64,000 nt of DNA, taken from assembly GCA_017403085.1 (NCBI GenBank), contig JAFQOQ010000009.1, positions 69,066-133,065 on the forward strand, written 5' to 3'. Under the pieces are notes generated by a model. The model was not told the DNA's origin, did no database searches, and was given only the letters and a program-made list of their open reading frames with translations. Source of the DNA: Alphaproteobacteria bacterium (GTDB lineage Bacteria; Pseudomonadota; Alphaproteobacteria; Rs-D84). Below are positions 1 through 64,000 of this stretch, in pieces; positions within the stretch are counted from its first letter, which is position 1; the number at the start of each line of letters is the position of its first letter. The position numbers and the translations under genes were made by a program.

Positions 1-54
1 AAATATCCCCATCCTTGTATCAGATGGAAAGCTATAATCAACAAGGAGAAAAGA

Positions 55-2430
55 ATGGTAAAAAACACTTCTTTATTAACATTGCTGGGGGCGTGCAGCA
101 TGATTTCAATATTGACGGCGATGCCGGCAATGGCACAGACCACCATCAATACTGCAGAAATATATGATGATGCAGTATCTGTTAATGACGAAGATAGAAT
201 TGCCATAACGGTTGCGTCAGGTGGCAGCGCAACATATAACGATAAATTAACCATCACTAATAAATATCAAGGCGACAGCACTAATCCCAATGATGACGTG
301 TCGGTCGGAATTCTGAATGCGCTGGGAAATGTAATATTTAACGCAAACACATCTATATATGCGGTTGGGCAGGGCGCAGGCACCGAAGCGCGCGCAATAT
401 CAATACAATCAGACCATGAAACAAATGCAAAATCATATGTAGAATCCAATGGTGACAATGTGGTTCTGCGCGCGAACGGTGGGGACACACCATTTACACT
501 GTATGTCAGTGGGCATGCGTCTGAATTTGTATCTAATTCAAAAAATTTGGGGGTATATGCAACAACATCTGGCGACAGATGGGCCCAAGCGATTACGTCA
601 CAACATGGCGCAACAATTACACTGAACGAAGGAACAAATACAAATGTTATGGCCGTCGCAAACGCAGGGGCCGCATATGGTATCGCTGTTCAGAATTTTA
701 ATGACGACAGTGGGACATTCACATCAAACGGTACGCTGACTGTGCGCGCCCAAGGCAAGGGCGAAGCGTATGGTGTATATGCCGCAGATGGTGGGTCGGT
801 AAATGTCGCACAAATCAAATCATATGCCACCAGCAGCACTGCAACGGCGTATGGGGTCGGCGTTATCAACAATACAACAGATGTAAATATCGGCGCAGAA
901 GGTACAAAATCTGTGTTGAGTGGCTTTGGCAAAACCAAGGGATATGGACTGTTTGTAGAAAATGGCAGTGGCGCAACATTGAACGGCGATATCAGTTTAA
1001 CTGGTTCAACCGCAGGAATATTTAATGATGGTACGGTCACAATCGCAGGTGGCAACGCAAACGGTGCAATAATTGGTAACGGGACACTGAATATCGCAGA
1101 TGGTGCAACGTTGAATATTGGTGGCGCAACAATTAAACAAGACACGTTGGATTGGAACGGCAAAGTTGTTGCTAAATTTACCAGCACAAAACAGATGGCG
1201 CGAATTAACGCAAATAATATCGTTAATGCGGGGACACTGAATCTGACGGTTGGTGGTACGGGTGTGTATAAGTTCTTTACAAACGCCAGTGCAAACATAA
1301 CGTTTGACGACAATGACATTTTTGATTTTGAACAAGATGGTGTAAATATTATTGTAAAAACAAAATCAGTAGATGACATTGCAGAAAACCTGAATATAAA
1401 CCAAGATACCGCGCAAACGATTGCCAATCTGTCAAACGCAGATTTTAATGCGTTGAATAATTTGTCACTGCTGGCACAGCAAGAGATTCAAAACGGAAAC
1501 GTATCCGCGGTTGATTCTGTGGCAGCGACATTAAACCCAGAAACGGCGGCGGTCGCACAATCTGTATCTGGGAATATTCAAAATGCAATAATGTCACTGA
1601 CGTCTGCACGTATGAGCGGGGCGCACGTTGGACGTGCCGGTGGTGACGCAAGATTGGCAAATAGCGCAATATGGGCGCAAGGACTGTACAATAAAACAGA
1701 TTTTAAAAATCAATTTGATGGCGACACAATGGGATTGGCCGCCGGTGTCGAAGCAGACTTTGGTGGCGGTATAATGGTCGGGATGGGGTATGCGTTTAGC
1801 AAATCTGATATCAATGCAAACACCAGGTCAATTGATGTTGATTCCGACACACTGTTTATATACGGACAATACAAGCCGGCACGTTGGTATGCAAATGCAA
1901 CACTGTCTTATTCTGGGGCGGAATATTCTGAATCTGGGCGCGCGTTGGGGATGGAAGTGAATTCAGACTATAACGTGCATACGTTGGGTGCCAAAATCGC
2001 AACAGGATATGAAATCGCAAAGTGGTTTGTACCAGAAGTCGGTATGAAGTATATGAATATTTCTGTGGAAGATTATAACAATTCGCTGAAAATAGAAAAC
2101 TCTTTCGCAGATACAAATTATCTGACCGCAATGATTGGTGCCAAAAGTGCGTTTGATATCAAAACAAAACGCAACTGGGTTATACAGCCAGAAATTAGAT
2201 ATGGCGTAAAATATGATTTAATATCTGATGATAGCAGCGCAACAGTCACAATGCCTGGGGTTGAATCCTATGTCGTGACAGGGGATGCGATTGACCCATT
2301 TGGGGCCGAGGCAGGAATTGGACTGACGTTGCAGAATCAAAACCTGGATGTGTCTTTGAATTACGATATCGAAGTACGCAAAGATTATACATCACAAACA
2401 GGCATGTTGAAATTTAGATATGACTTTTAA
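55..2430 (+). CDS. Autotransporter (type Va) outer-membrane protein
   Basis: N-terminal signal peptide, G/A/N/T-rich beta-helix-like passenger, C-terminal beta-barrel ending LKFRYDF. Confidence 0.9.
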   Translation: MVKNTSLLTLLGACSMISILTAMPAMAQTTINTAEIYDDAVSVNDEDRIAITVASGGSATYNDKLTITNKYQGDSTNPNDDVSVGILNALGNVIFNANTSIYAVGQGAGTEARAISIQSDHETNAKSYVESNGDNVVLRANGGDTPFTLYVSGHASEFVSNSKNLGVYATTSGDRWAQAITSQHGATITLNEGTNTNVMAVANAGAAYGIAVQNFNDDSGTFTSNGTLTVRAQGKGEAYGVYAADGGSVNVAQIKSYATSSTATAYGVGVINNTTDVNIGAEGTKSVLSGFGKTKGYGLFVENGSGATLNGDISLTGSTAGIFNDGTVTIAGGNANGAIIGNGTLNIADGATLNIGGATIKQDTLDWNGKVVAKFTSTKQMARINANNIVNAGTLNLTVGGTGVYKFFTNASANITFDDNDIFDFEQDGVNIIVKTKSVDDIAENLNINQDTAQTIANLSNADFNALNNLSLLAQQEIQNGNVSAVDSVAATLNPETAAVAQSVSGNIQNAIMSLTSARMSGAHVGRAGGDARLANSAIWAQGLYNKTDFKNQFDGDTMGLAAGVEADFGGGIMVGMGYAFSKSDINANTRSIDVDSDTLFIYGQYKPARWYANATLSYSGAEYSESGRALGMEVNSDYNVHTLGAKIATGYEIAKWFVPEVGMKYMNISVEDYNNSLKIENSFADTNYLTAMIGAKSAFDIKTKRNWVIQPEIRYGVKYDLISDDSSATVTMPGVESYVVTGDAIDPFGAEAGIGLTLQNQNLDVSLNYDIEVRKDYTSQTGMLKFRYDF

Positions 2431-2456
2431 AAAAATCCCCGTTTGGGGATTTTTTT
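2429..2456. terminator. Bidirectional intrinsic terminator
   Basis: AAAAAATCCCC-GTTT-GGGGATTTTTTT between convergent genes. Confidence 0.85.
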
Positions 2457-3789
2457 AATCAAATGGATTTTCTGATTTTTCGTATTCAATAACAATTGGC
2501 AAATGTTCCCATTTTAACGCCGTTGCAATTCCACGGCGCAAATAACGCGTATAAGATTCCGGGATGTCAGATGCGCCGCCAACATTAATTGTTATCTTCA
2601 TCGGATGACGCCCCGTTTGACGTGCAAACTTAATCTTCATTGGGCGCTTTAATCTGGACATTGGTGGCTGGCGTTCTGCAACCAATTTTTCAACAATACG
2701 ATTTACCAAACTGGTTGGGGCCTGGGCCATAGATATATCCCACTGTTCATAAATACGGCGGAACATGTTTTGAACCCCAGTGCCTGTTTCAGCCGATACC
2801 GCCAATATCATAGGCTTTATTATCTGATGAAACGAATTTGAAAACTGATGTTTTAATTTTAGTAATTTTTCATCACGCAATTCAGGTTCAACCAAATCCC
2901 ATTTATTCAGGGCAACGCATAATATCTTGCCAGCGTTATAGACACGCGACGCAATACCCAATGCCTGGTTCTCAATATTGCGCGTCGCATCAACCATCAA
3001 TATTACAACGTCTGATTTTTCAATCGCATCCAATGACTTTAACGCAGATAATGTTTCGACATCATCTGTGACGCCCGCCTTGCGTCGAAGGCCGGCCGTA
3101 TCCATTAGTAAAATATCGCGACCATAGAATTTTGTCGGAATTTTAACCGTGTCACGCGTTATCCCGGGTGCATCCATTACAATCTGGCGTTTTTCACCCA
3201 GCACGCGATTTACAAATGTTGATTTTCCAACATTGGGTTGGCCCAAAATAGCAATCTTGATACGATTGTCTGGGGCAGGTGGCGTTATAGATGATACATC
3301 TGTATCGCCCGCAATTTTATCCAGAAAATCATAGATTTCTGTAAAGCCTGTTTTATGTTCGGCCGAAATCATTACCGGGTCGCCAAACCCAAGTTTATAA
3401 AAGTCATGGATGTTATTTAAACGCTTTTGCGATTCTGTTTTATTAACCAGCAGTAATATTGGGGCGCGTGTCTTGCGACGTACCAGACGCGCCCAATTAA
3501 GATCTTCGTCAGTTAGCCCAACGCGACCATCAACAACAAATAATACTGCATCGGCTGTTGATATCGCATCTATCGCCATATTGGTCGAATCCAGCGCAAT
3601 GCCAGACTTTGCATTTTCAAGACCCGCAGTGTCAAATAACTGATATGGGCGATTGCAAAAGATGCCCCCCATGCAATCACGTGTGACACCAGGACGGTCA
3701 TGCACCAGCGCATCACGTGTGCCCGTTAATGCGTTATATAATGTCGATTTGCCCGTGTTGGGGCGACCAGCAATTGTTATTTTCATCAT
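2455..3789 (-). CDS. der: Ribosome biogenesis GTPase Der (EngA)
   Basis: Two G domains (GRPNTGKS, GQPNVGKS; DTAG; NKTE/NKWD); exact start among 3792/3789/3786 uncertain. Confidence 0.95.
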   Translation of the reverse strand: MMKITIAGRPNTGKSTLYNALTGTRDALVHDRPGVTRDCMGGIFCNRPYQLFDTAGLENAKSGIALDSTNMAIDAISTADAVLFVVDGRVGLTDEDLNWARLVRRKTRAPILLLVNKTESQKRLNNIHDFYKLGFGDPVMISAEHKTGFTEIYDFLDKIAGDTDVSSITPPAPDNRIKIAILGQPNVGKSTFVNRVLGEKRQIVMDAPGITRDTVKIPTKFYGRDILLMDTAGLRRKAGVTDDVETLSALKSLDAIEKSDVVILMVDATRNIENQALGIASRVYNAGKILCVALNKWDLVEPELRDEKLLKLKHQFSNSFHQIIKPMILAVSAETGTGVQNMFRRIYEQWDISMAQAPTSLVNRIVEKLVAERQPPMSRLKRPMKIKFARQTGRHPMKITINVGGASDIPESYTRYLRRGIATALKWEHLPIVIEYEKSENPFD

Positions 3790-3853
3790 CACTTTTCCAT
3801 TGATTTTTTATAATTATAAAGCAAAAATATAAATAATCAATGGGGGTATTATT

Positions 3854-4450
3854 ATGAAGAAAAAATTTAAAAACCTGCTGACACATGTCAAAGATATTGT
3901 CGTTAATCCCAAGCGGTATTTCACTAAAATTGTTGCAGATGGGAATCTGGAAGAATCTATGTTAAAGGCGTTTTTGTACGGTCTGTTGGGTGGATGCTTG
4001 GTTTTATTATTGCGTCTGATTGGCGGGGCAACGGTGACAATTGGGGCAATATTTACTGCAATTATCGTTGTGCCGGTACTGGCGGTGGCATTGTTGTTTG
4101 TGATGGGTGGGCTGCTGATGCTGGTGTCTGAAATAACCGGTGGCGAACGCGACTGGGAAATTGCGATAAAGGGTTTGGCGTCTATATTCTTTATATACCC
4201 AATGATATTGGTTTTAAATGCAATGGCGTTTAACTGTACATCAATATGGATTATCAGTTTGATGGTGGATATATACGTATTATTCTTGTTCTATAATATA
4301 TCTGTGTATTGTCTGCGCGGGAAACGCGGGAACGTGATGTTGGTTATTGCAATATTGGCGCTGTTTATCGCAACTGTTTATGCAACTGATTACCGCGTTG
4401 GGTGGTTTATGCTGAAAAACACCAGTGCAACGTTGGCATGTTTGTTATAA
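3854..4450 (+). CDS. Yip1-like multi-pass membrane protein
   Basis: N-terminal NPKRYF motif, about 5 hydrophobic helices. Confidence 0.6.
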   Translation: MKKKFKNLLTHVKDIVVNPKRYFTKIVADGNLEESMLKAFLYGLLGGCLVLLLRLIGGATVTIGAIFTAIIVVPVLAVALLFVMGGLLMLVSEITGGERDWEIAIKGLASIFFIYPMILVLNAMAFNCTSIWIISLMVDIYVLFLFYNISVYCLRGKRGNVMLVIAILALFIATVYATDYRVGWFMLKNTSATLACLL

Positions 4451-4478
4451 AAAAACTGGCGTTTGCCAGTTTTTTTTT
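4449..4478 (+). terminator. Intrinsic terminator
   Basis: AAACTGGC-GTTT-GCCAGTTT followed by T-tract. Confidence 0.8.
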
Positions 4479-4539
4479 CTGATACAAAAACCACATATAA
4501 AATGATATAATTGTATCTAGTTCATGCGAGAGAGAATAT

Positions 4540-5262
4540 ATGAAAAAGAAAGCAGACAAAATTGTATCGCTGAAAAATATTAACAAAAGTTTCCCCGTAG
4601 AACTGGGGGGCGAACAGCAGGTATTGTTTAATATAAACTTTGATGTTTATACCGGTGAATTTGTCGCGATTATGGGGCCTAGTGGTTCTGGAAAATCCAC
4701 ATGTATGAATATTATTGGCGCACTGGATACACCAACGTCTGGAACGTACGAGTTGTATGGGCGCGACGTGACAAATCTGACGGCAGATGAATTGGCGACC
4801 GTACGAAATGAACATATTGGATTTGTTTTTCAACAGTTTAATTTGCTGGCGAAACGCAGTGTGTTGGATAATGTTATGTTGCCCCTGATGTACCAGGGAC
4901 TGAGTATAAGCGAACGCGAGGCACGCGCACGCGAAATGTTAAAACGCGTGGGATTAGAGAATTTTGAATCTTACCTGCCAACACAATTGTCGGGCGGGAT
5001 GAAACAGCGCGTCGCAATCGCACGCGCGCTGGCAGGGAACCCTAAACTGATTCTGGCAGACGAACCAACAGGGGCGCTGGATAGTAAGATGGGAAATGAA
5101 ATTCTGAAATTCTTTAAACAATTAAATAAAGAAATGGGTATCACAATCATCATGATTACGCATGAATTTGATATCGCAAAATATGCAGACAGGTTAATTC
5201 ATATCCGCGATGGTAAAATAAACTATAACGGGGCAATTCCGCGTAACGATAGAAATTTATAA
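4540..5262 (+). CDS. ABC transporter ATP-binding protein (MacB/LolD-like)
   Basis: GPSGSGKS, LSGGMKQR, LILADEPTGALD. Confidence 0.92.
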   Translation: MKKKADKIVSLKNINKSFPVELGGEQQVLFNINFDVYTGEFVAIMGPSGSGKSTCMNIIGALDTPTSGTYELYGRDVTNLTADELATVRNEHIGFVFQQFNLLAKRSVLDNVMLPLMYQGLSISEREARAREMLKRVGLENFESYLPTQLSGGMKQRVAIARALAGNPKLILADEPTGALDSKMGNEILKFFKQLNKEMGITIIMITHEFDIAKYADRLIHIRDGKINYNGAIPRNDRNL

Positions 5263-5273
5263 GGATATAATAA

Positions 5274-6491
5274 ATGACAGTTAGCGATATTTTAAAAGAA
5301 TCTTGGTTGTCTATCAGCGGGAATAAAATACGATCGTTTTTAACCGTATTGGGAATTATTATCGGTGTTATGGCGGTTGTGATAATGGTTGCTGTGGGTG
5401 AAACTGTACAAAAACAGATAACAGACCAATTTTCATCACTGGGGACAAACACAATTATGATTCGCGCAGGCGCCGCACAACAGGCCGGTGTTCGAACTGG
5501 AAACAGACAGACACTGACAATCCAAGACGCAGAATTTATCGGCAGATTGCCAGATGTTATGGCGGTGACACCCGTGCAAAATGGTGCCGCACAGGTTATT
5601 TATGGAAATAAAAACTGGGCAACATCTATGGTTGGGGTATATCCTGCGTATGTGGTTGTGCAAAATGTAGAAATGGAATACGGTACATTTTTTGACCAAT
5701 CCGCCGTACGAAATGCATCTACGTACGCAGTAATCGGTCCTGAAACCGCCGAAGAATTAGGATTGCCCAAAGATCCCGTCGGCGAGGTTATCAGAATACA
5801 AAACACACCATTTACAATTATTGGGGTCACGCGCGCAAAAGGTGATTCTGCGATGGGCAGCCAAGATGACATGATTATAATCCCAATCACAACATTAAAA
5901 AAACGTATGCAGGGCAGTCGATTCCCAAATTCTGTGCAGATGGTGGCGTTAAAACTGTATGAAAATTCTGATAACAATATCGCCATCGATCAAATTACCG
6001 CACTGTTGCGCAACCGGCACAGATTGAAGGAAGATGCCGCAGATGATTTCCAAATTATGGATATGAAACAGGTTATGGAAACAATGACAACCGTGACGGG
6101 ATATATGAAATTGCTGTTGATTGCGATTGCAGCGGTGTCACTGTTGGTTGGTGCAATCGGTATTATGAACATGATGCTGGTATCGGTTGCAGAACGTACG
6201 CGCGAAATCGGTATTCGCAAGGCAATTGGCGCACGCGAACGACATATAATTATTCAATTCTTGGCAGAATCTGTGATGATTTCTTTTATCGGTTCTATGA
6301 TTGGATTGGTGGTTGGGGTCGGCCTGTCCCAAGGGGTGGGGCGTTTTATACTGGGGTATAATGTACCGTTTAGTATTTGGCCAGTTGTGTTGTCCGTTAG
6401 TGTTGCCGTTATCGTCGGGTTGTCGTCGGGCGTTATGCCGGCGATGAAGGCAGCAAAACTAAACCCAATCGACAGTTTAAGACATGAATAA
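5274..6491 (+). CDS. MacB/FtsX-family ABC permease
   Basis: RSFLTVLGIIIGV N-terminus; SVAERTREIGIRKAIGA; C-terminal P..SLRHE. Confidence 0.92.
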   Translation: MTVSDILKESWLSISGNKIRSFLTVLGIIIGVMAVVIMVAVGETVQKQITDQFSSLGTNTIMIRAGAAQQAGVRTGNRQTLTIQDAEFIGRLPDVMAVTPVQNGAAQVIYGNKNWATSMVGVYPAYVVVQNVEMEYGTFFDQSAVRNASTYAVIGPETAEELGLPKDPVGEVIRIQNTPFTIIGVTRAKGDSAMGSQDDMIIIPITTLKKRMQGSRFPNSVQMVALKLYENSDNNIAIDQITALLRNRHRLKEDAADDFQIMDMKQVMETMTTVTGYMKLLLIAIAAVSLLVGAIGIMNMMLVSVAERTREIGIRKAIGARERHIIIQFLAESVMISFIGSMIGLVVGVGLSQGVGRFILGYNVPFSIWPVVLSVSVAVIVGLSSGVMPAMKAAKLNPIDSLRHE

Positions 6492-6520
6492 AAAAATCCG
6501 CCAAACGGCGGATTTATTTT
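6490..6520. terminator. Bidirectional terminator
   Basis: AAATCCGCC-AAAC-GGCGGATTT between convergent genes. Confidence 0.8.
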
Positions 6521-6792
6521 TATTTACGCAGACCTAATTTCTTAATCAGGGCTTCGTAATCAGATGGATTACGCTTTTTGATGTAAGCCAACAATTTCTT
6601 GCGGCGATTAACCATCAACAACAGACCACGTTTTGAGTGCTGATCTTTGTGATTAGCCTTCATATGTTCTGTCAAATTGCGAATACGTTCTGTTAAAACT
6701 GCAACCTGAGATTCAACGGAACCACCGTTATCTGTTTCAGAAACCTTGAATTCCTGAATCAATTCAGATTTTCTTGCCTTTGATACGGACAT
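6520..6792 (-). CDS. rpsO: 30S ribosomal protein S15
   Basis: MSVSKARK...SVESQVAVLTERIRNLTEHM...KDQHSKRGLL...LGLRK; ATG at 6792 with AAGGA SD. Confidence 0.97.
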   Translation of the reverse strand: MSVSKARKSELIQEFKVSETDNGGSVESQVAVLTERIRNLTEHMKANHKDQHSKRGLLLMVNRRKKLLAYIKKRNPSDYEALIKKLGLRK

Positions 6793-6808
6793 TATATTTT
6801 CCTTTGTT

Positions 6809-7699
6809 TTAAATTGTTCGTTTTGGATGCAACAGGCCATCAGATATCGTGCCAATACCAATAAACGTCTTATCGTTATAAACACGATATACGCCGACAG
6901 GCGCATCCGTCTTTACAAAGCCACCATTTCGATAAAAATACGCGTCTTTGTCGGAAAGATTTAGAACCGGAATGTCCCCCAGTCCAAAATCAATCGGTCT
7001 AAGAAATTCATCCAGACCGCCGTTATTATTAACCAGATTTTCTAAAAAATCAAGTTTTACCGCATTTTTTATGTCAAATCCGTTTGTTAGCGTGCGACGT
7101 ATCATATCAACCGTTGCGTATGCGCCACAAATTGTGGCAATATCACGCGCGATTGAACGAACGTATGTGCCACGACTGCACCGTGTTCGAAAATGCCATG
7201 ATGTGCCGTCGCGCCCCAAAAATTCCAAAGAATATATATGCACTGGCCGTGGGGGAATTTCGATACTTTTGCCACTGCGGGCAATTTCATGCGCACGACG
7301 CCCATTGACATGGACTGCAGAATAAATTGGGGGTGTTTGCATAATATCGCCAACCAACTGCGACAGGGCAGACGAAACATCGGATTCAGACGGCACGATA
7401 TCATTGCGGACAATTTCAGTGCCTGTTATATCCAATGTATCTGTTTCAAAACCAAATTGGCACGAAAATAAATATTCTTTGACAGACGCATTATGTTCTT
7501 CGACAAACGGTATCATTTTTGTTGCATCACCAATTGCAATTGGTAAAACGCCCGTTGCCATTGGGTCCAGCGTGCCGATATGGCCAAACTTTTTAGTCCC
7601 AAACATACGCGCAACGCGACCACCGGCCGTGCGCGAAAATACGCCAGTATCCTTGTCTAAGATTATCCAACCTGATTTTGACATGTTATTTTTATCCAA
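6809..7699 (-). CDS. truB: tRNA pseudouridine(55) synthase
   Basis: GHIGTLDPMATGVL, PPIYSA, CSRGTYVRS; adjacent to rpsO. Confidence 0.95.
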   Translation of the reverse strand: MDKNNMSKSGWIILDKDTGVFSRTAGGRVARMFGTKKFGHIGTLDPMATGVLPIAIGDATKMIPFVEEHNASVKEYLFSCQFGFETDTLDITGTEIVRNDIVPSESDVSSALSQLVGDIMQTPPIYSAVHVNGRRAHEIARSGKSIEIPPRPVHIYSLEFLGRDGTSWHFRTRCSRGTYVRSIARDIATICGAYATVDMIRRTLTNGFDIKNAVKLDFLENLVNNNGGLDEFLRPIDFGLGDIPVLNLSDKDAYFYRNGGFVKTDAPVGVYRVYNDKTFIGIGTISDGLLHPKRTI

Positions 7700-10253
7700 A
7701 CAGACTTAGTTGTGGTGGTGGCAATTTATCCGATACGCATGGTTTCTTGGGCGCAGGACGCGATTGTGTCGCGGATGTATCAGCATTAGATGCGGAACAA
7801 GTCGCACCATGTGATTCTAATGACGCCAATACAGATTCTGCGCGCGATACCACAGATGCCGGCATGCCAGCCATGCGCGCCACATGAATACCATACGAAC
7901 GATTTGCAACGCCTGCGATGATTTTGTGCATAAATACAATCTCGTTATTATGTTCGCGTACATCAATTGTTAAACATGACACGTTCTGCAAACCGTCCGC
8001 ACCAACCAACGCGGTTAATTCGTGGTAATGTGTTGCAAATAATGTTCGCGGTTGCATTTCGTTTAAAAATTCTAAGACAGCCTGGGCAATTGCCATACCG
8101 TCATACGTTGCGGTGCCGCGACCAATTTCATCAAATATAATGAACGAACGATTGGTTGCACGATTTAAAATATTTGCAGTTTCTGCCATTTCAACCATAA
8201 ATGTTGATTGACCAGCCGCCAGATTGTCTGACGCACCAACACGACTAAACAACTGGTCACAGATACCGATTGTCGCACGGGTTGCGGGAACAAAAGACCC
8301 CAGATGCGCCAAGACCACGATAAGTGCATTTTGGCGCAGATATGTCGATTTACCCGCCATATTTGGCCCCGTCAGCAACGCAATCGCATGCGCGTTCAGA
8401 TTACAATCGTTTTTCACAAAGTTATCGCCACGCGTACGTAATACCATTTCTATGACCGGATGGCGACCACCAACGACATCAAACGCACAATCATCTGTTA
8501 TAGTGGGTCTGACCCAAGAATATTTTTCTGCAACCGCCGACAAAGATGTCCAAACGTCAATATCAGCCAATAAATCCGCCGTAGAAAGCAAATCATCTGC
8601 GATGGTGCGGATGCGTGCAATAAAATCTGTGATGATTTCATCTTCTATGGCAGATGCTTTTTCGCCGGCACTGCGAATATCGTTGTCTAAATCAATCAGA
8701 CGGGCGGTTGTAAAACGCATGTTGCCCGCCATCGTCTGGCGATGAATAAAACCAGATTCAGGTGCCATAAGCGCGTCGGCACGGGCGGATGGAACCTCGA
8801 TAAAATAACCCAAGATATTATTATATTTTATCTTTAATGTATTGACGCCGGTTGTCGCAATATATTCAGATTGCAATGCAGCAATCGTTTCGCGCGCACC
8901 ATGCGACAGGCCACGCATCGCGTCCAGTCCGCCATGAAACCCATCACGAATAACACCGCCGTCACGGAAAAATGTTGGCAAATCATCTGACATGGCGCGA
9001 TTTAATTCTGCCGCTAAATCGCCATGCGTGTTTATTTGCGCAACACGTTGCGATAAATCAGAATCCAAACGCGATGACAATATTTGCACACGTGGTAGCG
9101 CAATCATAAAATCTGTAATATGACGCATATCACGCGGGGTGCCACGACACGACAACAGACGTGACAGACTGCGCCCGACATCAGGAACAGATGATAGTAC
9201 ATTTGATACAGATAACATAACATCGGGATTTAACAAAAAGTGGCCAATATGGTGTTGGCGCGAACATATTTGTTCGCGGTCGGCAGATAAACTGCGCAAA
9301 TATGCACGCAGTTTGCGCGCACCCGCCGCAGTACGCGTTTCATCCAACACATCCAGCAAACACGCCCCACCGTCGTTAATTGGACCGTCTATTTCCAGAC
9401 TGCGCCATGTGGCAGAATCAATCAATAACTGACGTCCAGATTTAAATGTGTATGGCGCACGAAATGTTATTGGCGCGCCACGCTGGGTATTAAACAAATA
9501 TCCGGCCAACAAACAAATTGCATCGTCTGGGTGCATAGATACGTCAGAACCAAGCGCACCACCAAATACACGGGTGACAACCGTATCAATATCAGATCGA
9601 TGATATAATTTTTCATATACTGGCGTAGATTTAAAAGTATCGCGCAGATGTTGAATCGTGTTTTCTTCGGCGGCACCAAACGGGAATATTATTTCCGCAG
9701 GATTGATACGCACCATATCGTCAAACGCATCAGATGTTTTTCCAACAAAGAATTCACCAGTTGATATATCACAGCCCGCAATATCGTATTTGCCACCACC
9801 CATGGGCGCAATTGCGACCAAAAAATTCGACTTTTTTGGCGTTAATAGGTTTTCATCCGTTAATGTACCGGGCGTCAAGACACGAATAACCTTGCGTTCT
9901 ATGAATTTATGCCCGCGGGCCTTGGCCTGGGCCGGGGTTTCCATCTGTTCAACCAGCGCAACCTTGAAACCACTGCGCACCAAACGACCAAAATAGTTAT
10001 CTGCCGCATGCCATGGAATACCACACATAGGAATATTTTCGCCGTCTGCATCAGTGCCGCGCGCAGTCAGAACCAATCCTAAAGTACTGCTGATGGTTTT
10101 TGCGTCTTCAAAAAAGGATTCATAAAAGTCACCCAAACGAAACATTAACAACGCATCTGGATTTTCAGATTTCATATCCACATACTGTTGCATGACGGGG
10201 GTTAATTTACTTTTTTCTGCCACGATACGACCACTTGTTTTTTTACGCACCAA
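7692..10253 (-). CDS. mutS: DNA mismatch repair protein MutS
   Basis: TPVMQQY, FRLGDFYE, GPNMAGKST, DEIGRGT, C-terminal clamp motif QLSLF. Confidence 0.97.
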   Translation of the reverse strand: MVRKKTSGRIVAEKSKLTPVMQQYVDMKSENPDALLMFRLGDFYESFFEDAKTISSTLGLVLTARGTDADGENIPMCGIPWHAADNYFGRLVRSGFKVALVEQMETPAQAKARGHKFIERKVIRVLTPGTLTDENLLTPKKSNFLVAIAPMGGGKYDIAGCDISTGEFFVGKTSDAFDDMVRINPAEIIFPFGAAEENTIQHLRDTFKSTPVYEKLYHRSDIDTVVTRVFGGALGSDVSMHPDDAICLLAGYLFNTQRGAPITFRAPYTFKSGRQLLIDSATWRSLEIDGPINDGGACLLDVLDETRTAAGARKLRAYLRSLSADREQICSRQHHIGHFLLNPDVMLSVSNVLSSVPDVGRSLSRLLSCRGTPRDMRHITDFMIALPRVQILSSRLDSDLSQRVAQINTHGDLAAELNRAMSDDLPTFFRDGGVIRDGFHGGLDAMRGLSHGARETIAALQSEYIATTGVNTLKIKYNNILGYFIEVPSARADALMAPESGFIHRQTMAGNMRFTTARLIDLDNDIRSAGEKASAIEDEIITDFIARIRTIADDLLSTADLLADIDVWTSLSAVAEKYSWVRPTITDDCAFDVVGGRHPVIEMVLRTRGDNFVKNDCNLNAHAIALLTGPNMAGKSTYLRQNALIVVLAHLGSFVPATRATIGICDQLFSRVGASDNLAAGQSTFMVEMAETANILNRATNRSFIIFDEIGRGTATYDGMAIAQAVLEFLNEMQPRTLFATHYHELTALVGADGLQNVSCLTIDVREHNNEIVFMHKIIAGVANRSYGIHVARMAGMPASVVSRAESVLASLESHGATCSASNADTSATQSRPAPKKPCVSDKLPPPQLSLFG

Positions 10254-10437
10254 CTTTTAATGTTTCGATTTTTAATTCGGCTTCTTTTAATAACTGTTCG
10301 CAATAGGCCTTTAATTTTATCCCCTGTTCATATGCCGCAACAGAATCCGCCAATGGCAATTGGCCAGATTCCATTTTTTTGACCAGTTCCATCAATTGAT
10401 TGTACGCTTCTTCAAATGATAACTTGTTTTCTTCCAT
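10243..10437 (-). CDS. xseB: Exodeoxyribonuclease VII small subunit
   Basis: LSFEEAYNQL...LPLADSVAAYEQG...AELKI. Confidence 0.92.
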   Translation of the reverse strand: MEENKLSFEEAYNQLMELVKKMESGQLPLADSVAAYEQGIKLKAYCEQLLKEAELKIETLKVGA

Positions 10438-10514
10438 TTTTATCCCCTTAGAATCTTGCAAGAAAGGTACAAAAATAAACACAAATTTGCAATAAAAAAC
10501 CGCGTTTAGCGCGG

Positions 10515-11162
10515 TTAAACTTTATCGGGCGCGTTACACCATTTTGCCACAGGACATTCCGCGCAACGCGGACGCAACGCACGACATGTATATCGACCGT
10601 GCAAGACCATGACATGATTTACAATTGGGTGATATTTCTTGGGGATTTTTTGTAATAATTTTTGTTCTACCCGTTCGGGGGTATTATCAGCATCATCAAC
10701 CCAACCATATCGATGCGCATTGCGAAAAACATGCGTATCCACACCGATGTTTGGTGCGCCCCACAAGACATTACAAATAACATTTGCTGTCTTTTGCCCA
10801 ATACCCGGCAATTTCATCAAGGCGTCACGATTGTGATATTTAGGCGAAAATGTGTCTGTAATGTTTTCCGCCGTTAATTTTTCTGCCAATGCGATAATAT
10901 TTTTTGCCTTGTTATTAAAGAAGGAAATAACCTTGATATGGCTTTTCAAACCATCTATCCCCAGTGCCAACATTTTGTCCGCCGTTGGCGCAACAGCAAA
11001 TAAAGCAGGCGTGACTTCATTTACTTTTTTATCTGTTGCCTGGGCAGATAAAATGACCGCCACCGCAAAGTTAAATTCATTTGTATGGTACAGTTCCGAC
11101 CGTATCGTCATATCAACAGTCGGGGGTACCAATTCAAAATATCTTTGCGGTGAGAGGGACAT
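10515..11162 (-). CDS. nth: Endonuclease III
   Basis: ILSAQATD, LPGIGQKTAN, VDTHVFR, FeS motif CRALRPRCAECPVAKWC. Confidence 0.95.
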   Translation of the reverse strand: MSLSPQRYFELVPPTVDMTIRSELYHTNEFNFAVAVILSAQATDKKVNEVTPALFAVAPTADKMLALGIDGLKSHIKVISFFNNKAKNIIALAEKLTAENITDTFSPKYHNRDALMKLPGIGQKTANVICNVLWGAPNIGVDTHVFRNAHRYGWVDDADNTPERVEQKLLQKIPKKYHPIVNHVMVLHGRYTCRALRPRCAECPVAKWCNAPDKV

Positions 11163-11384
11163 TTATTTCATCTTTTTGTTTTTACGAATATATGCCAGTA
11201 TTTCTGCGTTTTGTTTTTTTACAATTCGCAAGCTGTCCAACATTGCAAAACCTTCTTTGCTAAGATTCAGTTGGTATTGGCATATCTGATTCGCATTGCA
11301 GCGGCCAGAGACTGACAACATATGGTTACATTTTGAATGTTTGACTTCTGGATAGAAAAAAATGTGGCAATATTTTGCTGTCAT
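11163..11384 (-). CDS. Small hypothetical Cys/His-containing protein
   Basis: Fills the ileS-nth gap on the same strand, preceded by AAAGGGG SD. Confidence 0.55.
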   Translation of the reverse strand: MTAKYCHIFFYPEVKHSKCNHMLSVSGRCNANQICQYQLNLSKEGFAMLDSLRIVKKQNAEILAYIRKNKKMK

Positions 11385-11395
11385 AATTTACCCCT

Positions 11396-14300
11396 TTATG
11401 CCCGTTTTACAGAAACGCTCAGATTATATCCTTCGATATCATCTGTGTATTCGCCGTCACCTGCAACCATTTCTACAATCAGCGCATCACGCATAATACG
11501 CTTTTTATGGGCGTCCATTGCATTTGCCAATGCGGGATCTGCAGAATATGTCAAAACAATGCGGTCAGATACATCAAGCCCGGCAGCCTTGCGCGTATCT
11601 TGGATAAAACGCAGGGCGTCATTTGCCAAGCCTTCGGCAACTAAATCTGCGGTGACATTTGTGTCTAAGACAACAACCGCAGTGCTATCTGGCAACGCCG
11701 CACCCGAGACGCCATCACGCACATTTAATCGCGTTTCAAATTCATCAGAATTTAATGTGTGTCCCGCGACAAATAATTTATCGCCTTGAACTTCGTAATC
11801 GCCACGCTTTACTGCGGGGATAATATCCTTTAATGCACCACCCAGACGTGCGCCAATTTTTGGTGTAATCAGATAAACAAAACTGTCTGCAATATCCGCG
11901 AACGTTTCATTAAACATAACAGATTTTACATTCAATTCGTCTTTGATAATGTCAGCGTATTCTGGCATATTCACACCCGCCACCGTCAGCGAATTTAACG
12001 GCAGACGATTACGCAATTTGTGTTGTTCGCGCAACTGTTTGCCAACAGATACAATCATTTGAACACGACGCATGTCTTCAACGATTTTTTCATCTGTGCT
12101 GTCTGCGGTTGGAAACGCGGTTAAATGTACAGATTCATCGCCCGTCAAATTGCGATAGATATATTCAGATACAAATGGCGCAAATGGCGCAAGTGTGCGA
12201 CAGAACACAGTCAGTACCGTGTATAATGTGTCAAATGCATCTTGTTCTTCGTCCCAGAAACGGGCGCGACCGCGACGGATGTACCAGTTATTTAAAACGT
12301 CTAAGAAGCGAACAAATTCTTTGATTGCCGTATCTGGTTTGTATTCATCCAAAGATTTTTTTACAACACCAATCAAGACATTTAATTCAGATAAAATATA
12401 CTTGTCCAGCGCGTTGGTCGGATTAGAAATCTGGTGCGCAGTCACATTGCCTGCATTTGCATACAAGGTAAAGAAGTGATACGCGTTCCATAACGGCGTC
12501 TGAATAACCTTGGTTGATTCTACGAATACCTTGCCTTCTTTATCAACAGGCACAGGTTCTGCCTTCATAAAATTAGACCCCAAGATATACAAACGCACTG
12601 CGTCTGCACCGTATTGTTCAATTTGTTGTTCTGGATTTACGAAGTTGCGCAATGATTTCGAGAATTTTTTCTTATTCTCATCCACGACCATGCCATTTGC
12701 AGATACGGCCTTGAACGCAGGTTTATCAAACAACGCCGTTGCCAAAACCATCAGGGCATAGAACCAACCGCGTGTTTGATCCTGGCCTTCGATAATATAA
12801 TCTGCGGGGAAGGTAGCGTTGAATTTATCCACATTTTCAAATGGATAGTGCAGCGACGCCCATGGCATAGAACCAGATTCAACCCAGCAATCTAAAACAT
12901 CTGGAATACGTGTCCAACCATCGCGTGTCAATTTATCCAATGTTGGACGATGCAAATCATCAATTTTTACCCCAAAGAATTCTTCCAATTCTGCAATAGA
13001 GCCAAATATTTTAAATTCACCGTCGCGTTCCCAGATTGGTAATGGCATTCCCCAGAAACGGTTGCGCGAAATTGACCATGGACGCGCGTTTTCAATCCAT
13101 GAACGGAATCGTTCGCCGGCACTGGTCCAATTTACGCGGGCGTTATTTGCCAATAATTTGTCTTTGATTTTTGGAACGTCGATATACCAAGAATCAGTTG
13201 CACGTTGGATTAACTTTTCCTTGGAACGATCGCCAAATGGATAACTGTGTTTATATTGTTCCTTCTTGACCAATTTGCCATTTGATTTCAACCAATCCAT
13301 AATGCGTGGCGTTGCTGCAAAAATATTTTCGCCTGCAAAATCAGCGACCGTTTCATCAAAGTTGCCGTATGTATCAACATTTAATAAAACTGGGAATTTT
13401 GGGTCAATATTTTTTGCCGCCCAAAAGTCTTCGGCACCATAGGCCGGCGCAATATGCACAATACCCGTACCATCAGAATCAGATACATAGTCCGCAGGAA
13501 TTATTTGGAACAACAAATCAGATTGACCTGCATAATATGGAAACAGTGGTGTGTAATGCAACCCAACCAAGTCTGCGCCACGTACAGTGCCGATTTGTGT
13601 GGCGTTTGCAAATTGCTTTTCATATGCCTTTAATCTGGATTCTGCGATTACATAGACCGCGCCATCACTATCTTGCATGCGCAGATATGTCATGTTTGGA
13701 TTTACCGCCAACGCACTGTTTGCAGGCAACGTCCATGGCGTTGTTGTCCATGCAATTGCACGATCGCCATTTTCCAGTTCAAACCAAACCGTCACCGCAT
13801 CATCAACAATTTCGCGATAATCACTGGACGCTTCGGAATTCGAAATAACTGTGCCATTTACCCAGTCGTATGGATTTACACTATAATCCTTGTACAACAG
13901 ACCCTTTTCATACAAAGACTTTAATGTCCATAACATGGATTCCATATAGTTTTTATCCATGGTTTTATATCCGTATCCGTCACCAATATCAACCCAACGG
14001 CCCATACGGGTAATAAAATGATTCCATTCACTGGTGTATGTCATAACGTCTGTGCGACACATATCGCAGAACGCCGCAATACCATCAGATGCCACGATAT
14101 CCTTGGCTGATTTACCGACATTTTTTTCAACAGAATTTTCCGCCGGCAACCCATGACAATCCCAACCTAATTCACGATTAACATGACGTCCGCACATTGT
14201 TTGAAAGCGCGCAACCATGTCTTTGACAACAGAAACACCCAAATGCCCCCAATGCGGCAAACCATTTGCAAAGGGCGGGCCGTCATAAAACGAAAAAGGA

Positions 14301-14419
14301 TGACCCTGTTTGGTTTGTTCAAGCGATTTATGGAATGTATTGTTTTCACGCCAGTATTCTAGCACCTGTTTTTCCAACATAGGAAAATCGGCGCGCGCAT
14401 CTGTTTTTTGGTATGTCAT
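11396..14419 (-). CDS. ileS: Isoleucine--tRNA ligase (type 2, IleRS2-like)
   Basis: FYDGPPFANGLPHWGH, GWDCHGLP, WTTTPWTLP, EGQDQTRGWF, KFSKS; type 2 C-terminus (RK.AGLDVSDRI). Confidence 0.95.
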   Translation of the reverse strand: MTYQKTDARADFPMLEKQVLEYWRENNTFHKSLEQTKQGHPFSFYDGPPFANGLPHWGHLGVSVVKDMVARFQTMCGRHVNRELGWDCHGLPAENSVEKNVGKSAKDIVASDGIAAFCDMCRTDVMTYTSEWNHFITRMGRWVDIGDGYGYKTMDKNYMESMLWTLKSLYEKGLLYKDYSVNPYDWVNGTVISNSEASSDYREIVDDAVTVWFELENGDRAIAWTTTPWTLPANSALAVNPNMTYLRMQDSDGAVYVIAESRLKAYEKQFANATQIGTVRGADLVGLHYTPLFPYYAGQSDLLFQIIPADYVSDSDGTGIVHIAPAYGAEDFWAAKNIDPKFPVLLNVDTYGNFDETVADFAGENIFAATPRIMDWLKSNGKLVKKEQYKHSYPFGDRSKEKLIQRATDSWYIDVPKIKDKLLANNARVNWTSAGERFRSWIENARPWSISRNRFWGMPLPIWERDGEFKIFGSIAELEEFFGVKIDDLHRPTLDKLTRDGWTRIPDVLDCWVESGSMPWASLHYPFENVDKFNATFPADYIIEGQDQTRGWFYALMVLATALFDKPAFKAVSANGMVVDENKKKFSKSLRNFVNPEQQIEQYGADAVRLYILGSNFMKAEPVPVDKEGKVFVESTKVIQTPLWNAYHFFTLYANAGNVTAHQISNPTNALDKYILSELNVLIGVVKKSLDEYKPDTAIKEFVRFLDVLNNWYIRRGRARFWDEEQDAFDTLYTVLTVFCRTLAPFAPFVSEYIYRNLTGDESVHLTAFPTADSTDEKIVEDMRRVQMIVSVGKQLREQHKLRNRLPLNSLTVAGVNMPEYADIIKDELNVKSVMFNETFADIADSFVYLITPKIGARLGGALKDIIPAVKRGDYEVQGDKLFVAGHTLNSDEFETRLNVRDGVSGAALPDSTAVVVLDTNVTADLVAEGLANDALRFIQDTRKAAGLDVSDRIVLTYSADPALANAMDAHKKRIMRDALIVEMVAGDGEYTDDIEGYNLSVSVKRA

Positions 14420-14449
14420 AGTTTTTTACCTTGGTCTGTTTTTTATATT

Positions 14450-14499
14450 AAAAATGGGCGCGTATGCGCCCCAGCCACGTGCAGAAGCGCATGTAGCCA
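14450..14499 (-). promoter_or_regulatory. Transcription attenuator of ileS (pause, antiterminator and terminator hairpins)
   Basis: Terminator GGGCGC-ATAC-GCGCCC-ATTTTT (14471-14450); competing ATGCGCTTC/GGGGCGCAT helix; upstream TGGCTACATGC/GCACGTGGCTG hairpin. Confidence 0.85.
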
Positions 14500-14532
14500 T
14501 TATTTAATAATAATTATTGTTGTTTGTTTCAT
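14500..14532 (-). CDS. Ile-rich leader peptide MKQTTIIIIK
   Basis: ATG AAA CAA ACA ACA ATA ATT ATT ATT AAA TAA directly upstream of the attenuator hairpins and ileS. Confidence 0.85.
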   Translation of the reverse strand: MKQTTIIIIK

Positions 14533-14571
14533 GATAAATACCATACAACGTATAAATATAAATTGCAATTA

Positions 14572-16875
14572 TTATTTATCACGGATTTTTGCGTCGCATT
14601 TTGATTCAACCGCCGCAATAACAGACGACTGTAATGTCTGTAAATCTTCGTCAGACATGTTGTCTGTCGGCTGAATCACAATGGTAAATGCAATTGATTT
14701 TTTGCCATCCCCCATATCAAATGCATCAAAGACTGTTGCACTGATGATACGTGCATCAACCGATGTGGCGACGCTGGTTAATTTTTCAGCCGGTGTGTCA
14801 GACGATGTGACAAAGGCAAAATCGCGTGTAATTGGCTGAAAATCAGATAACACAGGTTGCTTTGCGCGACGCGCAGATGGCAAATTCACAATATTATCAA
14901 CAATTGCAATAACTACGTTTGTTTTTATACGCAGTTTTTTTGCAACGGATGGATGCAATTCACCAAATTCTGCAATTTTCTTTTTGCCCTGCATTAACGC
15001 ACCATAGCGGTATGGATGCGCCCATTTTGGTGCGTTTTCTGTCGATACAGTAAAACGCTGGCCCGACATTAGTGCAATCAAATCAGCCTTGACGTCATAA
15101 ATATCAACATCGCGATTGCGGCCAGTCCAATGCTTTGGTGCGATTGCGCCGGTACGTACAATGCATACCCCGGTATGCTGCTGCGTTGGTGCATCACCAT
15201 CAAACACAACACCCAATTCAAACAGGTTTAAATCAGGATAACCACGCTTTTCATTATTTGAAACAGCATACAGCAAACCAAACAGCAAACCATTGCGCAA
15301 CGTGTCATAATCAGACGTAATCGGATTTGCGATTTTTATATTTGGTTTATCCGACAGTATCTGTTCGGTTTCACAATTACCAAAGCCAAATGAACGACAC
15401 TCGTTCAGGCCACGCGATGCCAATAAACGTTTTATATGTAATTCTTTGTCGTCATGCGGGATTGCTTCGCCCGTTGTATGCGCATGATTTACAGATAATT
15501 TTTCATATCCGTATATACGCAATAGGTCCGCAACAATTGTTTCTGGGATTTGAACATCAACACGCGAATACGGTGGTGTGACCATCCAATCATCCCCGTT
15601 AATCGTAACCGCGTATCCCAGGCCCAACAATATATCACGCTGGGTGTCAGGTGACATATCAATACCTGTCTTTTTCATAAAATATGATGGTGTATATTTT
15701 ATCACAACAGGCGCAACATCATCAGAGCCAGCCGCACAAGTACCAATTATTTCACCACCACATACAGACATAATAATGTCTGCGGCACGCATTGCGGCAG
15801 CGCCTGTTATCGTTGGGTCAATTCCGCGTTCGTATCTATATGACGCATCTGTTGATATTCCCAGGCGTTTGGCCGTCTTGCGAACGCAGACCGGATCAAA
15901 ATACGCAGATTCCAAGATAATATTCTTGATTGTATCCGTCGTCGCGCCACGCGCACCGCCAACAACACCCGCCAATGCCAAAATACCAGTGTTATCAGAA
16001 ATAACCATATCTGTTTCAATCAATTCGTGTTCATTGCCAAACAAATCAACGAACTTTTCACCATTGTTTGCCATACGAACAATGATATCGCCGTCTATTT
16101 GGTCCGCATCAAAGCAATGCATAGGCTGGGCCATGTCATAGCAAATGTAGTTCGTTGCATCGATAGGTGCATTTTTTGGATTGATACCAATTGCCGCCAA
16201 CCTGGAAGCGATTTTTTTATCACTTGGTTTAACGGCAATATTATGAATTTCAATCATTTTATATGCACGGCATTTATCCGTTTTTAACACAACACTGCGC
16301 GTACCAGAAACATTTTCAAAAGCCTTGTCCGTTGGTGCGATATATGTACCAATACCCGCGGCAGACAAATCACGCGCAATACCACGAACAGATAAGTAAT
16401 CTGGACGATTTGGGGTAATGCCCGCATCAAATACAACTTTTGCATCTAAAACCGGAGTGCCAATTTTTGTATCTGCGTCCAGTTCAATAATGCCACTGTG
16501 ATCATCGCCAATCCCCAGTTCCTGGGCACTGCACATCATGCCATCAGATAATACACCACGCAATTTACCAGATTGAATTTCATGCCCCGCAATTACACAA
16601 CCCGGCACCGCCAGCGCAGATACCAGTCCCACACGGGCATTTGGGGCGCCACATACAACCTGGCGCAGGTTGCCAGTACCATCATCAACACGCAACACGT
16701 GCAAATGGTCACTGTTTTCATGTGGGGCGCATTCAACAATCTTGGCCGCAATTGGCACAATAGGCGATACAACTTCTTCTACTTCTAGTCCAATACGGGT
16801 CAATGTATCTGCAATACAGTTTGCAGATGCATCTGTGTTTAAATATTCTTTTAACCAATCATATGTCCATTTCAT
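14572..16875 (-). CDS. pheT: Phenylalanine--tRNA ligase beta subunit
   Basis: WLKEY, VVCGAPN, TPNRPD, SYRYERGID, ITRDFAF. Confidence 0.96.
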   Translation of the reverse strand: MKWTYDWLKEYLNTDASANCIADTLTRIGLEVEEVVSPIVPIAAKIVECAPHENSDHLHVLRVDDGTGNLRQVVCGAPNARVGLVSALAVPGCVIAGHEIQSGKLRGVLSDGMMCSAQELGIGDDHSGIIELDADTKIGTPVLDAKVVFDAGITPNRPDYLSVRGIARDLSAAGIGTYIAPTDKAFENVSGTRSVVLKTDKCRAYKMIEIHNIAVKPSDKKIASRLAAIGINPKNAPIDATNYICYDMAQPMHCFDADQIDGDIIVRMANNGEKFVDLFGNEHELIETDMVISDNTGILALAGVVGGARGATTDTIKNIILESAYFDPVCVRKTAKRLGISTDASYRYERGIDPTITGAAAMRAADIIMSVCGGEIIGTCAAGSDDVAPVVIKYTPSYFMKKTGIDMSPDTQRDILLGLGYAVTINGDDWMVTPPYSRVDVQIPETIVADLLRIYGYEKLSVNHAHTTGEAIPHDDKELHIKRLLASRGLNECRSFGFGNCETEQILSDKPNIKIANPITSDYDTLRNGLLFGLLYAVSNNEKRGYPDLNLFELGVVFDGDAPTQQHTGVCIVRTGAIAPKHWTGRNRDVDIYDVKADLIALMSGQRFTVSTENAPKWAHPYRYGALMQGKKKIAEFGELHPSVAKKLRIKTNVVIAIVDNIVNLPSARRAKQPVLSDFQPITRDFAFVTSSDTPAEKLTSVATSVDARIISATVFDAFDMGDGKKSIAFTIVIQPTDNMSDEDLQTLQSSVIAAVESKCDAKIRDK

Positions 16876-16890
16876 AATTATACCCCCGTA

Positions 16891-17841
16891 TTAAAAACCA
16901 GCCGATTTTAACCAGCGTACATCGTTGTTATACAAATCACGCAAGTCTGGCAGATTATATTTCAACATCGCCAATCTGTCCCAACCAAAGCCAAATGCAA
17001 AACCCTGATAAACATCTGGATCTGCACCACAGTTACGCAAAACGTTTGGATGAACCATACCAGCGCCCATAATTTCCAACCATTTATCATTTTTCCATTT
17101 TAAATCGATTTCTATGCTGGGGTCGGTAAATGGAAAGTAAGACGGACGGATGCGCAATTCCACATTTTCAATTTCAAAGAATTTAGATAAAAATGCACGA
17201 ACGTCCGCAATCAAATCTGACATTGTAATACCTTGGCCAATATACAGCCCTTCGATTTGTCCGAACATTGGGCCATGGGTTGCATCCCATTCTTTGCGAT
17301 ATGTTGCGCCAACACCGAACATTTTAATTGGAACACCAGAAGATTCCATCGCACGAATTTGTATCGCAGATGTCTGGGTGCGCAAAACATTGCCGTTTGG
17401 CAAAAAGAACGTGTCCTGCATATCACGGGCAGGATGATGCAACGGCGTATTTAATGCGGTAAAGTTATGCCAATCGTCTTCGACCTGGGGACCGGTGTGC
17501 ATAGTGTATCCGAAAGATTCCAAAATACTGGAAATTTCAGTCAAAGACTGTGTCAAAGGATGCAATGTGCCACGATTTTCTGGCATTGGATTTAATGACA
17601 CATCCAATTTCTGTTTTTGCAGCCCCGCCATCAGAATTGCATTTTCTATTTCCATTTGACGCGTTTTAAACAATTCGCGCAAGGTTTGGTTTTCCAGATT
17701 CAATGCCACACGCGCATCATTATCTAGATTTTTCATCTCTTTTAATTTGGCGGTCATTGTACCGTTCTTGCCAAATGTTGCAGTGTATAACGCCTGTAAT
17801 TCTTCCAGTGAATTTATATTTTTTATCTGTTCTTGCATCAT
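16891..17841 (-). CDS. pheS: Phenylalanine--tRNA ligase alpha subunit
   Basis: HPARDMQDTF, RPSYFPFTDPS, GFAFGFGWDRLAM; start at MMQEQ. Confidence 0.96.
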   Translation of the reverse strand: MMQEQIKNINSLEELQALYTATFGKNGTMTAKLKEMKNLDNDARVALNLENQTLRELFKTRQMEIENAILMAGLQKQKLDVSLNPMPENRGTLHPLTQSLTEISSILESFGYTMHTGPQVEDDWHNFTALNTPLHHPARDMQDTFFLPNGNVLRTQTSAIQIRAMESSGVPIKMFGVGATYRKEWDATHGPMFGQIEGLYIGQGITMSDLIADVRAFLSKFFEIENVELRIRPSYFPFTDPSIEIDLKWKNDKWLEIMGAGMVHPNVLRNCGADPDVYQGFAFGFGWDRLAMLKYNLPDLRDLYNNDVRWLKSAGF

Positions 17842-17858
17842 CTTTACCTTAATAAATT

Positions 17859-17884
17859 TAAAAGCCGTCATTTGACGGCTTTTA
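17859..17884 (-). terminator. Terminator-like hairpin between rplT and pheS
   Basis: AAAAGCCGTCA-AA-TGACGGCTTTT. Confidence 0.7.
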
Positions 17885-17917
17885 TTATGACAAAACAACT
17901 ACCCTGCCGACAAGGGA

Positions 17918-18286
17918 TTATTTAGATTCGGCAGCGCTAAATCGTTTCGCTGTTTCAACCAATTTTGCGAAGTTTGCATCGCCAGCATATGCCATTTCGG
18001 CCAATACCTTGCGATCCAATACAACACCAGCTTTTTTCAAGCCGTTCATGAACTGGCTGTAAGTCATACCGTTTGCACGAACCGCAGCGTTAATACGAAC
18101 AATCCACAAAGAGCGGAATTCGCGTTTTTTAACACGACGATCGCGATATGCATACTGTCCTGCCTTTTCCGTTTTTTCACGGGCGGCACGATATGTTGAA
18201 TGATGACGGCCCAAGAAACCCTTGGCACGCGCCAAAATTTTGTTATGTTTTTGTCTTACGGTTGTTCCGCGTTTTACTCTTGCCAT
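17918..18286 (-). CDS. rplT: 50S ribosomal protein L20
   Basis: MARVKRG...[22 protein letters not shown]. Confidence 0.98.
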
Positions 18287-18298
18287 AATTGCCCCCTA

Positions 18299-18502
18299 TT
18301 ATTTCAAACCATATGGAGCCAGGATTTTCGCCTGTCCAACCATGTTATCGTTCAAATACTGTGGTTTAGAACCCGCGTTGTTTGCACGTGCAGATTTTTT
18401 ACGCAACAGTTTCTTGTGAGCATTACGAGCAACGCGAATCTTGCCGGTTGCAGTCATAGACGCACGTTTCTTTAAGTACGACTTTGTTTTTAATTTTGGC
18501 AT
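18299..18502 (-). CDS. rpmI: 50S ribosomal protein L35
   Basis: MPKLKTKS..KKR...TATGKI; precedes rplT. Confidence 0.95.
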   Translation of the reverse strand: MPKLKTKSYLKKRASMTATGKIRVARNAHKKLLRKKSARANNAGSKPQYLNDNMVGQAKILAPYGLK

Positions 18503-18564
18503 TTTCTATCCTTTTATTAGATATGTTTTGTCAGTCTGATGGCAATGCCTTGCCACTTTGACTG
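18498..18564 (-). promoter_or_regulatory. Candidate L20-responsive leader of rpmI-rplT
   Basis: Hairpin CAGTC-AAAG-TGGCAA-GGCA-TTGCCA-TCA-GACTG; loop GGCATT complementary to AATGCC at the rpmI start. Confidence 0.55.
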
Positions 18565-18641
18565 GTGTGTATTTTGGCATAAATAAACCAAAAATCAAGT
18601 TTTTATTGAATATTGACCTTTTTGAGACTAAACTGTGCCCG

Positions 18642-19463
18642 ATGAACCAGACCAAACTATCTTCCAGAATCTATCAAATTGTCAAAGCAGCAGCGGCGGC
18701 GGCTGTATTGCCAGTGATGTTTATATATGTTATGGTCGCAAAACCAGATTATCACATAATGAACGCAATGTCACATGTGGTTGTGCCTGTTGCAACATGG
18801 ATTGGTGATATTGTGACATGGCCAATCCGCGCAGTTGGTGGCGCAATTGTCGGGGTTGGCGAAATATCAAATCTAAAGGCAGAAAACGAAGAACTGCGCG
18901 TAAGATTGGACGAAGCCTTGGCAAACAAAGACGCATATGAAATCGCAATCAAAGAAAATCAAAAATTAGCGCGTGAATTAGGAGTCGTACGCGCCAGACC
19001 ACAAAAAGTGACAGTTGCCGATATTACATTAGACAACAGTGCGATGGGTAATAATACATTTTTGATAAATCGGGGCGCAAATGACGACATAGAACCATCT
19101 ATGGCGGTCGTTTCAATGGATAATCGACTGGTTGGGGTGGTTATAGATGCGGCACCAAACTTTGCACGTGTGCGTTCTTTGACGGACGCAGATACAAACA
19201 TTGCCGTACGTGTTGTTGGGTCCGAAGTCTATGGTTTTATGCGGGGTGACGGTTCGGCGCGACCAAATATGGGATTTTTTAGCGACCAAGAATTTCAACC
19301 CGCAAAAGGGATTAAGTTGGTGACGAGTAATATTAGTGGCGTTTTGCCCGAAGGTTTGCTGGTTGGCGAAATGGCAGATGATACAGATGTAAATGTGTTG
19401 CGCCCAAATGATATTACACGGGTTATGGTTTTACACTTTGATACAGATGGCAAATATAAATGA
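18642..19463 (+). CDS. mreC: Rod shape-determining protein MreC
   Basis: TM helix, coiled coil (LKAENEELR), INRG..D, LVTS..SGVLPEGL.VG; first gene of mreCD-mrdA-rodA. Confidence 0.88.
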   Translation: MNQTKLSSRIYQIVKAAAAAAVLPVMFIYVMVAKPDYHIMNAMSHVVVPVATWIGDIVTWPIRAVGGAIVGVGEISNLKAENEELRVRLDEALANKDAYEIAIKENQKLARELGVVRARPQKVTVADITLDNSAMGNNTFLINRGANDDIEPSMAVVSMDNRLVGVVIDAAPNFARVRSLTDADTNIAVRVVGSEVYGFMRGDGSARPNMGFFSDQEFQPAKGIKLVTSNISGVLPEGLLVGEMADDTDVNVLRPNDITRVMVLHFDTDGKYK

Positions 19464-19912
19464 AATATGATTTAGTTCGTTTTTTACGGGCCGCATGTCC
19501 ATTTTTACTGGCAATTGGCCTGTGGCGGTTGTCTGTGCCATTTTGGAACCCTGGGGGCGTGCTGGCGATTATCGTTGTGTTTTATTGCTCTTTCGTAAAG
19601 CACGTGCCATGGTTTGGGGCATTTTCTGTATTGATGTGCATGCTGGTTGATTATAAATTTGAAACTGTTTGCTTTTGGTTGGTTATGTATTGCTTGTTTT
19701 ATTCCGTTAATGGTTTTCAAAACTTTATTGATATTTCCAGAATGGAATACGACGGATTACCTGCGTTTGCGTTTTTCTGTGGTGTTTCAATAATCGCACT
19801 GTTTTTTATGAATATCAGTTTTATAAATGTATTTCGCGGAATTTGGATGTTTTTATGGATGTGCGCATTATACATACCAATCGTACAACTAATTAAAAAG
19901 GTGCAACAATGA
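19460..19912 (+). CDS. mreD: MreD-like membrane protein
   Basis: 150-aa hydrophobic ORF between mreC and mrdA (assignment by synteny). Confidence 0.65.
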   Translation: MKYDLVRFLRAACPFLLAIGLWRLSVPFWNPGGVLAIIVVFYCSFVKHVPWFGAFSVLMCMLVDYKFETVCFWLVMYCLFYSVNGFQNFIDISRMEYDGLPAFAFFCGVSIIALFFMNISFINVFRGIWMFLWMCALYIPIVQLIKKVQQ

Positions 19913-21681
19913 TTGATACAGAAGTTTCACGCACCTTTGATAGACGCAGTGCATTATTCCTGACCGCGGGGGCGTTTTTAACATCTGCGTTAATAATTCG
20001 TATGTTGCATATGCAACTGTTTAATTATCGCGAATATACAAAAAAAAGTGAAAGCAATTCATTTAGAATTCAAATTGATATGCCAGAACGTGGAAAAATT
20101 TTGTCTGCATCAGGACGTCCTATTTCACGCGATGCGCCGATTTACCGTATTTATCTAATCCCAGAAGAAGCCCGGGATATAGATGGCTTGATTAATATCG
20201 TTGCAAAAGATTTAAATCTGTCCAAGAAAAAAGTCGATAAAATTTATGCAAAAATAAAAAAGCAGATGAAATTTCAACCGGTGTTAATTAGTGAAAACAC
20301 TGATTGGAACGTCTTGGCGCGATTACAGGCAAAAAATCTGGCCGGGTTGCATGTGGAAAGTGGTTTTGCGCGTGTATATGAAATGGGGCCGGCAGGTGCG
20401 CAAATTTTTGGATATGTTGGCGAACCAGCGCACGCAGTTGCAAACACACCGTTTCTGACAATTGGGGTGACTGGGCTGGAAAAAAGATTTGAAGAAGAAA
20501 TGAAGGGGACTGCCGGACAGACAGTTATGATTACAAATGCCGTCGGAAGAGTCACTGGTGAAGACAAATCACAATTTATCCCCCCAATCGTTGGACAAAA
20601 TATTCAGACCACAATTCATGATAGCGCGCAACGTGCGCTATACGACGCACTGACACAACATCGTGCGGGATGTGGGGTTGCGCTGGATATCGAAACAGGA
20701 AATATCTTGGCAATGGCATCAACCCCCAGTTTTGACCCAAATATGTTTAGCAGTGATGATGGCGAAGAATACATAGACACACTACGCCAAGATTATGCCA
20801 AACCATTTATGAACAAGGCAATCGAAGGTCTGTATCCGCCTGGTTCTACATTTAAAATCGTGGTCGCGTTGGCCGCACTGGAGGCGGGTGCAATCACAGA
20901 AAAAGAAAAGATTTTCTGCCCCGGACACTGGGATTATGGTGATCGCAGATATCACTGCTGGGAAGACAAGGGGCATGGCTGGGTCGATTTAGCCGGTGCA
21001 TTAAAACACTCGTGTGACATATATTTCTATCAGGTGGCATTACGTATTGGTATTGATGCAATCAAAGAAATGGCTATAAAACTGGGGCTGACACAAAAAT
21101 ATATGGATGATGTTTTGTCCCGTGAAATGGCCGGTGTTATGCCAGACAGGTACTGGAAGGAAAAAAATATTGGCAGCCGATGGGTTCATGGTGACACTGT
21201 CATTTCGGGTATTGGTCAAGGGTTTATTCTGACCAATTGTCTGCAATTGGCAATTATGACAGCGCGCGCGGTGTCTAATAAAAAAGTTGTACCACGATTG
21301 ATTTATGATAAAAAAAGACCTGTGTTTCAATCGCTGGGGCTGCAAAACAAAAATATGAAAATTGTTATGTCGGGGCTGGAACAAGTATTAAAGACTGGAG
21401 GAACCGCCGCAGGCAGTGCGATTAACGTCGATGGGGCGCGTATGGGCGGAAAAACAGGAACATCACAGGTGCGCAGTATTTCAAAAAAAGAAAGACAAAG
21501 TGGTGTTCTGACCAATGAACAATTAAAGTGGAATATGCGAAACCATGGACTGTTTGTTGGATATGCGCCAACAAATAAACCAAAGTACGCAGTATGCGTC
21601 GTGACAGAACATTCTGGTACCAGTGGGCCCGCCGCACGAACCGCAGCAGCAGTTATGCGTGAATTATTAAAAAAAGGATAA
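19909..21681 (+). CDS. mrdA: Penicillin-binding protein 2
   Basis: PERGKI, YPPGSTFK, SCD, KTGTSQ. Confidence 0.95.
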   Translation: MIDTEVSRTFDRRSALFLTAGAFLTSALIIRMLHMQLFNYREYTKKSESNSFRIQIDMPERGKILSASGRPISRDAPIYRIYLIPEEARDIDGLINIVAKDLNLSKKKVDKIYAKIKKQMKFQPVLISENTDWNVLARLQAKNLAGLHVESGFARVYEMGPAGAQIFGYVGEPAHAVANTPFLTIGVTGLEKRFEEEMKGTAGQTVMITNAVGRVTGEDKSQFIPPIVGQNIQTTIHDSAQRALYDALTQHRAGCGVALDIETGNILAMASTPSFDPNMFSSDDGEEYIDTLRQDYAKPFMNKAIEGLYPPGSTFKIVVALAALEAGAITEKEKIFCPGHWDYGDRRYHCWEDKGHGWVDLAGALKHSCDIYFYQVALRIGIDAIKEMAIKLGLTQKYMDDVLSREMAGVMPDRYWKEKNIGSRWVHGDTVISGIGQGFILTNCLQLAIMTARAVSNKKVVPRLIYDKKRPVFQSLGLQNKNMKIVMSGLEQVLKTGGTAAGSAINVDGARMGGKTGTSQVRSISKKERQSGVLTNEQLKWNMRNHGLFVGYAPTNKPKYAVCVVTEHSGTSGPAARTAAAVMRELLKKG

Positions 21682-21689
21682 ACGAATAA

Positions 21690-22835
21690 ATGGCCAAGCA
21701 AACACGTGTATCAAATGCAAATATGATGAATTTCCCAGAAAAACTAAGTCGTTTTTCGTGGGCGCTGTTTGCACCAATGTGTATGGTTTTGGCGATATCT
21801 ATTGTTGTGTTATATTCGGCCGGTGGCGGTAATTGGCGACCCTTTGCATTGTCGCAATTGATGAAGATTATATTAGGATTTGGTGTTTTCTTTGTTGCGG
21901 CGTTTTCTAATATCAAGACATGGATAAAATCTGCATATTTAATTTATGCAATTGCGCTGATTATGATTGTGCTGGTGACATTTGTTGGACATACAGGTAT
22001 GGGCGCGCAAAGATGGTTGAACCTGGGATTTATACATATTCAACCATCAGAATTGATTAAGATTGCGTTGGTGCTGGCATTGGCGCGATATTTTGCATGG
22101 ATGAATTCTGTTGAACTATCACAATTTAAAAATTATTTAGTGCCTGCAATGATGCTGTTGGTGCCGTTTGCATTGATTGTTGCGCAACCAGATTTGGGTA
22201 CGGCATTGTCACTGGGGATGATTACAGTTGGGGTGTTTTATATCGTGGGCGCAAACAAGAAATGGTTTATAATCGCGGCTATTTTAGGACTGATGGCGGC
22301 ACCGGTTGTTTGGTATGGTGGTTTGCACGATTACCAACGTGGGCGTATTATAACATTTTTAAACCCAGATAGCGACGTCCAGGGCGCAGGATATCAAATT
22401 AACCAAGCAAAAATCGCGTTCGGCAGTGGTGGAATGCTGGGCAAAGGATATATGAAAGGGTCACAATCACAACAATCTTTCTTGCCAGAAAAACAAACTG
22501 ATTTTATTTTTACTATGCTGGGTGAAGAATTCGGTTTCGTCGGGGCGTTTGCGTTATTATTTATATACAGTTGGATTGTAATTGTGCTGTTTTGGTGCGC
22601 AAAAATGTGCAGAAATCGATTTGGACAATTAATTTGTTTTGGTTTTATGTTGAACTTTTTTGTTTATTACTTTATAAATATTTCTATGGTTTTGGGAATG
22701 CTGCCGACAGTTGGGGTACCGTTGCCCTTGATGTCTTTTGGTGGCAGCAGCCTGTTATCACTGATGTTCGGTTTCGGGCTGTGCCAAAATGCACATATTC
22801 ACAAAGACCAACAATTATCTGCCAAAGGAAGTTAA
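21690..22835 (+). CDS. rodA: Rod shape-determining protein RodA
   Basis: GAQRW, IQPSE, QPDLGTA, PEKQTDFIF, GVPLPLMSFGGSS. Confidence 0.95.
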   Translation: MAKQTRVSNANMMNFPEKLSRFSWALFAPMCMVLAISIVVLYSAGGGNWRPFALSQLMKIILGFGVFFVAAFSNIKTWIKSAYLIYAIALIMIVLVTFVGHTGMGAQRWLNLGFIHIQPSELIKIALVLALARYFAWMNSVELSQFKNYLVPAMMLLVPFALIVAQPDLGTALSLGMITVGVFYIVGANKKWFIIAAILGLMAAPVVWYGGLHDYQRGRIITFLNPDSDVQGAGYQINQAKIAFGSGGMLGKGYMKGSQSQQSFLPEKQTDFIFTMLGEEFGFVGAFALLFIYSWIVIVLFWCAKMCRNRFGQLICFGFMLNFFVYYFINISMVLGMLPTVGVPLPLMSFGGSSLLSLMFGFGLCQNAHIHKDQQLSAKGS

Positions 22836-22839
22836 GGAT

Positions 22840-25077
22840 ATGAATTTACTGATTGTAGAATCTCCGTCAAAAGCAAAAACAATTGAAAAATACCTGGGGG
22901 CAGGGTGGCGCGTTATTGCGTCAGTTGGTCATGTGCGCGATTTGGTTCCGGAAAACGGCAGTGTTGATACAAATAATAACTTTGCAATGCGGTGGCAAAT
23001 TATGCCAGGCAAAGAAAAACAAATAAAACTGATTACAGATGAATTAAAAAAGGCAGATGCGGTTTATCTGGCAAGCGACCCTGACCGTGAGGGAGAGGCG
23101 ATTGCATGGCATTTGCTGGATATTTTAAAAAGTAAAAAACTGTTAAAAGATAAAAAAGTTTATCGCGTTGCATTCCACGAAATTACAAAAAAAGCCGTAC
23201 TGGCCGCAATCAAAGAACCACGTGAAATAGATACTAATTTAGTTGATGCATATTTGGTTCGACGCGCACTGGATTATCTGATTGGGTTTGGTGTTTCACC
23301 ATTGTTATGGCGCAGAAATCTGGGAAAATCTGCGGGACGCGTGCAATCTGTTGCCGTGAAATTAGTGGTAGATAGAGAAAAAGAAATCGAAGAATTTAAA
23401 CCTGTGGAATACTGGTCGCTAGAATCAGTATGTCGCGCACAAGATGCAGATTTTAAATCAATGCTGGCACGATTTGATGGTAAAAAAATCGAAAAGATGA
23501 CCATCGAAAATAAAGACCAGATTGATAATATACTGGGCAAAATCGGTAATCCTGAAATTCGCGCAAACGTTATAAATGTCGAAAAAAAGAAAACTATGCG
23601 CAAGCCGGCGGCACCATTTACAACATCAACACTGCAACAAGAGGCAGCGCGAAAATTATACTTTGCATCAAAACGAACAATGAGTGCGGCACAACACCTG
23701 TACGAACAGGGGTTGATTACATATATGCGTACAGACGCAACAAACCTGAACGCGGATGCAGTAAATGAAATTCGCGCATTTATTGCACGCGAATATGGTG
23801 AAAATTTTGTCCCAAAATCACCAAATGTATATGCAACAAAATCTAAGAACGCCCAGGAAGCACACGAAGCAATCCGACCAACACATTTTGACGCACCAGC
23901 CACTGGTTTAACCGGGGACGAGGCAAAATTATATGACCTGATTTGGAAACGCACAATTGCATGCCAGATGCGTAATGCAGAATTTGATTCAGTTGCCGCA
24001 GATATTGAAACGGAAAACCATGTCGCTGTTTTCCACGCAGTTGGTTCAACGCGTACATTTGATGGATTTACAAAAGTTTATACCGAAGATAAAGACGACG
24101 AAGAAGATAAACGTGAATCTAAGTTGCCCGTACTAAATATTGGGGACGAGATAAAGATTACAGAACTGGTTCCAGAACAACATTTTACACAGGCGCCACC
24201 AAGATATACCGAAGCGTCTTTGGTAAAAAAATTAGAAGAACTGGGTATTGGACGACCTTCTACGTATGCAACAATTATGAGTACGATTGTCGATAGAAAT
24301 TACGTAGAACAAGATAAACAAAGACGTTTCCACCCAACATCAGGCGGATGGGTTATTGCATCGTATCTGAATAAATATTTTACAGATTTGGTCGATGTTA
24401 ATTTTACCGCAAAAACAGAAGATACGTTGGACGATGTTTCAAATGGAAAACAAGATAAGATTTGCGCATTGAAAAACTTCTGGCAACCAACAGATGCAAT
24501 GATTGATGGCGCACGCGGTGTAAAAACCAGCGATATTATTGATGAAATAAACACGTTTATGCATAATCATTTATTTGCAGATGGTAATGATACATGTCCG
24601 GAATGTGGTGGAAAACTGGGGATAAAATTATCAAAATTCGGACCTTTTATTGGTTGTGAAAAATACCCAACATGCAAATATACAAAACAACTTAGCAAAA
24701 CAGATAAAACGACACAGACCACAGAATCCGCCGTACAGACAAAATCAGACGCAATAGAATTGGGGGACGGGATTGAATTTCGCGTTGGTAAATTTGGACC
24801 ATATGTAACAGATGGTGCAAAAAACGTCGCCGCCAAGCAATATACACACGAAACCATAACTTTGGATGCGGCACGTGAATTACTGGCCGGCGCCAAGAAA
24901 AAAGCAGAACCAATTAAAATTGGCGAAAATCCAGAAACCAAGAAAATGATTTTCTATTACCCAACAGGACGATATGGCGCGTATATTTCATCTAATCGCG
25001 TTAATGTTTCTGTCAAGGATATGCCGGATTTAGATACTGCGATAAAACTGATTAACGACAAGGCAAAGAAAAAGTAA
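22840..25077 (+). CDS. topA: DNA topoisomerase I
   Basis: IVESPSKAKTI, DPDREGEAI, SAGRVQS, ITYMRTD, QEAHEAIRPT. Confidence 0.97.
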   Translation: MNLLIVESPSKAKTIEKYLGAGWRVIASVGHVRDLVPENGSVDTNNNFAMRWQIMPGKEKQIKLITDELKKADAVYLASDPDREGEAIAWHLLDILKSKKLLKDKKVYRVAFHEITKKAVLAAIKEPREIDTNLVDAYLVRRALDYLIGFGVSPLLWRRNLGKSAGRVQSVAVKLVVDREKEIEEFKPVEYWSLESVCRAQDADFKSMLARFDGKKIEKMTIENKDQIDNILGKIGNPEIRANVINVEKKKTMRKPAAPFTTSTLQQEAARKLYFASKRTMSAAQHLYEQGLITYMRTDATNLNADAVNEIRAFIAREYGENFVPKSPNVYATKSKNAQEAHEAIRPTHFDAPATGLTGDEAKLYDLIWKRTIACQMRNAEFDSVAADIETENHVAVFHAVGSTRTFDGFTKVYTEDKDDEEDKRESKLPVLNIGDEIKITELVPEQHFTQAPPRYTEASLVKKLEELGIGRPSTYATIMSTIVDRNYVEQDKQRRFHPTSGGWVIASYLNKYFTDLVDVNFTAKTEDTLDDVSNGKQDKICALKNFWQPTDAMIDGARGVKTSDIIDEINTFMHNHLFADGNDTCPECGGKLGIKLSKFGPFIGCEKYPTCKYTKQLSKTDKTTQTTESAVQTKSDAIELGDGIEFRVGKFGPYVTDGAKNVAAKQYTHETITLDAARELLAGAKKKAEPIKIGENPETKKMIFYYPTGRYGAYISSNRVNVSVKDMPDLDTAIKLINDKAKKK

Positions 25078-26687
25078 TGGCAACCCTTAACCGCAATTTT
25101 ACCGATGAACTGCGCGCCAGATTATCAATTGTTGATGTAGTAGGGCGACGTGTGCCGTTGGTAAAAAAGGGTCAAAATTATTGGGGCTGCTGTCCGTTTC
25201 ATAATGAAAAAACACCCAGTTTTTCTGTTAATGAAGAAAAAGGATTCTATCATTGTTTTGGGTGTGGCGAACATGGCGATATTATTTCTTTTACAATGAA
25301 AGTAAATAATATGGATTTTCGGGCCGCAATCCAAGAATTAGCCAACCAAGCCGGTGTAAAAATGCCGGACTATAAACCACGCGATCCACGCGTTGTGCAA
25401 CGCGAAGAATCACTGTTTGATATATGCGAAAAGGCCGCACAGACATATGTCGAAAAACTTTTTACGCCAGATGGCGCGCATGCATTAGAATATATAAAAC
25501 AACGCGGTTTTACAGACGATATGATAAAAAAATATCGTATCGGATATGCGCCACGAAATAATATTATTGCAAATAAATATGCAGATTCTAAACATTTAAT
25601 TGAGGCTGGTTTATGTCGGCGCGGCGAATATGGTATGTATGACTTTTTTCGCGATAAGTTAATGTTTCCTATATTTAATCCCAAAGGTAATGTTGTTGCG
25701 TTTTCTGGGCGTTCATTAGATGGCAGCGAACCTAAATATATAAACACAACAGATACAGATATATTTCATAAACGCAGAACCGTATTTGGATTTAATTTTG
25801 CACGTGACGCAATACATCGCGCAAACAGAACAATTGTTGTCGAAGGACAAATCGACGCAATAAAAATGCAATGCGGTGGATTTCCAGAAACCGTTGCGCC
25901 ATTGGGGACGGCATTAACCGAAGATCATATTAGTTTGCTGTGTAAATCTAATCGTAATATAACGTTTTGTTTTGATGGTGATAATGCGGGACAAAAGGCC
26001 GCTGCGCGCGCATGCAGTATTATTATGCCGTTTGCACGTGATACATCTGATATAAAATTTGCATTTGTGACAGGTGGCAAGGACCCTGATGAAATTTTAA
26101 AATCCCAGGGACAAGACGCCATGCGCAAGATTATAGACGATGCGGTGCCACTGGTTGATTTTTTATGGAATTTAACAAATGCAAGTTTTGTTGTTTCAAC
26201 CCCGGGCGGACGCAGCCAGGCAGAAAAATTCTTGAAAAAAGAAATTGATAAAATCACAGATCCTGATTTTAAATCTGAAATAGAAAAAGAATATAACGCA
26301 CGTAAATTTAATTCGTGGCACAAGTGGAAACGCACGGATTCCGCCGTACAGATAAAATTGCCTGATATTGATACAATTACAAAAAATACGTTGGTTTATA
26401 TTGTAAATACGTTCCCAGAATTGGGCGAACGATATATGGATTTTTTAGGGACATTGAACATCGATTTTGATGGAAATGCCGCAGATTTAAATTTAGATCT
26501 GACTGCGGCTGAAAAATATATAGTTTCATTAAAAATTCAACGTCATTTAGAAAAACTGAATACACAAAAACAAAATTTGATGACACAATTATTGTCCGGT
26601 GACGAAGGTGTTCGTAATCAGATTTCACAAATTGATGAAGATATAAAAAAATATCAGCAAAAATTAGACACACTAATTTCAATGTAA
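25077..26687 (+). CDS. dnaG: DNA primase
   Basis: CPFHNEKTPSF zinc ribbon, PKYIN, VVEGQID, FDGDNAG, KDPD. Confidence 0.97.
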   Translation: MATLNRNFTDELRARLSIVDVVGRRVPLVKKGQNYWGCCPFHNEKTPSFSVNEEKGFYHCFGCGEHGDIISFTMKVNNMDFRAAIQELANQAGVKMPDYKPRDPRVVQREESLFDICEKAAQTYVEKLFTPDGAHALEYIKQRGFTDDMIKKYRIGYAPRNNIIANKYADSKHLIEAGLCRRGEYGMYDFFRDKLMFPIFNPKGNVVAFSGRSLDGSEPKYINTTDTDIFHKRRTVFGFNFARDAIHRANRTIVVEGQIDAIKMQCGGFPETVAPLGTALTEDHISLLCKSNRNITFCFDGDNAGQKAAARACSIIMPFARDTSDIKFAFVTGGKDPDEILKSQGQDAMRKIIDDAVPLVDFLWNLTNASFVVSTPGGRSQAEKFLKKEIDKITDPDFKSEIEKEYNARKFNSWHKWKRTDSAVQIKLPDIDTITKNTLVYIVNTFPELGERYMDFLGTLNIDFDGNAADLNLDLTAAEKYIVSLKIQRHLEKLNTQKQNLMTQLLSGDEGVRNQISQIDEDIKKYQQKLDTLISM

Positions 26688-26688
26688 A

Positions 26689-26745
26689 AAAATAAAACAC
26701 CGGCTTTTTTGAACATTTTTATCAAAAAGGCCGGTATTTTTAACA
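26689..26745. repeat. About 57-bp repeat, copy 1 (two 16-bp palindromes 31 bp apart)
   Basis: AAAACACCGGCTTTTT (26694-26709) and AAAAGGCCGGTATTTT (26725-26740). Confidence 0.85.
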
Positions 26746-26804
26746 AATTGATTCGGTTTATTAAGTTATTGACATAAAATATTTTTGTGCTAATAATAAA
26801 TATT

Positions 26805-27752
26805 ATGAAAAGATTATTAACACGCGATGAATTTTGTTATTGGTTGGATAACAATTTTACATGGTCGCCTTTTTTTAAGATTACTAATTTGTGCAATTAT
26901 TGTTGCGCACATTGTTGCGAACGCAGTTCCCCGAACGAGGCACCAACATTTATCCCAATGGCAGATATTCGCGCAATCACAGAACAATTTAAATATGTAA
27001 AAAACAAAATGCCAGTTGCTGTGGTTAGTGGTGGCGAACCAATGATGACATATAAACACGTGCCATATTATATTCCACAGATAATGAAGGTATTACACAA
27101 GGCCGGATTTGCAATTGAATTAAAGACAAATGCAGGATGGGTACTGACAGATGCAGCCGACAGGATTTTTAACGACCAAACCGAATTCTTTGCAAAAAAT
27201 CCACATGCGTATTTTTCGTATCATCTGTCACTGGACAGATTTCACCCACAATCATTAAAAACAACCGTGGAATTCTTACGATGGTATTATGAAAACGATA
27301 GAATATCAGACAAGGCAAGCGTACATTTGTTCTTTGATGATGCGCAATTTGTGACTGATACTTTTATGAGCCTGGCAGATAAATATAATATTATGCTAGA
27401 TATGGAACGCAGACCAACAAATGAATTTGCTAAAATTGGGGCAAATTTATTCAGCGGCAAAGAAAAGTACATTGTTATTGAACCATATTCTGGTATTGAT
27501 AATCGTGGTCGCGCACGCGATAATGGTATTTGGACAAAACAAAATACGATTTTAAAATCTTTTTCAAACGCGGGCGATACACACGCAATAACATTTGATA
27601 ATAATGGGTATTCTTATTTTGACTGCGCCAGCGACCGTGTGAAAGTACCATACAGAAACCAACGCGGAAAAATAAAAACAATAGAACAGATAAAACGCGA
27701 ACTGTTTAATTTGTTATACGACAAATACATCATCGAAGAAACACAAAAATAA
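26805..27752 (+). CDS. Radical SAM protein of unknown function
   Basis: CNYCCAHC (CxxxCxxC), SGGEP, KTNA, SLDRFH; TTGACA box upstream at 26769. Confidence 0.85.
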   Translation: MKRLLTRDEFCYWLDNNFTWSPFFKITNLCNYCCAHCCERSSPNEAPTFIPMADIRAITEQFKYVKNKMPVAVVSGGEPMMTYKHVPYYIPQIMKVLHKAGFAIELKTNAGWVLTDAADRIFNDQTEFFAKNPHAYFSYHLSLDRFHPQSLKTTVEFLRWYYENDRISDKASVHLFFDDAQFVTDTFMSLADKYNIMLDMERRPTNEFAKIGANLFSGKEKYIVIEPYSGIDNRGRARDNGIWTKQNTILKSFSNAGDTHAITFDNNGYSYFDCASDRVKVPYRNQRGKIKTIEQIKRELFNLLYDKYIIEETQK

Positions 27753-27803
27753 AACACCGGCTTTTTTGAATATTTTTATCAAAAATGCCGGTATTTTTTA
27801 ACA
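27746..27803. repeat. About 57-bp repeat, copy 2
   Basis: AAAACACCGGCTTTTT (27751-27766) and AAAATGCCGGTATTTT (27782-27797); near-identical to copy 1. Confidence 0.85.
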
Positions 27804-27813
27804 TTTTTATTTT

Positions 27814-28893
27814 CTAGTTATTAAACAAGAAATGACAAATGTCACCAGGTTGCATGATATAATCACGGCCGACCAGACGCATTTTGCCAGCCTCTTTAAC
27901 CGCAACTTCGCCGCCCAATGAAATAAAGTCAGATGGTGATATTACTTCGGCACGGATAAAACCTTTTTCAAAATCTGTATGGATTTTACCAGCCGCCTGG
28001 GGGGCAGTCATGCCGACAGTGATTGTCCATGCATGCGCTTCTTTTGGGCCAATTGTGTAATATGTTTGCAGGCCAAGTGTTTTGTATCCTGTCTTGATAA
28101 CCTGGTCCAGACCAGATTCAGATAACCCCAGGTCATCTAAGAACATTTTCCTTTCGTCTGGGTCAATAATCTGGGATATTTCCATTTCTATCTTTGATGA
28201 AATGACCAAAACATCTGCAACATCACCAAATTTTTGTTTTACCATATCAGAATATTTATTCCCGGTGGCGGCCGCAGATTCTTCGACGTTGCATACATAA
28301 ATTACAGGTTTGGTTGTCAGCAAATTAAATGGTGTTGAATCAATTTCCGCCATACGGGCCGGTATAAATTTTTCCAGATTTGCCTTTATCGCGTTTGCGT
28401 CAGCCAATAATTTAATTGCATCTTTATCCAGACCACGTGCCTTTTTTTCCAGATTTTTAATCTGTTTATCAATGCTTTCAAGATCAGCCAGCATCAATTC
28501 TGTTTCGATTGTTTCAATGTCGGCCAACGGGTCAATACGACCATTAACATGCACAATATCATCGTTTTCAAAACAACGAACAACATGAATTATTGCGTCT
28601 GTTGATAAAATATTGCCCAAGAATTTATTCCCAAGACCTTCGCCCGCAGACGCGCCCTTGACCAGGCCCGCGATATCAACAATTTCAAGTTGGGTCGGTA
28701 TGATTTTTTGAGAACCTGCAACACGCGCCAACGCATGCAATGTCGCATCAGGTACAACAACACGGCCCGTGTTTGGTTCGATTGTGCAAAATGGATAATT
28801 TTGCGCATCGGCGGCGGCACTTTGTGTCAAGGCGTTAAATAATGTAGATTTACCAACGTTTGGCAGGCCTACAATTCCACAATTGAATCCCAT
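27814..28893 (-). CDS. ychF: Redox-regulated ATPase YchF
   Basis: GIVGLPNVGKSTLFN, NYPFCTIEPN, DIAGLVKGAS.GEGLGN, IHTDFEKGFIRAE. Confidence 0.97.
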   Translation of the reverse strand: MGFNCGIVGLPNVGKSTLFNALTQSAAADAQNYPFCTIEPNTGRVVVPDATLHALARVAGSQKIIPTQLEIVDIAGLVKGASAGEGLGNKFLGNILSTDAIIHVVRCFENDDIVHVNGRIDPLADIETIETELMLADLESIDKQIKNLEKKARGLDKDAIKLLADANAIKANLEKFIPARMAEIDSTPFNLLTTKPVIYVCNVEESAAATGNKYSDMVKQKFGDVADVLVISSKIEMEISQIIDPDERKMFLDDLGLSESGLDQVIKTGYKTLGLQTYYTIGPKEAHAWTITVGMTAPQAAGKIHTDFEKGFIRAEVISPSDFISLGGEVAVKEAGKMRLVGRDYIMQPGDICHFLFNN

Positions 28894-28920
28894 AATTAAA
28901 TCCTTTATAATGGTCACAAT

Positions 28921-29589
28921 ATGTCATACATGTGGAATGAATTCAACATAAAAACCATGCGCGCGGAAACTATTGTTTATCGCGATGGTGTGTATTGTCC
29001 TGATTTATCAACATTGGAAAACAAGCCAATAGATAAAAAATACGATTTACCTGTTCATATTATATATGTTGGTGAAATTTCAGGTGAAAATAATCTGAGT
29101 GTAAATATTACATGCCAGGATCAACAGGTGGTGTTGAGTGTAAATGTAAAAAATAAAAAGCCGGCTTTTTTGAACATTTTTATTAAAAACACCGGGAAAA
29201 ATTCAGAAATTCGTGGAACGGTATTTTTAGAAAACAATTCTGAATTAAAATATAATTGTGTGGCGCATCATATGTGTAAAAATACGGCTATTTTGATAAA
29301 AAATAAACTTTTAGCCGGAAAAAAATCGGTATCGGAATTATCTGGGGTGGCAATAATTGATACAAATTGCCCGGGGTGCGCGTCTGATGTTGGATTTGTT
29401 GCGATGGCCGACGAAGGCGCCAAAATTATATTTAAGCCAGAACAAAGAATAAGTGCAGAACCATTGTCTGCGGAACATAGCGCGGCAATATATCGCCCGT
29501 CAGATTTTCAAATTCAATACCTGCGTGGCGCGGGTTTATCCGGGGCCGAGGTTGATTTAGCCATGAAGGAAGCCTTTATGAGTGAATAA
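28921..29589 (+). CDS. SufB/SufD-like beta-helix protein
   Basis: C-terminal P.QRIS....AEHSAAI...QIQYLRGAGLS..E resembles the SufD C-terminus. Confidence 0.6.
   Translation: MSYMWNEFNIKTMRAETIVYRDGVYCPDLSTLENKPIDKKYDLPVHIIYVGEISGENNLSVNITCQDQQVVLSVNVKNKKPAFLNIFIKNTGKNSEIRGTVFLENNSELKYNCVAHHMCKNTAILIKNKLLAGKKSVSELSGVAIIDTNCPGCASDVGFVAMADEGAKIIFKPEQRISAEPLSAEHSAAIYRPSDFQIQYLRGAGLSGAEVDLAMKEAFMSE
29150..29201. repeat. Repeat copy 3, inside the SufD-like CDS
   Basis: AAAAAGCCGGCTTTTT (29155-29170)-TGAACATTTTTATTA-AAAACACCGGGAAAAA (29186-29201), read as KNKKPAFLNIFIKNTGK. Confidence 0.8.
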
Positions 29590-29866
29590 AATTTCAATAT
29601 GTAATATAATTTGCATGTCATCAGGTGGAGCAACCCTCACAAGCACAATACGTTGTACCCAGAATCCGCTTATAAACAATATGGTATGCAGTGGTTGTTC
29701 CCAGTGTCCAAATCACAAGGATGGCACAACACCAACATCTGCCGCAGGCAGTATGGATATTACAGATTGCTATGTGACAACAAACCAAACATGGACAGAA
29801 ACGGATGCGTCTGGGACAAAAACCAGTCGATTTAAATCAACATGTTCATATAAGGAAAATGAATAA
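29582..29866 (+). CDS. Small Cys/Thr-rich hypothetical protein
   Basis: GTG start overlapping the upstream gene; CSGCSQCP...SAAGSMDITDCY...CSY; followed by terminator. Confidence 0.6.
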   Translation: MNKISICNIICMSSGGATLTSTIRCTQNPLINNMVCSGCSQCPNHKDGTTPTSAAGSMDITDCYVTTNQTWTETDASGTKTSRFKSTCSYKENE

Positions 29867-29893
29867 AAAAAACCGCCGATTGGCGGATTTTTT
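29865..29893. terminator. Bidirectional terminator
   Basis: AAAAAACCGCCG-AT-TGGCGGATTTTT. Confidence 0.75.
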
Positions 29894-30026
29894 ATTTCTT
29901 CTTAAAGCCCTGTTTTGCTTTGAACTTTGGGTTCGAAGGGTCAATTAAGATAACTTGCTTTCCACGACGGATTTGTTTTACATTACCGCGTTTCTTCCAA
30001 GCCTTTAAGGAACTTAAAAATTTCAT
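29892..30026 (-). CDS. rpmJ: 50S ribosomal protein L36, Cys-free (type B); absent from the ORF track
   Basis: Own translation MKFLSSLKAWKKRGNVKQIRRGKQVILIDPSNPKFKAKQGFKKK; AAGGA SD. Confidence 0.92.
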   Translation of the reverse strand: MKFLSSLKAWKKRGNVKQIRRGKQVILIDPSNPKFKAKQGFKKK

Positions 30027-30049
30027 ATCAAAATCCTTTTTACATGGCG

Positions 30050-30320
30050 ATTATAAACATATTTTTTGAAAAATCAAATAATAATATTAATTATTGTTGT
30101 TTTTGTAGGCCCTGTTGAAATTGTTGAAAATAGTTTTTTAGTTTTTTATAAACAAATTTTCAACAATAAAATGCCGGGATTTTCCGGCTTTTTTGACGGT
30201 TTGTTGAAAATTAGACCGGTTAAATTAACAGTTGAAAAATACCGGTGTTTTTAACACTTTTAACAAAAAAGGCCGATTGCTTTTTGTGCTTGTTGAAAAT
30301 TGTTGAAATTGTTATAATTC
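30050..30320. other. Probable replication origin oriC
   Basis: AT-rich 30050-30105; 9-mers TGTTGAAA(A/T) at 30113, 30122, 30202, 30291, 30301; TTTTCAACA at 30157; AGTTGAAAA at 30230; visible switch to G/T-rich + strand downstream. Confidence 0.7.
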
Positions 30321-30339
30321 ATATACCCAGGGGAGAATA

Positions 30340-30636
30340 ATGAAACAGCAAGTATTAAAAGCATTGGCAAATCCTGCGCATATTTTATATGTGCCATATA
30401 CGTTGGCCGTAATAAATTTTGCCGTGCAGTTTGTCGGTTTTGTTATTCTGTTTGTAATCGGATTGGTGATTTGGGGCGCAGAATCACCAATCGAACCATT
30501 GTATTTTCTGATTTCTGTAATCGCAGTACATTCAATAATGGCTATCTTTGCAAAACGAGAACCACAATTAGGACAAATTGTCACTGCAAAAATACAATTG
30601 TTTAAGAAAAAAATACCAAGGAAATTGGCGGCGTAG
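30340..30636 (+). CDS. virB3: VirB3-like type IV secretion protein
   Basis: Small 2-TM protein (LKALANPA.ILYVPY) directly upstream of VirB4. Confidence 0.7.
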   Translation: MKQQVLKALANPAHILYVPYTLAVINFAVQFVGFVILFVIGLVIWGAESPIEPLYFLISVIAVHSIMAIFAKREPQLGQIVTAKIQLFKKKIPRKLAA

Positions 30637-30638
30637 AT

Positions 30639-33059
30639 ATGATTGACGGATTTTTTGATTATTTCGCAGGCAGCGGTTTTCAGCTGACATTGTTTATTTT
30701 GGCAATGGCAGTGCTGTTTGTTTTTATTGTGCTGTTGATTTATATTCCAACATTGGTTAAACGTGTTTTTCCGCGTTTTGGTTATGCAAAATATGCCAGT
30801 TATTTGCCGTTTGGTACGGTGTTTAATGATGATTCTATGCAATTGACAGATGGCAGTTTAATTCGCGTGTTCCGTGTGTCTGGGGTGCAAACCAGTATGC
30901 AGGATGAAAAAACAAAAGAAAAATTCTTGGATTTGCGGGCGCAATTGTTTAATCAAATTCGTGACCCAAATGTTGTTTTGCGGTTCTATATGACACGTGA
31001 TGCGGCAGATGAAAATACAAATTATGAATTCGATCAGCCGGTATTACAGCGTATTTATAATAAATGGCGCGGTCAGGGGTTAAAGATTTTCTTGAATAAC
31101 TATTATATCGTTTTGTCTGTTGCGGGTAACGATACACGGGCGAAATTAAATCAGTATTCAAATTATATAGAATCTATATTGGCGGCATATAAGCCAAAGG
31201 TTTTGAAAAATAATAGCGCGGATAATATGGCGCGATTCTTTGGCCGGATTTTGTCACCAATTTCAAAACCAGAACCAAAAAAAGCAGATAATAATATTGC
31301 AAGTTTAGTGACTGTTGATGATGTTGAATTCTTGGATAATGGCTTGGTTAGGTACTTAAGTGGCGGGGCGCAATCTTTTGCGGCAATGTTGTCGTTTAAA
31401 ATGTCGCCGGATTATCTGGATGAAGAATTTTTTGATACAATATCGACTATTCAGACAGAAATGATTTGTATGAATGGGTTCCGTATTATGGGGGCCGCAG
31501 ATGTTCAAAATGTAATTCGGCAAAAACGTAGTACCGCAGAAGAAAATTCTGATTCAACCGAAGAACAAATTTCGTCCGCGCAAAGTGCAATGGATGAAAA
31601 TGTGTCAGGAAATCAAAGCCTGGTAAATTATTATCCGCTGTTTGTGCTGTTTGGTGCAACGCCAGATGATTTGGAAAAAAGTATCGCGGAATTTAAAAAG
31701 ATTTCTGCGTCGTTTGGTATTTCGCCAATTGTTGAAACATTTGCATCGCAAGTGTCTTGGTTTGCACAAATCCCGGGGTTTGATGTTTTTCCACGAAGTT
31801 TTAAATTGCTGTCACGTACGGCGGCGATATCTATTCCGATGTCCAGTCAGCCGCGTGGGGTTACAAATTCTGATTGGGGCCCAGGGCCATTGGTTGTATT
31901 CCCAACAGCCCAAGGAACACCGTATCAATTCCAATTCCATGTGTCGGATAAGCCGGCCGCGGTGGCACATACATTGACAATTGGGCCAACGGGTGGTGGT
32001 AAAACAACGTTGTTCTCGTTCTTGATTGCGCAAAGTTTGCGTCACCCAAAATTAAAAGCGTTCTTTTTTGATAGAAATAAAGGGGCGGAAATATTTACAC
32101 TGGCCGTTGGTGGTAAATATGTGACGATGCAAGGTAAAGAAAAAAATGCAGACCCAATGGCAGAATCATTTAATACCAGATTAAATCCGTTAAAAATGCC
32201 AGATACGGCGGCAAATCGTGCGTTCTTGCGTCGGTGGTTTGCAATTATTTCTGGGCAAAATGATGCGGCGTCTGCGGATGAAATTGCGCGTGCGGTATCG
32301 GTTAATTTTGATTATTTGTCTGATAAAGATAAGTTATTGAAAAACCTGTGGGAAAGTTGTTTTTCGTCGTCCGGAAATATGCGGCCTGCGTTGAAAAAGT
32401 GGATTGATCCGTTGCAATATGGCGACATGTTTAACGAAGAAAGTGATACATTGGATTTGTATTCAAGACTGACTACGTTCGATTTTACAGATATTCTGCA
32501 AGATGAAACGTTGGCACCGGCGGTGATTTCTTATATATTGCACAGAATTAACAATATTACTGTGTCTGGGGGAAATCCGTCTTTGATTATGATTGACGAA
32601 ACCGCACCAATGTTGGAAAACAAAATGTTCCGCGATAGTTTTATTGCAGGATTACAAGAAGGAAGAAAAAATCGTCAGGCATATATGGCGGCGTTCCAGC
32701 GTGCAAATGTGCTGGATAAACTGGGGATTGGTGATGTTGTGCGCGGTCAGGCGCAAACAGTATTGTTCTTTAGAAATCCTGGGGCCGATTTGGCAGATTA
32801 TTCGCACTGGAATTTAAATCCGTTGGAAATGGCATTTATTCAAGGGCGCGCGTATCCAAACCTGAAGCGGGCGTTATTGTTATCGCGGCCTGTGACGGGT
32901 GAATCTGTGATTTTAAATACTGAATTGGGCGGATTGGGAAACATGTTGCGCTTGTTTGAATCAGGGCGGTCGTCTGTGTTGTTGGCAGAAGAATTGTATA
33001 AAATGTATGGTAATAATTTTGTCGATGAATATTTGAAAAAGCAGGGTGCCGCAGACTAA
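30639..33059 (+). CDS. virB4: VirB4 family type IV secretion ATPase
   Basis: SWFAQIPG, DWG.GP, HTLTIGPTGGGKTT, FFDRNKG, LIMIDE, EGRKN. Confidence 0.9.
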   Translation: MIDGFFDYFAGSGFQLTLFILAMAVLFVFIVLLIYIPTLVKRVFPRFGYAKYASYLPFGTVFNDDSMQLTDGSLIRVFRVSGVQTSMQDEKTKEKFLDLRAQLFNQIRDPNVVLRFYMTRDAADENTNYEFDQPVLQRIYNKWRGQGLKIFLNNYYIVLSVAGNDTRAKLNQYSNYIESILAAYKPKVLKNNSADNMARFFGRILSPISKPEPKKADNNIASLVTVDDVEFLDNGLVRYLSGGAQSFAAMLSFKMSPDYLDEEFFDTISTIQTEMICMNGFRIMGAADVQNVIRQKRSTAEENSDSTEEQISSAQSAMDENVSGNQSLVNYYPLFVLFGATPDDLEKSIAEFKKISASFGISPIVETFASQVSWFAQIPGFDVFPRSFKLLSRTAAISIPMSSQPRGVTNSDWGPGPLVVFPTAQGTPYQFQFHVSDKPAAVAHTLTIGPTGGGKTTLFSFLIAQSLRHPKLKAFFFDRNKGAEIFTLAVGGKYVTMQGKEKNADPMAESFNTRLNPLKMPDTAANRAFLRRWFAIISGQNDAASADEIARAVSVNFDYLSDKDKLLKNLWESCFSSSGNMRPALKKWIDPLQYGDMFNEESDTLDLYSRLTTFDFTDILQDETLAPAVISYILHRINNITVSGGNPSLIMIDETAPMLENKMFRDSFIAGLQEGRKNRQAYMAAFQRANVLDKLGIGDVVRGQAQTVLFFRNPGADLADYSHWNLNPLEMAFIQGRAYPNLKRALLLSRPVTGESVILNTELGGLGNMLRLFESGRSSVLLAEELYKMYGNNFVDEYLKKQGAAD

Positions 33060-33080
33060 TAAACAAAACAGAAGGAAAAA

Positions 33081-33695
33081 ATGTTAAAAAGGGGATTTCT
33101 GGTTTTGTTTTTGTGTATGGGTGGGGCGGCGCTTGCCGATGATTGTATTGCGTATAAATTAAAACCACGTGTGTTTATTGATGTGCCAAATTGGGAAAAG
33201 CAGGTGGTGCAACCAAATCAGCCAATGAATCTGTGGCATGGTAATGTTGTGGCAACAATGGTTGATAATTACGATATTATCGCAGATATTACACCGGTTG
33301 AAGATGGGTTTTGTGTTGGACTAAAAACAGTAAATGCAACTGTTGGATATGATAATTTTTTGGTGAAAATTGATATGCGACATGTGCCGAATTCATGTGC
33401 GTATAACGCCGTGTTGGCGCATGAGCAAAAGCATATCAATACATATTTATCTGTAATAGATGATTTTAAGGCGGATTTGCAACAGTCTATATTTTCAGCC
33501 GCAGATTCTGTGATGCCGGTTTTTGTTAAAGAAAAAGATGATTTTGACAGGGCGGTAGATATGTTAAACGATGAATTACAGTCGCATCCTGATTTAATTC
33601 TGGTTAAGCAAAAAATAAAAGCCGCAGAAGAAATTAGAAACAAGGATATCGACAAGCAAGAAGATGGACGCCAACTAAGCGTGTGTTTTGAATAA
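33081..33695 (+). CDS. Secreted protein with HExxH motif (DUF922-like putative peptidase)
   Basis: Signal peptide; C.Y.AVLAHEQKH. Confidence 0.55.
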   Translation: MLKRGFLVLFLCMGGAALADDCIAYKLKPRVFIDVPNWEKQVVQPNQPMNLWHGNVVATMVDNYDIIADITPVEDGFCVGLKTVNATVGYDNFLVKIDMRHVPNSCAYNAVLAHEQKHINTYLSVIDDFKADLQQSIFSAADSVMPVFVKEKDDFDRAVDMLNDELQSHPDLILVKQKIKAAEEIRNKDIDKQEDGRQLSVCFE

Positions 33696-33769
33696 ATTCC
33701 TGTGCCATTTATATATTGATTTTTTTAAGAGTTTTGGGCTAGTATCAAATATATCTAAAAGGATTTGAT

Positions 33770-34657
33770 ATGAAAGGTATTGTTCTGGCAGGTGGCAGTG
33801 GGACGCGTTTGTATCCATTGACCAAGATTACATCAAAACAATTGTTGCCGGTTTATGATAAACCGATGATTTATTATCCATTATCTACGCTGATGCATTT
33901 TGGTATCAGTGATATTTTGATAATATCAACCCCACAAGATACACCTAATATTGAAAAATTGTTTGGTGATGGCAAGAAATTAGGACTAAATATACAATAT
34001 GCAGTACAGCCAGAACCAAAAGGTATTGCGCAGGCATTTACAATTGGGGCAGATTTTATAAATGGTGATGATGTTTGTCTGATTTTGGGTGATAATATTT
34101 TCTATATGGGCGGACAATTGCCGGCGTTTAAGGCAGAAGTTGAAAAAAATATCGGAAAATCTGCAACAATATTTGCATATCATGTTTCTGATCCTGAACG
34201 GTTCGGTGTTGTTGAATTTGATAAAAATTACAAGGCAATATCAATTGAAGAAAAACCAAAACAGCCTAAATCAAATTATGCGTCGGTGGGACTGTATTTC
34301 TATCCGGCAGATGTGGTTGAAAAGGCGCGTAATTTAAAACCGTCTGCGCGTGGTGAATTGGAAATAACAGATTTAAATAATGAATATTTACGTGAAAACA
34401 GGATGTCTGTGGTGCCAATGCGACGGGGAAATGCGTGGCTGGATGCGGGAACACCAGACAGTTTAATGGAATCTGGGCAATTTGTTCAGATTATAGAACA
34501 GCGTCAGGGACTGAAAATTGCATGCATAGAAGAAATTGCGTATAATCAAGGTTTTATTGATGATGAACAGATGCTGGGACTGATTAACGAATTAAAGGCG
34601 GGAAAATATAAAGATTATCTGCAAAAAATATACGAGGAAAAACATGAACTTTATTAA
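33770..34657 (+). CDS. rfbA: Glucose-1-phosphate thymidylyltransferase
   Basis: GIVLAGGSGTRLYP, SKQLLPVYDKPMIYYP, PSARGELEITD. Confidence 0.97.
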   Translation: MKGIVLAGGSGTRLYPLTKITSKQLLPVYDKPMIYYPLSTLMHFGISDILIISTPQDTPNIEKLFGDGKKLGLNIQYAVQPEPKGIAQAFTIGADFINGDDVCLILGDNIFYMGGQLPAFKAEVEKNIGKSATIFAYHVSDPERFGVVEFDKNYKAISIEEKPKQPKSNYASVGLYFYPADVVEKARNLKPSARGELEITDLNNEYLRENRMSVVPMRRGNAWLDAGTPDSLMESGQFVQIIEQRQGLKIACIEEIAYNQGFIDDEQMLGLINELKAGKYKDYLQKIYEEKHELY

Positions 34658-35195
34658 AACAGAAATCGAAGGTGTGGTTATCGTTGAACCGCGTGTTTTT
34701 GAAGATGCGCGTGGGTACTTTTTCGAAAGTTATAACGAAGATGAATTTGTGAAAAATGGAATCACTAATAGGTTTGTGCAAGATAATCAATCAAAGTCTT
34801 CGTATGGTGTGGTGCGCGGATTGCATTGTCAATTGGGCGAACATGCACAGGCGAAATTGGTTCGGGTGCTGGCGGGGCGCGTGTTGGATGTCGCAGTTGA
34901 TATCAGAAAAAATTCACCGACATTTGGTAAATATGTGGCAGTGGAACTGAGTGATGAAAATAAAAGACAATTATTTATTCCACGTGGTTTTTTACATGGG
35001 TTTTCTGTGCTAAGTGACCAGGCCGTCTTTGCGTATAAATGTGATAATTTATACTGTAAGGATGCAGAATTCGGTATTCGATTTGACGATCCGGATATTG
35101 GTATTGATTGGAAGGTGCCAGTTGATAAAATTATTACGTCTGATAAGGATAGAATAGCCAAGGGGTTAAAAGATGTTCCTGATAACGGGTTGTAA
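34644..35195 (+). CDS. rfbC: dTDP-4-dehydrorhamnose 3,5-epimerase
   Basis: DARGYFFES, FVQDN.S.S..GVVRGLH. Confidence 0.97.
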   Translation: MNFIKTEIEGVVIVEPRVFEDARGYFFESYNEDEFVKNGITNRFVQDNQSKSSYGVVRGLHCQLGEHAQAKLVRVLAGRVLDVAVDIRKNSPTFGKYVAVELSDENKRQLFIPRGFLHGFSVLSDQAVFAYKCDNLYCKDAEFGIRFDDPDIGIDWKVPVDKIITSDKDRIAKGLKDVPDNGL

Positions 35196-35994
35196 TGGGC
35201 AATTGGGTACAGAACTGGCAAAGTTGTTGCCGGATGCAATTTGCGCAGATGTTGATATGCTGGATATAACAGATGCCAATGCAGTTAATAAATTTGTGCG
35301 TGATAATAATGTTGATGTTATTATAAATTGTGCCGCATATACCGCCGTGGATAAGGCAGAAGACGATGTTGATTTGGCAACAAAAATAAATGTTGATGGT
35401 GTGCGTAATTTGGCAAAAAGCGGCGCAAAGATAATTCATATATCAACAGACTATGTTTTTGATGGTACTGGACACAAGCCATATAGTCCCGATGCAGAAA
35501 CAAATCCAGTGTCGGTGTATGGAAAAACAAAGCGGGCAGGGGAATTGGCGGCCTTAGAAAACGCGCAGATTGCGGTTGTTATTCGTACGGCATGGCTGTA
35601 TAGCGCGCATGGGAATAATTTTGTAAAAACTATGCGCAGATTGGGTGCAGAAAAAGAATCTGTTAATGTGGTTGCAGACCAAATTGGAACACCAACATTT
35701 GCAGGTGATTTAGCGTCTGCGATTGTAAAGATTATTCCACAGTTATCCAAAGAAACGTCGGGGATATACCATTTTACAAATGAAGGTGTGTGTTCTTGGT
35801 ATGATTTTGCGTGTGAAATTATGGATATGTCGGGATTGTCGTGCGCGGTTAATCCGATTAAATCGCATCAATATCCAACGCGGGCCGCAAGACCGTTTTA
35901 TAGTGTGCTGGATAAAGATAAAATAAAAAATGTCTTTGGTATTGAAATCGAACATTGGAAAAAAGGACTGAAAAAATGCATAAAACAATTTTAA
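35173..35994 (+). CDS. rfbD: dTDP-4-dehydrorhamnose reductase
   Basis: GCNGQLG, AAYTAVDKAE, HISTDYVFDG, YGKTK. Confidence 0.97.
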   Translation: MFLITGCNGQLGTELAKLLPDAICADVDMLDITDANAVNKFVRDNNVDVIINCAAYTAVDKAEDDVDLATKINVDGVRNLAKSGAKIIHISTDYVFDGTGHKPYSPDAETNPVSVYGKTKRAGELAALENAQIAVVIRTAWLYSAHGNNFVKTMRRLGAEKESVNVVADQIGTPTFAGDLASAIVKIIPQLSKETSGIYHFTNEGVCSWYDFACEIMDMSGLSCAVNPIKSHQYPTRAARPFYSVLDKDKIKNVFGIEIEHWKKGLKKCIKQF

Positions 35995-36983
35995 TCACAG
36001 GTGGGGCAGGTTTTATTGGGTCTAATTTTGTTCCTTATTTTTGTGAAAAGTATCCGGAATATAAGATTATCAATCTGGATAAATTGACGTATGCGGGAAA
36101 TTTAGAAAACCTGAGTGAATGCGAAGGTATGGAAAATTATACATTTATTCAGGGTGATATTTGTGACGCAGATTTAATCGAAAAAATATTTGTGGAAAAC
36201 GATGTACGTGGGGTAATTCATTTTGCGGCAGAAAGTCATGTGGATAATTCTATCAAGGGACCACGGGCATTTATCAATACAAATATTGTTGGAACATTTA
36301 ATCTGTTGGATGCAGCGCGGAAACACTGGATGGATGGGCCTGGTAAAGTAAAACAGGGGTATGAAGATGCACGTTTCCATCATATTTCAACAGATGAAGT
36401 TTATGGTGCGCTGGGGGAAACGGGTATGTTTCGTGAAGATACACCATATGCACCAAATAGCCCATATTCTGCGTCCAAGGCGTCATCTGATTTCTTGGTG
36501 CGGGCATATCATCACACGTTTGGTATGAATGTGACAACGTCAAATTGTTCTAATAATTATGGCCCAAAACAGCATAATGAAAAACTGATTCCGCATATTA
36601 TTAGCAAGGCGTTGGCGTTGCAGCCATTGCCAATATATGGCAAGGGTGAAAATGTGCGTGATTGGTTGTATGTGCTGGACCATTGCAAGGCAATTGATTT
36701 GATTTTTCATAAAGGGAAATCTGGGGAAACATATAACATCGGTGGGCGAAACGAACGAAACAATATCACAATTGTGAAAACAATTTGTGCAATATTAGAC
36801 GAACGTCGTCCGCGTCAAGATGGTAAAAAATATGAAGATTTAATTACATTTGTTGCCGATCGTGCCGGTCATGATTTTAGATACGCAATTGATGCGACGA
36901 AACTGGAATCAGAATTGGGATGGCGCGCAGATGAGAACTTTGATACCGGTATTTTAAAAACGGTTGATTGGTATTTGAAATAA
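35976..36983 (+). CDS. rfbB: dTDP-glucose 4,6-dehydratase
   Basis: TGGAGFIGSN, HFAAESHVD, HISTDEVYG, YSASK. Confidence 0.97.
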   Translation: MHKTILITGGAGFIGSNFVPYFCEKYPEYKIINLDKLTYAGNLENLSECEGMENYTFIQGDICDADLIEKIFVENDVRGVIHFAAESHVDNSIKGPRAFINTNIVGTFNLLDAARKHWMDGPGKVKQGYEDARFHHISTDEVYGALGETGMFREDTPYAPNSPYSASKASSDFLVRAYHHTFGMNVTTSNCSNNYGPKQHNEKLIPHIISKALALQPLPIYGKGENVRDWLYVLDHCKAIDLIFHKGKSGETYNIGGRNERNNITIVKTICAILDERRPRQDGKKYEDLITFVADRAGHDFRYAIDATKLESELGWRADENFDTGILKTVDWYLK

Positions 36984-37015
36984 AAAATGCGCCGTTTTAT
37001 GGCGCATTTTTATTT

Positions 37016-37160
37016 AATCTGGTTGCGGGGAATGGAGTTCGCTCGCACGACACGATTGTGTCGGCTATGCGCAAATTTGTAGTTATGCGAACTTCGCAAG
37101 GTTCGTTCTTATATACAAATTTTGAACCAGCAACTACGTTGCATGGTACAAACCAATAAA
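37016..37160 (-). repeat. tRNA-linked palindromic element ending in a 21-bp duplicate of the tRNA-fMet 3' end
   Basis: AATCTGGTTGCGGGGAATGGA at 37016-37036 is identical to 37211-37231; internal inverted repeats AAATTTGTA/TACAAATTT, CGACAC/GTGTCG, GCAAC/GTTGC. Confidence 0.75.
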
Positions 37161-37214
37161 CCACAACACATGTTAAACAAAAAATACCCCGTGTGGGGTA
37201 TTTTTTATTAAATC

Positions 37215-37291
<77 letters not shown>

Positions 37292-37435
37292 ATAAGGTTC
37301 TGGTATTATATACTAAATATGATAATAGTCAAATAAAAAATACATTTTGTGGTTTTTTGATGCGTTTCCTAGTCTTTCTTGAATTCTGTTTTTTTTATTG
37401 CTAAGATTTGTCAGTAAGTTAAATAAGGGTAGATT

Positions 37436-38227
37436 GTGTTTCAAAATAAAACTTTTAGAAAGGCATGGAAGGGCTTTTGGCAGCCGATTTTGGGCCTGGG
37501 GATTTTTCAGTGGATTGTTGTGGTGATAATGGCAATACCAATCTGGTTTTCTTATTTTACGTCAATTAAGCGTATTTCAAATATAGATGTGTTTTATAAA
37601 TATCGTAAAAAGCCAGCAATTTTTGTGTTTTGGCATGGGCGCAGTTTGATGTTAAGTCCGATTATTTGTCTGGGGGGGATGCAGGCATATGCCGTGGCCA
37701 GTCGTCATAAAGATGGGCGCATGATGGCAAAATTACAACGGTTGTTTGGGTTGCGTGCAATTTATGGTTCGTCGCACAAGGGCGGGGTGTCTGTGTTGCG
37801 CGAAGGGCTAAGGGTTTTAAATAAAGGCGATTTTGGTATTTGTATGTCACCAGATGGGCCAGGCGGACCATCGTTGCGTGTGCAGGACGGGGCGCTGTAT
37901 TTTGCAAAAATGTCAGGCGCACCAATTATTCCTGTTTGTTTTTCTGCAAAACGGGCCTGGTTTCAAGAACGTTGGGATAGGTATTTGTTGGCGCTACCGT
38001 TTAATAAACTGACGGTGCGTGTGGGAGAGCCGGTATTTGTGCCTAAAAAGTGTTCGGCCGAAGAATTTGAACAAATTCGCAAAAATCTGGAAGATGTTAT
38101 GGTGCAACAGGTTCATGATATGGATGCGGAATTTGGGCATCCGATGGTTGAACAGGATTTGACTGCGTCTGAATTTAAAAAGAAAAAACGCGAAGACAAA
38201 CAATTAAAAAAAAGCAAAAAAAGGTAA
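37436..38227 (+). CDS. DUF374 lysophospholipid acyltransferase family (LpxJ-like)
   Basis: FWHGR, SRHKDG, YGSS..GG, PDGPGGP, WDRYLL.LPF; next to lpxK. Confidence 0.8.
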   Translation: MFQNKTFRKAWKGFWQPILGLGIFQWIVVVIMAIPIWFSYFTSIKRISNIDVFYKYRKKPAIFVFWHGRSLMLSPIICLGGMQAYAVASRHKDGRMMAKLQRLFGLRAIYGSSHKGGVSVLREGLRVLNKGDFGICMSPDGPGGPSLRVQDGALYFAKMSGAPIIPVCFSAKRAWFQERWDRYLLALPFNKLTVRVGEPVFVPKKCSAEEFEQIRKNLEDVMVQQVHDMDAEFGHPMVEQDLTASEFKKKKREDKQLKKSKKR

Positions 38228-38230
38228 GTA

Positions 38231-39136
38231 ATGAAAACACCGTGGTGGTTTCTTTATAAAACGCCGTTGTCTTTTATTTTGTGGCCGTTTTCATGGATTT
38301 ATTATTTTGTGGGACGGGTGGTGTTTTTTGTGCGACGCATCCGTGCGATTAAATCGCGACGCCCGATAATCTGTGTTGGAAATATTTTTGCAGGTGGGGT
38401 TGGCAAGACGCCAGTTGTGCGTGCCATTGCGACGTATTTTGATGCGCCAGTTGTTATGCGTGGGTATAAAAAAAGCGCAAAAACAGGTAATGTCGGGGAC
38501 GAGGCGTCTATGTTGGCGCGAAGTGGGTTGGCGGTACATGTAGGGGATAGAAAAAGTAATGTTATATTGCTGAACAAGCAGATGGATGAAAATGGGCCAA
38601 TTGTTATGGATGACGGTTTGCAAAATCCGACAATAAAGAAAGATGTGGCAATAATTGTTTTTGACGAAGGGTTGGGGTATGGAAATGGGTTTTTGTTGCC
38701 GGCAGGCCCCTTGCGCGAGCCAAAAAGCGCAGCAGAAAAAGCAGATGCGATAATTGTTATTCGTAATTCAAAACCAAAAAAGAAATTTGTGTTGCCGGCT
38801 GGGGTGCCGGTGTTCTATGCTAAAAATAAGACTGTGTCACCATATTCTGATGGGGAAAAATTGGTGGCGTTTGCGGGAATTGGATATCCAAAAAAGTTCT
38901 TTGGTGCGTTGAAAAATGTTGTGGCAACACGTGCGTTTCCAGATCACTACCAATATACAGATGAGGATTTGGAAAAGTTGTTTGCGCTGGCAAAAAGAAA
39001 AAAGGCAAAGTTGGTGACAACTGAAAAAGACTGGGTGCGATTGCCAGAAGACGCGCAAGAAAAAATTAAATATGCGCAATTGGATACGGTGATTGATGAC
39101 AGATTCTTTGATTGGATAAAAGGAAAAATAAAATGA
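38231..39136 (+). CDS. lpxK: Tetraacyldisaccharide 4'-kinase
   Basis: VGNIFAGGVGKTP, GDEA, MDDGLQ, LLPAGPLRE, FPDH, TTEKD. Confidence 0.95.
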   Translation: MKTPWWFLYKTPLSFILWPFSWIYYFVGRVVFFVRRIRAIKSRRPIICVGNIFAGGVGKTPVVRAIATYFDAPVVMRGYKKSAKTGNVGDEASMLARSGLAVHVGDRKSNVILLNKQMDENGPIVMDDGLQNPTIKKDVAIIVFDEGLGYGNGFLLPAGPLREPKSAAEKADAIIVIRNSKPKKKFVLPAGVPVFYAKNKTVSPYSDGEKLVAFAGIGYPKKFFGALKNVVATRAFPDHYQYTDEDLEKLFALAKRKKAKLVTTEKDWVRLPEDAQEKIKYAQLDTVIDDRFFDWIKGKIK

Positions 39137-40077
39137 CGACTTTGAAAAAACAAGTTAAGTTTTCTGGTTTGGGGATTCATTCGGGGCATCGGGTTAATTT
39201 GGTTGTAAAACCGTCGAAAAAGCCGGGGATTTTTATGCGGCGTGTTGATATGGTGGGGACTGATTTAATTCCTGCGACATATGATAATGTGGGCGAGGCA
39301 AAATTAAGAAATACCACCATTGGGCAGATGAGTGGCGCGCATGTTCAGACGGTTGAACATTTGATGGCGGCATTGTTTATGGCGGGAATTACAGATGCGG
39401 TTATAGAAATAGATGGTGCAGAAACACCTATATTAGATGGCAGTGCGGCAGAATTTTTAAAAGAATTTTTAGCGTCTGGTGTGACGAATGGAAAAATGAA
39501 AAAAATTATCGTACGACGTGAAGTTGTTGCAAAGGCGTCAGAGATTTTGCGGGAATTGCCGTGGTTTGTGCGTGCTAAATTATGGGTTATGAATACAATC
39601 GCGGGTCGAAAAAGTAATGGGTTTGTAAAATTGTCGCCAAATGATGGAAAGGCGCTGCGTGTCAAGGCGACATTGGTTTATCCAGAAAAAATAATCGGAA
39701 CGCAAAGTTTTGAATATTCGTATGATGGTGGAAAGCAGTCTGTGCAAAAGTTTATTAAAGAAGTTGCGCGTGCGCGCACGTTTGGTAAATATTCTGAATG
39801 GGAATATTTGAAAAAACGTGGTATGGGGCGTGGGGCCAATGAAAATAATGTTATTGCGCTGAATGATGCAGGAGATGGGACGTTGAATAAAATCTTGTGG
39901 CCAGATGAATTTGTGCGTCATAAAATTATAGATGCGATTGGTGATATGTTTTGCAGTGGTGGATTTGTTGTTGGAAATTTAGAGTCATACAAGGGCAGTC
40001 ATGCAATGAATAATTTGGTCTTGAAAAAATTGTTTAGTGATGCGGCGAATTATGATATAGTTGATGTAGAAAAATAA
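39133..40077 (+). CDS. lpxC: UDP-3-O-acyl-GlcNAc deacetylase
   Basis: G.GIHSG, TVEHLMAAL, PILDGSA, ARTFG, EFVRHKIIDAIGD. Confidence 0.95.
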   Translation: MTTLKKQVKFSGLGIHSGHRVNLVVKPSKKPGIFMRRVDMVGTDLIPATYDNVGEAKLRNTTIGQMSGAHVQTVEHLMAALFMAGITDAVIEIDGAETPILDGSAAEFLKEFLASGVTNGKMKKIIVRREVVAKASEILRELPWFVRAKLWVMNTIAGRKSNGFVKLSPNDGKALRVKATLVYPEKIIGTQSFEYSYDGGKQSVQKFIKEVARARTFGKYSEWEYLKKRGMGRGANENNVIALNDAGDGTLNKILWPDEFVRHKIIDAIGDMFCSGGFVVGNLESYKGSHAMNNLVLKKLFSDAANYDIVDVEK

Positions 40078-40093
40078 AAAAAAGAAGGAAGAT

Positions 40094-40510
40094 ATGAAAA
40101 AATTGTTTGCGTTGCTTGTGCTGGGGGTGTTGGCGGCATGTGGTGGTATGATAAAAAATGAAAATGGCAGCCAATATTTAGTCCAATTGGATGCAGAACC
40201 GATTGGTTGTACGTTCTTGTATAAACTGGAATCAGAAGTGTCGGTTTATGATGCAGATGATGCACGCAGATATTTAGAAAACAGAATTGTTGATCAGGCG
40301 CGTACGGGTAATGCCTATTGGATTACCAGCCAACGTACAAAGCCAAATGAGTGGGTGATTTTTGGGCCAGAACGTGCATTTGTCTTGGTTGCAAATGTGT
40401 ATGACTGTCCGCACCCGAACGAGGTTCGTACAGCCAAAGATGGTGGGCCGGCAACCGTGTCGGCAACAGTTGTTCAAACAACAACATGTACGTATGGTAA
40501 TTGTTATTAA
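40094..40510 (+). CDS. Lipoprotein (DUF4156-like)
   Basis: Lipobox LAAC; GC.FL...GN...ANVYDCP. Confidence 0.55.
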   Translation: MKKLFALLVLGVLAACGGMIKNENGSQYLVQLDAEPIGCTFLYKLESEVSVYDADDARRYLENRIVDQARTGNAYWITSQRTKPNEWVIFGPERAFVLVANVYDCPHPNEVRTAKDGGPATVSATVVQTTTCTYGNCY

Positions 40511-40621
40511 TAATAGGTGCGCGTATAGCGCACTTTTTAATTCGGGGTTTTAAACTAACCATTTGCCTTGGGTTTTATTTTTGTGCTATAATCTGATAAA
40601 GATATCTAGAGAGAGAATTTA

Positions 40622-41887
40622 TTGGCCAATCAAGTTATAAATATTAATCGCAAAAAATTTGCCGCAGGGTTGTTTTGGCAACCGGCGGGTGCTGGTGTGT
40701 TGGCAACCAGATTTTATGCCAGAAACCTGGCGCGGGGCGTTGATAAACGTTTAAATCTGTATACGGATTATCGGTCTATGGTTGGGTTGGGGGCGCGTAA
40801 AAATGGTGCGCGTGCAGGGATGATTTCTGCTGCGGCCGATGTGATGGATGCGTTTTCAGAATATACATCGTTCTTGGCGGTGTTTCAACATGACAAAATT
40901 TATTATTTAGTTGCGGCACGTAATGGAATTATTATTCAAGACACTGTCTTTGATGACGAGGCGGCGGCGCGTGATGAATATGTTAAGTTGTCCGAGATTC
41001 CTGATTGGGGGGCGTTCTTTGCACCTGGGGCGTGGGGTATGCCACGTGCCGCAGAACGAAATTTGGCGGATATTTTGACCGGGGCGTCGCGTGCGACGTT
41101 GCATTCGATAAGTCGTGCGAATACGTGGATGTTGTCTGGGGTTTTGATGGCCATCTTTGTTATTGCGATGGTTGCAATTTTTCGTGACCCTGTTGTTCAG
41201 ATGATGACGCCACAGGCGCCGGTTGCAGAAATTGACCCGGAATTAGTTGCAGAATACAAGCGTCAAATTGAAGAAAAAAATAAAGAATTGGATGCGCAAT
41301 TTGAAATTGAAAAAACTTTGCCACCAGAACCAATTGTTATGCCGTATGAATTATTGCCAGACCCAATGGCACGGGCAGAATTATGTTATCAAGCAATTGG
41401 TTTTGTAATGCAGCCGGTGGTTGGGTGGAATCAGAAGTATGCAGAATGTGGTGAAGAATTTGTTGTTGCGGATATGCAACGCAGTTTTGGTACGTTGGGG
41501 GAATTTTATAGCCAGGCGTCTGATTTAATGCCGGGTGTTACGGTGACAGAAATAAACGAAGATACTGTGCGGGTGCGTGCAACGCTGCCGGGGCTGGATG
41601 TATATGCGTCACAAGATGAACGCGATGCGGAAACGATTGTGCGTGATTTGACAACGCGGTTCCAAGGGGTGGATTCGGGAATAGATGTGCAGATTGTGAC
41701 AGATACACTGACCAATGGTGTGGATGTTGCGTATGTTGATGTTGTGGAATTGGCGACGTCGTCAAAGTTAATACCACAGCAATTTATGAAAATATTTGAC
41801 GATTTTGGCGGCGTGTATATGACGCAATGCGCATGGGACGCGACGACACGTACATGGAACTATGAGGTGATAATCTATGCAAAGTAA
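40622..41887 (+). CDS. Type IVb pilus accessory protein PilO-like
   Basis: TTG start; N-terminal FAAGLFWQ, central TM; heads an operon with PilP-like, ATPase and GspF-like genes. Confidence 0.7.
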   Translation: MANQVININRKKFAAGLFWQPAGAGVLATRFYARNLARGVDKRLNLYTDYRSMVGLGARKNGARAGMISAAADVMDAFSEYTSFLAVFQHDKIYYLVAARNGIIIQDTVFDDEAAARDEYVKLSEIPDWGAFFAPGAWGMPRAAERNLADILTGASRATLHSISRANTWMLSGVLMAIFVIAMVAIFRDPVVQMMTPQAPVAEIDPELVAEYKRQIEEKNKELDAQFEIEKTLPPEPIVMPYELLPDPMARAELCYQAIGFVMQPVVGWNQKYAECGEEFVVADMQRSFGTLGEFYSQASDLMPGVTVTEINEDTVRVRATLPGLDVYASQDERDAETIVRDLTTRFQGVDSGIDVQIVTDTLTNGVDVAYVDVVELATSSKLIPQQFMKIFDDFGGVYMTQCAWDATTRTWNYEVIIYAK

Positions 41888-42578
41888 TAAAAAAATTTGG
41901 TTTTTGTCTGTTGTCTTGGCGGCGGTGTTTGCGATGCCTGTGTGTGCCGAAGAAGAAATGATAGATGATGTTGAGTTTGTAGAATACGAAGAAGTAGAGG
42001 ATACGTCTGCGGATGCGGTTGAAAATTACGATGTGTCTGGGTCGCTGTTTCAGCAGATTACAGATTTAGAACAAGAAAAAGTTTTGATGCAATTGGAAAA
42101 AGAACGCGCACAACTGGATTTGGAATTAGATAGGTTGGCGGCGGAAAAAATAAAGTTGCATATGGAAATAGATACGCTGTCTGGGCGGGCAGAACAGCAA
42201 CAGCAGGAATTTGAAATGGAACGCGCAAAATTAGAAAATGAAGCGGCGCGTCTGGAATTAGAACGCGAAAGAATGCTGAGTGAAGAGGTGGATGAAGAAC
42301 CGGTGGCACGCGTTGCGCGTAACACGTCGTCAGATGAGGGGGCACCAGAAGAAGATGTGATAAATGTTGCCGATAATTATAGACTGGTAAATGTTTTTGG
42401 TGCGGGTGCGCAATTGCAGGCGACAGTTCAGGATTTGGCAACAGGACAAAATAAACGTCTGAGTGTTGGAAAAAAGTTAGATGGTTTGACAGTTAAATCG
42501 ATTTCTTTGGACGAAGGCGTTGTGTTTGTTAGCGATGGTGGCGCAATACAAAATCTGAATGTAAGTGGTGGAAAATAA
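41877..42578 (+). CDS. Type IVb pilus PilP-like periplasmic protein
   Basis: Signal peptide, coiled coil, C-terminal LVNVFGAG..LQATV...G..V.SI beta domain. Confidence 0.65.
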   Translation: MQSNKKIWFLSVVLAAVFAMPVCAEEEMIDDVEFVEYEEVEDTSADAVENYDVSGSLFQQITDLEQEKVLMQLEKERAQLDLELDRLAAEKIKLHMEIDTLSGRAEQQQQEFEMERAKLENEAARLELERERMLSEEVDEEPVARVARNTSSDEGAPEEDVINVADNYRLVNVFGAGAQLQATVQDLATGQNKRLSVGKKLDGLTVKSISLDEGVVFVSDGGAIQNLNVSGGK

Positions 42579-44220
42579 AATGATCCATGCAGAAGAAAAC
42601 AATGTTTTAGATAATATCCCAGATGATGTTAAACCGTCAATTCCGGCGGGGTTAGAGAATGCAGAAAGCAAGGATATTTTGGATTATTTGTTTTCTAACA
42701 ATAATCGGTTGATGACTGTGCATGGGGCGCCCTTGGAATTGCCCAAGGATACACAGGGTATTATTGCCTATTTTTCAGGTGGTGAAATTATTATTTCGCG
42801 AACACACAGATATGATGGTCGTGTGTTGGCTTTCTTGGATTTGTTGAAAAAACGTGGGCGCGCAATGCGGACACCGTTTTATTCTGATTTAAGTTTGATT
42901 TCAAATATTTATAAATCTTATGAAATGCGTCTGGGCGGCGGTGGGCGTTCGCGCGTCGATTATGATAATCAGATGCAAAAAGATTTTGTTGATATTATCG
43001 CCAAGGCGGCTGCACAAAAAGTGTCTGACGTTCATATAGAAGTTGCAGACCAGACAACAATATATTTCCGTATTGATGGCAGTATGCAGCCGGTATTGGA
43101 ATATAATTCACAATGGGGCGAGTCTTTTGTACGTGCCGCATTTGCATCATCGGATATGTCAAATGCGAACTATGCCCAGAATGAATATCAGTCGGCACAA
43201 AAGGATGGGCGTACGCCACTGCGTGGGACCAAGGATTTGTATTTACCTACGGGTGTGTTGGGCGTTCGTATGCAATTTAACCCGATTGCGTTTGGCAGCC
43301 GATATGTGGTTATGCGATTGTTGTATGATAACCCGTCCGAAGGTATCAAGACAGAACAAGAATTCAGTGAATATGAACAACGCTTATTGGCGCGTATGCG
43401 TTCGTTCCCAACAGGATTGGTAATCGTGGCGGGGCCAACCAGTTCCGGTAAATCAACAACGTTGGTACGCAATATGTCGTTGATGCTGAAAGAACGTAAT
43501 TATGAAATCAATATGATTACGGTGGAAAATCCTGTTGAACAAAAGATTTTTGGTGCACGACAGATGCCCGTGGTAAATACAACCACCGAAGAACAACGTG
43601 ACGAAAAGTATGTCGAGGCATTGGCGGCGGCGTTGCGAAGTGACCCAGATACATTGATGGTGGGTGAAATTCGTACATTGGCGGCGGCGCAATTGACGGT
43701 GCGTGGTGCGCTGTCTGGGCATAATGTATGGACGACGTTGCATGCGAATTCTGCAATGGCGGCATTGACACGATTATTAGATTTGGGGATAGAGGCGTTT
43801 AAGTTAAAAGAAGAAACGCTGATGCGCGGTTTGGTGTCGATGCGTTTATTTAAAAAAGTATGTCCGCATTGTCGCGAGGCGTTGATAAATCATCCGGAAC
43901 GTGGTGCGTATGCGCGTGTAAAAGATGCGTATGGTGATTTGGGATTGCGCCAGGTGTTCTTGCGCGGGTCAGGGTGCAGCCATTGTCATGGTACAGGCAC
44001 ATTGGGGCGTATTAAGGCCGGTGAAATTATTATTACAAATAGTGAATTTTTACGATTGGCGCTGTCTGGAAATACAGATGGGGCGGTAAAATACTGGCTG
44101 GAAGATATGAACGGACGTACCTTGAAAGAAGCAGCGGCGCAGTTGATGTTGCAGGGCGTGATTAGTGTTGATGAAATGGAACGCTGGGTCGGGTATGTTG
44201 ATGAACCAGGGGCGTATTAG
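42565..44220 (+). CDS. Type II/IV secretion-pilus assembly ATPase (PilQ/GspE-like)
   Basis: SDVHIE, RIDG, GPTSSGKSTT, TVENPVE, LRSDPD..MVGEIR, GHNVWTTLHANSA, CxxC...CxxC. Confidence 0.9.
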   Translation: MVENKMIHAEENNVLDNIPDDVKPSIPAGLENAESKDILDYLFSNNNRLMTVHGAPLELPKDTQGIIAYFSGGEIIISRTHRYDGRVLAFLDLLKKRGRAMRTPFYSDLSLISNIYKSYEMRLGGGGRSRVDYDNQMQKDFVDIIAKAAAQKVSDVHIEVADQTTIYFRIDGSMQPVLEYNSQWGESFVRAAFASSDMSNANYAQNEYQSAQKDGRTPLRGTKDLYLPTGVLGVRMQFNPIAFGSRYVVMRLLYDNPSEGIKTEQEFSEYEQRLLARMRSFPTGLVIVAGPTSSGKSTTLVRNMSLMLKERNYEINMITVENPVEQKIFGARQMPVVNTTTEEQRDEKYVEALAAALRSDPDTLMVGEIRTLAAAQLTVRGALSGHNVWTTLHANSAMAALTRLLDLGIEAFKLKEETLMRGLVSMRLFKKVCPHCREALINHPERGAYARVKDAYGDLGLRQVFLRGSGCSHCHGTGTLGRIKAGEIIITNSEFLRLALSGNTDGAVKYWLEDMNGRTLKEAAAQLMLQGVISVDEMERWVGYVDEPGAY

Positions 44221-44221
44221 T

Positions 44222-45292
44222 ATGGAAAAACTGGAATTATTATATGCTAAACTGGTTTTTAGGTTAAATACCGAAAAACGTATGTCGATTTGTCGTAAAT
44301 TGGCGTCGTTGTTGCGAAATGATTTTACGTTGATTGATGCGTTGGAACGTCTGGAAATGATAGAATCTAAGAACGGGACAAAGCCAGATGAACCGTTTGC
44401 AATTGTTATGCGCCAGTGGCAGAAAAATCTGGAACGCGGTATGAGTTTTTCAGAGGCGACGCGTGGATGGGTGCCGCAAAATGAAACGCTGTTGGTGACG
44501 TCGGGTAATTTATCTAATTTGGTGATTGCACTGGAAAATGTTGGGCGTGTTGTTGATGGAACGCAACGTATTCGTCGGGCGATGACGTCTGCGATTGCGT
44601 ATCCGCTGTTTCTGTTGGCGCTGACGTTTGGTATTATTATTATGGTGGGATTATATTTGGTGCCACCATTGCGCGATGTTGCAGGCACAGATGTTGTTTG
44701 GCATGGTGTGGCGGCATCGTTGATTTGGGTGTCTGATTTTTCAATTAAGTATTGGTATTGGTTTGCCGTGGGGTTTGCGACGCTGATATCGATAATTTGG
44801 ATTAGTTTGCCAAATTGGTCGGGACGGTTGCGTGTGCTGTTTGATAAGTTGCCACCGTGGAATATATATAAAATACAAATGTCTGTTGGTTGGTTGATGA
44901 GTTTGTCTGCCATGGTTGGTGCCGGGGTCACAATCCCAGATGCAATGCGTATGTTGGCGGATAATGCCAATCGGTATTTGCGTAGTATTCTGGACAGGGC
45001 GCTGCACTTTATTGCCAATGGTGATAATTTGGGTGTGGCACTTAGTCACACAAAGCGACGTTTCCCAGATGATGAAATTATCGGGGACTTGACCATTTAT
45101 GCAGATATGAACGGTTTTGACGATAACTTAAATCAAATATCCAGGGATTATTTGGATGAATCTGTGCGTAAAATGGAAAAGATTTCAAGTGCGCTTAACA
45201 GTTTGGGGATTTTGTTGGTGTCTGCCATAATTGCGTGGGTGGTGCTGGGGACGTTTCAGATGCAGGACCAGATTACAGCAATGTTATCTTAA
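44222..45292 (+). CDS. Type II secretion F family platform protein (PilR-like)
   Basis: LASLL.N, G.SFSEA, AIAYP, three TMs. Confidence 0.85.
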   Translation: MEKLELLYAKLVFRLNTEKRMSICRKLASLLRNDFTLIDALERLEMIESKNGTKPDEPFAIVMRQWQKNLERGMSFSEATRGWVPQNETLLVTSGNLSNLVIALENVGRVVDGTQRIRRAMTSAIAYPLFLLALTFGIIIMVGLYLVPPLRDVAGTDVVWHGVAASLIWVSDFSIKYWYWFAVGFATLISIIWISLPNWSGRLRVLFDKLPPWNIYKIQMSVGWLMSLSAMVGAGVTIPDAMRMLADNANRYLRSILDRALHFIANGDNLGVALSHTKRRFPDDEIIGDLTIYADMNGFDDNLNQISRDYLDESVRKMEKISSALNSLGILLVSAIIAWVVLGTFQMQDQITAMLS

Positions 45293-45435
45293 AAATAAAT
45301 TATAATAATTCATCTACAGCCAAAAACACCGGCTCATGTATGTTTAATACACTACGCCGGTGTTTTTAACTGTATCTAAATCATTCTAATTTATTTTTAC
45401 ACCACGCAAGGGGTGTGGGGAAAATCTTTTATTGT

Positions 45436-45463
45436 TTGATATTTTCCTTTTTTGATATATAAT
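45436..45463 (+). promoter_or_regulatory. Sigma70-type promoter
   Basis: TTGATA (45436)-16 bp-TATAAT (45458). Confidence 0.55.
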
Positions 45464-45469
45464 GCGTTT

Positions 45470-45613
45470 GCATTGGGAGACCGGTGTGGGGCGTAAAGAC
45501 CTCTTAACAGATATCTCCGACCGTTGTTGGTTGGAGGGTTGTGAATATATTGAATAAGCACGCTATTACTGTTAATAGTCTTTAACCTCCAACCGCCTTT
45601 TGTGCGGTTTTTT
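45470..45613 (+). ncRNA. Structured leader RNA switch (C4-like), copy A
   Basis: TAAAGAC/GTCTTTA, TTAACAG/CTGTTAA, CTCCGACC/GGTTGGAG, alternative GGTTGGAGG/CCTCCAACC overlapping terminator AACCGC/GCGGTT-TTTT. Confidence 0.65.
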
Positions 45614-45636
45614 GTTTTACAAAAATGGGGGGTAAA

Positions 45637-45855
45637 ATGAAAGTAATTTTAGTTGATGCAAAATATTTTGGGCAATTCTTAAAAAGCACCAGAAAGACAT
45701 TGCGGTTAAAGGTGACAGATTATGCCAAGATGTTTGGGATGACCCGTCGCCAAATATTTAAGATAGAAAATGGAAAAATGTTGGTTCCAGAAGGTGTATT
45801 AGAAAAAATAATCACCAATGGTATTGCAATGATTTTGTGCAAGCGACGAAAATAA
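45637..45855 (+). CDS. XRE-family helix-turn-helix protein
   Basis: FGQFLKSTRK.LRL....YAKMFGMTRRQIFKIENGK. Confidence 0.8.
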   Translation: MKVILVDAKYFGQFLKSTRKTLRLKVTDYAKMFGMTRRQIFKIENGKMLVPEGVLEKIITNGIAMILCKRRK

Positions 45856-45882
45856 AAAATCCCCCAAACGGGGGATTTTTTA
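45855..45882. terminator. Bidirectional terminator
   Basis: AAAAATCCCCC-AAAC-GGGGGATTTTT. Confidence 0.85.
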
Positions 45883-46449
45883 TACCATAAATGGCAGGTT
45901 TTCCAATGTGCCTTCGGCAACACGGACATTTACGTCAATCATCATAAATATTGAATCAGGCGTGCATTGTTCGTGATTTGCAAATAGGCCTGCGTCTAGT
46001 AAGTGACTGGTATTAACAGACAGTTTTGTTATTAAATGGTCGTCGTCCAGCAGTGTATAAATTGGACCGATATCACGTGGTGTGTTTGCACCAATTTCGT
46101 GTTCGTTTTGGGGGCAACGAAGGCCGTCCATTATCGTTTTTACGCGATTGTCAATATCAGAACGTGGAACACCAACGATTTCTGGGTGCAGCATTTGTAT
46201 GTCTAGTTCTGCAATCAGTTTCAGATTTGGTGTAATTATTGGGTTCCAGTCAATGCCACCAATGTGCCGTGTGGTAATTGGGCTTTTGGTTGGGTTTGGT
46301 GTCATGTATTGCGTCAGGTTATTCCATGGGCTGTGCTCAAGCAGTTTTTTTAACTGTGGATGGAATTGCATGCGTATGTCGGCGATGTGTTGTGCCCGCT
46401 TTTTAGGGTTAATCAAAATGTCGCCAAAATATAATAATTTAAATTTCAT
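45880..46449 (-). CDS. RusA-like nuclease-fold protein
   Basis: SDIDNRVKTIMDGL...LLDDDHLI matches the RusA DxDNxxK..D..DD pattern. Confidence 0.6.
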   Translation of the reverse strand: MKFKLLYFGDILINPKKRAQHIADIRMQFHPQLKKLLEHSPWNNLTQYMTPNPTKSPITTRHIGGIDWNPIITPNLKLIAELDIQMLHPEIVGVPRSDIDNRVKTIMDGLRCPQNEHEIGANTPRDIGPIYTLLDDDHLITKLSVNTSHLLDAGLFANHEQCTPDSIFMMIDVNVRVAEGTLENLPFMV

Positions 46450-46801
46450 GGTCTGGTCCTGTGATTGGGGTTGGTATTGCGGCAACAAAATCCCATTTGT
46501 ATGGTTGTAATTTGTCGCCCAGATTTAATTGGGTTGTTAATATTTCTTTGAATACTTCAAATCCCAGTGGGTGCAGACGGTAATCGCGCCCCAATCGGCC
46601 GGTTGGGCGGTGATTCCATTTTGCACTGTATATCAATTCGTATGACATTATCCCAATGTTAAATTTTGTGCGCTTTTTGTATTCTGATTCCATTATCTTG
46701 TAGATGGTGTCAGCATCAACAACATTACCCAGCTTTTTTGATAGGGCGGCCGCGTTTAAAAAGTCGCTTTTTTTGAAATTGTGTTGTGTTGGTCTGGTCA
46801 T
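46439..46801 (-). CDS. Hypothetical protein (possible DNA-binding)
   Basis: ATG at 46801 with AAGGGA SD; overlaps the start of the RusA-like gene. Confidence 0.55.
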   Translation of the reverse strand: MTRPTQHNFKKSDFLNAAALSKKLGNVVDADTIYKIMESEYKKRTKFNIGIMSYELIYSAKWNHRPTGRLGRDYRLHPLGFEVFKEILTTQLNLGDKLQPYKWDFVAAIPTPITGPDHEI

Positions 46802-46876
46802 GTTTTTATCCCTTTTTCCTTGATAATTATACCAGAAATTGCTATGTTTTACACAGAAAAAAGAAAGGAATGTTAA

Positions 46877-49276
<2,400 letters not shown>

Positions 49277-49290
49277 GTAAAGGATTTGTT

Positions 49291-49584
49291 GTGCCAACAA
49301 AAAAAGATAAGTTGATGGATGAATTGCGCGCACTGAAGGAAGATGTTGGGACGCGGGCGGATTTGCGTTCTGTGTCCCAAGACGCGCATAAGTTTGCACG
49401 AATAAAAGCGATTGAGGCAGAGTTGGCCAAACTGGATACAAAAGATACTAATATGGTTGATGGGTTTGGTCGGGGAAGCAGTGCGATTAAATTGCAGGCC
49501 CAACAAAAAGAACAAGAAAACGAAGTCGAAATGGAAAAGGCTGCCAAATTATATGCGTATAACCAAGTAAAACGTATGAACTGA
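49291..49584 (+). CDS. Hypothetical protein
   Basis: GTG start with AAGGA SD; charged helical sequence. Confidence 0.6.
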   Translation: MPTKKDKLMDELRALKEDVGTRADLRSVSQDAHKFARIKAIEAELAKLDTKDTNMVDGFGRGSSAIKLQAQQKEQENEVEMEKAAKLYAYNQVKRMN

Positions 49585-49599
49585 GTAAAATAAAATATA

Positions 49600-50271
49600 A
49601 TGGATTTTTCGCAAAGGTGGTTTTTGTCATTGGATGCGGCGCTGCGGGCGCAAGGGTTGGATAGCGACGCACAATCGTTTGATGAAATTTTAGAAAATCT
49701 AAAAATGCGAAAAATTTATAATTCAGATGAATTCGCAGGGCATTGTGCATATGTGATTTTGGCAGGTGGTTTTTCACAAAAGACGGCTAAAAAAATTCAC
49801 GAAAAAATTATGTGTCTGTTGCGCGATGTGGGTGCAGATTTTGATACATTGATAAATGTCTTTAATAATAAAAATAAAATCAATGCAATTTGTAAAATCT
49901 GGAAAACACGCGACGCGTTGTGTGATGGGTATTATGCCCTGGGGACATTGGAAGATAAATTAAAATTTTTGCAAAATTTGCCACATGTCGGAAAAATTAC
50001 TGCCAACCATTTGGCACGAAATCTGGGCGAAAATGTCGTAAAATATGATATCTGGATTCAGCGCTTGGGTTGTGCGTTTGCTGGGAAAAATTTACCCATA
50101 GATAATGGAAATTTATCGGATGATGTAAAGCGTGCGTGTGATGATATGTTTGCGCACCTGGTTCGTGAAACCGGATTGCCACGGGGGTATATTGATGTTG
50201 TATTATGGAAATCTTGTCAGGTAAAATTAATTTCTATGGACGATTACTTGCACAAACCACCGGTCATGTAG
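49600..50271 (+). CDS. HhH-GPD-like DNA glycosylase/lyase
   Basis: LQNLPHVGKITANHLARNLG...KYDIWIQR...IDVVLW; adjacent to ung. Confidence 0.65.
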   Translation: MDFSQRWFLSLDAALRAQGLDSDAQSFDEILENLKMRKIYNSDEFAGHCAYVILAGGFSQKTAKKIHEKIMCLLRDVGADFDTLINVFNNKNKINAICKIWKTRDALCDGYYALGTLEDKLKFLQNLPHVGKITANHLARNLGENVVKYDIWIQRLGCAFAGKNLPIDNGNLSDDVKRACDDMFAHLVRETGLPRGYIDVVLWKSCQVKLISMDDYLHKPPVM

Positions 50272-50328
50272 CGAGTAGTACACTCCCTTTGGTTTGTGCT
50301 GCGTACTCGCCTCATATAAATTAATTTT
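50223..50328. repeat. 106-bp palindromic element (RPE/REP-like) overlapping the gene 3' end
   Basis: AAAATTAATTT/AAATTAATTTT termini; GCACAAACCA (50250-59)/TGGTTTGTGC (50290-99) core. Confidence 0.75.
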
Positions 50329-50353
50329 GAAGTTGGTTGAGGTTGATAAAGTT

Positions 50354-51016
50354 ATGAATGTGAAAATTGAACAATCTTGGAAGGATGCCCTGGGCGCGGA
50401 ATTTGACAAGGATTATTTTGTTAAGCTGACTGATTTTGTGCGCGGGGAATATTTATCGGGCAGGGCGATTTATCCAGCACCACAGAATATTTTTAATGCA
50501 TTTAATTTATGCCCATTGGATAAAGTCAAGGTTGTTATAATCGGACAAGATCCGTACCATGAACCAGGTCAGGCGCATGGGTTGTGTTTTTCAGTGTTGC
50601 CACCAACGCCAATTCCGCCGTCTTTGATAAATATTTACAAAGAAATTGAATCTGACCTGGGGCGAAAATCTGTCACAAATGGTGATTTGACACACTGGGC
50701 AAACCAAGGGGTGTTGTTGCTGAATTCTACACTGACGGTGCGGGCGCACGTGGCGGCATCGCACGCGGGACGTGGCTGGGAAGATTTTACAGATGCGGTT
50801 ATTCGTGCGGTCGCAAAACGCGAAAACATTGTGTATATGTTGTGGGGGGCTTATGCCCAGAAAAAAGCCGCGTTTGTAAATCCTGAAAATAATTTAATTT
50901 TGAAAAGTGCGCATCCGTCACCGCTATCTGCGTATCGCGGTTTCTTTGGTAATAAACATTTTAGTCGTGCAAACCACTATCTGGCCCAGCATGGCGCGAC
51001 GCCGATTGAGTGGTAA
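50354..51016 (+). CDS. ung: Uracil-DNA glycosylase
   Basis: IIGQDPYH, QAHGLCFS, GVLLLN, HPSPLS. Confidence 0.97.
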   Translation: MNVKIEQSWKDALGAEFDKDYFVKLTDFVRGEYLSGRAIYPAPQNIFNAFNLCPLDKVKVVIIGQDPYHEPGQAHGLCFSVLPPTPIPPSLINIYKEIESDLGRKSVTNGDLTHWANQGVLLLNSTLTVRAHVAASHAGRGWEDFTDAVIRAVAKRENIVYMLWGAYAQKKAAFVNPENNLILKSAHPSPLSAYRGFFGNKHFSRANHYLAQHGATPIEW

Positions 51017-51041
51017 AAAAATCCCGCATGTGCGGGATGTT

Positions 51042-51599
51042 TTAGAAATTATATGTTATTCCCAGCCCGTAAAACGCGTATGAATTATTTTCCGGCGCGG
51101 TGTTGCCGTTGGAAAAATGTTGCACAAATGCCTCAATACCGATTTGGTCTGATATGTGATAGCCGGTGCCAAGTTTAAATCCAAAGACCAGTTTTGACCC
51201 GATGCGTTCGTTCTGTTGTAATTGCATGCCGGCCCCCAGCCCCATAAATCCATACCAGTCGTGACAATGGAACAGGGCGATGTCTTCGGATATGACAGCC
51301 ATCGGAATCGTAAAGTCGTCCCAGTGCCAGCCGTATTTTTCGCCATAACCAACGTTCATTACAATATTTATAGACTGACGTGCCGGCAGGCGAAAAAATG
51401 TTGTCGGCTGAGAATATTGAAATTCAAACATGGTGTATGGCACAAATTGTGATGGCGGTGGTATTAAAAATCCGCTATTTACACCGGCACCGGCGTTGAA
51501 AGCAATTTGGTTGTCGTATCCGTTAAAGAACGGGTTTGTATCTGCCATGGCGGTCGCCCCAACAGATGATATTATCAAAGCACATAAGATTTTTTTCAT
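51042..51599 (-). CDS. PagL/acyloxyacyl-hydrolase-like outer-membrane beta-barrel
   Basis: Signal peptide; QHFSNG...N motif; terminal YNF. Confidence 0.7.
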   Translation of the reverse strand: MKKILCALIISSVGATAMADTNPFFNGYDNQIAFNAGAGVNSGFLIPPPSQFVPYTMFEFQYSQPTTFFRLPARQSINIVMNVGYGEKYGWHWDDFTIPMAVISEDIALFHCHDWYGFMGLGAGMQLQQNERIGSKLVFGFKLGTGYHISDQIGIEAFVQHFSNGNTAPENNSYAFYGLGITYNF

Positions 51600-51735
51600 A
51601 GGGCGTATGGTATCATAAATTTAAGTGCGTTTCAATCCAGATTATTAAAAAAAATAATATTTGTAAATAAGAACAAAGTCAGAATGGTGGTTTTTCTTGC
51701 AATTGAAAAAAATGGTGTTATAATGCGTGGCGTTT

Positions 51736-51810
51736 GGCAGCGTAGCTCAGTGGTAGAGCAGAGGAATCATAATCCTTTGGTCGGGGGTCCGAATCCCTCC
51801 GCTGCTACCA
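51736..51810 (+). tRNA. tRNA-Met (elongator, CAT)
   Basis: GGCAGCG...GAGGA-ATCATAA-TCCTT...TCCGAAT...CGCTGCTACCA; Ile2 identity not fully excluded. Confidence 0.9.
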
Positions 51811-52107
51811 GAATTTCCCGGTGTTCCGGGATTTTTTTATTTCGTGTTATTTGCCCGAATTCATGCGATTTTGCGATTTTACGCAGATTGTTTTACATAT
51901 ACTGGACATAATCCCGGACATAGAAAATATGTTTACATGTGTAATCCTTTTGCTTGCTTTACACTATGAATTATAAAGAGGAATACACAGAAAGTCGCGG
52001 CAAAAGGTTGCGAAGGATGACAAAGGTTTACAAAGGGGTATGATGCTTTACAAAAGTAATATAAATGCAATAAAAAAACACCGCCCAATCGGGCGGTGAT
52101 ATTGTGT

Positions 52108-52428
52108 TTATGCTGCAATAGAAGTTCGTTGTTCGTTTTGATTGCTTGGAACGATTGTCATTTGAACTCCAACTGCGTTTAAAAAGTTTCTTATTGTACT
52201 AAATTCTGTACGAGTATTTTCTGTTAGTGATTTATATAATGAAGGACGGGAAACCCCCATCTTTCGAGCTATTTCTGACATGTTTCGTGCGCGAGCAACA
52301 TTATTTAATGCACGTTTTATTTCTTCGTCAGTTCCATCACTAAAAACATCTGATAGATATGCGGAGATTGCTTCTTCACTATCTAGAAACTCAGCGATAT
52401 CAAAATCGCGAATATTTAATTTTTTCAT
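52108..52428 (-). CDS. Addiction-module antidote protein (HigA/HI1420-like HTH)
   Basis: FDIAEFLDSEEAI.AYL...ALNNVARARNMSEIA..MGVSRPSLYKSL. Confidence 0.9.
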   Translation of the reverse strand: MKKLNIRDFDIAEFLDSEEAISAYLSDVFSDGTDEEIKRALNNVARARNMSEIARKMGVSRPSLYKSLTENTRTEFSTIRNFLNAVGVQMTIVPSNQNEQRTSIAA

Positions 52429-52470
52429 TTTTTTCCCTTCTTTTTTTTGTTTTTATTGTTGCCCTCTTGT

Positions 52471-52794
52471 TTATACCTCCTTTGCCATTTCCTGCGCTTT
52501 TTTTATATCCTTGTTTTGAGTTGATTTGTCGCCTGCGCATAACAGGAATACAATTGTTCGATCTCTTATTGTGTAATATATTCTGTATCCAGGCCCCTGG
52601 TTGATTTTTAGCTCTGAAACACCACCTTTTACAGATTTATGGTTGCCGAAATTACCTTCACTAATTTGGTATAGTCTGCGCAATACTGCTGAACGTAACC
52701 TAAAATCTTGTTGTTCGTATAGCCATTCTGCAAATTCTTCTGTTTGTTTAACTATATACCGTGTCATTACATGTTTTTCCTTTTTGTCTTTCAT
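52471..52794 (-). CDS. RelE/HigB-family addiction-module killer protein
   Basis: F.EWL...D......RL.....GNFGNHKSV.GGVSELKI.QGPGYRIYY...LLCAGDKSTQ.KDI. Confidence 0.92.
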   Translation of the reverse strand: MKDKKEKHVMTRYIVKQTEEFAEWLYEQQDFRLRSAVLRRLYQISEGNFGNHKSVKGGVSELKINQGPGYRIYYTIRDRTIVFLLCAGDKSTQNKDIKKAQEMAKEV

Positions 52795-53030
52795 AATTAT
52801 TTATATTTTGTATTGTATCCTATAGAATACAAAAAGTCAAGTAAAAAATAACTGTTAATTGTTATGTTTTACAGAAAGCTCATGATATATGCCTTGTATG
52901 AAGTATTGTTGCTTATAATTTTTTTGCAATAATATAAAAACAATATAAAATAAATATAAATAAAAAATACTTGACAAGAAAGAATATGTGTTTGATAATC
53001 TATATCAAAATAAAACAAAAGGAAAACAAT

Positions 53031-53663
53031 ATGCCTTTAACAAGATGGACGAATGTACAAACTAAAAACACAAACAAAGAACCAAAGGTGTCGATTCTGC
53101 CTAATGGTTTGTTTCTTTTTAACAAAGCATCAAAAGATACGTTCAAAATTCCAGAAACATGTAAATATGTACAATTGTATTATGATGAAGATACACAACA
53201 GGTTGTTTTTGAATTTGTAAGTACTACGACTGATGAAGTTCCGGTGAAAGTACACTTTAGCAAAACAGGAATGCATTTTTCTGCCAAAGGGTTTATAAAA
53301 TTATTCCAAACAAAAATTGAAGAAACCACACAATTTATAGTAAAAAAATATAAAACAAATAGCCTGATGACATATCTGGATAAACAACTACATGAAACAC
53401 AAAAGACAACCAGAAGGCCTGTGTTAAACTTTATTGAGATGGGGATACCAATTGGCTCAACATTGGTCTATACCAAGAATAAAAATATTACAGCCAAAGT
53501 AATTTCGCATAATAGGGTTGAATTTAATGGTCAAATTTATGCGCTGTCATCGCTAACTAAGGATTTGAAAGATTTGTCCTATTATTTAGCACCATGTGGA
53601 TTTTGGACTTATCAAGGCAAGAAACTATCCAATATTTATGATGAAACTTATTTGCAAAAATAA
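53031..53663 (+). CDS. Protein with C-terminal RAMA-like domain
   Basis: RRP.LNF.EMGIP.G...V.F.G....LS.L......P..FWTYQGKKL..IY.ETY. Confidence 0.55.
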   Translation: MPLTRWTNVQTKNTNKEPKVSILPNGLFLFNKASKDTFKIPETCKYVQLYYDEDTQQVVFEFVSTTTDEVPVKVHFSKTGMHFSAKGFIKLFQTKIEETTQFIVKKYKTNSLMTYLDKQLHETQKTTRRPVLNFIEMGIPIGSTLVYTKNKNITAKVISHNRVEFNGQIYALSSLTKDLKDLSYYLAPCGFWTYQGKKLSNIYDETYLQK

Positions 53664-53968
53664 ACACCGCCCAATTGGGCGGTTTGTATTTGAAATGTTT
53701 TACTGTTCTGTAACTTCTTTGGCTTTAGTTTTGTGTCAGAAACACAAGAAAATAAACTAATCAATAATAAAGAGCTACCAAATATAATTGCATAAATAAA
53801 TTCTAAACACAGAATACTTGACACCAAAGCTATGGTTTGTTCCCTTGGAATAACGGCCATCTTTGTTATTATTAAGGAGTAAATAGGGATAAACATTATA
53901 GAAAACCACAGCCAAGATATTTTTATTCCTTGTTGTATTTTATTTATGTATTCAACTCGTTTTGTCAT
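53648..53968 (-). CDS. Hypothetical membrane protein
   Basis: Two TMs; last gene of the minus-strand operon; 3' end runs through a terminator hairpin. Confidence 0.5.
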   Translation of the reverse strand: MTKRVEYINKIQQGIKISWLWFSIMFIPIYSLIITKMAVIPREQTIALVSSILCLEFIYAIIFGSSLLLISLFSCVSDTKLKPKKLQNSKTFQIQTAQLGGVYFCK

Positions 53969-53989
53969 ACTGTAATCTCTTCGTATATA

Positions 53990-54766
53990 CTATTGAATGC
54001 CCATTTGTTTAAAACGCTTCATGGTGTCAGAGTCTATACAGCGTTTGAATTTTCTAGTACGCTTGAGGCTTCCTTCTTTATTTCTATATTTCATATCAAT
54101 GCCGGTATCTTGAAAAACACCACCTAGCCACTTTTCACCATCAACAAAATGTTTGTCTATACGATTTTTTACAACAAAAAAGGTTAGAGGCCAATTGTTA
54201 TCAGCTGCTGTCATTCGATACTGTTCGTCAACAATAACCATCAGTCCTTCATCGGTTTGCTGATGGGTACGATAAACTTCATCGTATACCAATACAGATT
54301 TTTCAATATCACAACCTGTTTCTTTTTCCCATTTTTTAATAAATGCATTTAGTTCTTCTGCCTTCTTTTTCTCTTCTTTTTCCTTTTGTTTTGCTAATTC
54401 TGCAACTTCTTTGTCTTTCTTTTGTATATATGTGTCTATTATCCCAGAAGAGCACGAATATACCGTTTCCTTATCCAAATCAATTCTCTTTTTTCCCCAC
54501 ATAAAATACTCATTGGAATCTTCTGTCTTTTCTTCCAATTTGCACATATCCTTATTTTTTTTATCGTTTAAATGGACGATAAAAGTATCATCTATTTTGT
54601 ATGTGGTAGCAGCTAAAGACATTGCGTCTTCGTTTGTAATACAAACATAATCGCTATCTAATGAATTTCTATGGGCTTCATTGACATGGTAGCATTTGTA
54701 GGGTTTTTGGATATACGAACAGCCAAAAAGTAGAGTAACCAAAGATAGAAAAAATGTCATTTTCAT
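53990..54766 (-). CDS. Hypothetical lipoprotein
   Basis: Lipobox LLFGC; central coiled coil. Confidence 0.65.
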   Translation of the reverse strand: MKMTFFLSLVTLLFGCSYIQKPYKCYHVNEAHRNSLDSDYVCITNEDAMSLAATTYKIDDTFIVHLNDKKNKDMCKLEEKTEDSNEYFMWGKKRIDLDKETVYSCSSGIIDTYIQKKDKEVAELAKQKEKEEKKKAEELNAFIKKWEKETGCDIEKSVLVYDEVYRTHQQTDEGLMVIVDEQYRMTAADNNWPLTFFVVKNRIDKHFVDGEKWLGGVFQDTGIDMKYRNKEGSLKRTRKFKRCIDSDTMKRFKQMGIQ

Positions 54767-54776
54767 TTGTCGTCCT

Positions 54777-55298
54777 TTATTTAACATAATAAATATCCTG
54801 TTTGTCGCATTGCTTATATAATATTTCTGCGGTTTTTACATCTTCAGGACAAGAATAAAACATGACTTCTGCCGCACTGCAATAGAATGCCACATTTTTA
54901 TATATACATCCAAAGTATATTGTTATATCATTTTTTTGTATGATTTGAGTATATGAGTCTTGGCTAGAAAACTTTATCGTCATCAACTTTGTGTTGTCGG
55001 GTTCTAAAGCGTCATAAATATATTTCATTAGACCATATTGACTAAAAGGTTGTCTTTTGCACACTCCATCAGAGTTTTTCTTCATATGTTTTATGTGTTT
55101 GGTTATTTCTGATTTTTCTTTGGAAGCGAATGTCACATACATAATTTCTTTTGTATTGGAATTATAATATGAAGAGCATTTGTATTCGTGCCATTTATCC
55201 TTTTGGGTGGTTATGTGTGCGACAAAACAAATGCACGCAATCATTAATGTGACAATAACAATAATTAAATAACTAGGAATTATAAGCCTTTTTTTCAT
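54777..55298 (-). CDS. Exported Cys-rich hypothetical protein (paralog B)
   Basis: N-terminal TM; C.YK...F.C...CP....AE.L...C. Confidence 0.65.
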   Translation of the reverse strand: MKKRLIIPSYLIIVIVTLMIACICFVAHITTQKDKWHEYKCSSYYNSNTKEIMYVTFASKEKSEITKHIKHMKKNSDGVCKRQPFSQYGLMKYIYDALEPDNTKLMTIKFSSQDSYTQIIQKNDITIYFGCIYKNVAFYCSAAEVMFYSCPEDVKTAEILYKQCDKQDIYYVK

Positions 55299-55308
55299 GA
55301 TATTCCTC

Positions 55309-55893
55309 TTATTTTAAAAGTTCATTAGGTGTGTATTGGCATATGGATTTTAGCGTTTCTGCTTCATGTTCTGTTGCAGGACAATCCCATTTGATTGGGG
55401 AATATTGTTCTGTGTGACATTCGTATCTTGCTGTTTTATATTGACAGACAATAAGCTCTTTTGTGCCAAATCGACTAAAAAAATCAACCTGATACATATC
55501 TTTTTTTAGGGGATATCTTTGTACTGCTAAATTAGCCCCCAACGGATTACCAGATTTCAATATTTCCAGCAAGTCCATGTTACCGTTCATCTTGTCTAAT
55601 ACTTGATATAAAGAAAAAGCAGTTTTCGTTTTTTTGTTCATTTTTATGTGATAATCACCTTTGTCAAAACAAAAATATCCAGTATTTTTCATATGAAAGG
55701 TTATCTCATTAATAAGCATTTGGTCATCGGAATAAAAAATATACACAACCTGATTTTTTGCATCTAAGCAAGCTCGTTCTATATTATCATTTTTGTGATT
55801 GCCTGTTGTACAATATATTACTCCGACAATAATGCATACGCATACAGCTAAGAGCCATAAATATATTTTTCGATTATTCTTTGTAATAGCCAT
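55309..55893 (-). CDS. Exported Cys-rich hypothetical protein (paralog A)
   Basis: N-terminal TM; C.YK...Y.C...CP....AE.L...C. Confidence 0.65.
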   Translation of the reverse strand: MAITKNNRKIYLWLLAVCVCIIVGVIYCTTGNHKNDNIERACLDAKNQVVYIFYSDDQMLINEITFHMKNTGYFCFDKGDYHIKMNKKTKTAFSLYQVLDKMNGNMDLLEILKSGNPLGANLAVQRYPLKKDMYQVDFFSRFGTKELIVCQYKTARYECHTEQYSPIKWDCPATEHEAETLKSICQYTPNELLK

Positions 55894-55920
55894 AACGAAC
55901 TCTCTCAATTAAATAAAAAG

Positions 55921-56155
55921 TTAGACCGCCATAGGATGTTAGGCGGTCGGGGAGTTCTCAAATCAGCGTATTAGTGATTCTGTTGTTTTCGGGTTGCCCC
56001 TGTTGTATAGCAAACAGCTCCCCGACTTATACAAGTCAGGGATAAATCACGACACAAAACCACAGGAATGACATCGGATGACGATGCCGTCAGTAATTTT
56101 GCACCGAATACGCTGGGCTTGAGATAGCCCCGAACCCATATCCCTATGGATTCAT
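55921..56155 (-). ncRNA. Structured leader RNA switch (C4-like), copy B
   Basis: Minus strand: TCTCAA/TTGAGA, CAGCGTATT/AATACGCTG, CCCTGACTT/AAGTCGGGG, alternative GTCGGGGAG/CTCCCCGAC overlapping GACCGCC/GGCGGTC hairpin; promoter TTGAGA..TAGACT at 56188-56161. Confidence 0.7.
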
Positions 56156-56358
56156 TTCATAGTCTATCACTAAAAATCAAAAATCTCAATTAGATATTAA
56201 AAGTATGGATTTTGTATTTGGTATGATTGAGTAGGGGTAAAAACTTTACATAGAAAAATGGTGTGCCGGTGAAAGTGGCGGTGTTTATTTCCCAGTATGG
56301 GAGGTTGACTTTTTTTGTGATATTCAGAATAATACAGGTGATTATACGAAAAGGGGAA

Positions 56359-56862
56359 ATGTTTATGCGTAAATTGTTATTGGCATTGTTGGCGTTGGTG
56401 CCGTCATCTGTTATGGCAAATCCGGCGTGTCCGGTATGTACGATTGCCGTTGGGGCGGGGCTGGATATTGCGCGTCGTTTGGGCGTGCCGGACAGTATTG
56501 TTGGGCTGTGGGCCGGGGCGCTGTTGACGTTGCTGGGGTATTGGATGTTGAAATTTATGGACAAGAAAAATTGGCATTTCCGTGGACGCGATGCGATTGT
56601 TATTGTTTTGTCCGTTGCGATGATTGGGTTTGTTTATCTGGGGACTGTACAATATAATCCAGTTGCGATTTGTGGTGGATTGGTTATGGATCCGGTGTTA
56701 TTCGGCACGATTTGCGGTGCGTTGATATTTATTGGAACTGGTAAATTGTATCAATGGATGAAGGCGAAAAATGGTGGGCATGCGCATTTTCCGTTTGAAA
56801 AGGTTGTGTTGCCGATTGTCGCATTGGCATTGGCCAGTTGGGCGATGATGTTGTGTTTTTAA
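56359..56862 (+). CDS. Membrane protein with N-terminal CPVC motif
   Basis: Signal peptide then ACPVCTIAVGAG; four TMs; HFPFEKV. Confidence 0.75.
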   Translation: MFMRKLLLALLALVPSSVMANPACPVCTIAVGAGLDIARRLGVPDSIVGLWAGALLTLLGYWMLKFMDKKNWHFRGRDAIVIVLSVAMIGFVYLGTVQYNPVAICGGLVMDPVLFGTICGALIFIGTGKLYQWMKAKNGGHAHFPFEKVVLPIVALALASWAMMLCF

Positions 56863-56877
56863 GCAAGGGGTGTTGAA

Positions 56878-57438
56878 ATGAAAAAAATAGAATCTGTTCA
56901 GGAATTTGTTGAAAAGTTGGATGCGGCAAAAAAGGTTAATCCAAAGGATTTGTCAAGCGACCAGGATTTGACAATTGGTATTATGAACCTGATTTCAATC
57001 GAAGAACATTTAATGTTTTCGGGTGCGAAAACCGGCAAGACACAGTTCTATGATTTGATTAATGAAGTGCGCGAAATGCGTAAAAACGCCATGCTGAAAA
57101 TTATTCCGGCGTACGAAGGTGAAGTGTGGTGTATTTCAAAGCATTTGTTGGCGGCCGCTATGCGCGTGTTCGAAGTTGGGACCAAGGCATTAGCCGCGGG
57201 GGACAAGGAAACAGCGTATTCCCTGTTTGACCAGTCGTATGAATTGTATTGTATGTTCTGGGGATTGAATATGGGGATGTTGACCGGGGACAAGAAAGAT
57301 GTGAAAGTCGCCAAGAAGGTCGCACCAGCCAAAGCCGCCCAAGCACCAGTTGTTGCCAAAGAAGAAAAAACAGCCAAAGGTGGTATGGGCAAGTTGAAAA
57401 GTTGGGTAAAAAATGCTGTGAATTGTTGTATTGAATAA
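56878..57438 (+). CDS. Hypothetical protein with EEH, WCISKH and C-terminal CCIE motifs
   Basis: Co-oriented with the CPVC protein, followed by a terminator at 57437-57462. Confidence 0.75.
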   Translation: MKKIESVQEFVEKLDAAKKVNPKDLSSDQDLTIGIMNLISIEEHLMFSGAKTGKTQFYDLINEVREMRKNAMLKIIPAYEGEVWCISKHLLAAAMRVFEVGTKALAAGDKETAYSLFDQSYELYCMFWGLNMGMLTGDKKDVKVAKKVAPAKAAQAPVVAKEEKTAKGGMGKLKSWVKNAVNCCIE

Positions 57439-57534
57439 AAATCCCGCCATTTGGCGGGTTTTTATTTGTGTTGGTATGTTGTACTTTGTGCTTGCTTTTT
57501 TGTTTGCTATCCGTATAATTGGCGGGAAGTTAAT

Positions 57535-57608
57535 GCCCTAATAGTCTAGTGGTAAAACACGTCCTTGGTAAGGACGAGTCGCAAGTCCGATTCTTGCTTA
57601 GGGCACCA
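57535..57608 (+). tRNA. tRNA-Thr (GGT)
   Basis: GCCCTAA...CGTCC-TTGGTAA-GGACG...GCAAG-TCCGATT-CTTGC-TTAGGGC-ACCA. Confidence 0.93.
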
Positions 57609-57718
57609 TCCGCTTTCGCTTGCGCTACAGCGAGATTGATTTTGAATAAAATCAAGCGAAGGTGTAGGGTTAGAGAAACGGATGTCGCGCTGTAATGAAC
57701 GTAGTGAATGAAAGCGGA
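57609..57718 (+). repeat. Palindromic structured element between tRNA-Thr and the GIY-YIG gene
   Basis: TCCGCTTTC/GAAAGCGGA termini; TACAGCG/CGCTGTA; TTGATTTT/AAAATCAA. Confidence 0.7.
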
Positions 57719-57725
57719 CTTTTTG

Positions 57726-57965
57726 ATGTTTTATGTTTATCTTTTGCGAAGTATAAATTTCCCAGAACGTTTTTATGTTGGTTGTACAGGTGATTTAAAA
57801 AGACGCTTAAAAGAACATAATGATGGAAAATCGATATATACCAATAAATTTAAACCATGGACCCTGCATGGGTATGTGGCGTTTGATAGTGAAGAGAAAG
57901 CACGGAATTTTGAAAATTTTCTTAAAACAGGTAATGGCAGAATATTTCAAAAGAAATTCTTTTGA
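57726..57965 (+). CDS. Small stand-alone GIY-YIG nuclease
   Basis: FYVYLL...FYVGCT.DL.RRL.EHN.G.S.YT....PW......E..LK.G.G. Confidence 0.9.
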   Translation: MFYVYLLRSINFPERFYVGCTGDLKRRLKEHNDGKSIYTNKFKPWTLHGYVAFDSEEKARNFENFLKTGNGRIFQKKFF

Positions 57966-57987
57966 TTGTATTTTTTTTATAAATTGC

Positions 57988-58016
57988 TTGCCATTGAGAA
58001 AAAAGGTAGATATACT
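57988..58016 (+). promoter_or_regulatory. Sigma70 promoter of the aspS leader
   Basis: TTGCCA-17 bp-TATACT. Confidence 0.75.
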
Positions 58017-58021
58017 CTTGT

Positions 58022-58200
58022 CTGTGAGATTCATCCGTTTTGCGTTGTGATGATATGACTGACAACCATGGAATGACGCAACAGATAAAAAAGTTATAAA
58101 TCAGGGTGGCACCGCGCAGCCGAATTGACTTGCGCCCCTGAAGGTTAACAATCAAATGTGGGTGCCGAAATTCCAAATTTTGTTTTTCGCGCCCGAAATA
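58022..58200 (+). promoter_or_regulatory. T-box riboswitch-like leader of aspS
   Basis: Antiterminator TCAGGG-[TGGCACC]-GCGCAG...TTGCGC-CCCTGA (58101-58141); short upstream stem 58033-58086 with GAC in its loop. Confidence 0.8.
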
Positions 58201-58216
58201 AAAAAAAGGGACCAAA

Positions 58217-59986
58217 ATGTTATCTTTGAAATCAAAGTACAGAACGCATACATGTGGTGAACTAAACACATCTAATGTGGGCGAAAGTGTTGTTTTATCG
58301 GGTTGGGTACATCGCAAACGCGACCACGGGTCATTGATGTTTGTTGACCTGCGTGATAATTACGGTATTACCCAGGTGGTTTTTGACGGTGGTAACGAGG
58401 CGTTGGAAAAAGTACGCCCGGAATCCGTGATTAAGGTTGTTGGCACCGTTGTTGCGCGTGATGCGTCGGCCGTCAATGATAAAATTCCAACCGGTGGTAT
58501 TGAAATTCAGGCGCAATCCTTTGAAGTTTTAACAAACGCAGATATTTTGCCATTCCAGGTATTTGGCGACGATGATTCTGTTGCCGAAGATTTAAGATTA
58601 AAATATCGCTATATCGATTTAAGACGTGAAAGTCTGCACAAAAATATTTTGTTCCGTAATCGCGTGATGAAATTCTTGCGCGATAAAATGTGGGATATGG
58701 GCTTTTCAGAATTCCAGACACCTATTTTGACCGCGTCATCGCCAGAGGGCGCGCGCGACTTTATCGTTCCCAGTCGCAATCATCATGGGATGTTCTATGC
58801 GTTGCCCCAGGCACCACAGCAGTTTAAGCAGTTTATTCAGATTTCTGGGTTTGACCGCTATTTCCAGATTGCGCCATGTTTCCGCGACGAAGATTTGCGT
58901 GCGGACAGATTGCTGGAATTTTATCAGTTGGATTTGGAAATGTCGTTTGTGGACCTGCCAGACATTCAGGCCGTCGGTAATAAATTAATGCCGGAAATGA
59001 TACGCGAATTTGTGCCTGGCGCAAAAATATGTCCGGAAATTCCACACATCCCATTTGACGAAGCGATGCTGAAATACGGTTCAGATAAACCTGATTTGCG
59101 TAATCCAATCATTATTCATGACGTGACGGAAATTTTCCGCGGGTCTGATTTTGGTATTTTTGCAAATGCCATTGAAAATGGCGCCGTTGTGCGTGCAATA
59201 CCCGCACCAAATTCAGCCGATAAACCACGTTCTTGGTTTGATAAATTGGGCGAATTTGCAGTCAAAGAATTAGGACTGGGTGGATTGGGATATATCGTGT
59301 TCGCCGAAGAAGCCAAGGGACCAGTTGCGAAAAAGTTAGATGAGGGGCGCATCGCAAAGTTGCGTGAAATCGCAGGTGATAATTCATCATTGTTCTTTGT
59401 TTGTGATGAAAAAAATACCGCAGCCAAGGCCGCCGGTAAATTGCGCAATAAATTGGGCGATGATTTGGGCCTAATTGACCCAAAAGAATTTAGATTCTGT
59501 TGGATAGAAGAATTCCCATTCTTTGAAGCGGACGAAGAATCACCAACGGGTATTGCATTTACGCATAATCCGTTCTCGTTCCCGATGGCAACGCTGGAAG
59601 AATTGAATACAAAAAATCCATTGGAAATCAAGGCTGCACAATTTGACATGGTATTAAATGGTGCGGAAATCTGCAGTGGTGGCTTGCGAAACTTTAACCC
59701 AGAGGTTATGTTAAAATGCTTTGACATCACCGGGTACAGCGAAGATGTGGTCAAGGAAAAGTTCGGTGGTATGTACACAGCATTCCAATACGGTGCGCCA
59801 CCACACGGTGGTTGTGCGTTCGGTTTGGACAGATTGGTTCAAATTATGTTGGATGAACCAAACCTGCGCCAGGTTGTGATTTTCCCAACCAATCAACGCG
59901 GACAAGACTTGATGATGGGTGCACCAACAACTGTAACAGAAAAGCAGTTGCGCGAAGTACACATTCAGGTTCGCAAAAAGAACTAA
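58217..59986 (+). CDS. aspS: Aspartate--tRNA ligase (probably non-discriminating Asp/Asn)
   Basis: YRTHTCGEL, RKRDHG, LPQAPQQFKQ, CFRDED.RADR, GAPPHGG.AFGLDR. Confidence 0.96.
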   Translation: MLSLKSKYRTHTCGELNTSNVGESVVLSGWVHRKRDHGSLMFVDLRDNYGITQVVFDGGNEALEKVRPESVIKVVGTVVARDASAVNDKIPTGGIEIQAQSFEVLTNADILPFQVFGDDDSVAEDLRLKYRYIDLRRESLHKNILFRNRVMKFLRDKMWDMGFSEFQTPILTASSPEGARDFIVPSRNHHGMFYALPQAPQQFKQFIQISGFDRYFQIAPCFRDEDLRADRLLEFYQLDLEMSFVDLPDIQAVGNKLMPEMIREFVPGAKICPEIPHIPFDEAMLKYGSDKPDLRNPIIIHDVTEIFRGSDFGIFANAIENGAVVRAIPAPNSADKPRSWFDKLGEFAVKELGLGGLGYIVFAEEAKGPVAKKLDEGRIAKLREIAGDNSSLFFVCDEKNTAAKAAGKLRNKLGDDLGLIDPKEFRFCWIEEFPFFEADEESPTGIAFTHNPFSFPMATLEELNTKNPLEIKAAQFDMVLNGAEICSGGLRNFNPEVMLKCFDITGYSEDVVKEKFGGMYTAFQYGAPPHGGCAFGLDRLVQIMLDEPNLRQVVIFPTNQRGQDLMMGAPTTVTEKQLREVHIQVRKKN

Positions 59987-59987
59987 A

Positions 59988-60013
59988 TAAAATCCCCCAT
60001 CTGGGGGATTTTT
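59988..60013 (+). terminator. Intrinsic terminator after aspS
   Basis: AAAATCCCCCA-TC-TGGGGGATTTTT. Confidence 0.85.
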
Positions 60014-60086
60014 AAATTGGAATTCATACCTGTTGGAAAAGATTTTTTTCCACATATAATTTCGTGCATAAAATAAGAGAGAGAAT

Positions 60087-60437
60087 ATGCACAAAAATAT
60101 AAATCAATTATGTGATTTGTTGGGACTGAATCAATACCAAAGTGGTAAATTGAAAATGCATTGTGAAAGGTATGATTTTTCCAGACTGCAACAACGTGGT
60201 GGGGTGTTGTATGCACCATATGCAACACACGGCGTGCGACAGTTTATAGAAAAATTATTGCTGGGTGCGCGTGCGGATTTAATTGGAAAAAACACAATGC
60301 TGTTGCGGGCGCAACGTGGTATTCGGTTTTGTGCAAATGGGTATCATTGTGTACGTGCGGGACGATATACATACTATGCAGATGCAATGGGACGTGTAAT
60401 TTCACGTCGTGAATTTATGGAAAATAAATCCAATTAA
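60087..60437 (+). CDS. Hypothetical protein
   Basis: ATG after GAGAG; 116-aa ORF convergent with the AsmA-like gene. Confidence 0.55.
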   Translation: MHKNINQLCDLLGLNQYQSGKLKMHCERYDFSRLQQRGGVLYAPYATHGVRQFIEKLLLGARADLIGKNTMLLRAQRGIRFCANGYHCVRAGRYTYYADAMGRVISRREFMENKSN

Positions 60438-62908
60438 AACTTGTCGTGTGTTTTTACAAATGCACGCATAAATCCCGGGTCAATTTGACGCATTATATCC
60501 GACAGGGAATAAGCACGTGTATTATCGGGCATGATACTTAGTTGTATTGTTGCAGGTGTTGGTGCCGTACCGCGCAATGTTAAATCAAATTCCGCCGTCA
60601 TAAACCCGTCAGTTATTGCAAAACCACCAATACCGTCTGTGTGGCGCATAGATATTTTTGCAGGTGCGGTTGTGATAAAATTACCACGTTCATAGTCGCC
60701 AATAATCTGCAATTGTTTCAATTTTGTTTCACCACCCGTTAATGCGCGCGCCAATGCATATTCTGCGTTGAATGAAGTTATGTTTTCTGCGGACGCATAA
60801 AATTCATCAAAACCAAAGCCCGATATAACACCACCATCAAATGTTAAATCCAGATTCCCGCGCAGATTGTAATATATGTCGTGGGCAATCTGACCATTGG
60901 TGTTCATGGCAATTTGGCCCGTTATCATTGTATCACGAATGTTTAATGGCATATGGTCAGACAGCAACCAACCGTTAATTACAAATTGATTAAGTTGCAC
61001 AAATATTTCATAGTTTGTTTTATCGCGTTCAATTGTGGCAAGCAAATTTCCACGGTCTGCATCCATAATAGAAAATGTTTGGGCGTTTGGTTTTAACGAA
61101 TATACAAAATTCTTGTATTCATTGCCGTTGTAAATCAAACTCTGTGCGGACAGTGCAATTTTAGCAGGTATGTTAAATAATATTAACAAGGGTTCATTTG
61201 TTCTAAATTCCAATTCTGCATAATTATCTATAAACGCTTGATTTATGAATGCATCAATGGACAAAACAGGTGTATGCAATGTGATACTGTCATCGGATGC
61301 ACTGCCAACAAATTCGTAATCACCCAGACGCAATGTCAGGTTTGATATTTTTCCATCTTGGTAAAAACCAGAAATGGTATATGTTGAATCATTGATTGAT
61401 TGTAAATCTATGTTTGGAAACCATGCTTTGAAACTGTTGCCGGTCAAATAAAAATAGTTATCGTATTGGGATAATTGCCAATTACCACTGTACGGTGTAA
61501 ATGTTAACATTCCGCCACGCCATGCAAAATCACCACGATCTGATTTCATAAAGTCGGGCAAGAATGGAATATTTGCCCCCATGAAATCCAAAGTTTTGTT
61601 TTTGGCAAAGTTATATGAAACCCGGGTTTCTTTTTCGTCGATTTCATATATGCCACCGATGTCTGAAAATTGGAAAGAAACGCGTCCGCGCGACCCAAGT
61701 TTTTTGATGTCATTCAAAAATTTCTTTGTTTCTGGCATGGGGGTATCAGACAAAATCGCTATGTCAAATGTATCGCCATCAACGGAAATATTGCCCGATA
61801 TATCGCCATACGAAAACACGGCGCAGTTCCATTTTTGTGGTGTCCCAGAAAACAAGCACATAGAATTTACACCATCAATGGGCATTGTTATCATCAGATT
61901 ATCCGCACCATCCGCGGAAATCGTGCCACCTGTTATGGCAATGTCATCGATGACAACATTTGCAATCTGTAGTTTGTCAGATTCACCAACCGCCTGAATT
62001 CGCAGGTGATTAAATTTGTGCTTGTCAAATTTCAGGTTTCCATAAAAATCAATATTCAGATTGGTTTTATGTATCAATTTGCCCGGATTTTTTAGAAATG
62101 AAAAATCATAATCTATATCTTCGGACACTAATTGAATATTTTTTTCGCCATTGGGTAAAATTTCTATGTTGCCGGAAATGTGGTCGGTATTTATATTGGT
62201 CAGTTTATAACTGTTGCCACCGTTCCATTCAAAATTCGTACTAAGTTTTATTGGACGGGATGTGCGTGGGGCATCAAATCCAAACCAAGAATTTATATCG
62301 TCTGTTTCAATCGAGATATGACCACGAATTGTGCCATCGGAATATATCTGTCCCGTCATATCAAGGTTATTGTTTTTGTTTTCTATGCTGAATGTATCAC
62401 CAGAAAATTCAACATCATATTTGTGATTTGCCGTGCGTATAATTCCATTAAATTCGCCATTGGAAAATTCCGCACGAACAATATGAAATTTACGTCCCAT
62501 AAAGTCTATGTTGCTGTTATAAATTTCAATAGTGTGATTAAAATTTGCGACGGCTAGTTTGTCAATTGTTATATCAGCGTCATAAATAACAACCGCTTTT
62601 TTTAATTCGGCGTGTTCCAGGTTAAAGAAATCACTAAATGGAATAGATAACATCACGGCGCCGATACGGGCGGTTGGTACAATAACATCATGTGCAACAA
62701 TTGTTGCGCCACCAATAAGACTGAAATGAATGTCGCCATCCAATTTTGCCGGCACCGCCATTTGTTCATAAATTGATTTTTCGATTGCAGGGCGAAATTT
62801 ATTCAGGGTTATCATAGGTGGAACAATAATAACGGCCAAAACAAACACACCGATGATGCCCACCAGCGTCCAGAATATTCTGCGTTTATATCTGGGTTTT
62901 AATGCCAT
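60434..62908 (-). CDS. AsmA-like protein
   Basis: N-terminal TM, ..N.FRP.IE...G.I.FSL, long beta-rich body, C-terminal L.G.L.L....G...GF. Confidence 0.7.
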   Translation of the reverse strand: MALKPRYKRRIFWTLVGIIGVFVLAVIIVPPMITLNKFRPAIEKSIYEQMAVPAKLDGDIHFSLIGGATIVAHDVIVPTARIGAVMLSIPFSDFFNLEHAELKKAVVIYDADITIDKLAVANFNHTIEIYNSNIDFMGRKFHIVRAEFSNGEFNGIIRTANHKYDVEFSGDTFSIENKNNNLDMTGQIYSDGTIRGHISIETDDINSWFGFDAPRTSRPIKLSTNFEWNGGNSYKLTNINTDHISGNIEILPNGEKNIQLVSEDIDYDFSFLKNPGKLIHKTNLNIDFYGNLKFDKHKFNHLRIQAVGESDKLQIANVVIDDIAITGGTISADGADNLMITMPIDGVNSMCLFSGTPQKWNCAVFSYGDISGNISVDGDTFDIAILSDTPMPETKKFLNDIKKLGSRGRVSFQFSDIGGIYEIDEKETRVSYNFAKNKTLDFMGANIPFLPDFMKSDRGDFAWRGGMLTFTPYSGNWQLSQYDNYFYLTGNSFKAWFPNIDLQSINDSTYTISGFYQDGKISNLTLRLGDYEFVGSASDDSITLHTPVLSIDAFINQAFIDNYAELEFRTNEPLLILFNIPAKIALSAQSLIYNGNEYKNFVYSLKPNAQTFSIMDADRGNLLATIERDKTNYEIFVQLNQFVINGWLLSDHMPLNIRDTMITGQIAMNTNGQIAHDIYYNLRGNLDLTFDGGVISGFGFDEFYASAENITSFNAEYALARALTGGETKLKQLQIIGDYERGNFITTAPAKISMRHTDGIGGFAITDGFMTAEFDLTLRGTAPTPATIQLSIMPDNTRAYSLSDIMRQIDPGFMRAFVKTHDKF

Positions 62909-62966
62909 TCTCTGTTCCCTTGTATTTTCATTATAATGGATTATACTTTATATTGTGAATAAAAAA

Positions 62967-64000
62967 ATGAAGCGTGCAGAATTTTATCTTGAAAGTGCTT
63001 ATAAGCCCATGGGCGACCAACCAACCGCGATTGCTGAATTGGTTGATGGTGTAAATGCCGGCAAACAATCCCAGGTATTGTTGGGGGTGACGGGGTCGGG
63101 TAAGACTTTTACAATGGCAAATGTTATTGCGGAACTGGGGCGACCCGCATTGATTATGGCACCTAATAAAATTCTGGCGGCGCAATTATACACGGAAATG
63201 AAATCGTTCTTCCCGCGAAATCATGTTGAATATTTTGTGTCATACTATGATTATTATCAGCCCGAGGCTTATATGCCAACAACCGATACTTATATCGACA
63301 AGGACGCATCAATTAACGAACAATTGGACCGCATGCGCCACAGTGCAACGCGTGCCATGCTAGAAGAACGTGATGTTGTCGTGGTATCATCTGTGTCGTC
63401 AATCTATGGTATGGGGTCGCCCGAACAATATGCCGGTATGCGTGTTGTATTAAGGGCGGGCGATATTATGTCTATGCGCGATGTTATGCGTGCGCTGGTT
63501 GATATTCAATACAAACGCAACGATACAAATTTTGAACGTGGTACATTTCGCGCGCGTGGGGATACGTTGGATTTATTTCCGTCGCATGCAATGGACCGTG
63601 GGTGGAAATTATCGTTCTGGGGGGATGAAATCGAAGAGATTTGGGAATTCGATACCCTGACCGGGGCAAAATTACAAAAACTGGAACGGATTGCTGTTTA
63701 TCCGAATACACACTATGCAACGCCAATGCCCAGTGTTTTACAGGCAATTTCCCAAATACGCACAGACCTAAGGGAACGGTTGGAATACTTTCACGAAAAT
63801 ATGAAATATATCGAAGAACAGCGTTTGCGGGAACGTGTGAACTTTGACATAGAAATGATGGAAAGTACCGGGACATGTCGCGGGGTGGAAAATTATTCGC
63901 GATATTTATCGGGACGGTTGCCCGGACAGCCACCACCGACTTTGTTCGAGTATTTGCCAAAAGATGCAGTATTGTTTATTGATGAAAGCCATGTGACGGT
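62967..64000 (+). CDS. uvrB: Excinuclease ABC subunit B (truncated by the window end)
   Basis: Own translation MKRAEFYLESAYKPMGDQP.AI...LLGVTGSGKTFTMAN...YFVSYYDYYQPEAY...FIDESH. Confidence 0.97.
   Translation, partial: MKRAEFYLESAYKPMGDQPTAIAELVDGVNAGKQSQVLLGVTGSGKTFTMANVIAELGRPALIMAPNKILAAQLYTEMKSFFPRNHVEYFVSYYDYYQPEAYMPTTDTYIDKDASINEQLDRMRHSATRAMLEERDVVVVSSVSSIYGMGSPEQYAGMRVVLRAGDIMSMRDVMRALVDIQYKRNDTNFERGTFRARGDTLDLFPSHAMDRGWKLSFWGDEIEEIWEFDTLTGAKLQKLERIAVYPNTHYATPMPSVLQAISQIRTDLRERLEYFHENMKYIEEQRLRERVNFDIEMMESTGTCRGVENYSRYLSGRLPGQPPPTLFEYLPKDAVLFIDESHVT

Follow-up and report, generated by a model that had tools for sequence, protein, structure and literature searches.

An isoleucine-codon leader ORF and mutually exclusive RNA helices upstream of ileS form a probable transcription attenuator in gut Alphaproteobacteria

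The locus described here raises the question of whether, and in which direction, the supply of charged tRNA-Ile could control transcription of an isoleucyl-tRNA synthetase gene from within a very short intergenic region. In the 64,000-nt stretch of alphaproteobacterial DNA under analysis (the window), ileS (11396..14419, minus strand, ATG at 14419) follows pheT (16875-14572), and the 152-nt gap between these two minus-strand genes holds all parts of a putative leader, of which ileS would be the regulated gene. The ileS product is a 1007-aa isoleucine--tRNA ligase of the long, type-2 (eukaryote-like) form, which scores 772 bits against TIGR00392 (cut-off 621) and falls far under the cut-offs of the MupA and MupB models; across the NCBIfam assignments in this region, ileS, pheT, pheS, rplT and mutS exceed their cut-offs and rpmI and nth remain below theirs. 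A preliminary description had read the gap as an isoleucine leader-peptide attenuator on a leaderless mRNA, and the positions it gave for the promoter, the upstream ORF (uORF), the first hairpin, the two antiterminator arms and the terminator are all correct on the minus strand.

The leader ORF, MKQTTIIIIK*, extends over 14500..14532 on the minus strand (ATG AAA CAA ACA ACA ATA ATT ATT ATT AAA TAA), with its Ile codons ATA ATT ATT ATT at 14517-14506 and its TAA stop codon at 14502-14500, so that, counted from the A of the AUG, the Ile codons occupy positions 16-27, the Lys codon 28-30 and the stop codon 31-33. No other short ORF in any of the six reading frames of the 64-kb window has four or more Ile codons in a row, and the 28 long ORFs of the window (14,235 codons) contain zero IIII runs. 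Behind the stop codon, which is separated from the ileS start by 80 nt, the minus strand carries three potential helices: hairpin H1 (14473..14498, positions 35-60; GGCTAC.TGC / GCA.GTGGCT), which appears in the minimum free energy fold as an anti-antiterminator and possible pause hairpin; an antiterminator, in which the 5' arm ATGCGCTTC (14484..14492) pairs with the 3' arm GGGGCGCAT (14464..14472), that is, positions 41-49 with 61-69; and an intrinsic terminator, GGGCGC-ATAC-GCGCCC followed by A-TTTTT (14450..14471, stem 14471-14456, positions 62-67 with 72-77), whose 5' arm is overlapped by the antiterminator 3' arm and which is the first entry of the terminator scan. The 121-nt leader folds to H1 plus the terminator at -28.6 kcal/mol (z = -3.59; 0 of 200 shuffles as good), and in the window the individual helices amount to -10.9 (H1), -14.7 (the 9-bp antiterminator helix) and -13.1 kcal/mol (terminator). 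As had been proposed, the antiterminator excludes both of the other helices: each of its pairs crosses each H1 pair and it shares an arm with the terminator, which makes the structures mutually exclusive and means that H1 must open before the antiterminator can form.

We scanned a species-level genome collection with the window's IleRS; 367 stretches matched, a relative being encoded in 331 of them, and we retained the best 80, in which IleRS is 75-89% identical to that of the window. Nearly all of these best 80 of the 331 relatives are MAGs from gut or rumen that carry the label Candidatus Enterousia or uncultured Alphaproteobacteria, and the window itself derives from a Candidatus Enterousia-like alphaproteobacterium. 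Genomes of Enterousia (order Rs-D84) are reported to be mostly smaller than 1 Mb and devoid of amino-acid biosynthesis (PMC12306168). With exclusion of one locus that lacks the ileS 5' end (L033), 79 related loci were testable among the best 80 of 331, and in 78 of them a uORF with a run of at least three Ile codons precedes ileS, as the preliminary description had anticipated for related genomes; at the remaining locus, L068, the uORF is missing and a plain terminator alone lies between a tRNA-Thr gene and ileS. Together with the window, these 78 leader-bearing loci form the set of 79 leaders analysed below, and as all 79 sequences are close relatives, the counts are not those of independent events.

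Throughout these 79 leaders (best 80 of 331 relatives plus the window), the reading frame is maintained while its content changes in a characteristic fashion. Leader length is 10 codons in 75 of the 79, 9 in three and 8 in one, and in 75 of 79 the Ile run is followed by one Lys or Arg codon and then TAA. Within the run, the first position is occupied by ATA in 76 leaders, GTA in two and ATT in one, the second by ATT in 74, ATC in four and ATA in one, the third by ATT in 78 and ATC in one, and the fourth by ATT in 63, ATA in 12 and ATC in two, such that all changes are synonymous save for the two GTA (Val) codons. In the same 79 leaders, residues 2-5 of the peptide vary to give 35 distinct versions, and the non-coding spacer measures 24-32 nt and varies in 1-nt steps. 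Such a pattern, with unconstrained codons ahead of the run, silent substitutions inside it and a constant frame, is expected under selection for translation of the Ile run; the synonymous variation and the kept frame suggest that the uORF is translated. The element is also specific to its position: a covariance model built from the 79 leaders yields 79 matches in the 748,683 nt of the window and the loci (best 80 of 331 relatives), all of them directly 5' of ileS and none elsewhere.

The pairing potential of the helices was assessed on two alignments of the 79 rows (75 distinct; best 80 of 331 relatives plus the window), namely A1, produced with MAFFT, and A2, realigned to the covariance model and hence leaning towards that model. 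The terminator is paired in 96.6% of cells on A1; on A2 the figure rises to 99.1%, and two of its pairs show compensatory CG-to-UA changes among the 75 distinct sequences. Antiterminator cells are paired in 88.3% of cases, a figure that drops to 30-73% once the 3' partner is shifted by 1-3 columns, and the helix shows GC-to-AU changes in three rows and UA-to-CG changes in four; unguided RNAalifold on A1 returns seven pairs of the antiterminator as the consensus structure. With a core that hardly varies, covariation is thin. Nevertheless, three loci (L011, L014 and L050) carry GGGGTGC instead of GGGGCGC in the shared arm, and both of its partners match the change, the antiterminator 5' arm with GCAC and the terminator 3' arm with GCACCC; since the first of these changed positions lies in the H1 loop, only the antiterminator explains its match, and the matched change may be a single shared ancestral event. 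The register of the H1 lower stem shifts between lineages (64.9% of cells paired on A1 and 70.8% on A2 for the same set from the best 80 of 331 relatives), which makes column counts a poor measure, and H1 was therefore assessed sequence by sequence: among 61 distinct segments from the best 80 of 331 relatives and the window, the median is -10.2 kcal/mol (z = -2.0) for the H1 segment and -15.8 kcal/mol (z = -1.8) for the H1 segment together with the shared arm.

Where would transcription of this leader begin? In the window, a -35-like hexamer TTGCAA (14563..14568, minus), 4 nt downstream of the pheT end, is separated by a 17-nt spacer from a -10-like hexamer TATGGT (14540..14545, minus) preceded by TG and positioned 7 nt from the ATG at 14532. 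With 8 of 12 consensus positions it falls under the promoter scan's threshold of 9 and is unlisted by that scan, and on its own, as a single sequence, this candidate is weak evidence. The scan does list an overlapping promoter, GTGATA-16-TATATT at 14582-14555, which we set aside as it lies off the pattern conserved across the loci. That pattern emerges from comparison of the leaders from the best 80 of 331 relatives and the window, which divide into 56 (including the window) without a tRNA directly upstream, 22 behind a tRNA-Thr gene and one (L009) cut by a contig end. TTGnnn-17 nt-TAnnnT, placed 7-10 nt before the start codon, is found in 53 of the 56 leaders without an adjacent upstream tRNA, compared with 0-1 of 56 when the anchors are displaced by 12-96 nt and a mean of 0.35 of 56 in shuffles; the conserved profile reads ACTTGnnTTTT...TGTAnnnT, and 22 leaders have 7 nt between the -10 element and the start codon, 23 have 8, seven have 9 and four have 10. 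Furthermore, an SD-like motif (4-16 nt upstream) precedes only 9 of the 79 uORFs versus 73 of the 79 ileS starts, for which the window has AAGG at 14429..14432 (minus), the AAGG and the ileS ATG coming some 30 nt after the terminator. The fixed promoter distance of 7-10 nt and a uORF without an SD motif both point to a leaderless mRNA, in agreement with the earlier proposal; transcription probably starts at the AUG or within about 3 nt of it. Three of the leaders in this set begin with GTG, which is a poor leaderless start.

The 22 leaders of the second class lie 9-20 nt past the CCA end of a tRNA-Thr gene, again among the best 80 of 331 relatives and the window. ARAGORN, run on six loci, gave the anticodon CGT in five and TGT in one, the CGT loci including L011, where the tRNA lies further upstream, and L068, which has no leader. 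In the window itself the terminator scan lists no terminator between pheT and the leader, so that pheST read-through transcripts would also enter the element, which would then end the pheST transcript as well. No Phe leader was present before the window's pheS, where one was sought.

On these grounds the element is very likely a leader-peptide attenuator, whatever its polarity, and we favour, with moderate confidence, a ribosome-mediated transcription attenuator of ileS in which starvation leads to read-through. In the model that we propose, transcription would begin at, or at most about 3 nt from, the AUG of the 10-codon leader ORF, or would enter from the tRNA-Thr gene 9-20 nt upstream in other genomes and additionally by pheT read-through in the window. 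H1 would form first and sequester the antiterminator 5' arm, whereupon the GC-rich terminator would form and halt RNA polymerase about 35 nt ahead of the ribosome-binding site of ileS. The speed of the ribosome across the four Ile codons would thus serve as a readout of charged tRNA-Ile supply. When charging is low, the ribosome would wait on the last Ile codon, abut H1 and open its base, allowing the antiterminator (about -15 kcal/mol) to displace H1 (about -10 kcal/mol) and tie up the terminator 5' arm, with the polymerase proceeding into ileS; when charging is high, the ribosome would reach the stop codon and either cover the start of the antiterminator arm or depart so that H1 re-forms, and transcription would terminate.

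The part of this model that we hold most conditionally is the direction of the response. None of the four Ile codons reaches into H1, whose first base lies 10 nt beyond that of the fourth Ile codon; the control codons of a classical attenuator overlap the anti-antiterminator helix, whereas here that helix exists but lies downstream of the Ile codons. To follow the consequences, the RNA was masked up to a moving boundary in all 79 sequences (best 80 of 331 relatives plus the window), with offsets counted from the first base of the stop codon. In this mask scan H1 stays intact to +4 and then declines to -7.5 kcal/mol at +6, -5.8 at +8 and -4.4 at +9, while the antiterminator holds about -15.8 kcal/mol to +10/+11 and falls to -10.4 at +12 and -5.3 at +14. 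The findpath barrier for refolding from H1 to the antiterminator is 13.5 kcal/mol with H1 intact, 10.0 at +6, 8.9 at +7 and 6.5 at +9.

What a stalled ribosome would achieve depends on its reach, a distance that is classically put at 12-13 nt, counted from the A-site codon's first base, and that helicase and frameshift-spacer studies place at 8-11 nt. Stalling on the last Ile codon would lower the barrier to 10.0 kcal/mol if the reach is 12 nt and to 8.9 if it is 13 nt, whereas with 8-11 nt H1 stays intact and the barrier is 13.3-13.7 kcal/mol; at a reach of 12-13 nt the stalled ribosome opens just 2-3 bp of H1, and a ribosome on the stop codon covers just the first 2-3 nt of the antiterminator arm. 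At 8-11 nt, a ribosome on the stop codon leaves that arm ideally exposed. Stalls on the first three Ile codons make no contact with H1 at any realistic reach, and as the antiterminator is lost at +12 to +14 from the stop, a ribosome positioned there needs a reach of at least 12 nt to abolish it.

Eight E. coli K-12 leaders, including trpL, leuL, thrL, hisL, ilvL, ivbL, pheM and pheL, were put through the same mask scan, with a fold-based terminator finder. In E. coli trpL, leuL, pheM and pheL, masking destroys the antiterminator once it extends 18 nt past the first base of the last clustered control codon, and the figure here is again 18 nt. H1, in turn, weakens at +11 to +16 nt from the last Ile codon versus about 0 to +9 for the first helix in E. 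coli trpL and pheM, and collapse of the antiterminator arm sets in 6 nt from the stop codon in trpL and pheL, 9 nt in pheM and 12 nt here (ranges of +6 to +9, +9 to +12 and +12 to +14, respectively). The claim that the geometry fits the classic model is weaker than it was put: the 18-nt spacing agrees with it, but all of the Ile codons are upstream of H1 and only the last affords a contact, of 2-3 bp. Physiology, the 18-nt spacing and a weak H1 that could be tipped by partial invasion nonetheless favour the classical polarity, and read-through on starvation is probably the direction of the response.

The mirror image of this scheme would have the ribosome move past the Ile run to the Lys or stop codon, unwind the H1 lower stem and expose the antiterminator arm so that ileS is transcribed, with an Ile stall leaving H1 intact and causing termination. 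Such an opposite polarity draws on the same geometry: the mask-scan optimum for the antiterminator lies at +8 to +11 from the stop, where the terminator probability is 0.42-0.66 versus 0.76-0.95 elsewhere, H1 is reduced to -5.8 to -3.5 kcal/mol next to an antiterminator of -15.8 to -14.7 kcal/mol, and the refolding barrier is 6.1-8.4 kcal/mol versus 13.5 with H1 intact; these offsets are the site of a ribosome with a reach of 8-11 nt and the stop codon in its A site, and the location of all control codons upstream of H1, unlike in the eight scanned E. coli leaders, would suit it too. It would, however, place an essential enzyme under positive feedback, and it is at odds with the behaviour of characterised amino-acid-codon leaders and of synthetase-gene T-boxes, all of which, as far as we know, induce on starvation. 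It also has to accommodate the 18-nt spacing that the element shares with classical attenuators, and at L080, with a stop codon 6 nt more upstream, H1 would stay closed in front of a terminating ribosome. The equilibrium dip in terminator probability, tried as a test of polarity, is not diagnostic, as the trp, thr, leu and his leaders of E. coli show no dip in the same scan. A few distant loci strain both versions: in L077 and L018 the antiterminator arm itself doubles as the left arm of H1, starting 8-9 nt past the stop, and in L071 and L080 the stop codons are displaced upstream by 3 and 6 nt, respectively. We consider the opposite polarity unlikely; were it true, ileS would be turned down when Ile-tRNA is scarce, and a translation gene in a roughly 1-Mb genome would be under an inverted, stringent-like control in cis.

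Two other readings dispense with charging of bulk tRNA-Ile altogether. The hairpin could be a plain terminator of the upstream unit, pheST in the window and tRNA-Thr elsewhere, in which case the uORF would be an incidental AT-rich frame and ileS would be served by leak-through or an unseen promoter. The lack of a terminator between pheT and the leader in the window, whereby the element also ends the pheST transcript, the tRNA-Thr gene 9-20 nt upstream in 22 of the 79 leaders (best 80 of 331 relatives plus the window) and the plain terminator that alone separates tRNA-Thr from ileS in L068 all speak for such a role. Yet in 53 of 56 leaders of that set the conserved promoter is inserted between the upstream gene and the uORF, so that a terminator there cannot serve the upstream gene; the uORF length and Ile run are kept by synonymous changes at 78 of 79 loci (best 80 of 331) while the flanks diverge; the complementarity of the antiterminator is conserved; and between the terminator U-run and the ileS SD motif there is, by eye, no acceptable -35 element, no conserved spacing or motif and no room for a promoter. 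This reading is accordingly highly improbable. The leading ATA codon could alternatively make the leader a sensor of lysidine-modified tRNA-Ile2 rather than bulk Ile-tRNA, as the preliminary description had suggested, or the hydrophobic decapeptide could have a function of its own. ATA does come first in 76 of the 79 runs, the fourth position being freely ATT, ATA or ATC (best 80 of 331 relatives plus the window), but it accounts for 23% of the 1,037 Ile codons in the 28 long ORFs of the window and is not rare, and it is the Ile codon furthest from the structure, 19 nt from the H1 base, where a stall cannot affect folding at any reach; residues 2-5 of the peptide, with 35 versions among these 79 leaders, are not conserved. 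We give a tRNA-Ile2 sensor or a functional peptide the least credence of the readings considered, and the suggested lysidine reporter is not borne out.

Returning to the attenuator, we asked how it relates to RNA elements of known families. At gathering score the window contains no T-box match, and the leader is covered by neither a T-box nor any other Rfam family; at E up to 10, the interval 14380-14620 returns no T-box, no match to the amino-acid operon leader families (Leu, Thr, Trp, His, Phe) and five unrelated families only (E = 2.6-5.3). Elsewhere in the window a T-box match (57883-58142, plus strand) lies upstream of aspS (58217-59986; NF001750, 744 bits), with 38.9 bits against a gathering score of 93 and E = 2.5e-7 over 381 nt; its 3' part holds AAUCAGGGUGGCACCGCG at high posterior probability, and its Stem I part aligns poorly. 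The proposal that this genome combines two kinds of charging sensor, a peptide for ileS and a T-box for aspS, is therefore plausible, but the T-box-like element before aspS on which it depends scores below the threshold.

If the attenuator reading holds, the leader is a very compact (about 85 nt and 10 codons) and well-conserved synthetase-gene attenuator in an uncultured gut alphaproteobacterial lineage, and it would indicate that cis-acting charging sensors survive strong genome reduction. The putative leaderless start could make it a natural system in which to study how a 70S ribosome starting at a 5' AUG keeps in step with RNA polymerase over about 85 nt, and the placement of the codons upstream of the first helix renders the direction of the response directly testable, with an inverted response amounting to a new regulatory logic. 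The covariance model could, moreover, flag the element in other Rs-D84 genomes.

E. coli pheST is an established example of a synthetase operon under leader-peptide attenuation and, to our knowledge, the only one that has reached the textbooks. The likeness to this system, whose leader peptide pheM is annotated in E. coli K-12, extends to a synthetase operon preceded by a short ORF rich in cognate codons and then by an antiterminator/terminator pair. The pheM leader has 14 codons and an untranslated 5' leader, whereas the present one has 10 codons on a probably leaderless mRNA, and in pheM the control codons lie in a first helix that is stabler than the antiterminator. The same holds more broadly for the E. 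coli leaders, which have their control codons inside a first helix at least as stable as the antiterminator; here the codons are upstream and H1 is about 6 kcal/mol weaker. With trpL the element shares the four-segment logic of mutually exclusive 1:2, 2:3 and 3:4 helices, and it differs in that region 1 of trpL overlaps the Trp codons and the regulated genes are biosynthetic.

A close precedent comes from another alphaproteobacterium. In Schrader et al. 2014 (PMC4117421), an 'ileS leader CDS' of Caulobacter crescentus, CCNA_03934 (NA1000, 796784-796828, minus strand), is used as a control only and is given no mechanism; the supplement describes a 45-nt CDS mapped by ribosome profiling 78 nt upstream of ileS and places it, with a 5'-PPP site, in a table of leaderless mRNAs. 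CCNA_03934 has 14 codons versus 10 here, and the likeness is one of annotated position, shortness and leaderless listing. The literature considered, which lay outside the comparative study of Vitreschak et al. 2004 (FEMS Microbiol Lett), yielded no description of an Ile leader-peptide attenuator of ileS beyond this mention. The preliminary description, in treating the arrangement as unfamiliar for ileS, had therefore overstated its novelty, given the annotated leaderless leader CDS of Caulobacter (PMC4117421); by analogy, the ileS leader is best described as a putative further instance of a known attenuator type.

Other lineages appear to read the same kind of signal by related or different means. 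In PMC1262725, leader peptides are predicted upstream of Streptomyces trpS and leuS, and T-boxes upstream of actinobacterial ileS. The ileS T-boxes of Firmicutes and the translational ones of Actinobacteria (PMC1262725) act on the same gene and the same tRNA-Ile charging signal. T-boxes bind uncharged tRNA directly, and the leader described here, at about 85 nt, is far too short to be one. In mycobacteria, leaderless polycysteine short ORFs are reported to be Cys-responsive attenuators (bioRxiv 10.1101/834739); on that account they would likewise place a short ORF at the very 5' end of a leaderless mRNA and sense a single amino acid through a run of its codons, in another phylum, for another amino acid and with other target genes.

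Codon choice within the uORF, the short leader ORF of the probable Ile leader-peptide attenuator upstream of ileS, is conserved to different degrees along its run of four consecutive Ile codons. Across 79 leaders, comprising the window and 78 uORF-bearing loci among L001-L080 (the best 80 of 331 relatives), the first Ile codon (window positions 14517-14515 and the same column in the related loci) is ATA in 76, and the fourth is variable, being encoded by ATT, ATA or ATC. ATA makes up 23% of the Ile codons in this genome and is therefore not rare. In three related loci (L022, L023 and L035) the uORF start codon, positioned at the predicted mRNA 5' end, is GTG, a codon from which leaderless mRNAs are poorly translated in E. 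coli.

The upstream context of the leader follows more than one arrangement. In 22 leaders (L001, L012, L016-L018, L044, L048, L049, L051, L063, L064, L066, L067, L069, L070, L072-L074 and L076-L079) the uORF starts 9-20 nt past the terminal CCA of a tRNA-Thr gene, which stands in place of the promoter, and judging from this layout the leader would be made through cotranscription with the tRNA and processing of the latter. As the window carries pheT rather than tRNA-Thr at this position, synteny upstream of ileS is not fixed. The L067 and L017 contigs bear the same leader as the window and encode an IleRS 78-79% identical to its own, despite being named 'Muribaculaceae' and 'Rickettsiales'; these names look like binning or naming errors. 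L068 is the sole related locus lacking the Ile leader altogether (L068 2869-3003): there, a plain terminator unlike that of the leader comes after tRNA-Thr(CGT), and ileS begins 24 nt beyond it. In L049 (2804-3003), the leader is intact and the uORF stop lies 164 nt from the ileS start. This distance is 68-89 nt in all other leaders, and the surplus of ~90 nt in L049 falls downstream of the terminator's U-run, ahead of ileS.

The window's ileS itself (11396-14419, minus strand) is of the long, type-2 form. With the models for the mupirocin-resistance enzymes MupA and MupB it scores 593 and 588 bits, far under their cut-off of 1900, and it is a housekeeping relative of these enzymes rather than a member of their group. 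Separately, G+C content drops to 0.32 within window positions 52001-56000, versus ~0.37-0.44 in the remainder.

T-boxes are uncommon in Alphaproteobacteria. A T-box match (57883-58142, plus strand; clearest at ~58100-58142) precedes aspS (58217-59986) and contains the recognisable T-box sequence AAUCAGGGUGGCACCGCG, at 38.9 bits (E = 2.5e-7), below the gathering score of 93. The alignment is poor over Stem I, which may be a reduced version, and downstream of the match there is no obvious terminator with a U-run.

Between rplT and pheS, the minus strand holds two terminator-like hairpins (17915-17902 and 17884-17859). Downstream, AAGGTAAAG precedes ATG 17841, which is more likely to be the pheS start than TTG 17898 of the ORF list. 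Ahead of pheS the window shows no leader ORF rich in Phe codons, which sets the gene apart from its E. coli equivalent, where pheM provides a Phe leader ORF.

Follow-up and report, generated by a model that had tools for sequence, protein, structure and literature searches.

The paired palindromes seen in a 64-kb stretch of DNA from an alphaproteobacterium of the order Rs-D84 (64,000 nucleotides, hereafter the window) belong to a low-copy cis-element of the whole order that resides in a single neighbourhood of about 45 kb, and the copies lying inside genes are under selection at the level of the DNA sequence. A preliminary description had taken these palindromes for a parS-like binding site of ParB; judged by its sequence, the element is very unlikely to be a ParB nucleation site. 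Our best guess, held with less than even confidence, is that it is a double-stranded binding site of a putative protein of the origin/partition region.

The clustering of 16-bp palindromes that first drew attention to this region is real. The motif AAAANRCCGGYNTTTT has six exact matches in the 64-kb window against 0.01 expected, a number reached in none of 100 shuffles, and all six (starting at 26694, 26725, 27751, 27782, 29155 and 30236) fall within 3.6 kb, between 26.7 and 30.3 kb; with up to two mismatches allowed, 18 matches are found against 3.07 expected. The tetranucleotide CCGG is neither avoided nor otherwise special in the window (observed/expected 1.12). The 31-bp spacing previously reported for four pairs is exact in all four, the CCGG cores lying 31 bp apart at 26700, 27757 and 29161 and, with a degenerate second core (CCGA), at 30242, but the pairs turn out to be the two arms of one palindromic element of 47-54 bp, a 54-nt repeat with four copies in the window. 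Its core reads CCGG-Y-N-T(5-6), about 13 nt (usually GAAYATTTTTATC) and A(5-6)-N-R-CCGG, with CCGG centres 31 bp apart, and it is this 35-bp inverted repeat, not the 16-mer, that is the conserved unit.

Copy D (26688..26741, + strand; arms AAAACACCGGCTTTTT and AAAAGGCCGGTATTTT, cores at 26700 and 26731) directly follows the stop codon (26687) of dnaG (25077..26687, +, Pfam). Copy E (27745..27798, +), 96% identical to D, lies between a radical-SAM-like ORF (26787..27752, +; Pfam score below the cut-off, 29.1 versus 29.5 bits), whose TAA stop falls inside the element, and ychF (27814..28917, −, Pfam). Copy A (29149..29202, +, 81% identity) is the pair already noticed inside a CDS: it occupies, in frame, codons 77-94 (KNKKPAFLNIFIKNTGKN) of a SufD-like gene (28921..29589, +; Pfam SUFBD_core, E 2.5e-8) that is conserved in 62 relatives and diverges from ychF, the two start codons being 3 bp apart. 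The right outer half of copy A is non-palindromic, and the pair 29155/29186, so far regarded as intact, is also degenerate because its 29186 partner matches in the left half only (AAAACACCGG, then GAAAAA). Copy F (30230..30283, +), in the spacer between rpmJ (ribosomal protein L36; 29892..30026, −, Pfam) and virB3, is degenerate, with 65% identity and CCGA as its second core. Neither nhmmer nor the pattern scan detected further copies in the window, in agreement with the reported lack of a good copy in its first 26 kb. The single copy reported at 30168 is indeed there, with one mismatch to AAAANRCCGGYNTTTT (GCCGGGATTTTCCGGC then T6), and is a short bidirectional hairpin (30168..30194, AAAATGCCGGGATTTTCCGGCTTTTTT), built like the clade's generic terminators and distinct from the long element. 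Of the weaker copies described near 36940 and 45323/45351, the latter pair was rejected as a family member, since it forms the two sides of an ordinary hairpin downstream of pilC (45322..45367, AAAAACACCGGC...GCCGGTGTTTTT, cores 27 bp apart, nhmmer E 1.3); the weak match at 36940 was likewise set aside, lying inside the end of rmlB and adjoining an unrelated terminator at 36983.

A scan of GTDB genomes with an exact pattern that fixes the 31-bp spacing as well as 20 out of 34 positions returned at least 145 distinct matches at at least 139 loci on at least 109 contigs, and nearly all matches listed stand on MAGs of the Rs-D84 type, a reduced-genome order of uncultured gut alphaproteobacteria with genomes below 1 Mb (for the assignment of the taxon, Ca. 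Enterousia, see the excerpt of PMC12306168). Among the matches listed, 29 contigs reach 150 kb or more (8.78 Mb in total) and carry 40 exact matches, one to three per contig; in the nine with two or more, the matches span 1.1-45.8 kb, and on contigs as long as 959 kb the distance between exact copies does not exceed 46 kb, a confinement to one region which, like the conservation at the fixed positions, is partly ascertained because of the scan pattern and of the set of matches listed, diverged copies elsewhere in Rs-D84 genomes escaping an exact pattern. With regard to spacing outside this pattern, three long elements found by regular expression have 31 bp and one borderline hit has 32, and 31 bp was also counted by hand in further spacer copies not fitting the pattern (e.g., contigs L026, L039, L052). 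The T-run varies from 5 to 8 at unchanged total element length, and the outer halves of the 16-mer differ by context (AAAAANCC, AATTTCCC, TTTTTCCC).

The neighbourhood of about 45 kb comprises dnaG-ychF-sufD-like-virB3, gidA and gidB-parA-parB. Within it the element recurs inside the SufD-like CDS (54 matches), gidA (12) and gidB (12) among the matches listed, and directly after the parB stop codon on three contigs (L006, L076, L093). On 55 of 62 contigs from relatives the SufD-like copy fits the exact pattern, as it does on 9 of 16 that were reached via another site; of 48 contigs from relatives, 23 have an exact element in the dnaG/ychF spacer and 25 do not, many of the latter showing a short CCGG hairpin instead, such hairpins replacing or accompanying the long element; and the copy F site upstream of virB3 has an exact element in only two of 25 relatives. 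Identity between sufD and spacer copies is alike within genomes (0.64) and between genomes (0.63), so that gene conversion does not account for the shared consensus. Of the four species without a sufD copy, three (L011, L039, L052) bear a second long element in the dnaG/ychF spacer, two in all, and the fourth (L051) one long element plus a short hairpin there; where the gidA copy is missing (L070), a copy directly follows gidA, and where the gidB copy is missing (L032), one lies in the next spacer, between gidB and parA. We read these patterns as turnover with compensation.

SufD-like orthologues without the motif (7 of 62) and the GidA orthologue without it (L070) are equal in length to those bearing it, so these two copies are not insertions; in GidB a length difference of about 5 aa goes with the copy. 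The Pro codon of the PAFL rung is CCG in every P-bearing orthologue displayed in one alignment and in 8 of 8 rows of a second sample, in which the PAFL-type rung itself had been picked, when CCG makes up 24% of the Pro codons of the window; the Ala codon of the same rung is GCY, which represents 19% of the window's Ala codons, and at the preceding PVFL rung the Pro codon varies (CCG, CCA, CCT). Rare codons in the in-gene copies preserve the CCGG cores and, taken together with poor folding and the lack of covariation (see below), they point to selection on the DNA sequence and not on a hairpin. The earlier contention that the motif is more than a terminator is upheld in that sense: it is a conserved cis-element held by DNA-level selection inside genes. 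The four in-gene contexts (sufD-like, gidA, gidB, lpxK) share a reading frame, P-x-F-L ... K-x-x-G, which would also be expected of a tolerated inserted peptide and speaks against a binding site.

The main rival, which we regard as possible but doubtful, holds that the element is a terminator-derived palindromic repeat family, an enlarged form of the clade's terminator (A-run, NRCCGGY stem, T-run) that spread locally, the in-gene copies then being antisense or read-through terminators or insulators, or mRNA hairpins, in very compact genomes. Intrinsic (Rho-independent) terminators and SPRITE, a repeat of S. pneumoniae named as terminator-like in the excerpt of PMC10969869, do share with the element an A-run, a G+C-clamped stem and a T-run at convergent gene ends, and the element is often swapped in relatives for short hairpins with the same arms, as in many of the 25 dnaG/ychF spacers without it. 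As RNA, copies D and E yield strong folds from either strand, each with a U-run behind it (D, −20.8 kcal/mol, z −4.2; E, z −5.8 on the + and −7.0 on the − strand), and a hairpin with a U-tract at a gene 3' end is present in D, E and most intergenic copies. Their positions, at convergent gene ends (dnaG/ychF, after parB, gidA, rmlD), are precisely those at which one would look for terminators, which weighs against the binding-site reading; such copies probably also act as bidirectional intrinsic terminators. Also in favour of this rival, gidA and nth converge with a gap of 1 bp, which leaves no space for a terminator, the gidB copy has a good fold (z −4.7), and on the minus strand the common sufD variant forms a terminator-like hairpin (z −2.6) that precedes a U-run, upstream of ychF.

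Other observations weigh against termination. Copy A is no more stable than shuffled sequence (z 0.02 on the + and −0.49 on the − strand), copy F does not fold into the hairpin, and the same holds as for copy A in the sufD class on the + strand, the most conserved, and in the gidA class (z −0.8, 0.0 and −1.4). The hairpin with U-tract is absent from the + strand of the sufD copy and from the gidA and gidB copies, which have no U-tract on either strand. Compensatory covariation is absent across 54 intergenic copies (0.106 versus 0.101 in shuffles, 158 of 500 shuffles being as high), the single exception being pair 12/48, which flanks the cores (CG 17, AU 13). Conservation extends to the loop sequence and to the 31-bp length, neither of which termination needs; 14 of 23 spacers with a long element already hold a separate hairpin or a second element (hand count); the best-conserved copy is in-gene; the other terminators of the window have stems unrelated to the element; and the confinement to one region likewise sets it apart from intrinsic terminators and SPRITE. 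A search of Rfam 15 gave no match at the gathering score, its three hits being at chance level (E 0.25-0.69) and falling well short of that score.

It is improbable that the element is a selfish one, that is, a miniature palindrome of the RPE or MITE type inserted ancestrally and in frame into genes and spacers and inherited vertically since. Like the Rickettsia palindromic elements (RPEs), it is a palindromic repeat of a reduced-genome alphaproteobacterium, found in the same translated frame in four unrelated genes; the length difference in GidB would fit an insertion, and so would the radical-SAM-like cassette, which is flanked by the direct copies D and E and has been gained or lost among close relatives, being present in few (L013/14, L019/20, L081/82, L105/106) and absent from most others, including L121. 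However, the SufD-like and GidA copies replace sequence of the same length where RPEs insert, the CCGG cores are under synonymous-site constraint, a DNA-level one, and one to three exact copies per contig, always in one neighbourhood, are found among the matches listed. At 35-54 bp the element is three times shorter than RPEs of about 150 bp, and it occupies few fixed positions when RPEs come in dozens of copies, 44 in R. conorii (excerpt of PMC10969869). Plasmid and phage collections, searched with the low-complexity filter on, held no match.

The original proposal, in which each 16-bp palindrome is a non-canonical parS bound by ParB dimers of altered specificity phased three helical turns apart, appears very unlikely to us: in spite of sites in gidB, in the gidB/parA spacer, in gidA and just after parB, the CCGG 16-mer has next to no sequence in common with parS, its outer half is context-variable in a conserved unit that is a 35-bp inverted repeat, and relatives keep near-canonical parS-like sites beside it. 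As with chromosomal parS, copies are palindromic, few, clustered near parAB/gid (gidA, gidB, after parB, dnaG/ychF), tolerated inside genes and conserved across species, and the half-site carries A as its first and C as its sixth base, as does that of Noc (excerpt of PMC7383237). Compared with the canonical TGTTNCACGTGAAACA-like 16-bp palindrome, the element has only the central C|G and A/T-rich flanks in common and was rejected as parS by sequence. The window, which spans neither parAB nor a demonstrated origin, contains, as stated before, no canonical parS at up to two mismatches, and at three mismatches four matches against 3.9 expected. A parS cluster elsewhere, named in the preliminary description among what would count against its proposal, was found at the gidB/parA junction, where 14 of 14 relatives' contigs that cover it carry one or two near-canonical palindromes, TRTTTCAYRTGAAAY(A), matching 12-15 of the 16 canonical positions and standing in pairs at the parA promoter.

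The ParB of the order is itself unusual. At Caulobacter position 173 it has E (eight contigs) or V (one contig) and at 201 S, when R173 is found in 141 and G201 in 139 of a sample of 150 representatives; according to the excerpt of PMC7383237, extant ParB conserves R173 absolutely, and in deep mutational scanning this residue was invariant in all parS binders. Inspection of these residues, as had been suggested, thus revealed an altered specificity region, but one that fits, as far as the sequences go, a parS variant with A at position 1 (TRTTTCAYRTGAAAYA sites): most half-sites of the parS-like palindromes have this A, which accounts for the loss of R173, and the residues reading the TTTCA core (contacts described in the excerpt of PMC7383237), K171, S172, N178 and R204, are retained. 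These retained contacts and the separate parS-like pairs in 14 of 14 contigs led us to reject the element as the sole cognate site of ParB.

Clustering at a putative origin, also claimed before, is only partly sustained. The single neighbourhood does include gidA and gidB-parA-parB in relatives, but canonical DnaA boxes are not enriched in the window (27 versus 23 expected) and the cumulative GC-skew minimum of the window lies at 18 kb, not 30 kb. An array of TTGTTGAAAA / TTTTNAACA boxes (30113..30310), conserved upstream of virB3, has five exact boxes at 30122-30299 in the window and two to ten copies in 25 of 25 relatives; it could be oriC or an operator array, and this cluster of DnaA-box-like 9-mers at 30.1-30.3 kb is the sole hint that suggests a putative origin.

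From its anatomy, distribution, conservation and DNA-level selection we infer that the element would work as double-stranded DNA, bound by a putative protein that would mark or organise the origin/partition-proximal region, its intergenic copies doubling as putative bidirectional intrinsic terminators. RacA/ram, MatP/matS and Noc/NBS are region-specific site arrays of chromosome-organising proteins, and the element resembles them in that short palindromic cores are repeated in one chromosomal domain. A further likeness is with SeqA on phased GATC pairs: to bind efficiently in vitro, SeqA requires a pair of 4-bp palindromes that share a face of the helix and are separated by two to three helical turns (excerpt of PMC5145175), and the element has two CCGG cores similarly spaced. 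It is tempting to go further and to speculate, with a likelihood that we set low, that Rs-D84 possesses second, ParB-independent centromere-like or origin-organising sites, 35-bp inverted repeats with CCGG cores three helical turns apart, which would have been written into sufD-like, gidA and gidB by substitution, kept by selection and read by a putative protein, possibly in a methylation-dependent, SeqA-like manner, while the R173/G201 pair, supposedly invariant, would have been given up as ParB and parS evolved together.

A by-product of the analysis is a ParB lineage in which E/V173 and S201 occur naturally, together with parS sites whose first position is mostly A. Since R173, invariant according to the excerpt of PMC7383237, is lost here, the clade represents a direct natural test of the ways in which ParB may change its specificity. 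Should a protein bind the element, an entire order of uncultured gut bacteria with genomes below 1 Mb would possess a domain-specific chromosomal landmark of a new kind, and three housekeeping genes would clearly exemplify coding sequence overwritten by a DNA signal.

Exact copies of the 16-bp palindrome AAAANRCCGGYNTTTT occur six times in the window against 0.01 expected, all within 26694-30251, and a scan allowing up to two mismatches gives 18 matches against 3.07 expected; the cluster of recurrent palindromes at 26.7-30.3 kb noticed in the preliminary description is thus real and far beyond chance. Their 31-bp spacing is equally genuine, but the repeat search of the window resolves each pair as one 54-nt direct repeat present in four copies, in which both 16-mers are not separate sites but arms of a single long inverted repeat with a 9-nt loop between them (left arm ACCGGC + T6 + GA, complementary to right arm TC + A5 + GGCCGGT). 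Copy 1 (26688-26741; copies 1 to 4 are copies D, E, A and F of the earlier part) lies between dnaG and a radical-SAM-like ORF, copy 2 (27745-27798, 96% identical) between this ORF and ychF, and copy 4 (30230-30283, 65% identity) in the 313-bp rpmJ/virB3 spacer. Copy 3 (29149-29202, 81% identity) stands in frame within a SufD-like gene (28921-29589), in agreement with the remark that one pair falls inside a coding sequence. Searching the 64 kb with an nhmmer profile of three of these copies retrieved no additional one. The site at 30168, described as a single copy, is present but is a short classical hairpin, and the supposed weaker copies at 45323/45351 turned out to be the arms of an ordinary hairpin 3' of pilC.

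According to Pfam, the window carries pheT, pheS and rplT (-), then mreC, pbp2, rodA, topA and dnaG (+), copy 1, the radical-SAM-like ORF, copy 2, ychF (-), the SufD-like gene (+) with copy 3, a 94-aa ORF, rpmJ (-), the spacer with copy 4, and virB3 and virB4; none of parA, parB, dnaA, gidA and gidB was found within it. The radical-SAM-like ORF (26787-27752), bracketed by two direct element copies that are 96% identical, occurs in no more than a few close relatives among the loci listed and is absent from the locus L121 despite a 99% identical YchF; it looks like a cassette that was gained, or lost via recombination between the flanking repeats. The 94-aa cysteine-rich ORF (29582-29866), without Pfam match, adjoins the SufD-like and radical-SAM-like genes and may encode the precursor of a modified peptide. 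Gene packing is very tight, with the start codons of the divergent ychF and sufD-like genes 3 bp apart (28917/28921) and the convergent nth and gidA of relatives separated by 1 bp (L080, 1752/1754); promoters and terminators must therefore sit within adjacent genes. Relative to the window, CADAFS010000011.1 (L041, L050) has the pheT/gidA block inverted and on the other side of the sufD copy, and the window lacks gidA beside nth, which together indicate a rearrangement around this region. The window shows strong avoidance of GATC, with 36 sites where 227 are expected (ratio 0.16), and moderate avoidance of AGCT (ratio 0.56), which suggests restriction pressure at those sites; CCGG shows no avoidance that would hint at a restriction system (observed/expected 1.12 in the window). 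The stretch 51000-56000 is low in G+C (0.32 versus about 0.42), and six ORFs without Pfam match lie at 52971-57438; an island or fast-evolving surface genes may account for it.

Relatives were collected by one exact-match scan of genome contigs with the pattern CCGGNNTTTTNNNNNNTTTTNNNNAAAAANNCCG, which yielded at least 139 loci (80 with 2-kb flanks) and at least 145 distinct matches on at least 109 contigs; leaving out eight unrelated-taxon or chance-looking loci and one incomplete locus gave 136 matches. Nearly all matches listed belong to MAGs of gut or rumen origin that carry the label Alphaproteobacteria, Ca. Enterousia or Rickettsiales and represent the uncultured order Rs-D84, in which most genomes are below 1 Mb (PMC12306168). 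Three Muribaculaceae-labelled contigs (L079, L097, L103) with the element in an Rs-D84 ychF/sufD-like context are probably mis-binned. At least 54 matches fall within the SufD-like gene, at the place of copy 3, at least 12 within gidA/mnmG and at least 12 within gidB/rsmG, with parA and parB next downstream. Among the matches listed, the others lie mostly in spacers (dnaG/ychF, after pheT, after rmlD, upstream of virB3), including copies directly 3' of parB (L006, L076, L093), in gidB/parA (L032) and directly 3' of gidA (L070), while three more distant MAGs (L017, L054, L067) carry an in-frame element inside the lpxK N-terminus, encoding PEFLAKIFKNTG in L054; no such copy was seen in the lpxK of the window (38231-39136). 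In the same exact-match scan and among the matches listed, contigs of 150 kb or longer number 29 (8.78 Mb, after removal of two from unrelated taxa) and hold 40 exact matches, one to three each, and on the nine with more than one match these span 1.1-45.8 kb. This distribution is therefore not that of a dispersed repeat or of the genomes' general terminator; the order Rs-D84 has here a palindromic cis-element that is conserved, restricted to one region and phased at 31 bp.

Does this conservation concern a transcribed hairpin or the DNA duplex? Copies 1 and 2 fold strongly as RNA (-20.8 kcal/mol, z -4.2, and -19.1 kcal/mol, z -5.8), as does the gidB copy (z -4.7), the only strongly folding in-gene copy. 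Among the 48 dnaG/ychF spacers, 14 of the 23 with a long element also carry another hairpin or a second element (hand count), and in many of the 25 without an exact element a short CCGG hairpin built on the same arms is seen. On this fold and spacer evidence the intergenic copies are terminator-like, and they probably function as terminators; it is accordingly possible, if doubtful, that the element as a whole is a terminator-derived repeat family. Copies 3 and 4 fold no better than shuffles (copy 3, z 0.0 and -0.5), nor does the gidA copy (z -1.4 and -1.3), and the common sufD variant reaches z -0.8 in sense and -2.6 in antisense. Covariation was scored on 54 intergenic copies (52 of 67 unclassed matches plus two window copies, with six in-gene or unclear and nine unrelated or incomplete loci left out): paired cells amount to 81.1% versus 79.7% in shuffles, the score is 0.106 versus 0.101 and is equalled or exceeded by 158 of 500 shuffles, and real base-pair exchange occurs only at the pair flanking the cores (CG 17, AU 13; a separate count by hand agrees), so that hairpin covariation is rejected beyond this one pair. 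The distance between cores was 31 bp in three and 32 bp in one of the extra long elements found with a loose regular expression, and 31 bp again in further spacer copies counted by hand; the T-run varies in length while the total length stays constant. What is common to all contexts is the conservation of sequence and length, not of pairing. No Rfam family matched; plasmid and phage collections gave no match to 26660-26780, a search in which the low-complexity filter may mask short AT-rich matches; and, judged by eye, integron attC, CtrA (TTAA-N7-TTAA) and IHF consensus sequences do not fit.

That the element is a selfish RPE-like insertion seems quite unlikely. GidB of L032 is indeed about 5 aa shorter at the element position, but orthologues are equal in length in the other two genes, which rules out such insertion for sufD-like and gidA: among the matches listed, SufD-like orthologues from seven of 62 contigs lack the motif with segment length unchanged (for example, NATINININNNG in place of PAFLNIFIKNTG), and GidA of L070 has TQEWYDKIYNKKREII in place of SPPAFLNKMNKKAGKI, gap-free. 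Other observations point to selection on the DNA itself. In the orthologues compared, the Pro codon of PAFL is CCG throughout and its Ala codon is GCY, which make up 24% of Pro codons and 19% of Ala codons in the window, respectively; in the PVFL rung before it, Pro is written CCG, CCA or CCT. This indicates synonymous constraint. In 16 contigs found via another site, an unbiased sample for this gene, sufD carries the exact pattern in nine, a near-exact one in three and none in four. There are also signs of compensation: of the four species without the sufD copy, three carry two long elements in their dnaG/ychF spacer and the fourth carries one long element and a short hairpin. Similarly, L070 and L032, without a copy in gidA and gidB, respectively, have the element just outside that gene. 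Copies are no more alike within genomes than between them (identity 0.643 versus 0.634; 1792 of 5000 permutations as high), which rules out ongoing gene conversion; each lineage therefore maintains the shared consensus, including its loop, on its own. A second gidB "site" (L110, and variants with cores 21 bp apart) was set aside as chance, as it encodes a conserved RLFLLKGR motif.

The element had been proposed as a candidate non-canonical parS-like site, and, as noted then, the window holds no canonical parS. Inspection of the ParB specificity residues initially looked supportive: on nine relatives' contigs, ParB has GKS-E (eight) or GKS-V (L006) at Caulobacter R173 and S at G201, whereas R173 is kept in 141 and G201 in 139 of the best 150 ParB representatives, among which E173 and S201 occur together only in the three closest relatives. 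According to PMC7383237, R173 bonds guanine 1 of parS and is invariably kept in parS-binding variants, and S or T is tolerated at position 201. Rs-D84 ParB thus departs from R and G at positions reported invariant, yet it keeps the TTTCA-core contacts K171, S172, N178 and R204. A mismatch-tolerant parS scan of the loci turned up one or two TRTTTCAYRTGAAAY(A) palindromes ahead of parA, roughly 60 bp from each other, on every one of the 14 listed contigs that cover the gidB/parA junction (L004, L006, L032, L038, L047, L053, L062, L065, L076/77, L094, L101, L110, L128 and L131), most half-sites having A at position 1. Across the window and some 350 kb of loci, only three other matches have up to two mismatches, of which the one at 14525 in the window is weak (chance expectation 0.62). 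By sequence, these TRTTTCAYRTGAAAYA sites are the predicted natural cognate of Rs-D84 ParB, and their occurrence beside E/V173 and S201 looks like natural ParB/parS co-evolution. Since these separate parS-like sites exist, and since no part of the TTTCA core appears in the CCGG 16-mer, whose outer half varies with context, it is very unlikely that the element is ParB's parS. In the literature consulted on Enterousia we found no description of the element or of the E/V173-S201 variant.

As to the origin, the cumulative GC-skew minimum of the window lies near 18 kb, where the spacer measures just 55 bp or so and the translation of 18299-18502 reads as an rpmI-like ORF; with nothing origin-like there, this position was rejected. 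The window has no excess of canonical DnaA boxes (27 versus 23 expected). The AT-rich rpmJ/virB3 spacer (30027-30339), which ends in a TTGTTG-N17-TATAAT promoter-like site, contains TTGTTGAAAA / TTTTNAACA boxes in both orientations, with five exact TTTTNAACA boxes within 180 bp; the window has 23 such boxes against 13 expected, nine of them in 26.7-30.3 kb, and a TTGTTGAAAA array of 2-10 copies precedes virB3 in 25 of 25 relatives. The box, one step from the relaxed DnaA box, recurs within the element itself (TTTTGAACA) and flanks it on the 3' side (TTTTTAACA). As a lead, the array could be oriC with variant DnaA boxes, or a vir-operon operator array. For the element itself, the reading to which we lean, tentatively, is that of a candidate duplex protein-binding site for a factor of the origin/partition region of Rs-D84, one that would take on terminator duty in spacers.

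Follow-up and report, generated by a model that had tools for sequence, protein, structure and literature searches.

The aspartyl-tRNA synthetase gene (aspS) of the window, that is, of the whole stretch of 64,000 nucleotides that was analysed, is preceded by a leader that is a genuine relative of the T-box riboswitches under strong selection and, on the evidence of its sequence, a predicted sensor of tRNA. T-boxes are the standard example of a structured RNA that reads a second one, and the leader matches their behaviour in every sequence-level test available. We consider it quite likely that the element is a tRNA-sensing T-box of 102 nt, reduced from a longer form and with translation as the most probable level of its output. 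The evidence comes from (i) the homology of the leader to the T-box model and the domains that it holds and lacks, (ii) its conservation, covariation, match to the tRNAs of its own genome and taxonomic distribution, and (iii) the predicted folding of the region between the T-box and the start codon.

Host genome, aspS gene and parts of the leader

The closest named relatives of the assembly, as judged from the best AspRS matches, are Candidatus Enterousia or 'Alphaproteobacteria bacterium' MAGs from animal guts; a passage of PMC12306168 assigns Enterousia, whose genomes measure ~1 Mb, to Rs-D84 at both the order and the family rank of GTDB. The source genome is 92% complete and has a contamination of 3.96%. 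Outside its own clade the AspRS of the window is nearest to that of other Alphaproteobacteria (55-60% identity), and the aspS gene therefore looks native to its host. No asnS was found at the cut-off in this 92% complete genome (best score 90.7 bits, with 342.6 needed) and gatB was found with 481 bits, for which reasons the AspRS is read as non-discriminating, an enzyme that would charge both tRNA-Asp and tRNA-Asn. The assembly has a second aspS, on contig C32, whose leader has diverged from that of the window but is built of the same parts. Block 8784-20306 of C32 shares 68-82% identity with C5 125413-136979; either the bin includes another Enterousia-like organism or an old duplication took place.

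Table 1. Coordinates of the aspS leader and gene, in positions of the window.
Feature	Position	Strand	Description
Candidate sigma-70-like promoter	57988..58016	+	TTGCCA-17 nt-TATACT, 10/12 consensus positions; consensus scan only
Ultrashort Stem I hairpin	58040..58081	+	C-stem, K-turn, NC-stem and apical loop; read from the sequence and the alignment
C-stem	58040-48 with 58073-81	+	9 bp, TTGCGTTGT with ATGACGCAA
K-turn motif	58049-53 opposite 58071-72	+	GAUGA (GA 58052-53) opposite GA; from sequence and position only
NC-stem	58054-57/58067-70	+	4 bp
Apical loop	58058-66	+	9 nt, ACUGACAAC
Specifier and following purine	58061..58064	+	GAC (Asp), then a conserved purine, A; inside the anticodon-loop-like core CUGACAA
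Linker	58082..58100	+	19 nt, CAGAU-AAAAAAG-UUAU-AAA; purine string AAAAAAG 58087-93
T-box antiterminator/antisequestrator	58101..58141	+	Rfam alignment, high posterior probability
Helix A1	58101-06 with 58136-41	+	UCAGGG with CCCUGA
Bulge	58107-13	+	7 nt, UGGCACC
Helix A2	58114-19 with 58130-35	+	GCGCAG with UUGCGC
Downstream hairpin H3	58160..58194	+	5' strand GGGUGCC 58160-66, 3' strand CGCGCCC 58188-94
Shine-Dalgarno sequence and start codon	58206..58219	+	AAGGG 58206-10, ATG 58217-19; AAAGGGACCAAAATG kept in most relatives
aspS	58217..59986	+	bacterial-type aspartyl-tRNA synthetase, 589 aa; Pfam tRNA-synt_2 3.3e-97, OB and GAD domains

The start of the leader would lie near 58023, judged from the position of the candidate promoter (Table 1); the same consensus scan gave 4 promoter-like sites in 57600-58400, compared with 2.0 +/- 1.1 in shuffled sequence. 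An earlier note on this DNA, made from the letters alone, had already described the promoter, the antiterminator pairings with their bulge, and a lone hairpin with a C-stem, opposed GA/GA and GAC-A at 58061-64 in its apical loop, all of which were confirmed on reading. Two of its measurements had to be corrected: the gap between the hairpin and the T-box, given as about 14 nt, is 19 nt (58081 to 58101), and the downstream hairpin does exist but has the strands 58160-66/58188-94 and not 58160-70/58185-94.

At the gathering level, Rfam returned three tRNAs and no T-box in the window. In E-value mode the T-box model RF00230 matched the leader with 23.1 bits in a short slice and with 38.9 bits (E 1.6e-7) when the whole genome was searched, one further match in the genome being the leader of the second aspS on C32 (26.1 bits). 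The Rfam search proposed as a check in the earlier note thus found the element, but with scores for both leaders below the 93-bit gathering threshold. The alignment to the model had a high posterior probability over AGGGUGGCACCGCG...CGCCCCU, corresponding to model positions ~180 to 219, and low confidence over the rest of the element. The T-box features present are helices A1 and A2 around a 7-nt UGGNACC bulge, a match to the discriminator base, a specifier followed by a purine, and the GA motif; absent are a long Stem I with an elbow platform, Stem III, a G.U pair at the base of A2 and a score at the gathering level.

Stem I has only four pairs between the K-turn and its 9-nt loop, and no distal platform. 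The window leader lacks Stem II, the IIA/B pseudoknot and Stem III as well as any platform for binding the tRNA elbow, and Stem II and IIA/B are likewise absent from the 30 aligned leaders. There would also be no room for them, as the earlier note had pointed out, given that the distance between the GA of the K-turn and the bulge has a median of 34 nt (range 34-56) among 54 leaders. At the place where Stem III is expected, the linker between Stem I and A1 carries UUAU (58094-97), followed by AAA (58098-100); its purines are kept and the helix is missing, and the purine string is probably homologous to the string that flanks Stem III in other T-boxes. At its base, A2 is closed by G-C, and not by G.U, in 54/54 leaders. 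The folding energy of the leader is unremarkable (z = -0.87; 41/200 shuffles fold equally well).

Conservation, tRNA match and distribution

The motif TGGCACC was found ~100 nt before the ATG in 29/30 of the loci L003-L033 having upstream sequence (L031 lacks the motif), and at that site in 0/49 distant loci (L034-L082, AspRS identity <=60%). In the alignment of 30 leaders, standard pairs occupied 92.3% of the cells compared with 78.0% in shuffles (0/500 reached the native value), 14/22 pairs had changed on both sides, and compensatory changes occurred in every helix. The covariation score was 0.491 compared with 0.208 in shuffled alignments (0/500 reached it) and <=0.127 when the pairing was slid. 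By helix, the C-stem was paired in 95.3% of the cells, with 5/5 pairs changed on both sides, the NC-stem in 90.0%, A1 in 93.3% and A2 in 95.0%, with 3 pairs changed on both sides in each of the last two; the AAG and AA of the linker were invariant or nearly so. The first pair above the G.A pairs was non-standard in 9/30 leaders, which is common at that position of K-turns.

Motifs were counted in a wider set of 55 distinct leaders, 54 of which could be parsed. The bulge read UGGCACC in 54/54, and the K-turn had UGA in 53/54 and GA in 52/54, in leaders of genes whose AspRS identity reaches down to ~69%; since the leaders are related phylogenetically, these counts are not independent of each other. 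The earlier note had made its reading depend on conservation of the UGGCACC bulge and the GAC loop in relatives, and both are conserved, the latter with GAC in 48/54 leaders. The remaining 6/54 have AAC, and the base following the specifier is always A or G.

The genome's tRNA-Asp (anticodon GTC) and both of its tRNA-Asn (GTT) end in G-CCA, and the bulge UGGC fits them because both tRNA species carry G73, in agreement with the match of bulge and discriminator base that the earlier note had described. Leaders with the specifier AAC would sense tRNA-Asn, and the drift of the specifier between GAC and AAC only is attributed to the presumably non-discriminating AspRS, which would charge both tRNAs. 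The expectation that the specifier should switch with the amino acid was thus borne out, judged within a regulon of one gene. The loop sequence UGACA is complementary to positions 33-37 of tRNA-Asp (UGUCA), which suggests that a loop-loop contact of more than three pairs could form with its anticodon loop.

A covariance model, R1, was built from the 30 leaders. In its own genome it recovered the aspS leaders only (107.8 and 105.4 bits; next match 12.6 bits), and in the GTDB family it matched 138/151 genomes in 14/18 genera, nearly always in single copy. Matches in the other families of the order were weak (f2 1/4, f3 0/19, f4 0/1, f5 2/2, f6 1/3). Among five R1-negative genomes of the family, RF00230 detected long forms in 2 (genera g13 and g14). 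In the class, RF00230 matched 1/119 genomes of other families (G284), each family being sampled with one genome, and in the phylum 0/150 other genomes; T-boxes are otherwise almost absent from the sampled Alphaproteobacteria and Pseudomonadota. The lineage is as unexpected as the earlier note had proposed, the host being alphaproteobacterial. In the literature on T-box riboswitches in Alphaproteobacteria, no such leader was found by title or abstract, the TBDB supplements and website lying outside the scope of the search, and the matches listed for Enterousia held no mention of a riboswitch. A passage of an older survey (PMC2494555) gives T-boxes of Proteobacteria only before leuA of Geobacter and Pelobacter, and PMC7778990, in the section concerned, describes the TBDB class II model as run in Actinobacteria only.

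Longer forms of the element survive in sister lineages. They precede aspS in L116 and L117 (family f5), L119 (f2), L123 and L124 (genus g2 of the family itself), L125 (another alphaproteobacterial family) and L127 (g13), and in L128 (g14) a long form precedes the gene of a different class-IIb synthetase. These eight have in common a short K-turn Stem I, a Stem II with AGUAGAA or UUAGAAC, CGGGUAAGCCCGUUA and a T-box, with a further hairpin before the T-box in most of them. Rfam aligned L125 to Stem II, IIA/B and Stem III with 78 Stem I positions deleted, and L127 and L128, both of the window's own family, have CGUCC and with it a G.U pair at the base of A2. Other leaders hold a Stem III-like hairpin only (L121) or two small hairpins (L033/L122). 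The minimal architecture claimed in the earlier note is real within the clade of the window, but that clade is not isolated, since longer forms exist in sister genera and families; the window form appears to be the last step of a stepwise reduction that started from a layout similar to that of the actinobacterial ileS T-boxes, and not an independent invention. This direction of change was assigned by outgroup parsimony.

Downstream hairpin, output and alternative explanations

No terminator-like site (a G+C-rich stem followed by a T-run, + strand) was found inside the leader. Between the T-box and the start codon, hairpin H3 was paired in 84.6% of the cells compared with 81.2% in shuffles (0/500) and 41-50% when slid. 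Its 5' strand (H5) is almost invariant and its 3' strand varies, at 0.4-1.6 bits per column. The segment GGUGCCG (58161-67) is the exact complement of the bulge, and as GGUGCCR it complements the full bulge (7/7 bp) in 51/53 leaders. The H3 loop holds UCC (58172-74) and a U-run, and an A-run lies 3' of H3; UCC is present within the loop in 31/53 leaders only, and H3 is missing altogether in L007. In L123 (genus g2) the Shine-Dalgarno (SD) sequence itself is GGUGCCA, again an exact complement of the bulge, and in L033, L118, L120 and L121 it is GGUGYY.

Constrained folding ensembles were computed and averaged over 53 leaders. With the T-box formed, the probability that the SD is unpaired was 0.74 (ensemble energy -32.2 kcal/mol); with the bulge paired to H5 it was 0.34 (-30.9 kcal/mol), and without constraint 0.42 (-33.7 kcal/mol). 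The first two states thus differ by a mean of 1.3 kcal/mol. The unconstrained optimum has both the T-box and H3 formed and the minimum-free-energy state leaves the SD free, and therefore secondary structure alone predicts no default OFF state. When 12 nt of the coding region were added to unconstrained folds, the SD paired with codons 2-4, mostly by A-U and G.U pairs, a result judged uninformative, and RNAalifold gave -1.2 kcal/mol only.

Three candidate pairings were rejected. Blocking of H5 lets the window leader fold into a dedicated sequestrator (UCC:GGG plus U-run:A-run), with an occlusion of the SD that is not above that of dinucleotide shuffles: with H5 removed, SD occlusion was 0.28 in native leaders compared with 0.33 in shuffled ones, only 29/53 leaders lying under their own shuffle mean and 9/53 within the lowest tenth of their own shuffles. 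The pairing CCCU:AGGG comprises 3-4 bp only, and in leaders whose A1 has changed in concert to CGGG/CCCG the SD shows no matching change. A fold in the style of a classical terminator, in which H5 would pair with the 3' strand of the T-box (GCGCCC), is unlikely at -25.8 kcal/mol compared with -32.2 kcal/mol for the T-box state. The translational control suggested in the earlier note stands as the likelier output, no terminator having been found, but the CCCT:AGGG pairing on which the note had based it is weak and shows no covariation with A1. Public RNA runs held <=0.13 of the sampled words and showed no starts, ends or strand; their contigs were mostly 90-95% alike and therefore come from relatives. 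One RNA contig of another organism skips 58117-58202 and in this resembles the H3-less L007.

In the mechanism that we propose, the 102-nt sensor (58040-58141) would have two tRNA contacts left. An anticodon-loop-like apical loop that sits on the K-turn hairpin would present the specifier GAC, and the UGGC of the bulge would pair with the tRNA 3' end GCCA. The purine string flanking Stem III would have been kept from a longer ancestral form, of which the leaders before aspS in related lineages would be survivors. In the absence of uncharged tRNA, GGUGCCR (58161-67) would pair with the bulge, and this pairing would free the C/U-rich 3' half of H3 and lead to occlusion of the SD; uncharged tRNA would take the bulge, GGUGCCR would then close H3, and the SD would be exposed. 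A translational output in general appears moderately probable. The specific relay, in which the tRNA 3' end displaces a cis mimic of its acceptor end, H3 closes and the SD opens, is the likeliest model but, taken alone, falls somewhat short of being probable.

A sensor as described above could also act on something other than translation, namely on mRNA stability or on premature transcription termination, which would either depend on Rho or take place at an atypical site. We assign this a small probability. The shuffle control lends no support to a specific sequestrator, H3 is conserved with the SD in neither of its strands, and most T-boxes are transcriptional according to a passage of PMC7778990. 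Such an output is nevertheless at odds with the lack of a G+C-rich stem and T-run on the + strand of the leader, with the A-run that follows H3 and with the distance of ~100 nt kept between T-box and ATG; moreover, a truncated Stem I is described as typical of translational T-boxes (in part of PMC7583486), and riboswitches of Pseudomonadota as rarely using terminators (in part of PMC12452182).

It is improbable that the leader is a decaying T-box relic in a shrinking genome, that is, only a structured constitutive 5' leader with no tRNA sensing. In spite of AspRS identities down to ~69%, the 54 leaders agree in their bulge, specifier loop, K-turn and purine string, all helices have been kept by compensatory changes, and the specifier moves only between codons whose tRNAs the AspRS must charge; in a genome of ~1 Mb, a mere relic should tend to erode or to be lost. 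What speaks for a relic is the loss of Stem II, IIA/B, Stem III and the G.U sensor pair, deletions that abolish binding according to a passage of PMC7583486, together with an SD that is free in the minimum-free-energy state.

The apical loop, with its anticodon-loop size and U-purine layout, invites comparison with E. coli thrS, where ThrRS autoregulates via a tRNA-like hairpin in the leader. Autoregulation by AspRS binding to such a hairpin in its own leader is very improbable and was rejected, for the loop carries the codon GAC and not the anticodon GUC, and the bulge complements the acceptor end instead of mimicking it. Ribosome-mediated attenuation by a leader peptide (ORF 58055-58099, MTDNHGMTQQIKKL, with GAC-AAC as codons 3-4) has next to no plausibility and was rejected because start codon, length and stop are not conserved over the 54 leaders: an in-frame ATG or GTG does stand two codons before the specifier in 45/54, but the start site is GCG, ACG or CCG in 9/54, as covariation of the helix predicts, length (8 to 30 or more residues) and stop position vary, no SD precedes the ORF, and the invariant T-box bulge would be left unexplained.

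Comparison with known T-boxes

The tRNA-sensing T-box that we favour lacks domains that current rules regard as necessary. In the passages of PMC7583486 concerned, Stem II, IIA/B and Stem III are called essential when Stem I is short, Stem II is called dispensable only for strong G/C codons, an antiterminator without Stem III is reported to show no appreciable tRNA binding, and sensing of the 3'-aminoacyl group is ascribed mainly to the G.U pair at the base of A2; the equivalent of the purine string is described in part of PMC12647780 as the linchpin of 3'-end sensing. By these rules poor tRNA binding would be expected because the accessory domains are missing, and charge discrimination is uncertain because the G.U wobble at the A2 base is missing. 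Rather doubtfully, we suggest that a two-contact T-box may work without the elbow platform, Stem II, IIA/B, Stem III and the G.U sensor by means of a pre-organised kissing loop, CUGACAA, and the cis competitor GGUGCCR. The latter would imitate, in cis, the acceptor end GCCA and would occupy the bulge for as long as no uncharged tRNA displaces it. Among the sister lineages the SD itself may be the competitor, such that the ribosome-binding site would compete directly with the 3' end of the tRNA for the bulge, whose CACC resembles the 16S anti-SD.

The leader is a natural sensor candidate of ~100 nt that lacks supposedly required domains and has been selected in well over a hundred species, and it would extend T-box regulation to Alphaproteobacteria. 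In genomes of ~1 Mb, a single T-box would guard the one enzyme predicted to charge both tRNA-Asp and tRNA-Asn. If tRNA binds, the element would define the true minimal T-box and offer a compact scaffold for engineered tRNA-responsive switches, and together with its relatives it would provide a natural series of stepwise reduction, from I+II+IIA/B+III by way of I+III to I alone, for testing the roles of the domains.

The nearest known systems are the class II translational ileS T-boxes of Actinobacteria, whose Stem I is intermediate or 'ultrashort' in length (Sherwood et al. 2015, as cited in part of PMC7583486) and include the ileS T-box of M. tuberculosis (treated in part of PMC12647780). The leader of the window shares with them the K-turn, a Stem I that is truncated and has no elbow platform, the discriminator core with its 7-nt bulge and, likely, control at the ribosome-binding site. 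The sister long forms L116, L119, L123-L125 and L127 share their entire layout, with Stem II AGUA, IIA/B CCGUUA and Stem III. The window form, in contrast, is without Stem III and without the two elements that assist codon-anticodon pairing in class II T-boxes, Stem II with its S-turn and the IIA/B pseudoknot; it has a specifier for Asp/Asn and not Ile, has G-C at the A2 base and an extra relay hairpin before the SD, and resides in an alphaproteobacterial host.

The glyQS/glyQ T-boxes likewise combine a K-turn Stem I, a single-stranded linker and the discriminator with the lack of Stem II, as described in part of PMC7583486, but they differ in their long Stem I with an elbow platform, in Stem III, in the G/C-only codon GGC, where the clade of the window has GAC or even AAC, and in acting by transcription termination. 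With the canonical class I leaders that precede aspS and other aminoacyl-tRNA synthetase genes of Bacillota (RF00230) the element shares AGGGUGGNACCGCG, the rule that matches UGGN to the discriminator base, the specifier followed by a purine and the GA motif, whereas it has no terminator and aligns confidently over that short part of the model only. The leuA T-boxes of Geobacter sulfurreducens and Pelobacter carbinolicus, as reported in a passage of PMC2494555, also lie outside the Gram-positive phyla; they are, however, of the typical form, precede a biosynthetic gene and belong to what were then deltaproteobacteria, whereas the element of the window is an aminoacyl-tRNA synthetase leader that occurs family-wide in Alphaproteobacteria.

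Two copies of the aspS region in the assembly

Comparison of the assembly contigs identified a block of ~11.5 kb that occurs twice, at C32:8784-20306 and at C5:125413-136979 (the contig holding the window), with 68-82% nucleotide identity and a rearranged order between the two copies. The block includes aspS together with its T-box leader, and its C5 copy corresponds to window positions of about 56348-67914 and extends beyond the window end. Two leaders per genome were present only in G000 and G018 among the 151 genomes of the family. The two copies represent either a second species that was co-binned or an old segmental duplication.

Variation among the T-box leaders of relatives

The loop of the upper antiterminator helix (A2) reads AAUCUUA in a subgroup of eight leaders (L012, L021, L022, L023, L026, L103, L112, and L115), and in each of these its perfect 7-bp complement, UAAGAUU, lies directly 3' of the T-box. 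Judged from the sequences, the two segments could pair as a pseudoknot or an alternative helix. This complementarity was absent from the window leader when it was compared with the leaders of relatives.

In some genera the T-box, with a GAC or AAC specifier, was located upstream of a different and shorter class-IIb synthetase gene (434-447+ aa), namely at L118 (G162), L120 (G045), and L128 (G013). The N-termini of these proteins read MKNYPKLK..., MKTKRTHIAEIP..., and MILRTHIAEIP..., and the enzyme may be an archaeal-type AspRS or AsnRS-like.

Other features of the window

Coordinates of further features in the window
Feature	Window position	Strand or orientation	Evidence
tRNA-Thr(GGT)	57535-57608		
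GIY-YIG ORF, 85 aa	57708-57965	+	Pfam, 2.9e-12
ORF with weak AsmA-family match, 824 aa	60434-62908	-	Pfam, E 5.6e-6, below cut-off
Dispersed repeat, ~110 nt	about 45290-45415 (C5:114355-114480); copies on C11, C15, C18, C32	both	sequence matches

The ORF with a GIY-YIG nuclease domain stands alone between the tRNA-Thr gene and the aspS promoter. A homing endonuclease, or a mobile element of another kind, may have left this remnant beside the tRNA gene. The weak AsmA-family match, N-terminal in its ORF, is consistent with a diderm envelope. Copies of the dispersed repeat were 75-98% identical and matched in both orientations, which indicates internal inverted symmetry; by its sequence the repeat looks MITE-like or REP-like.
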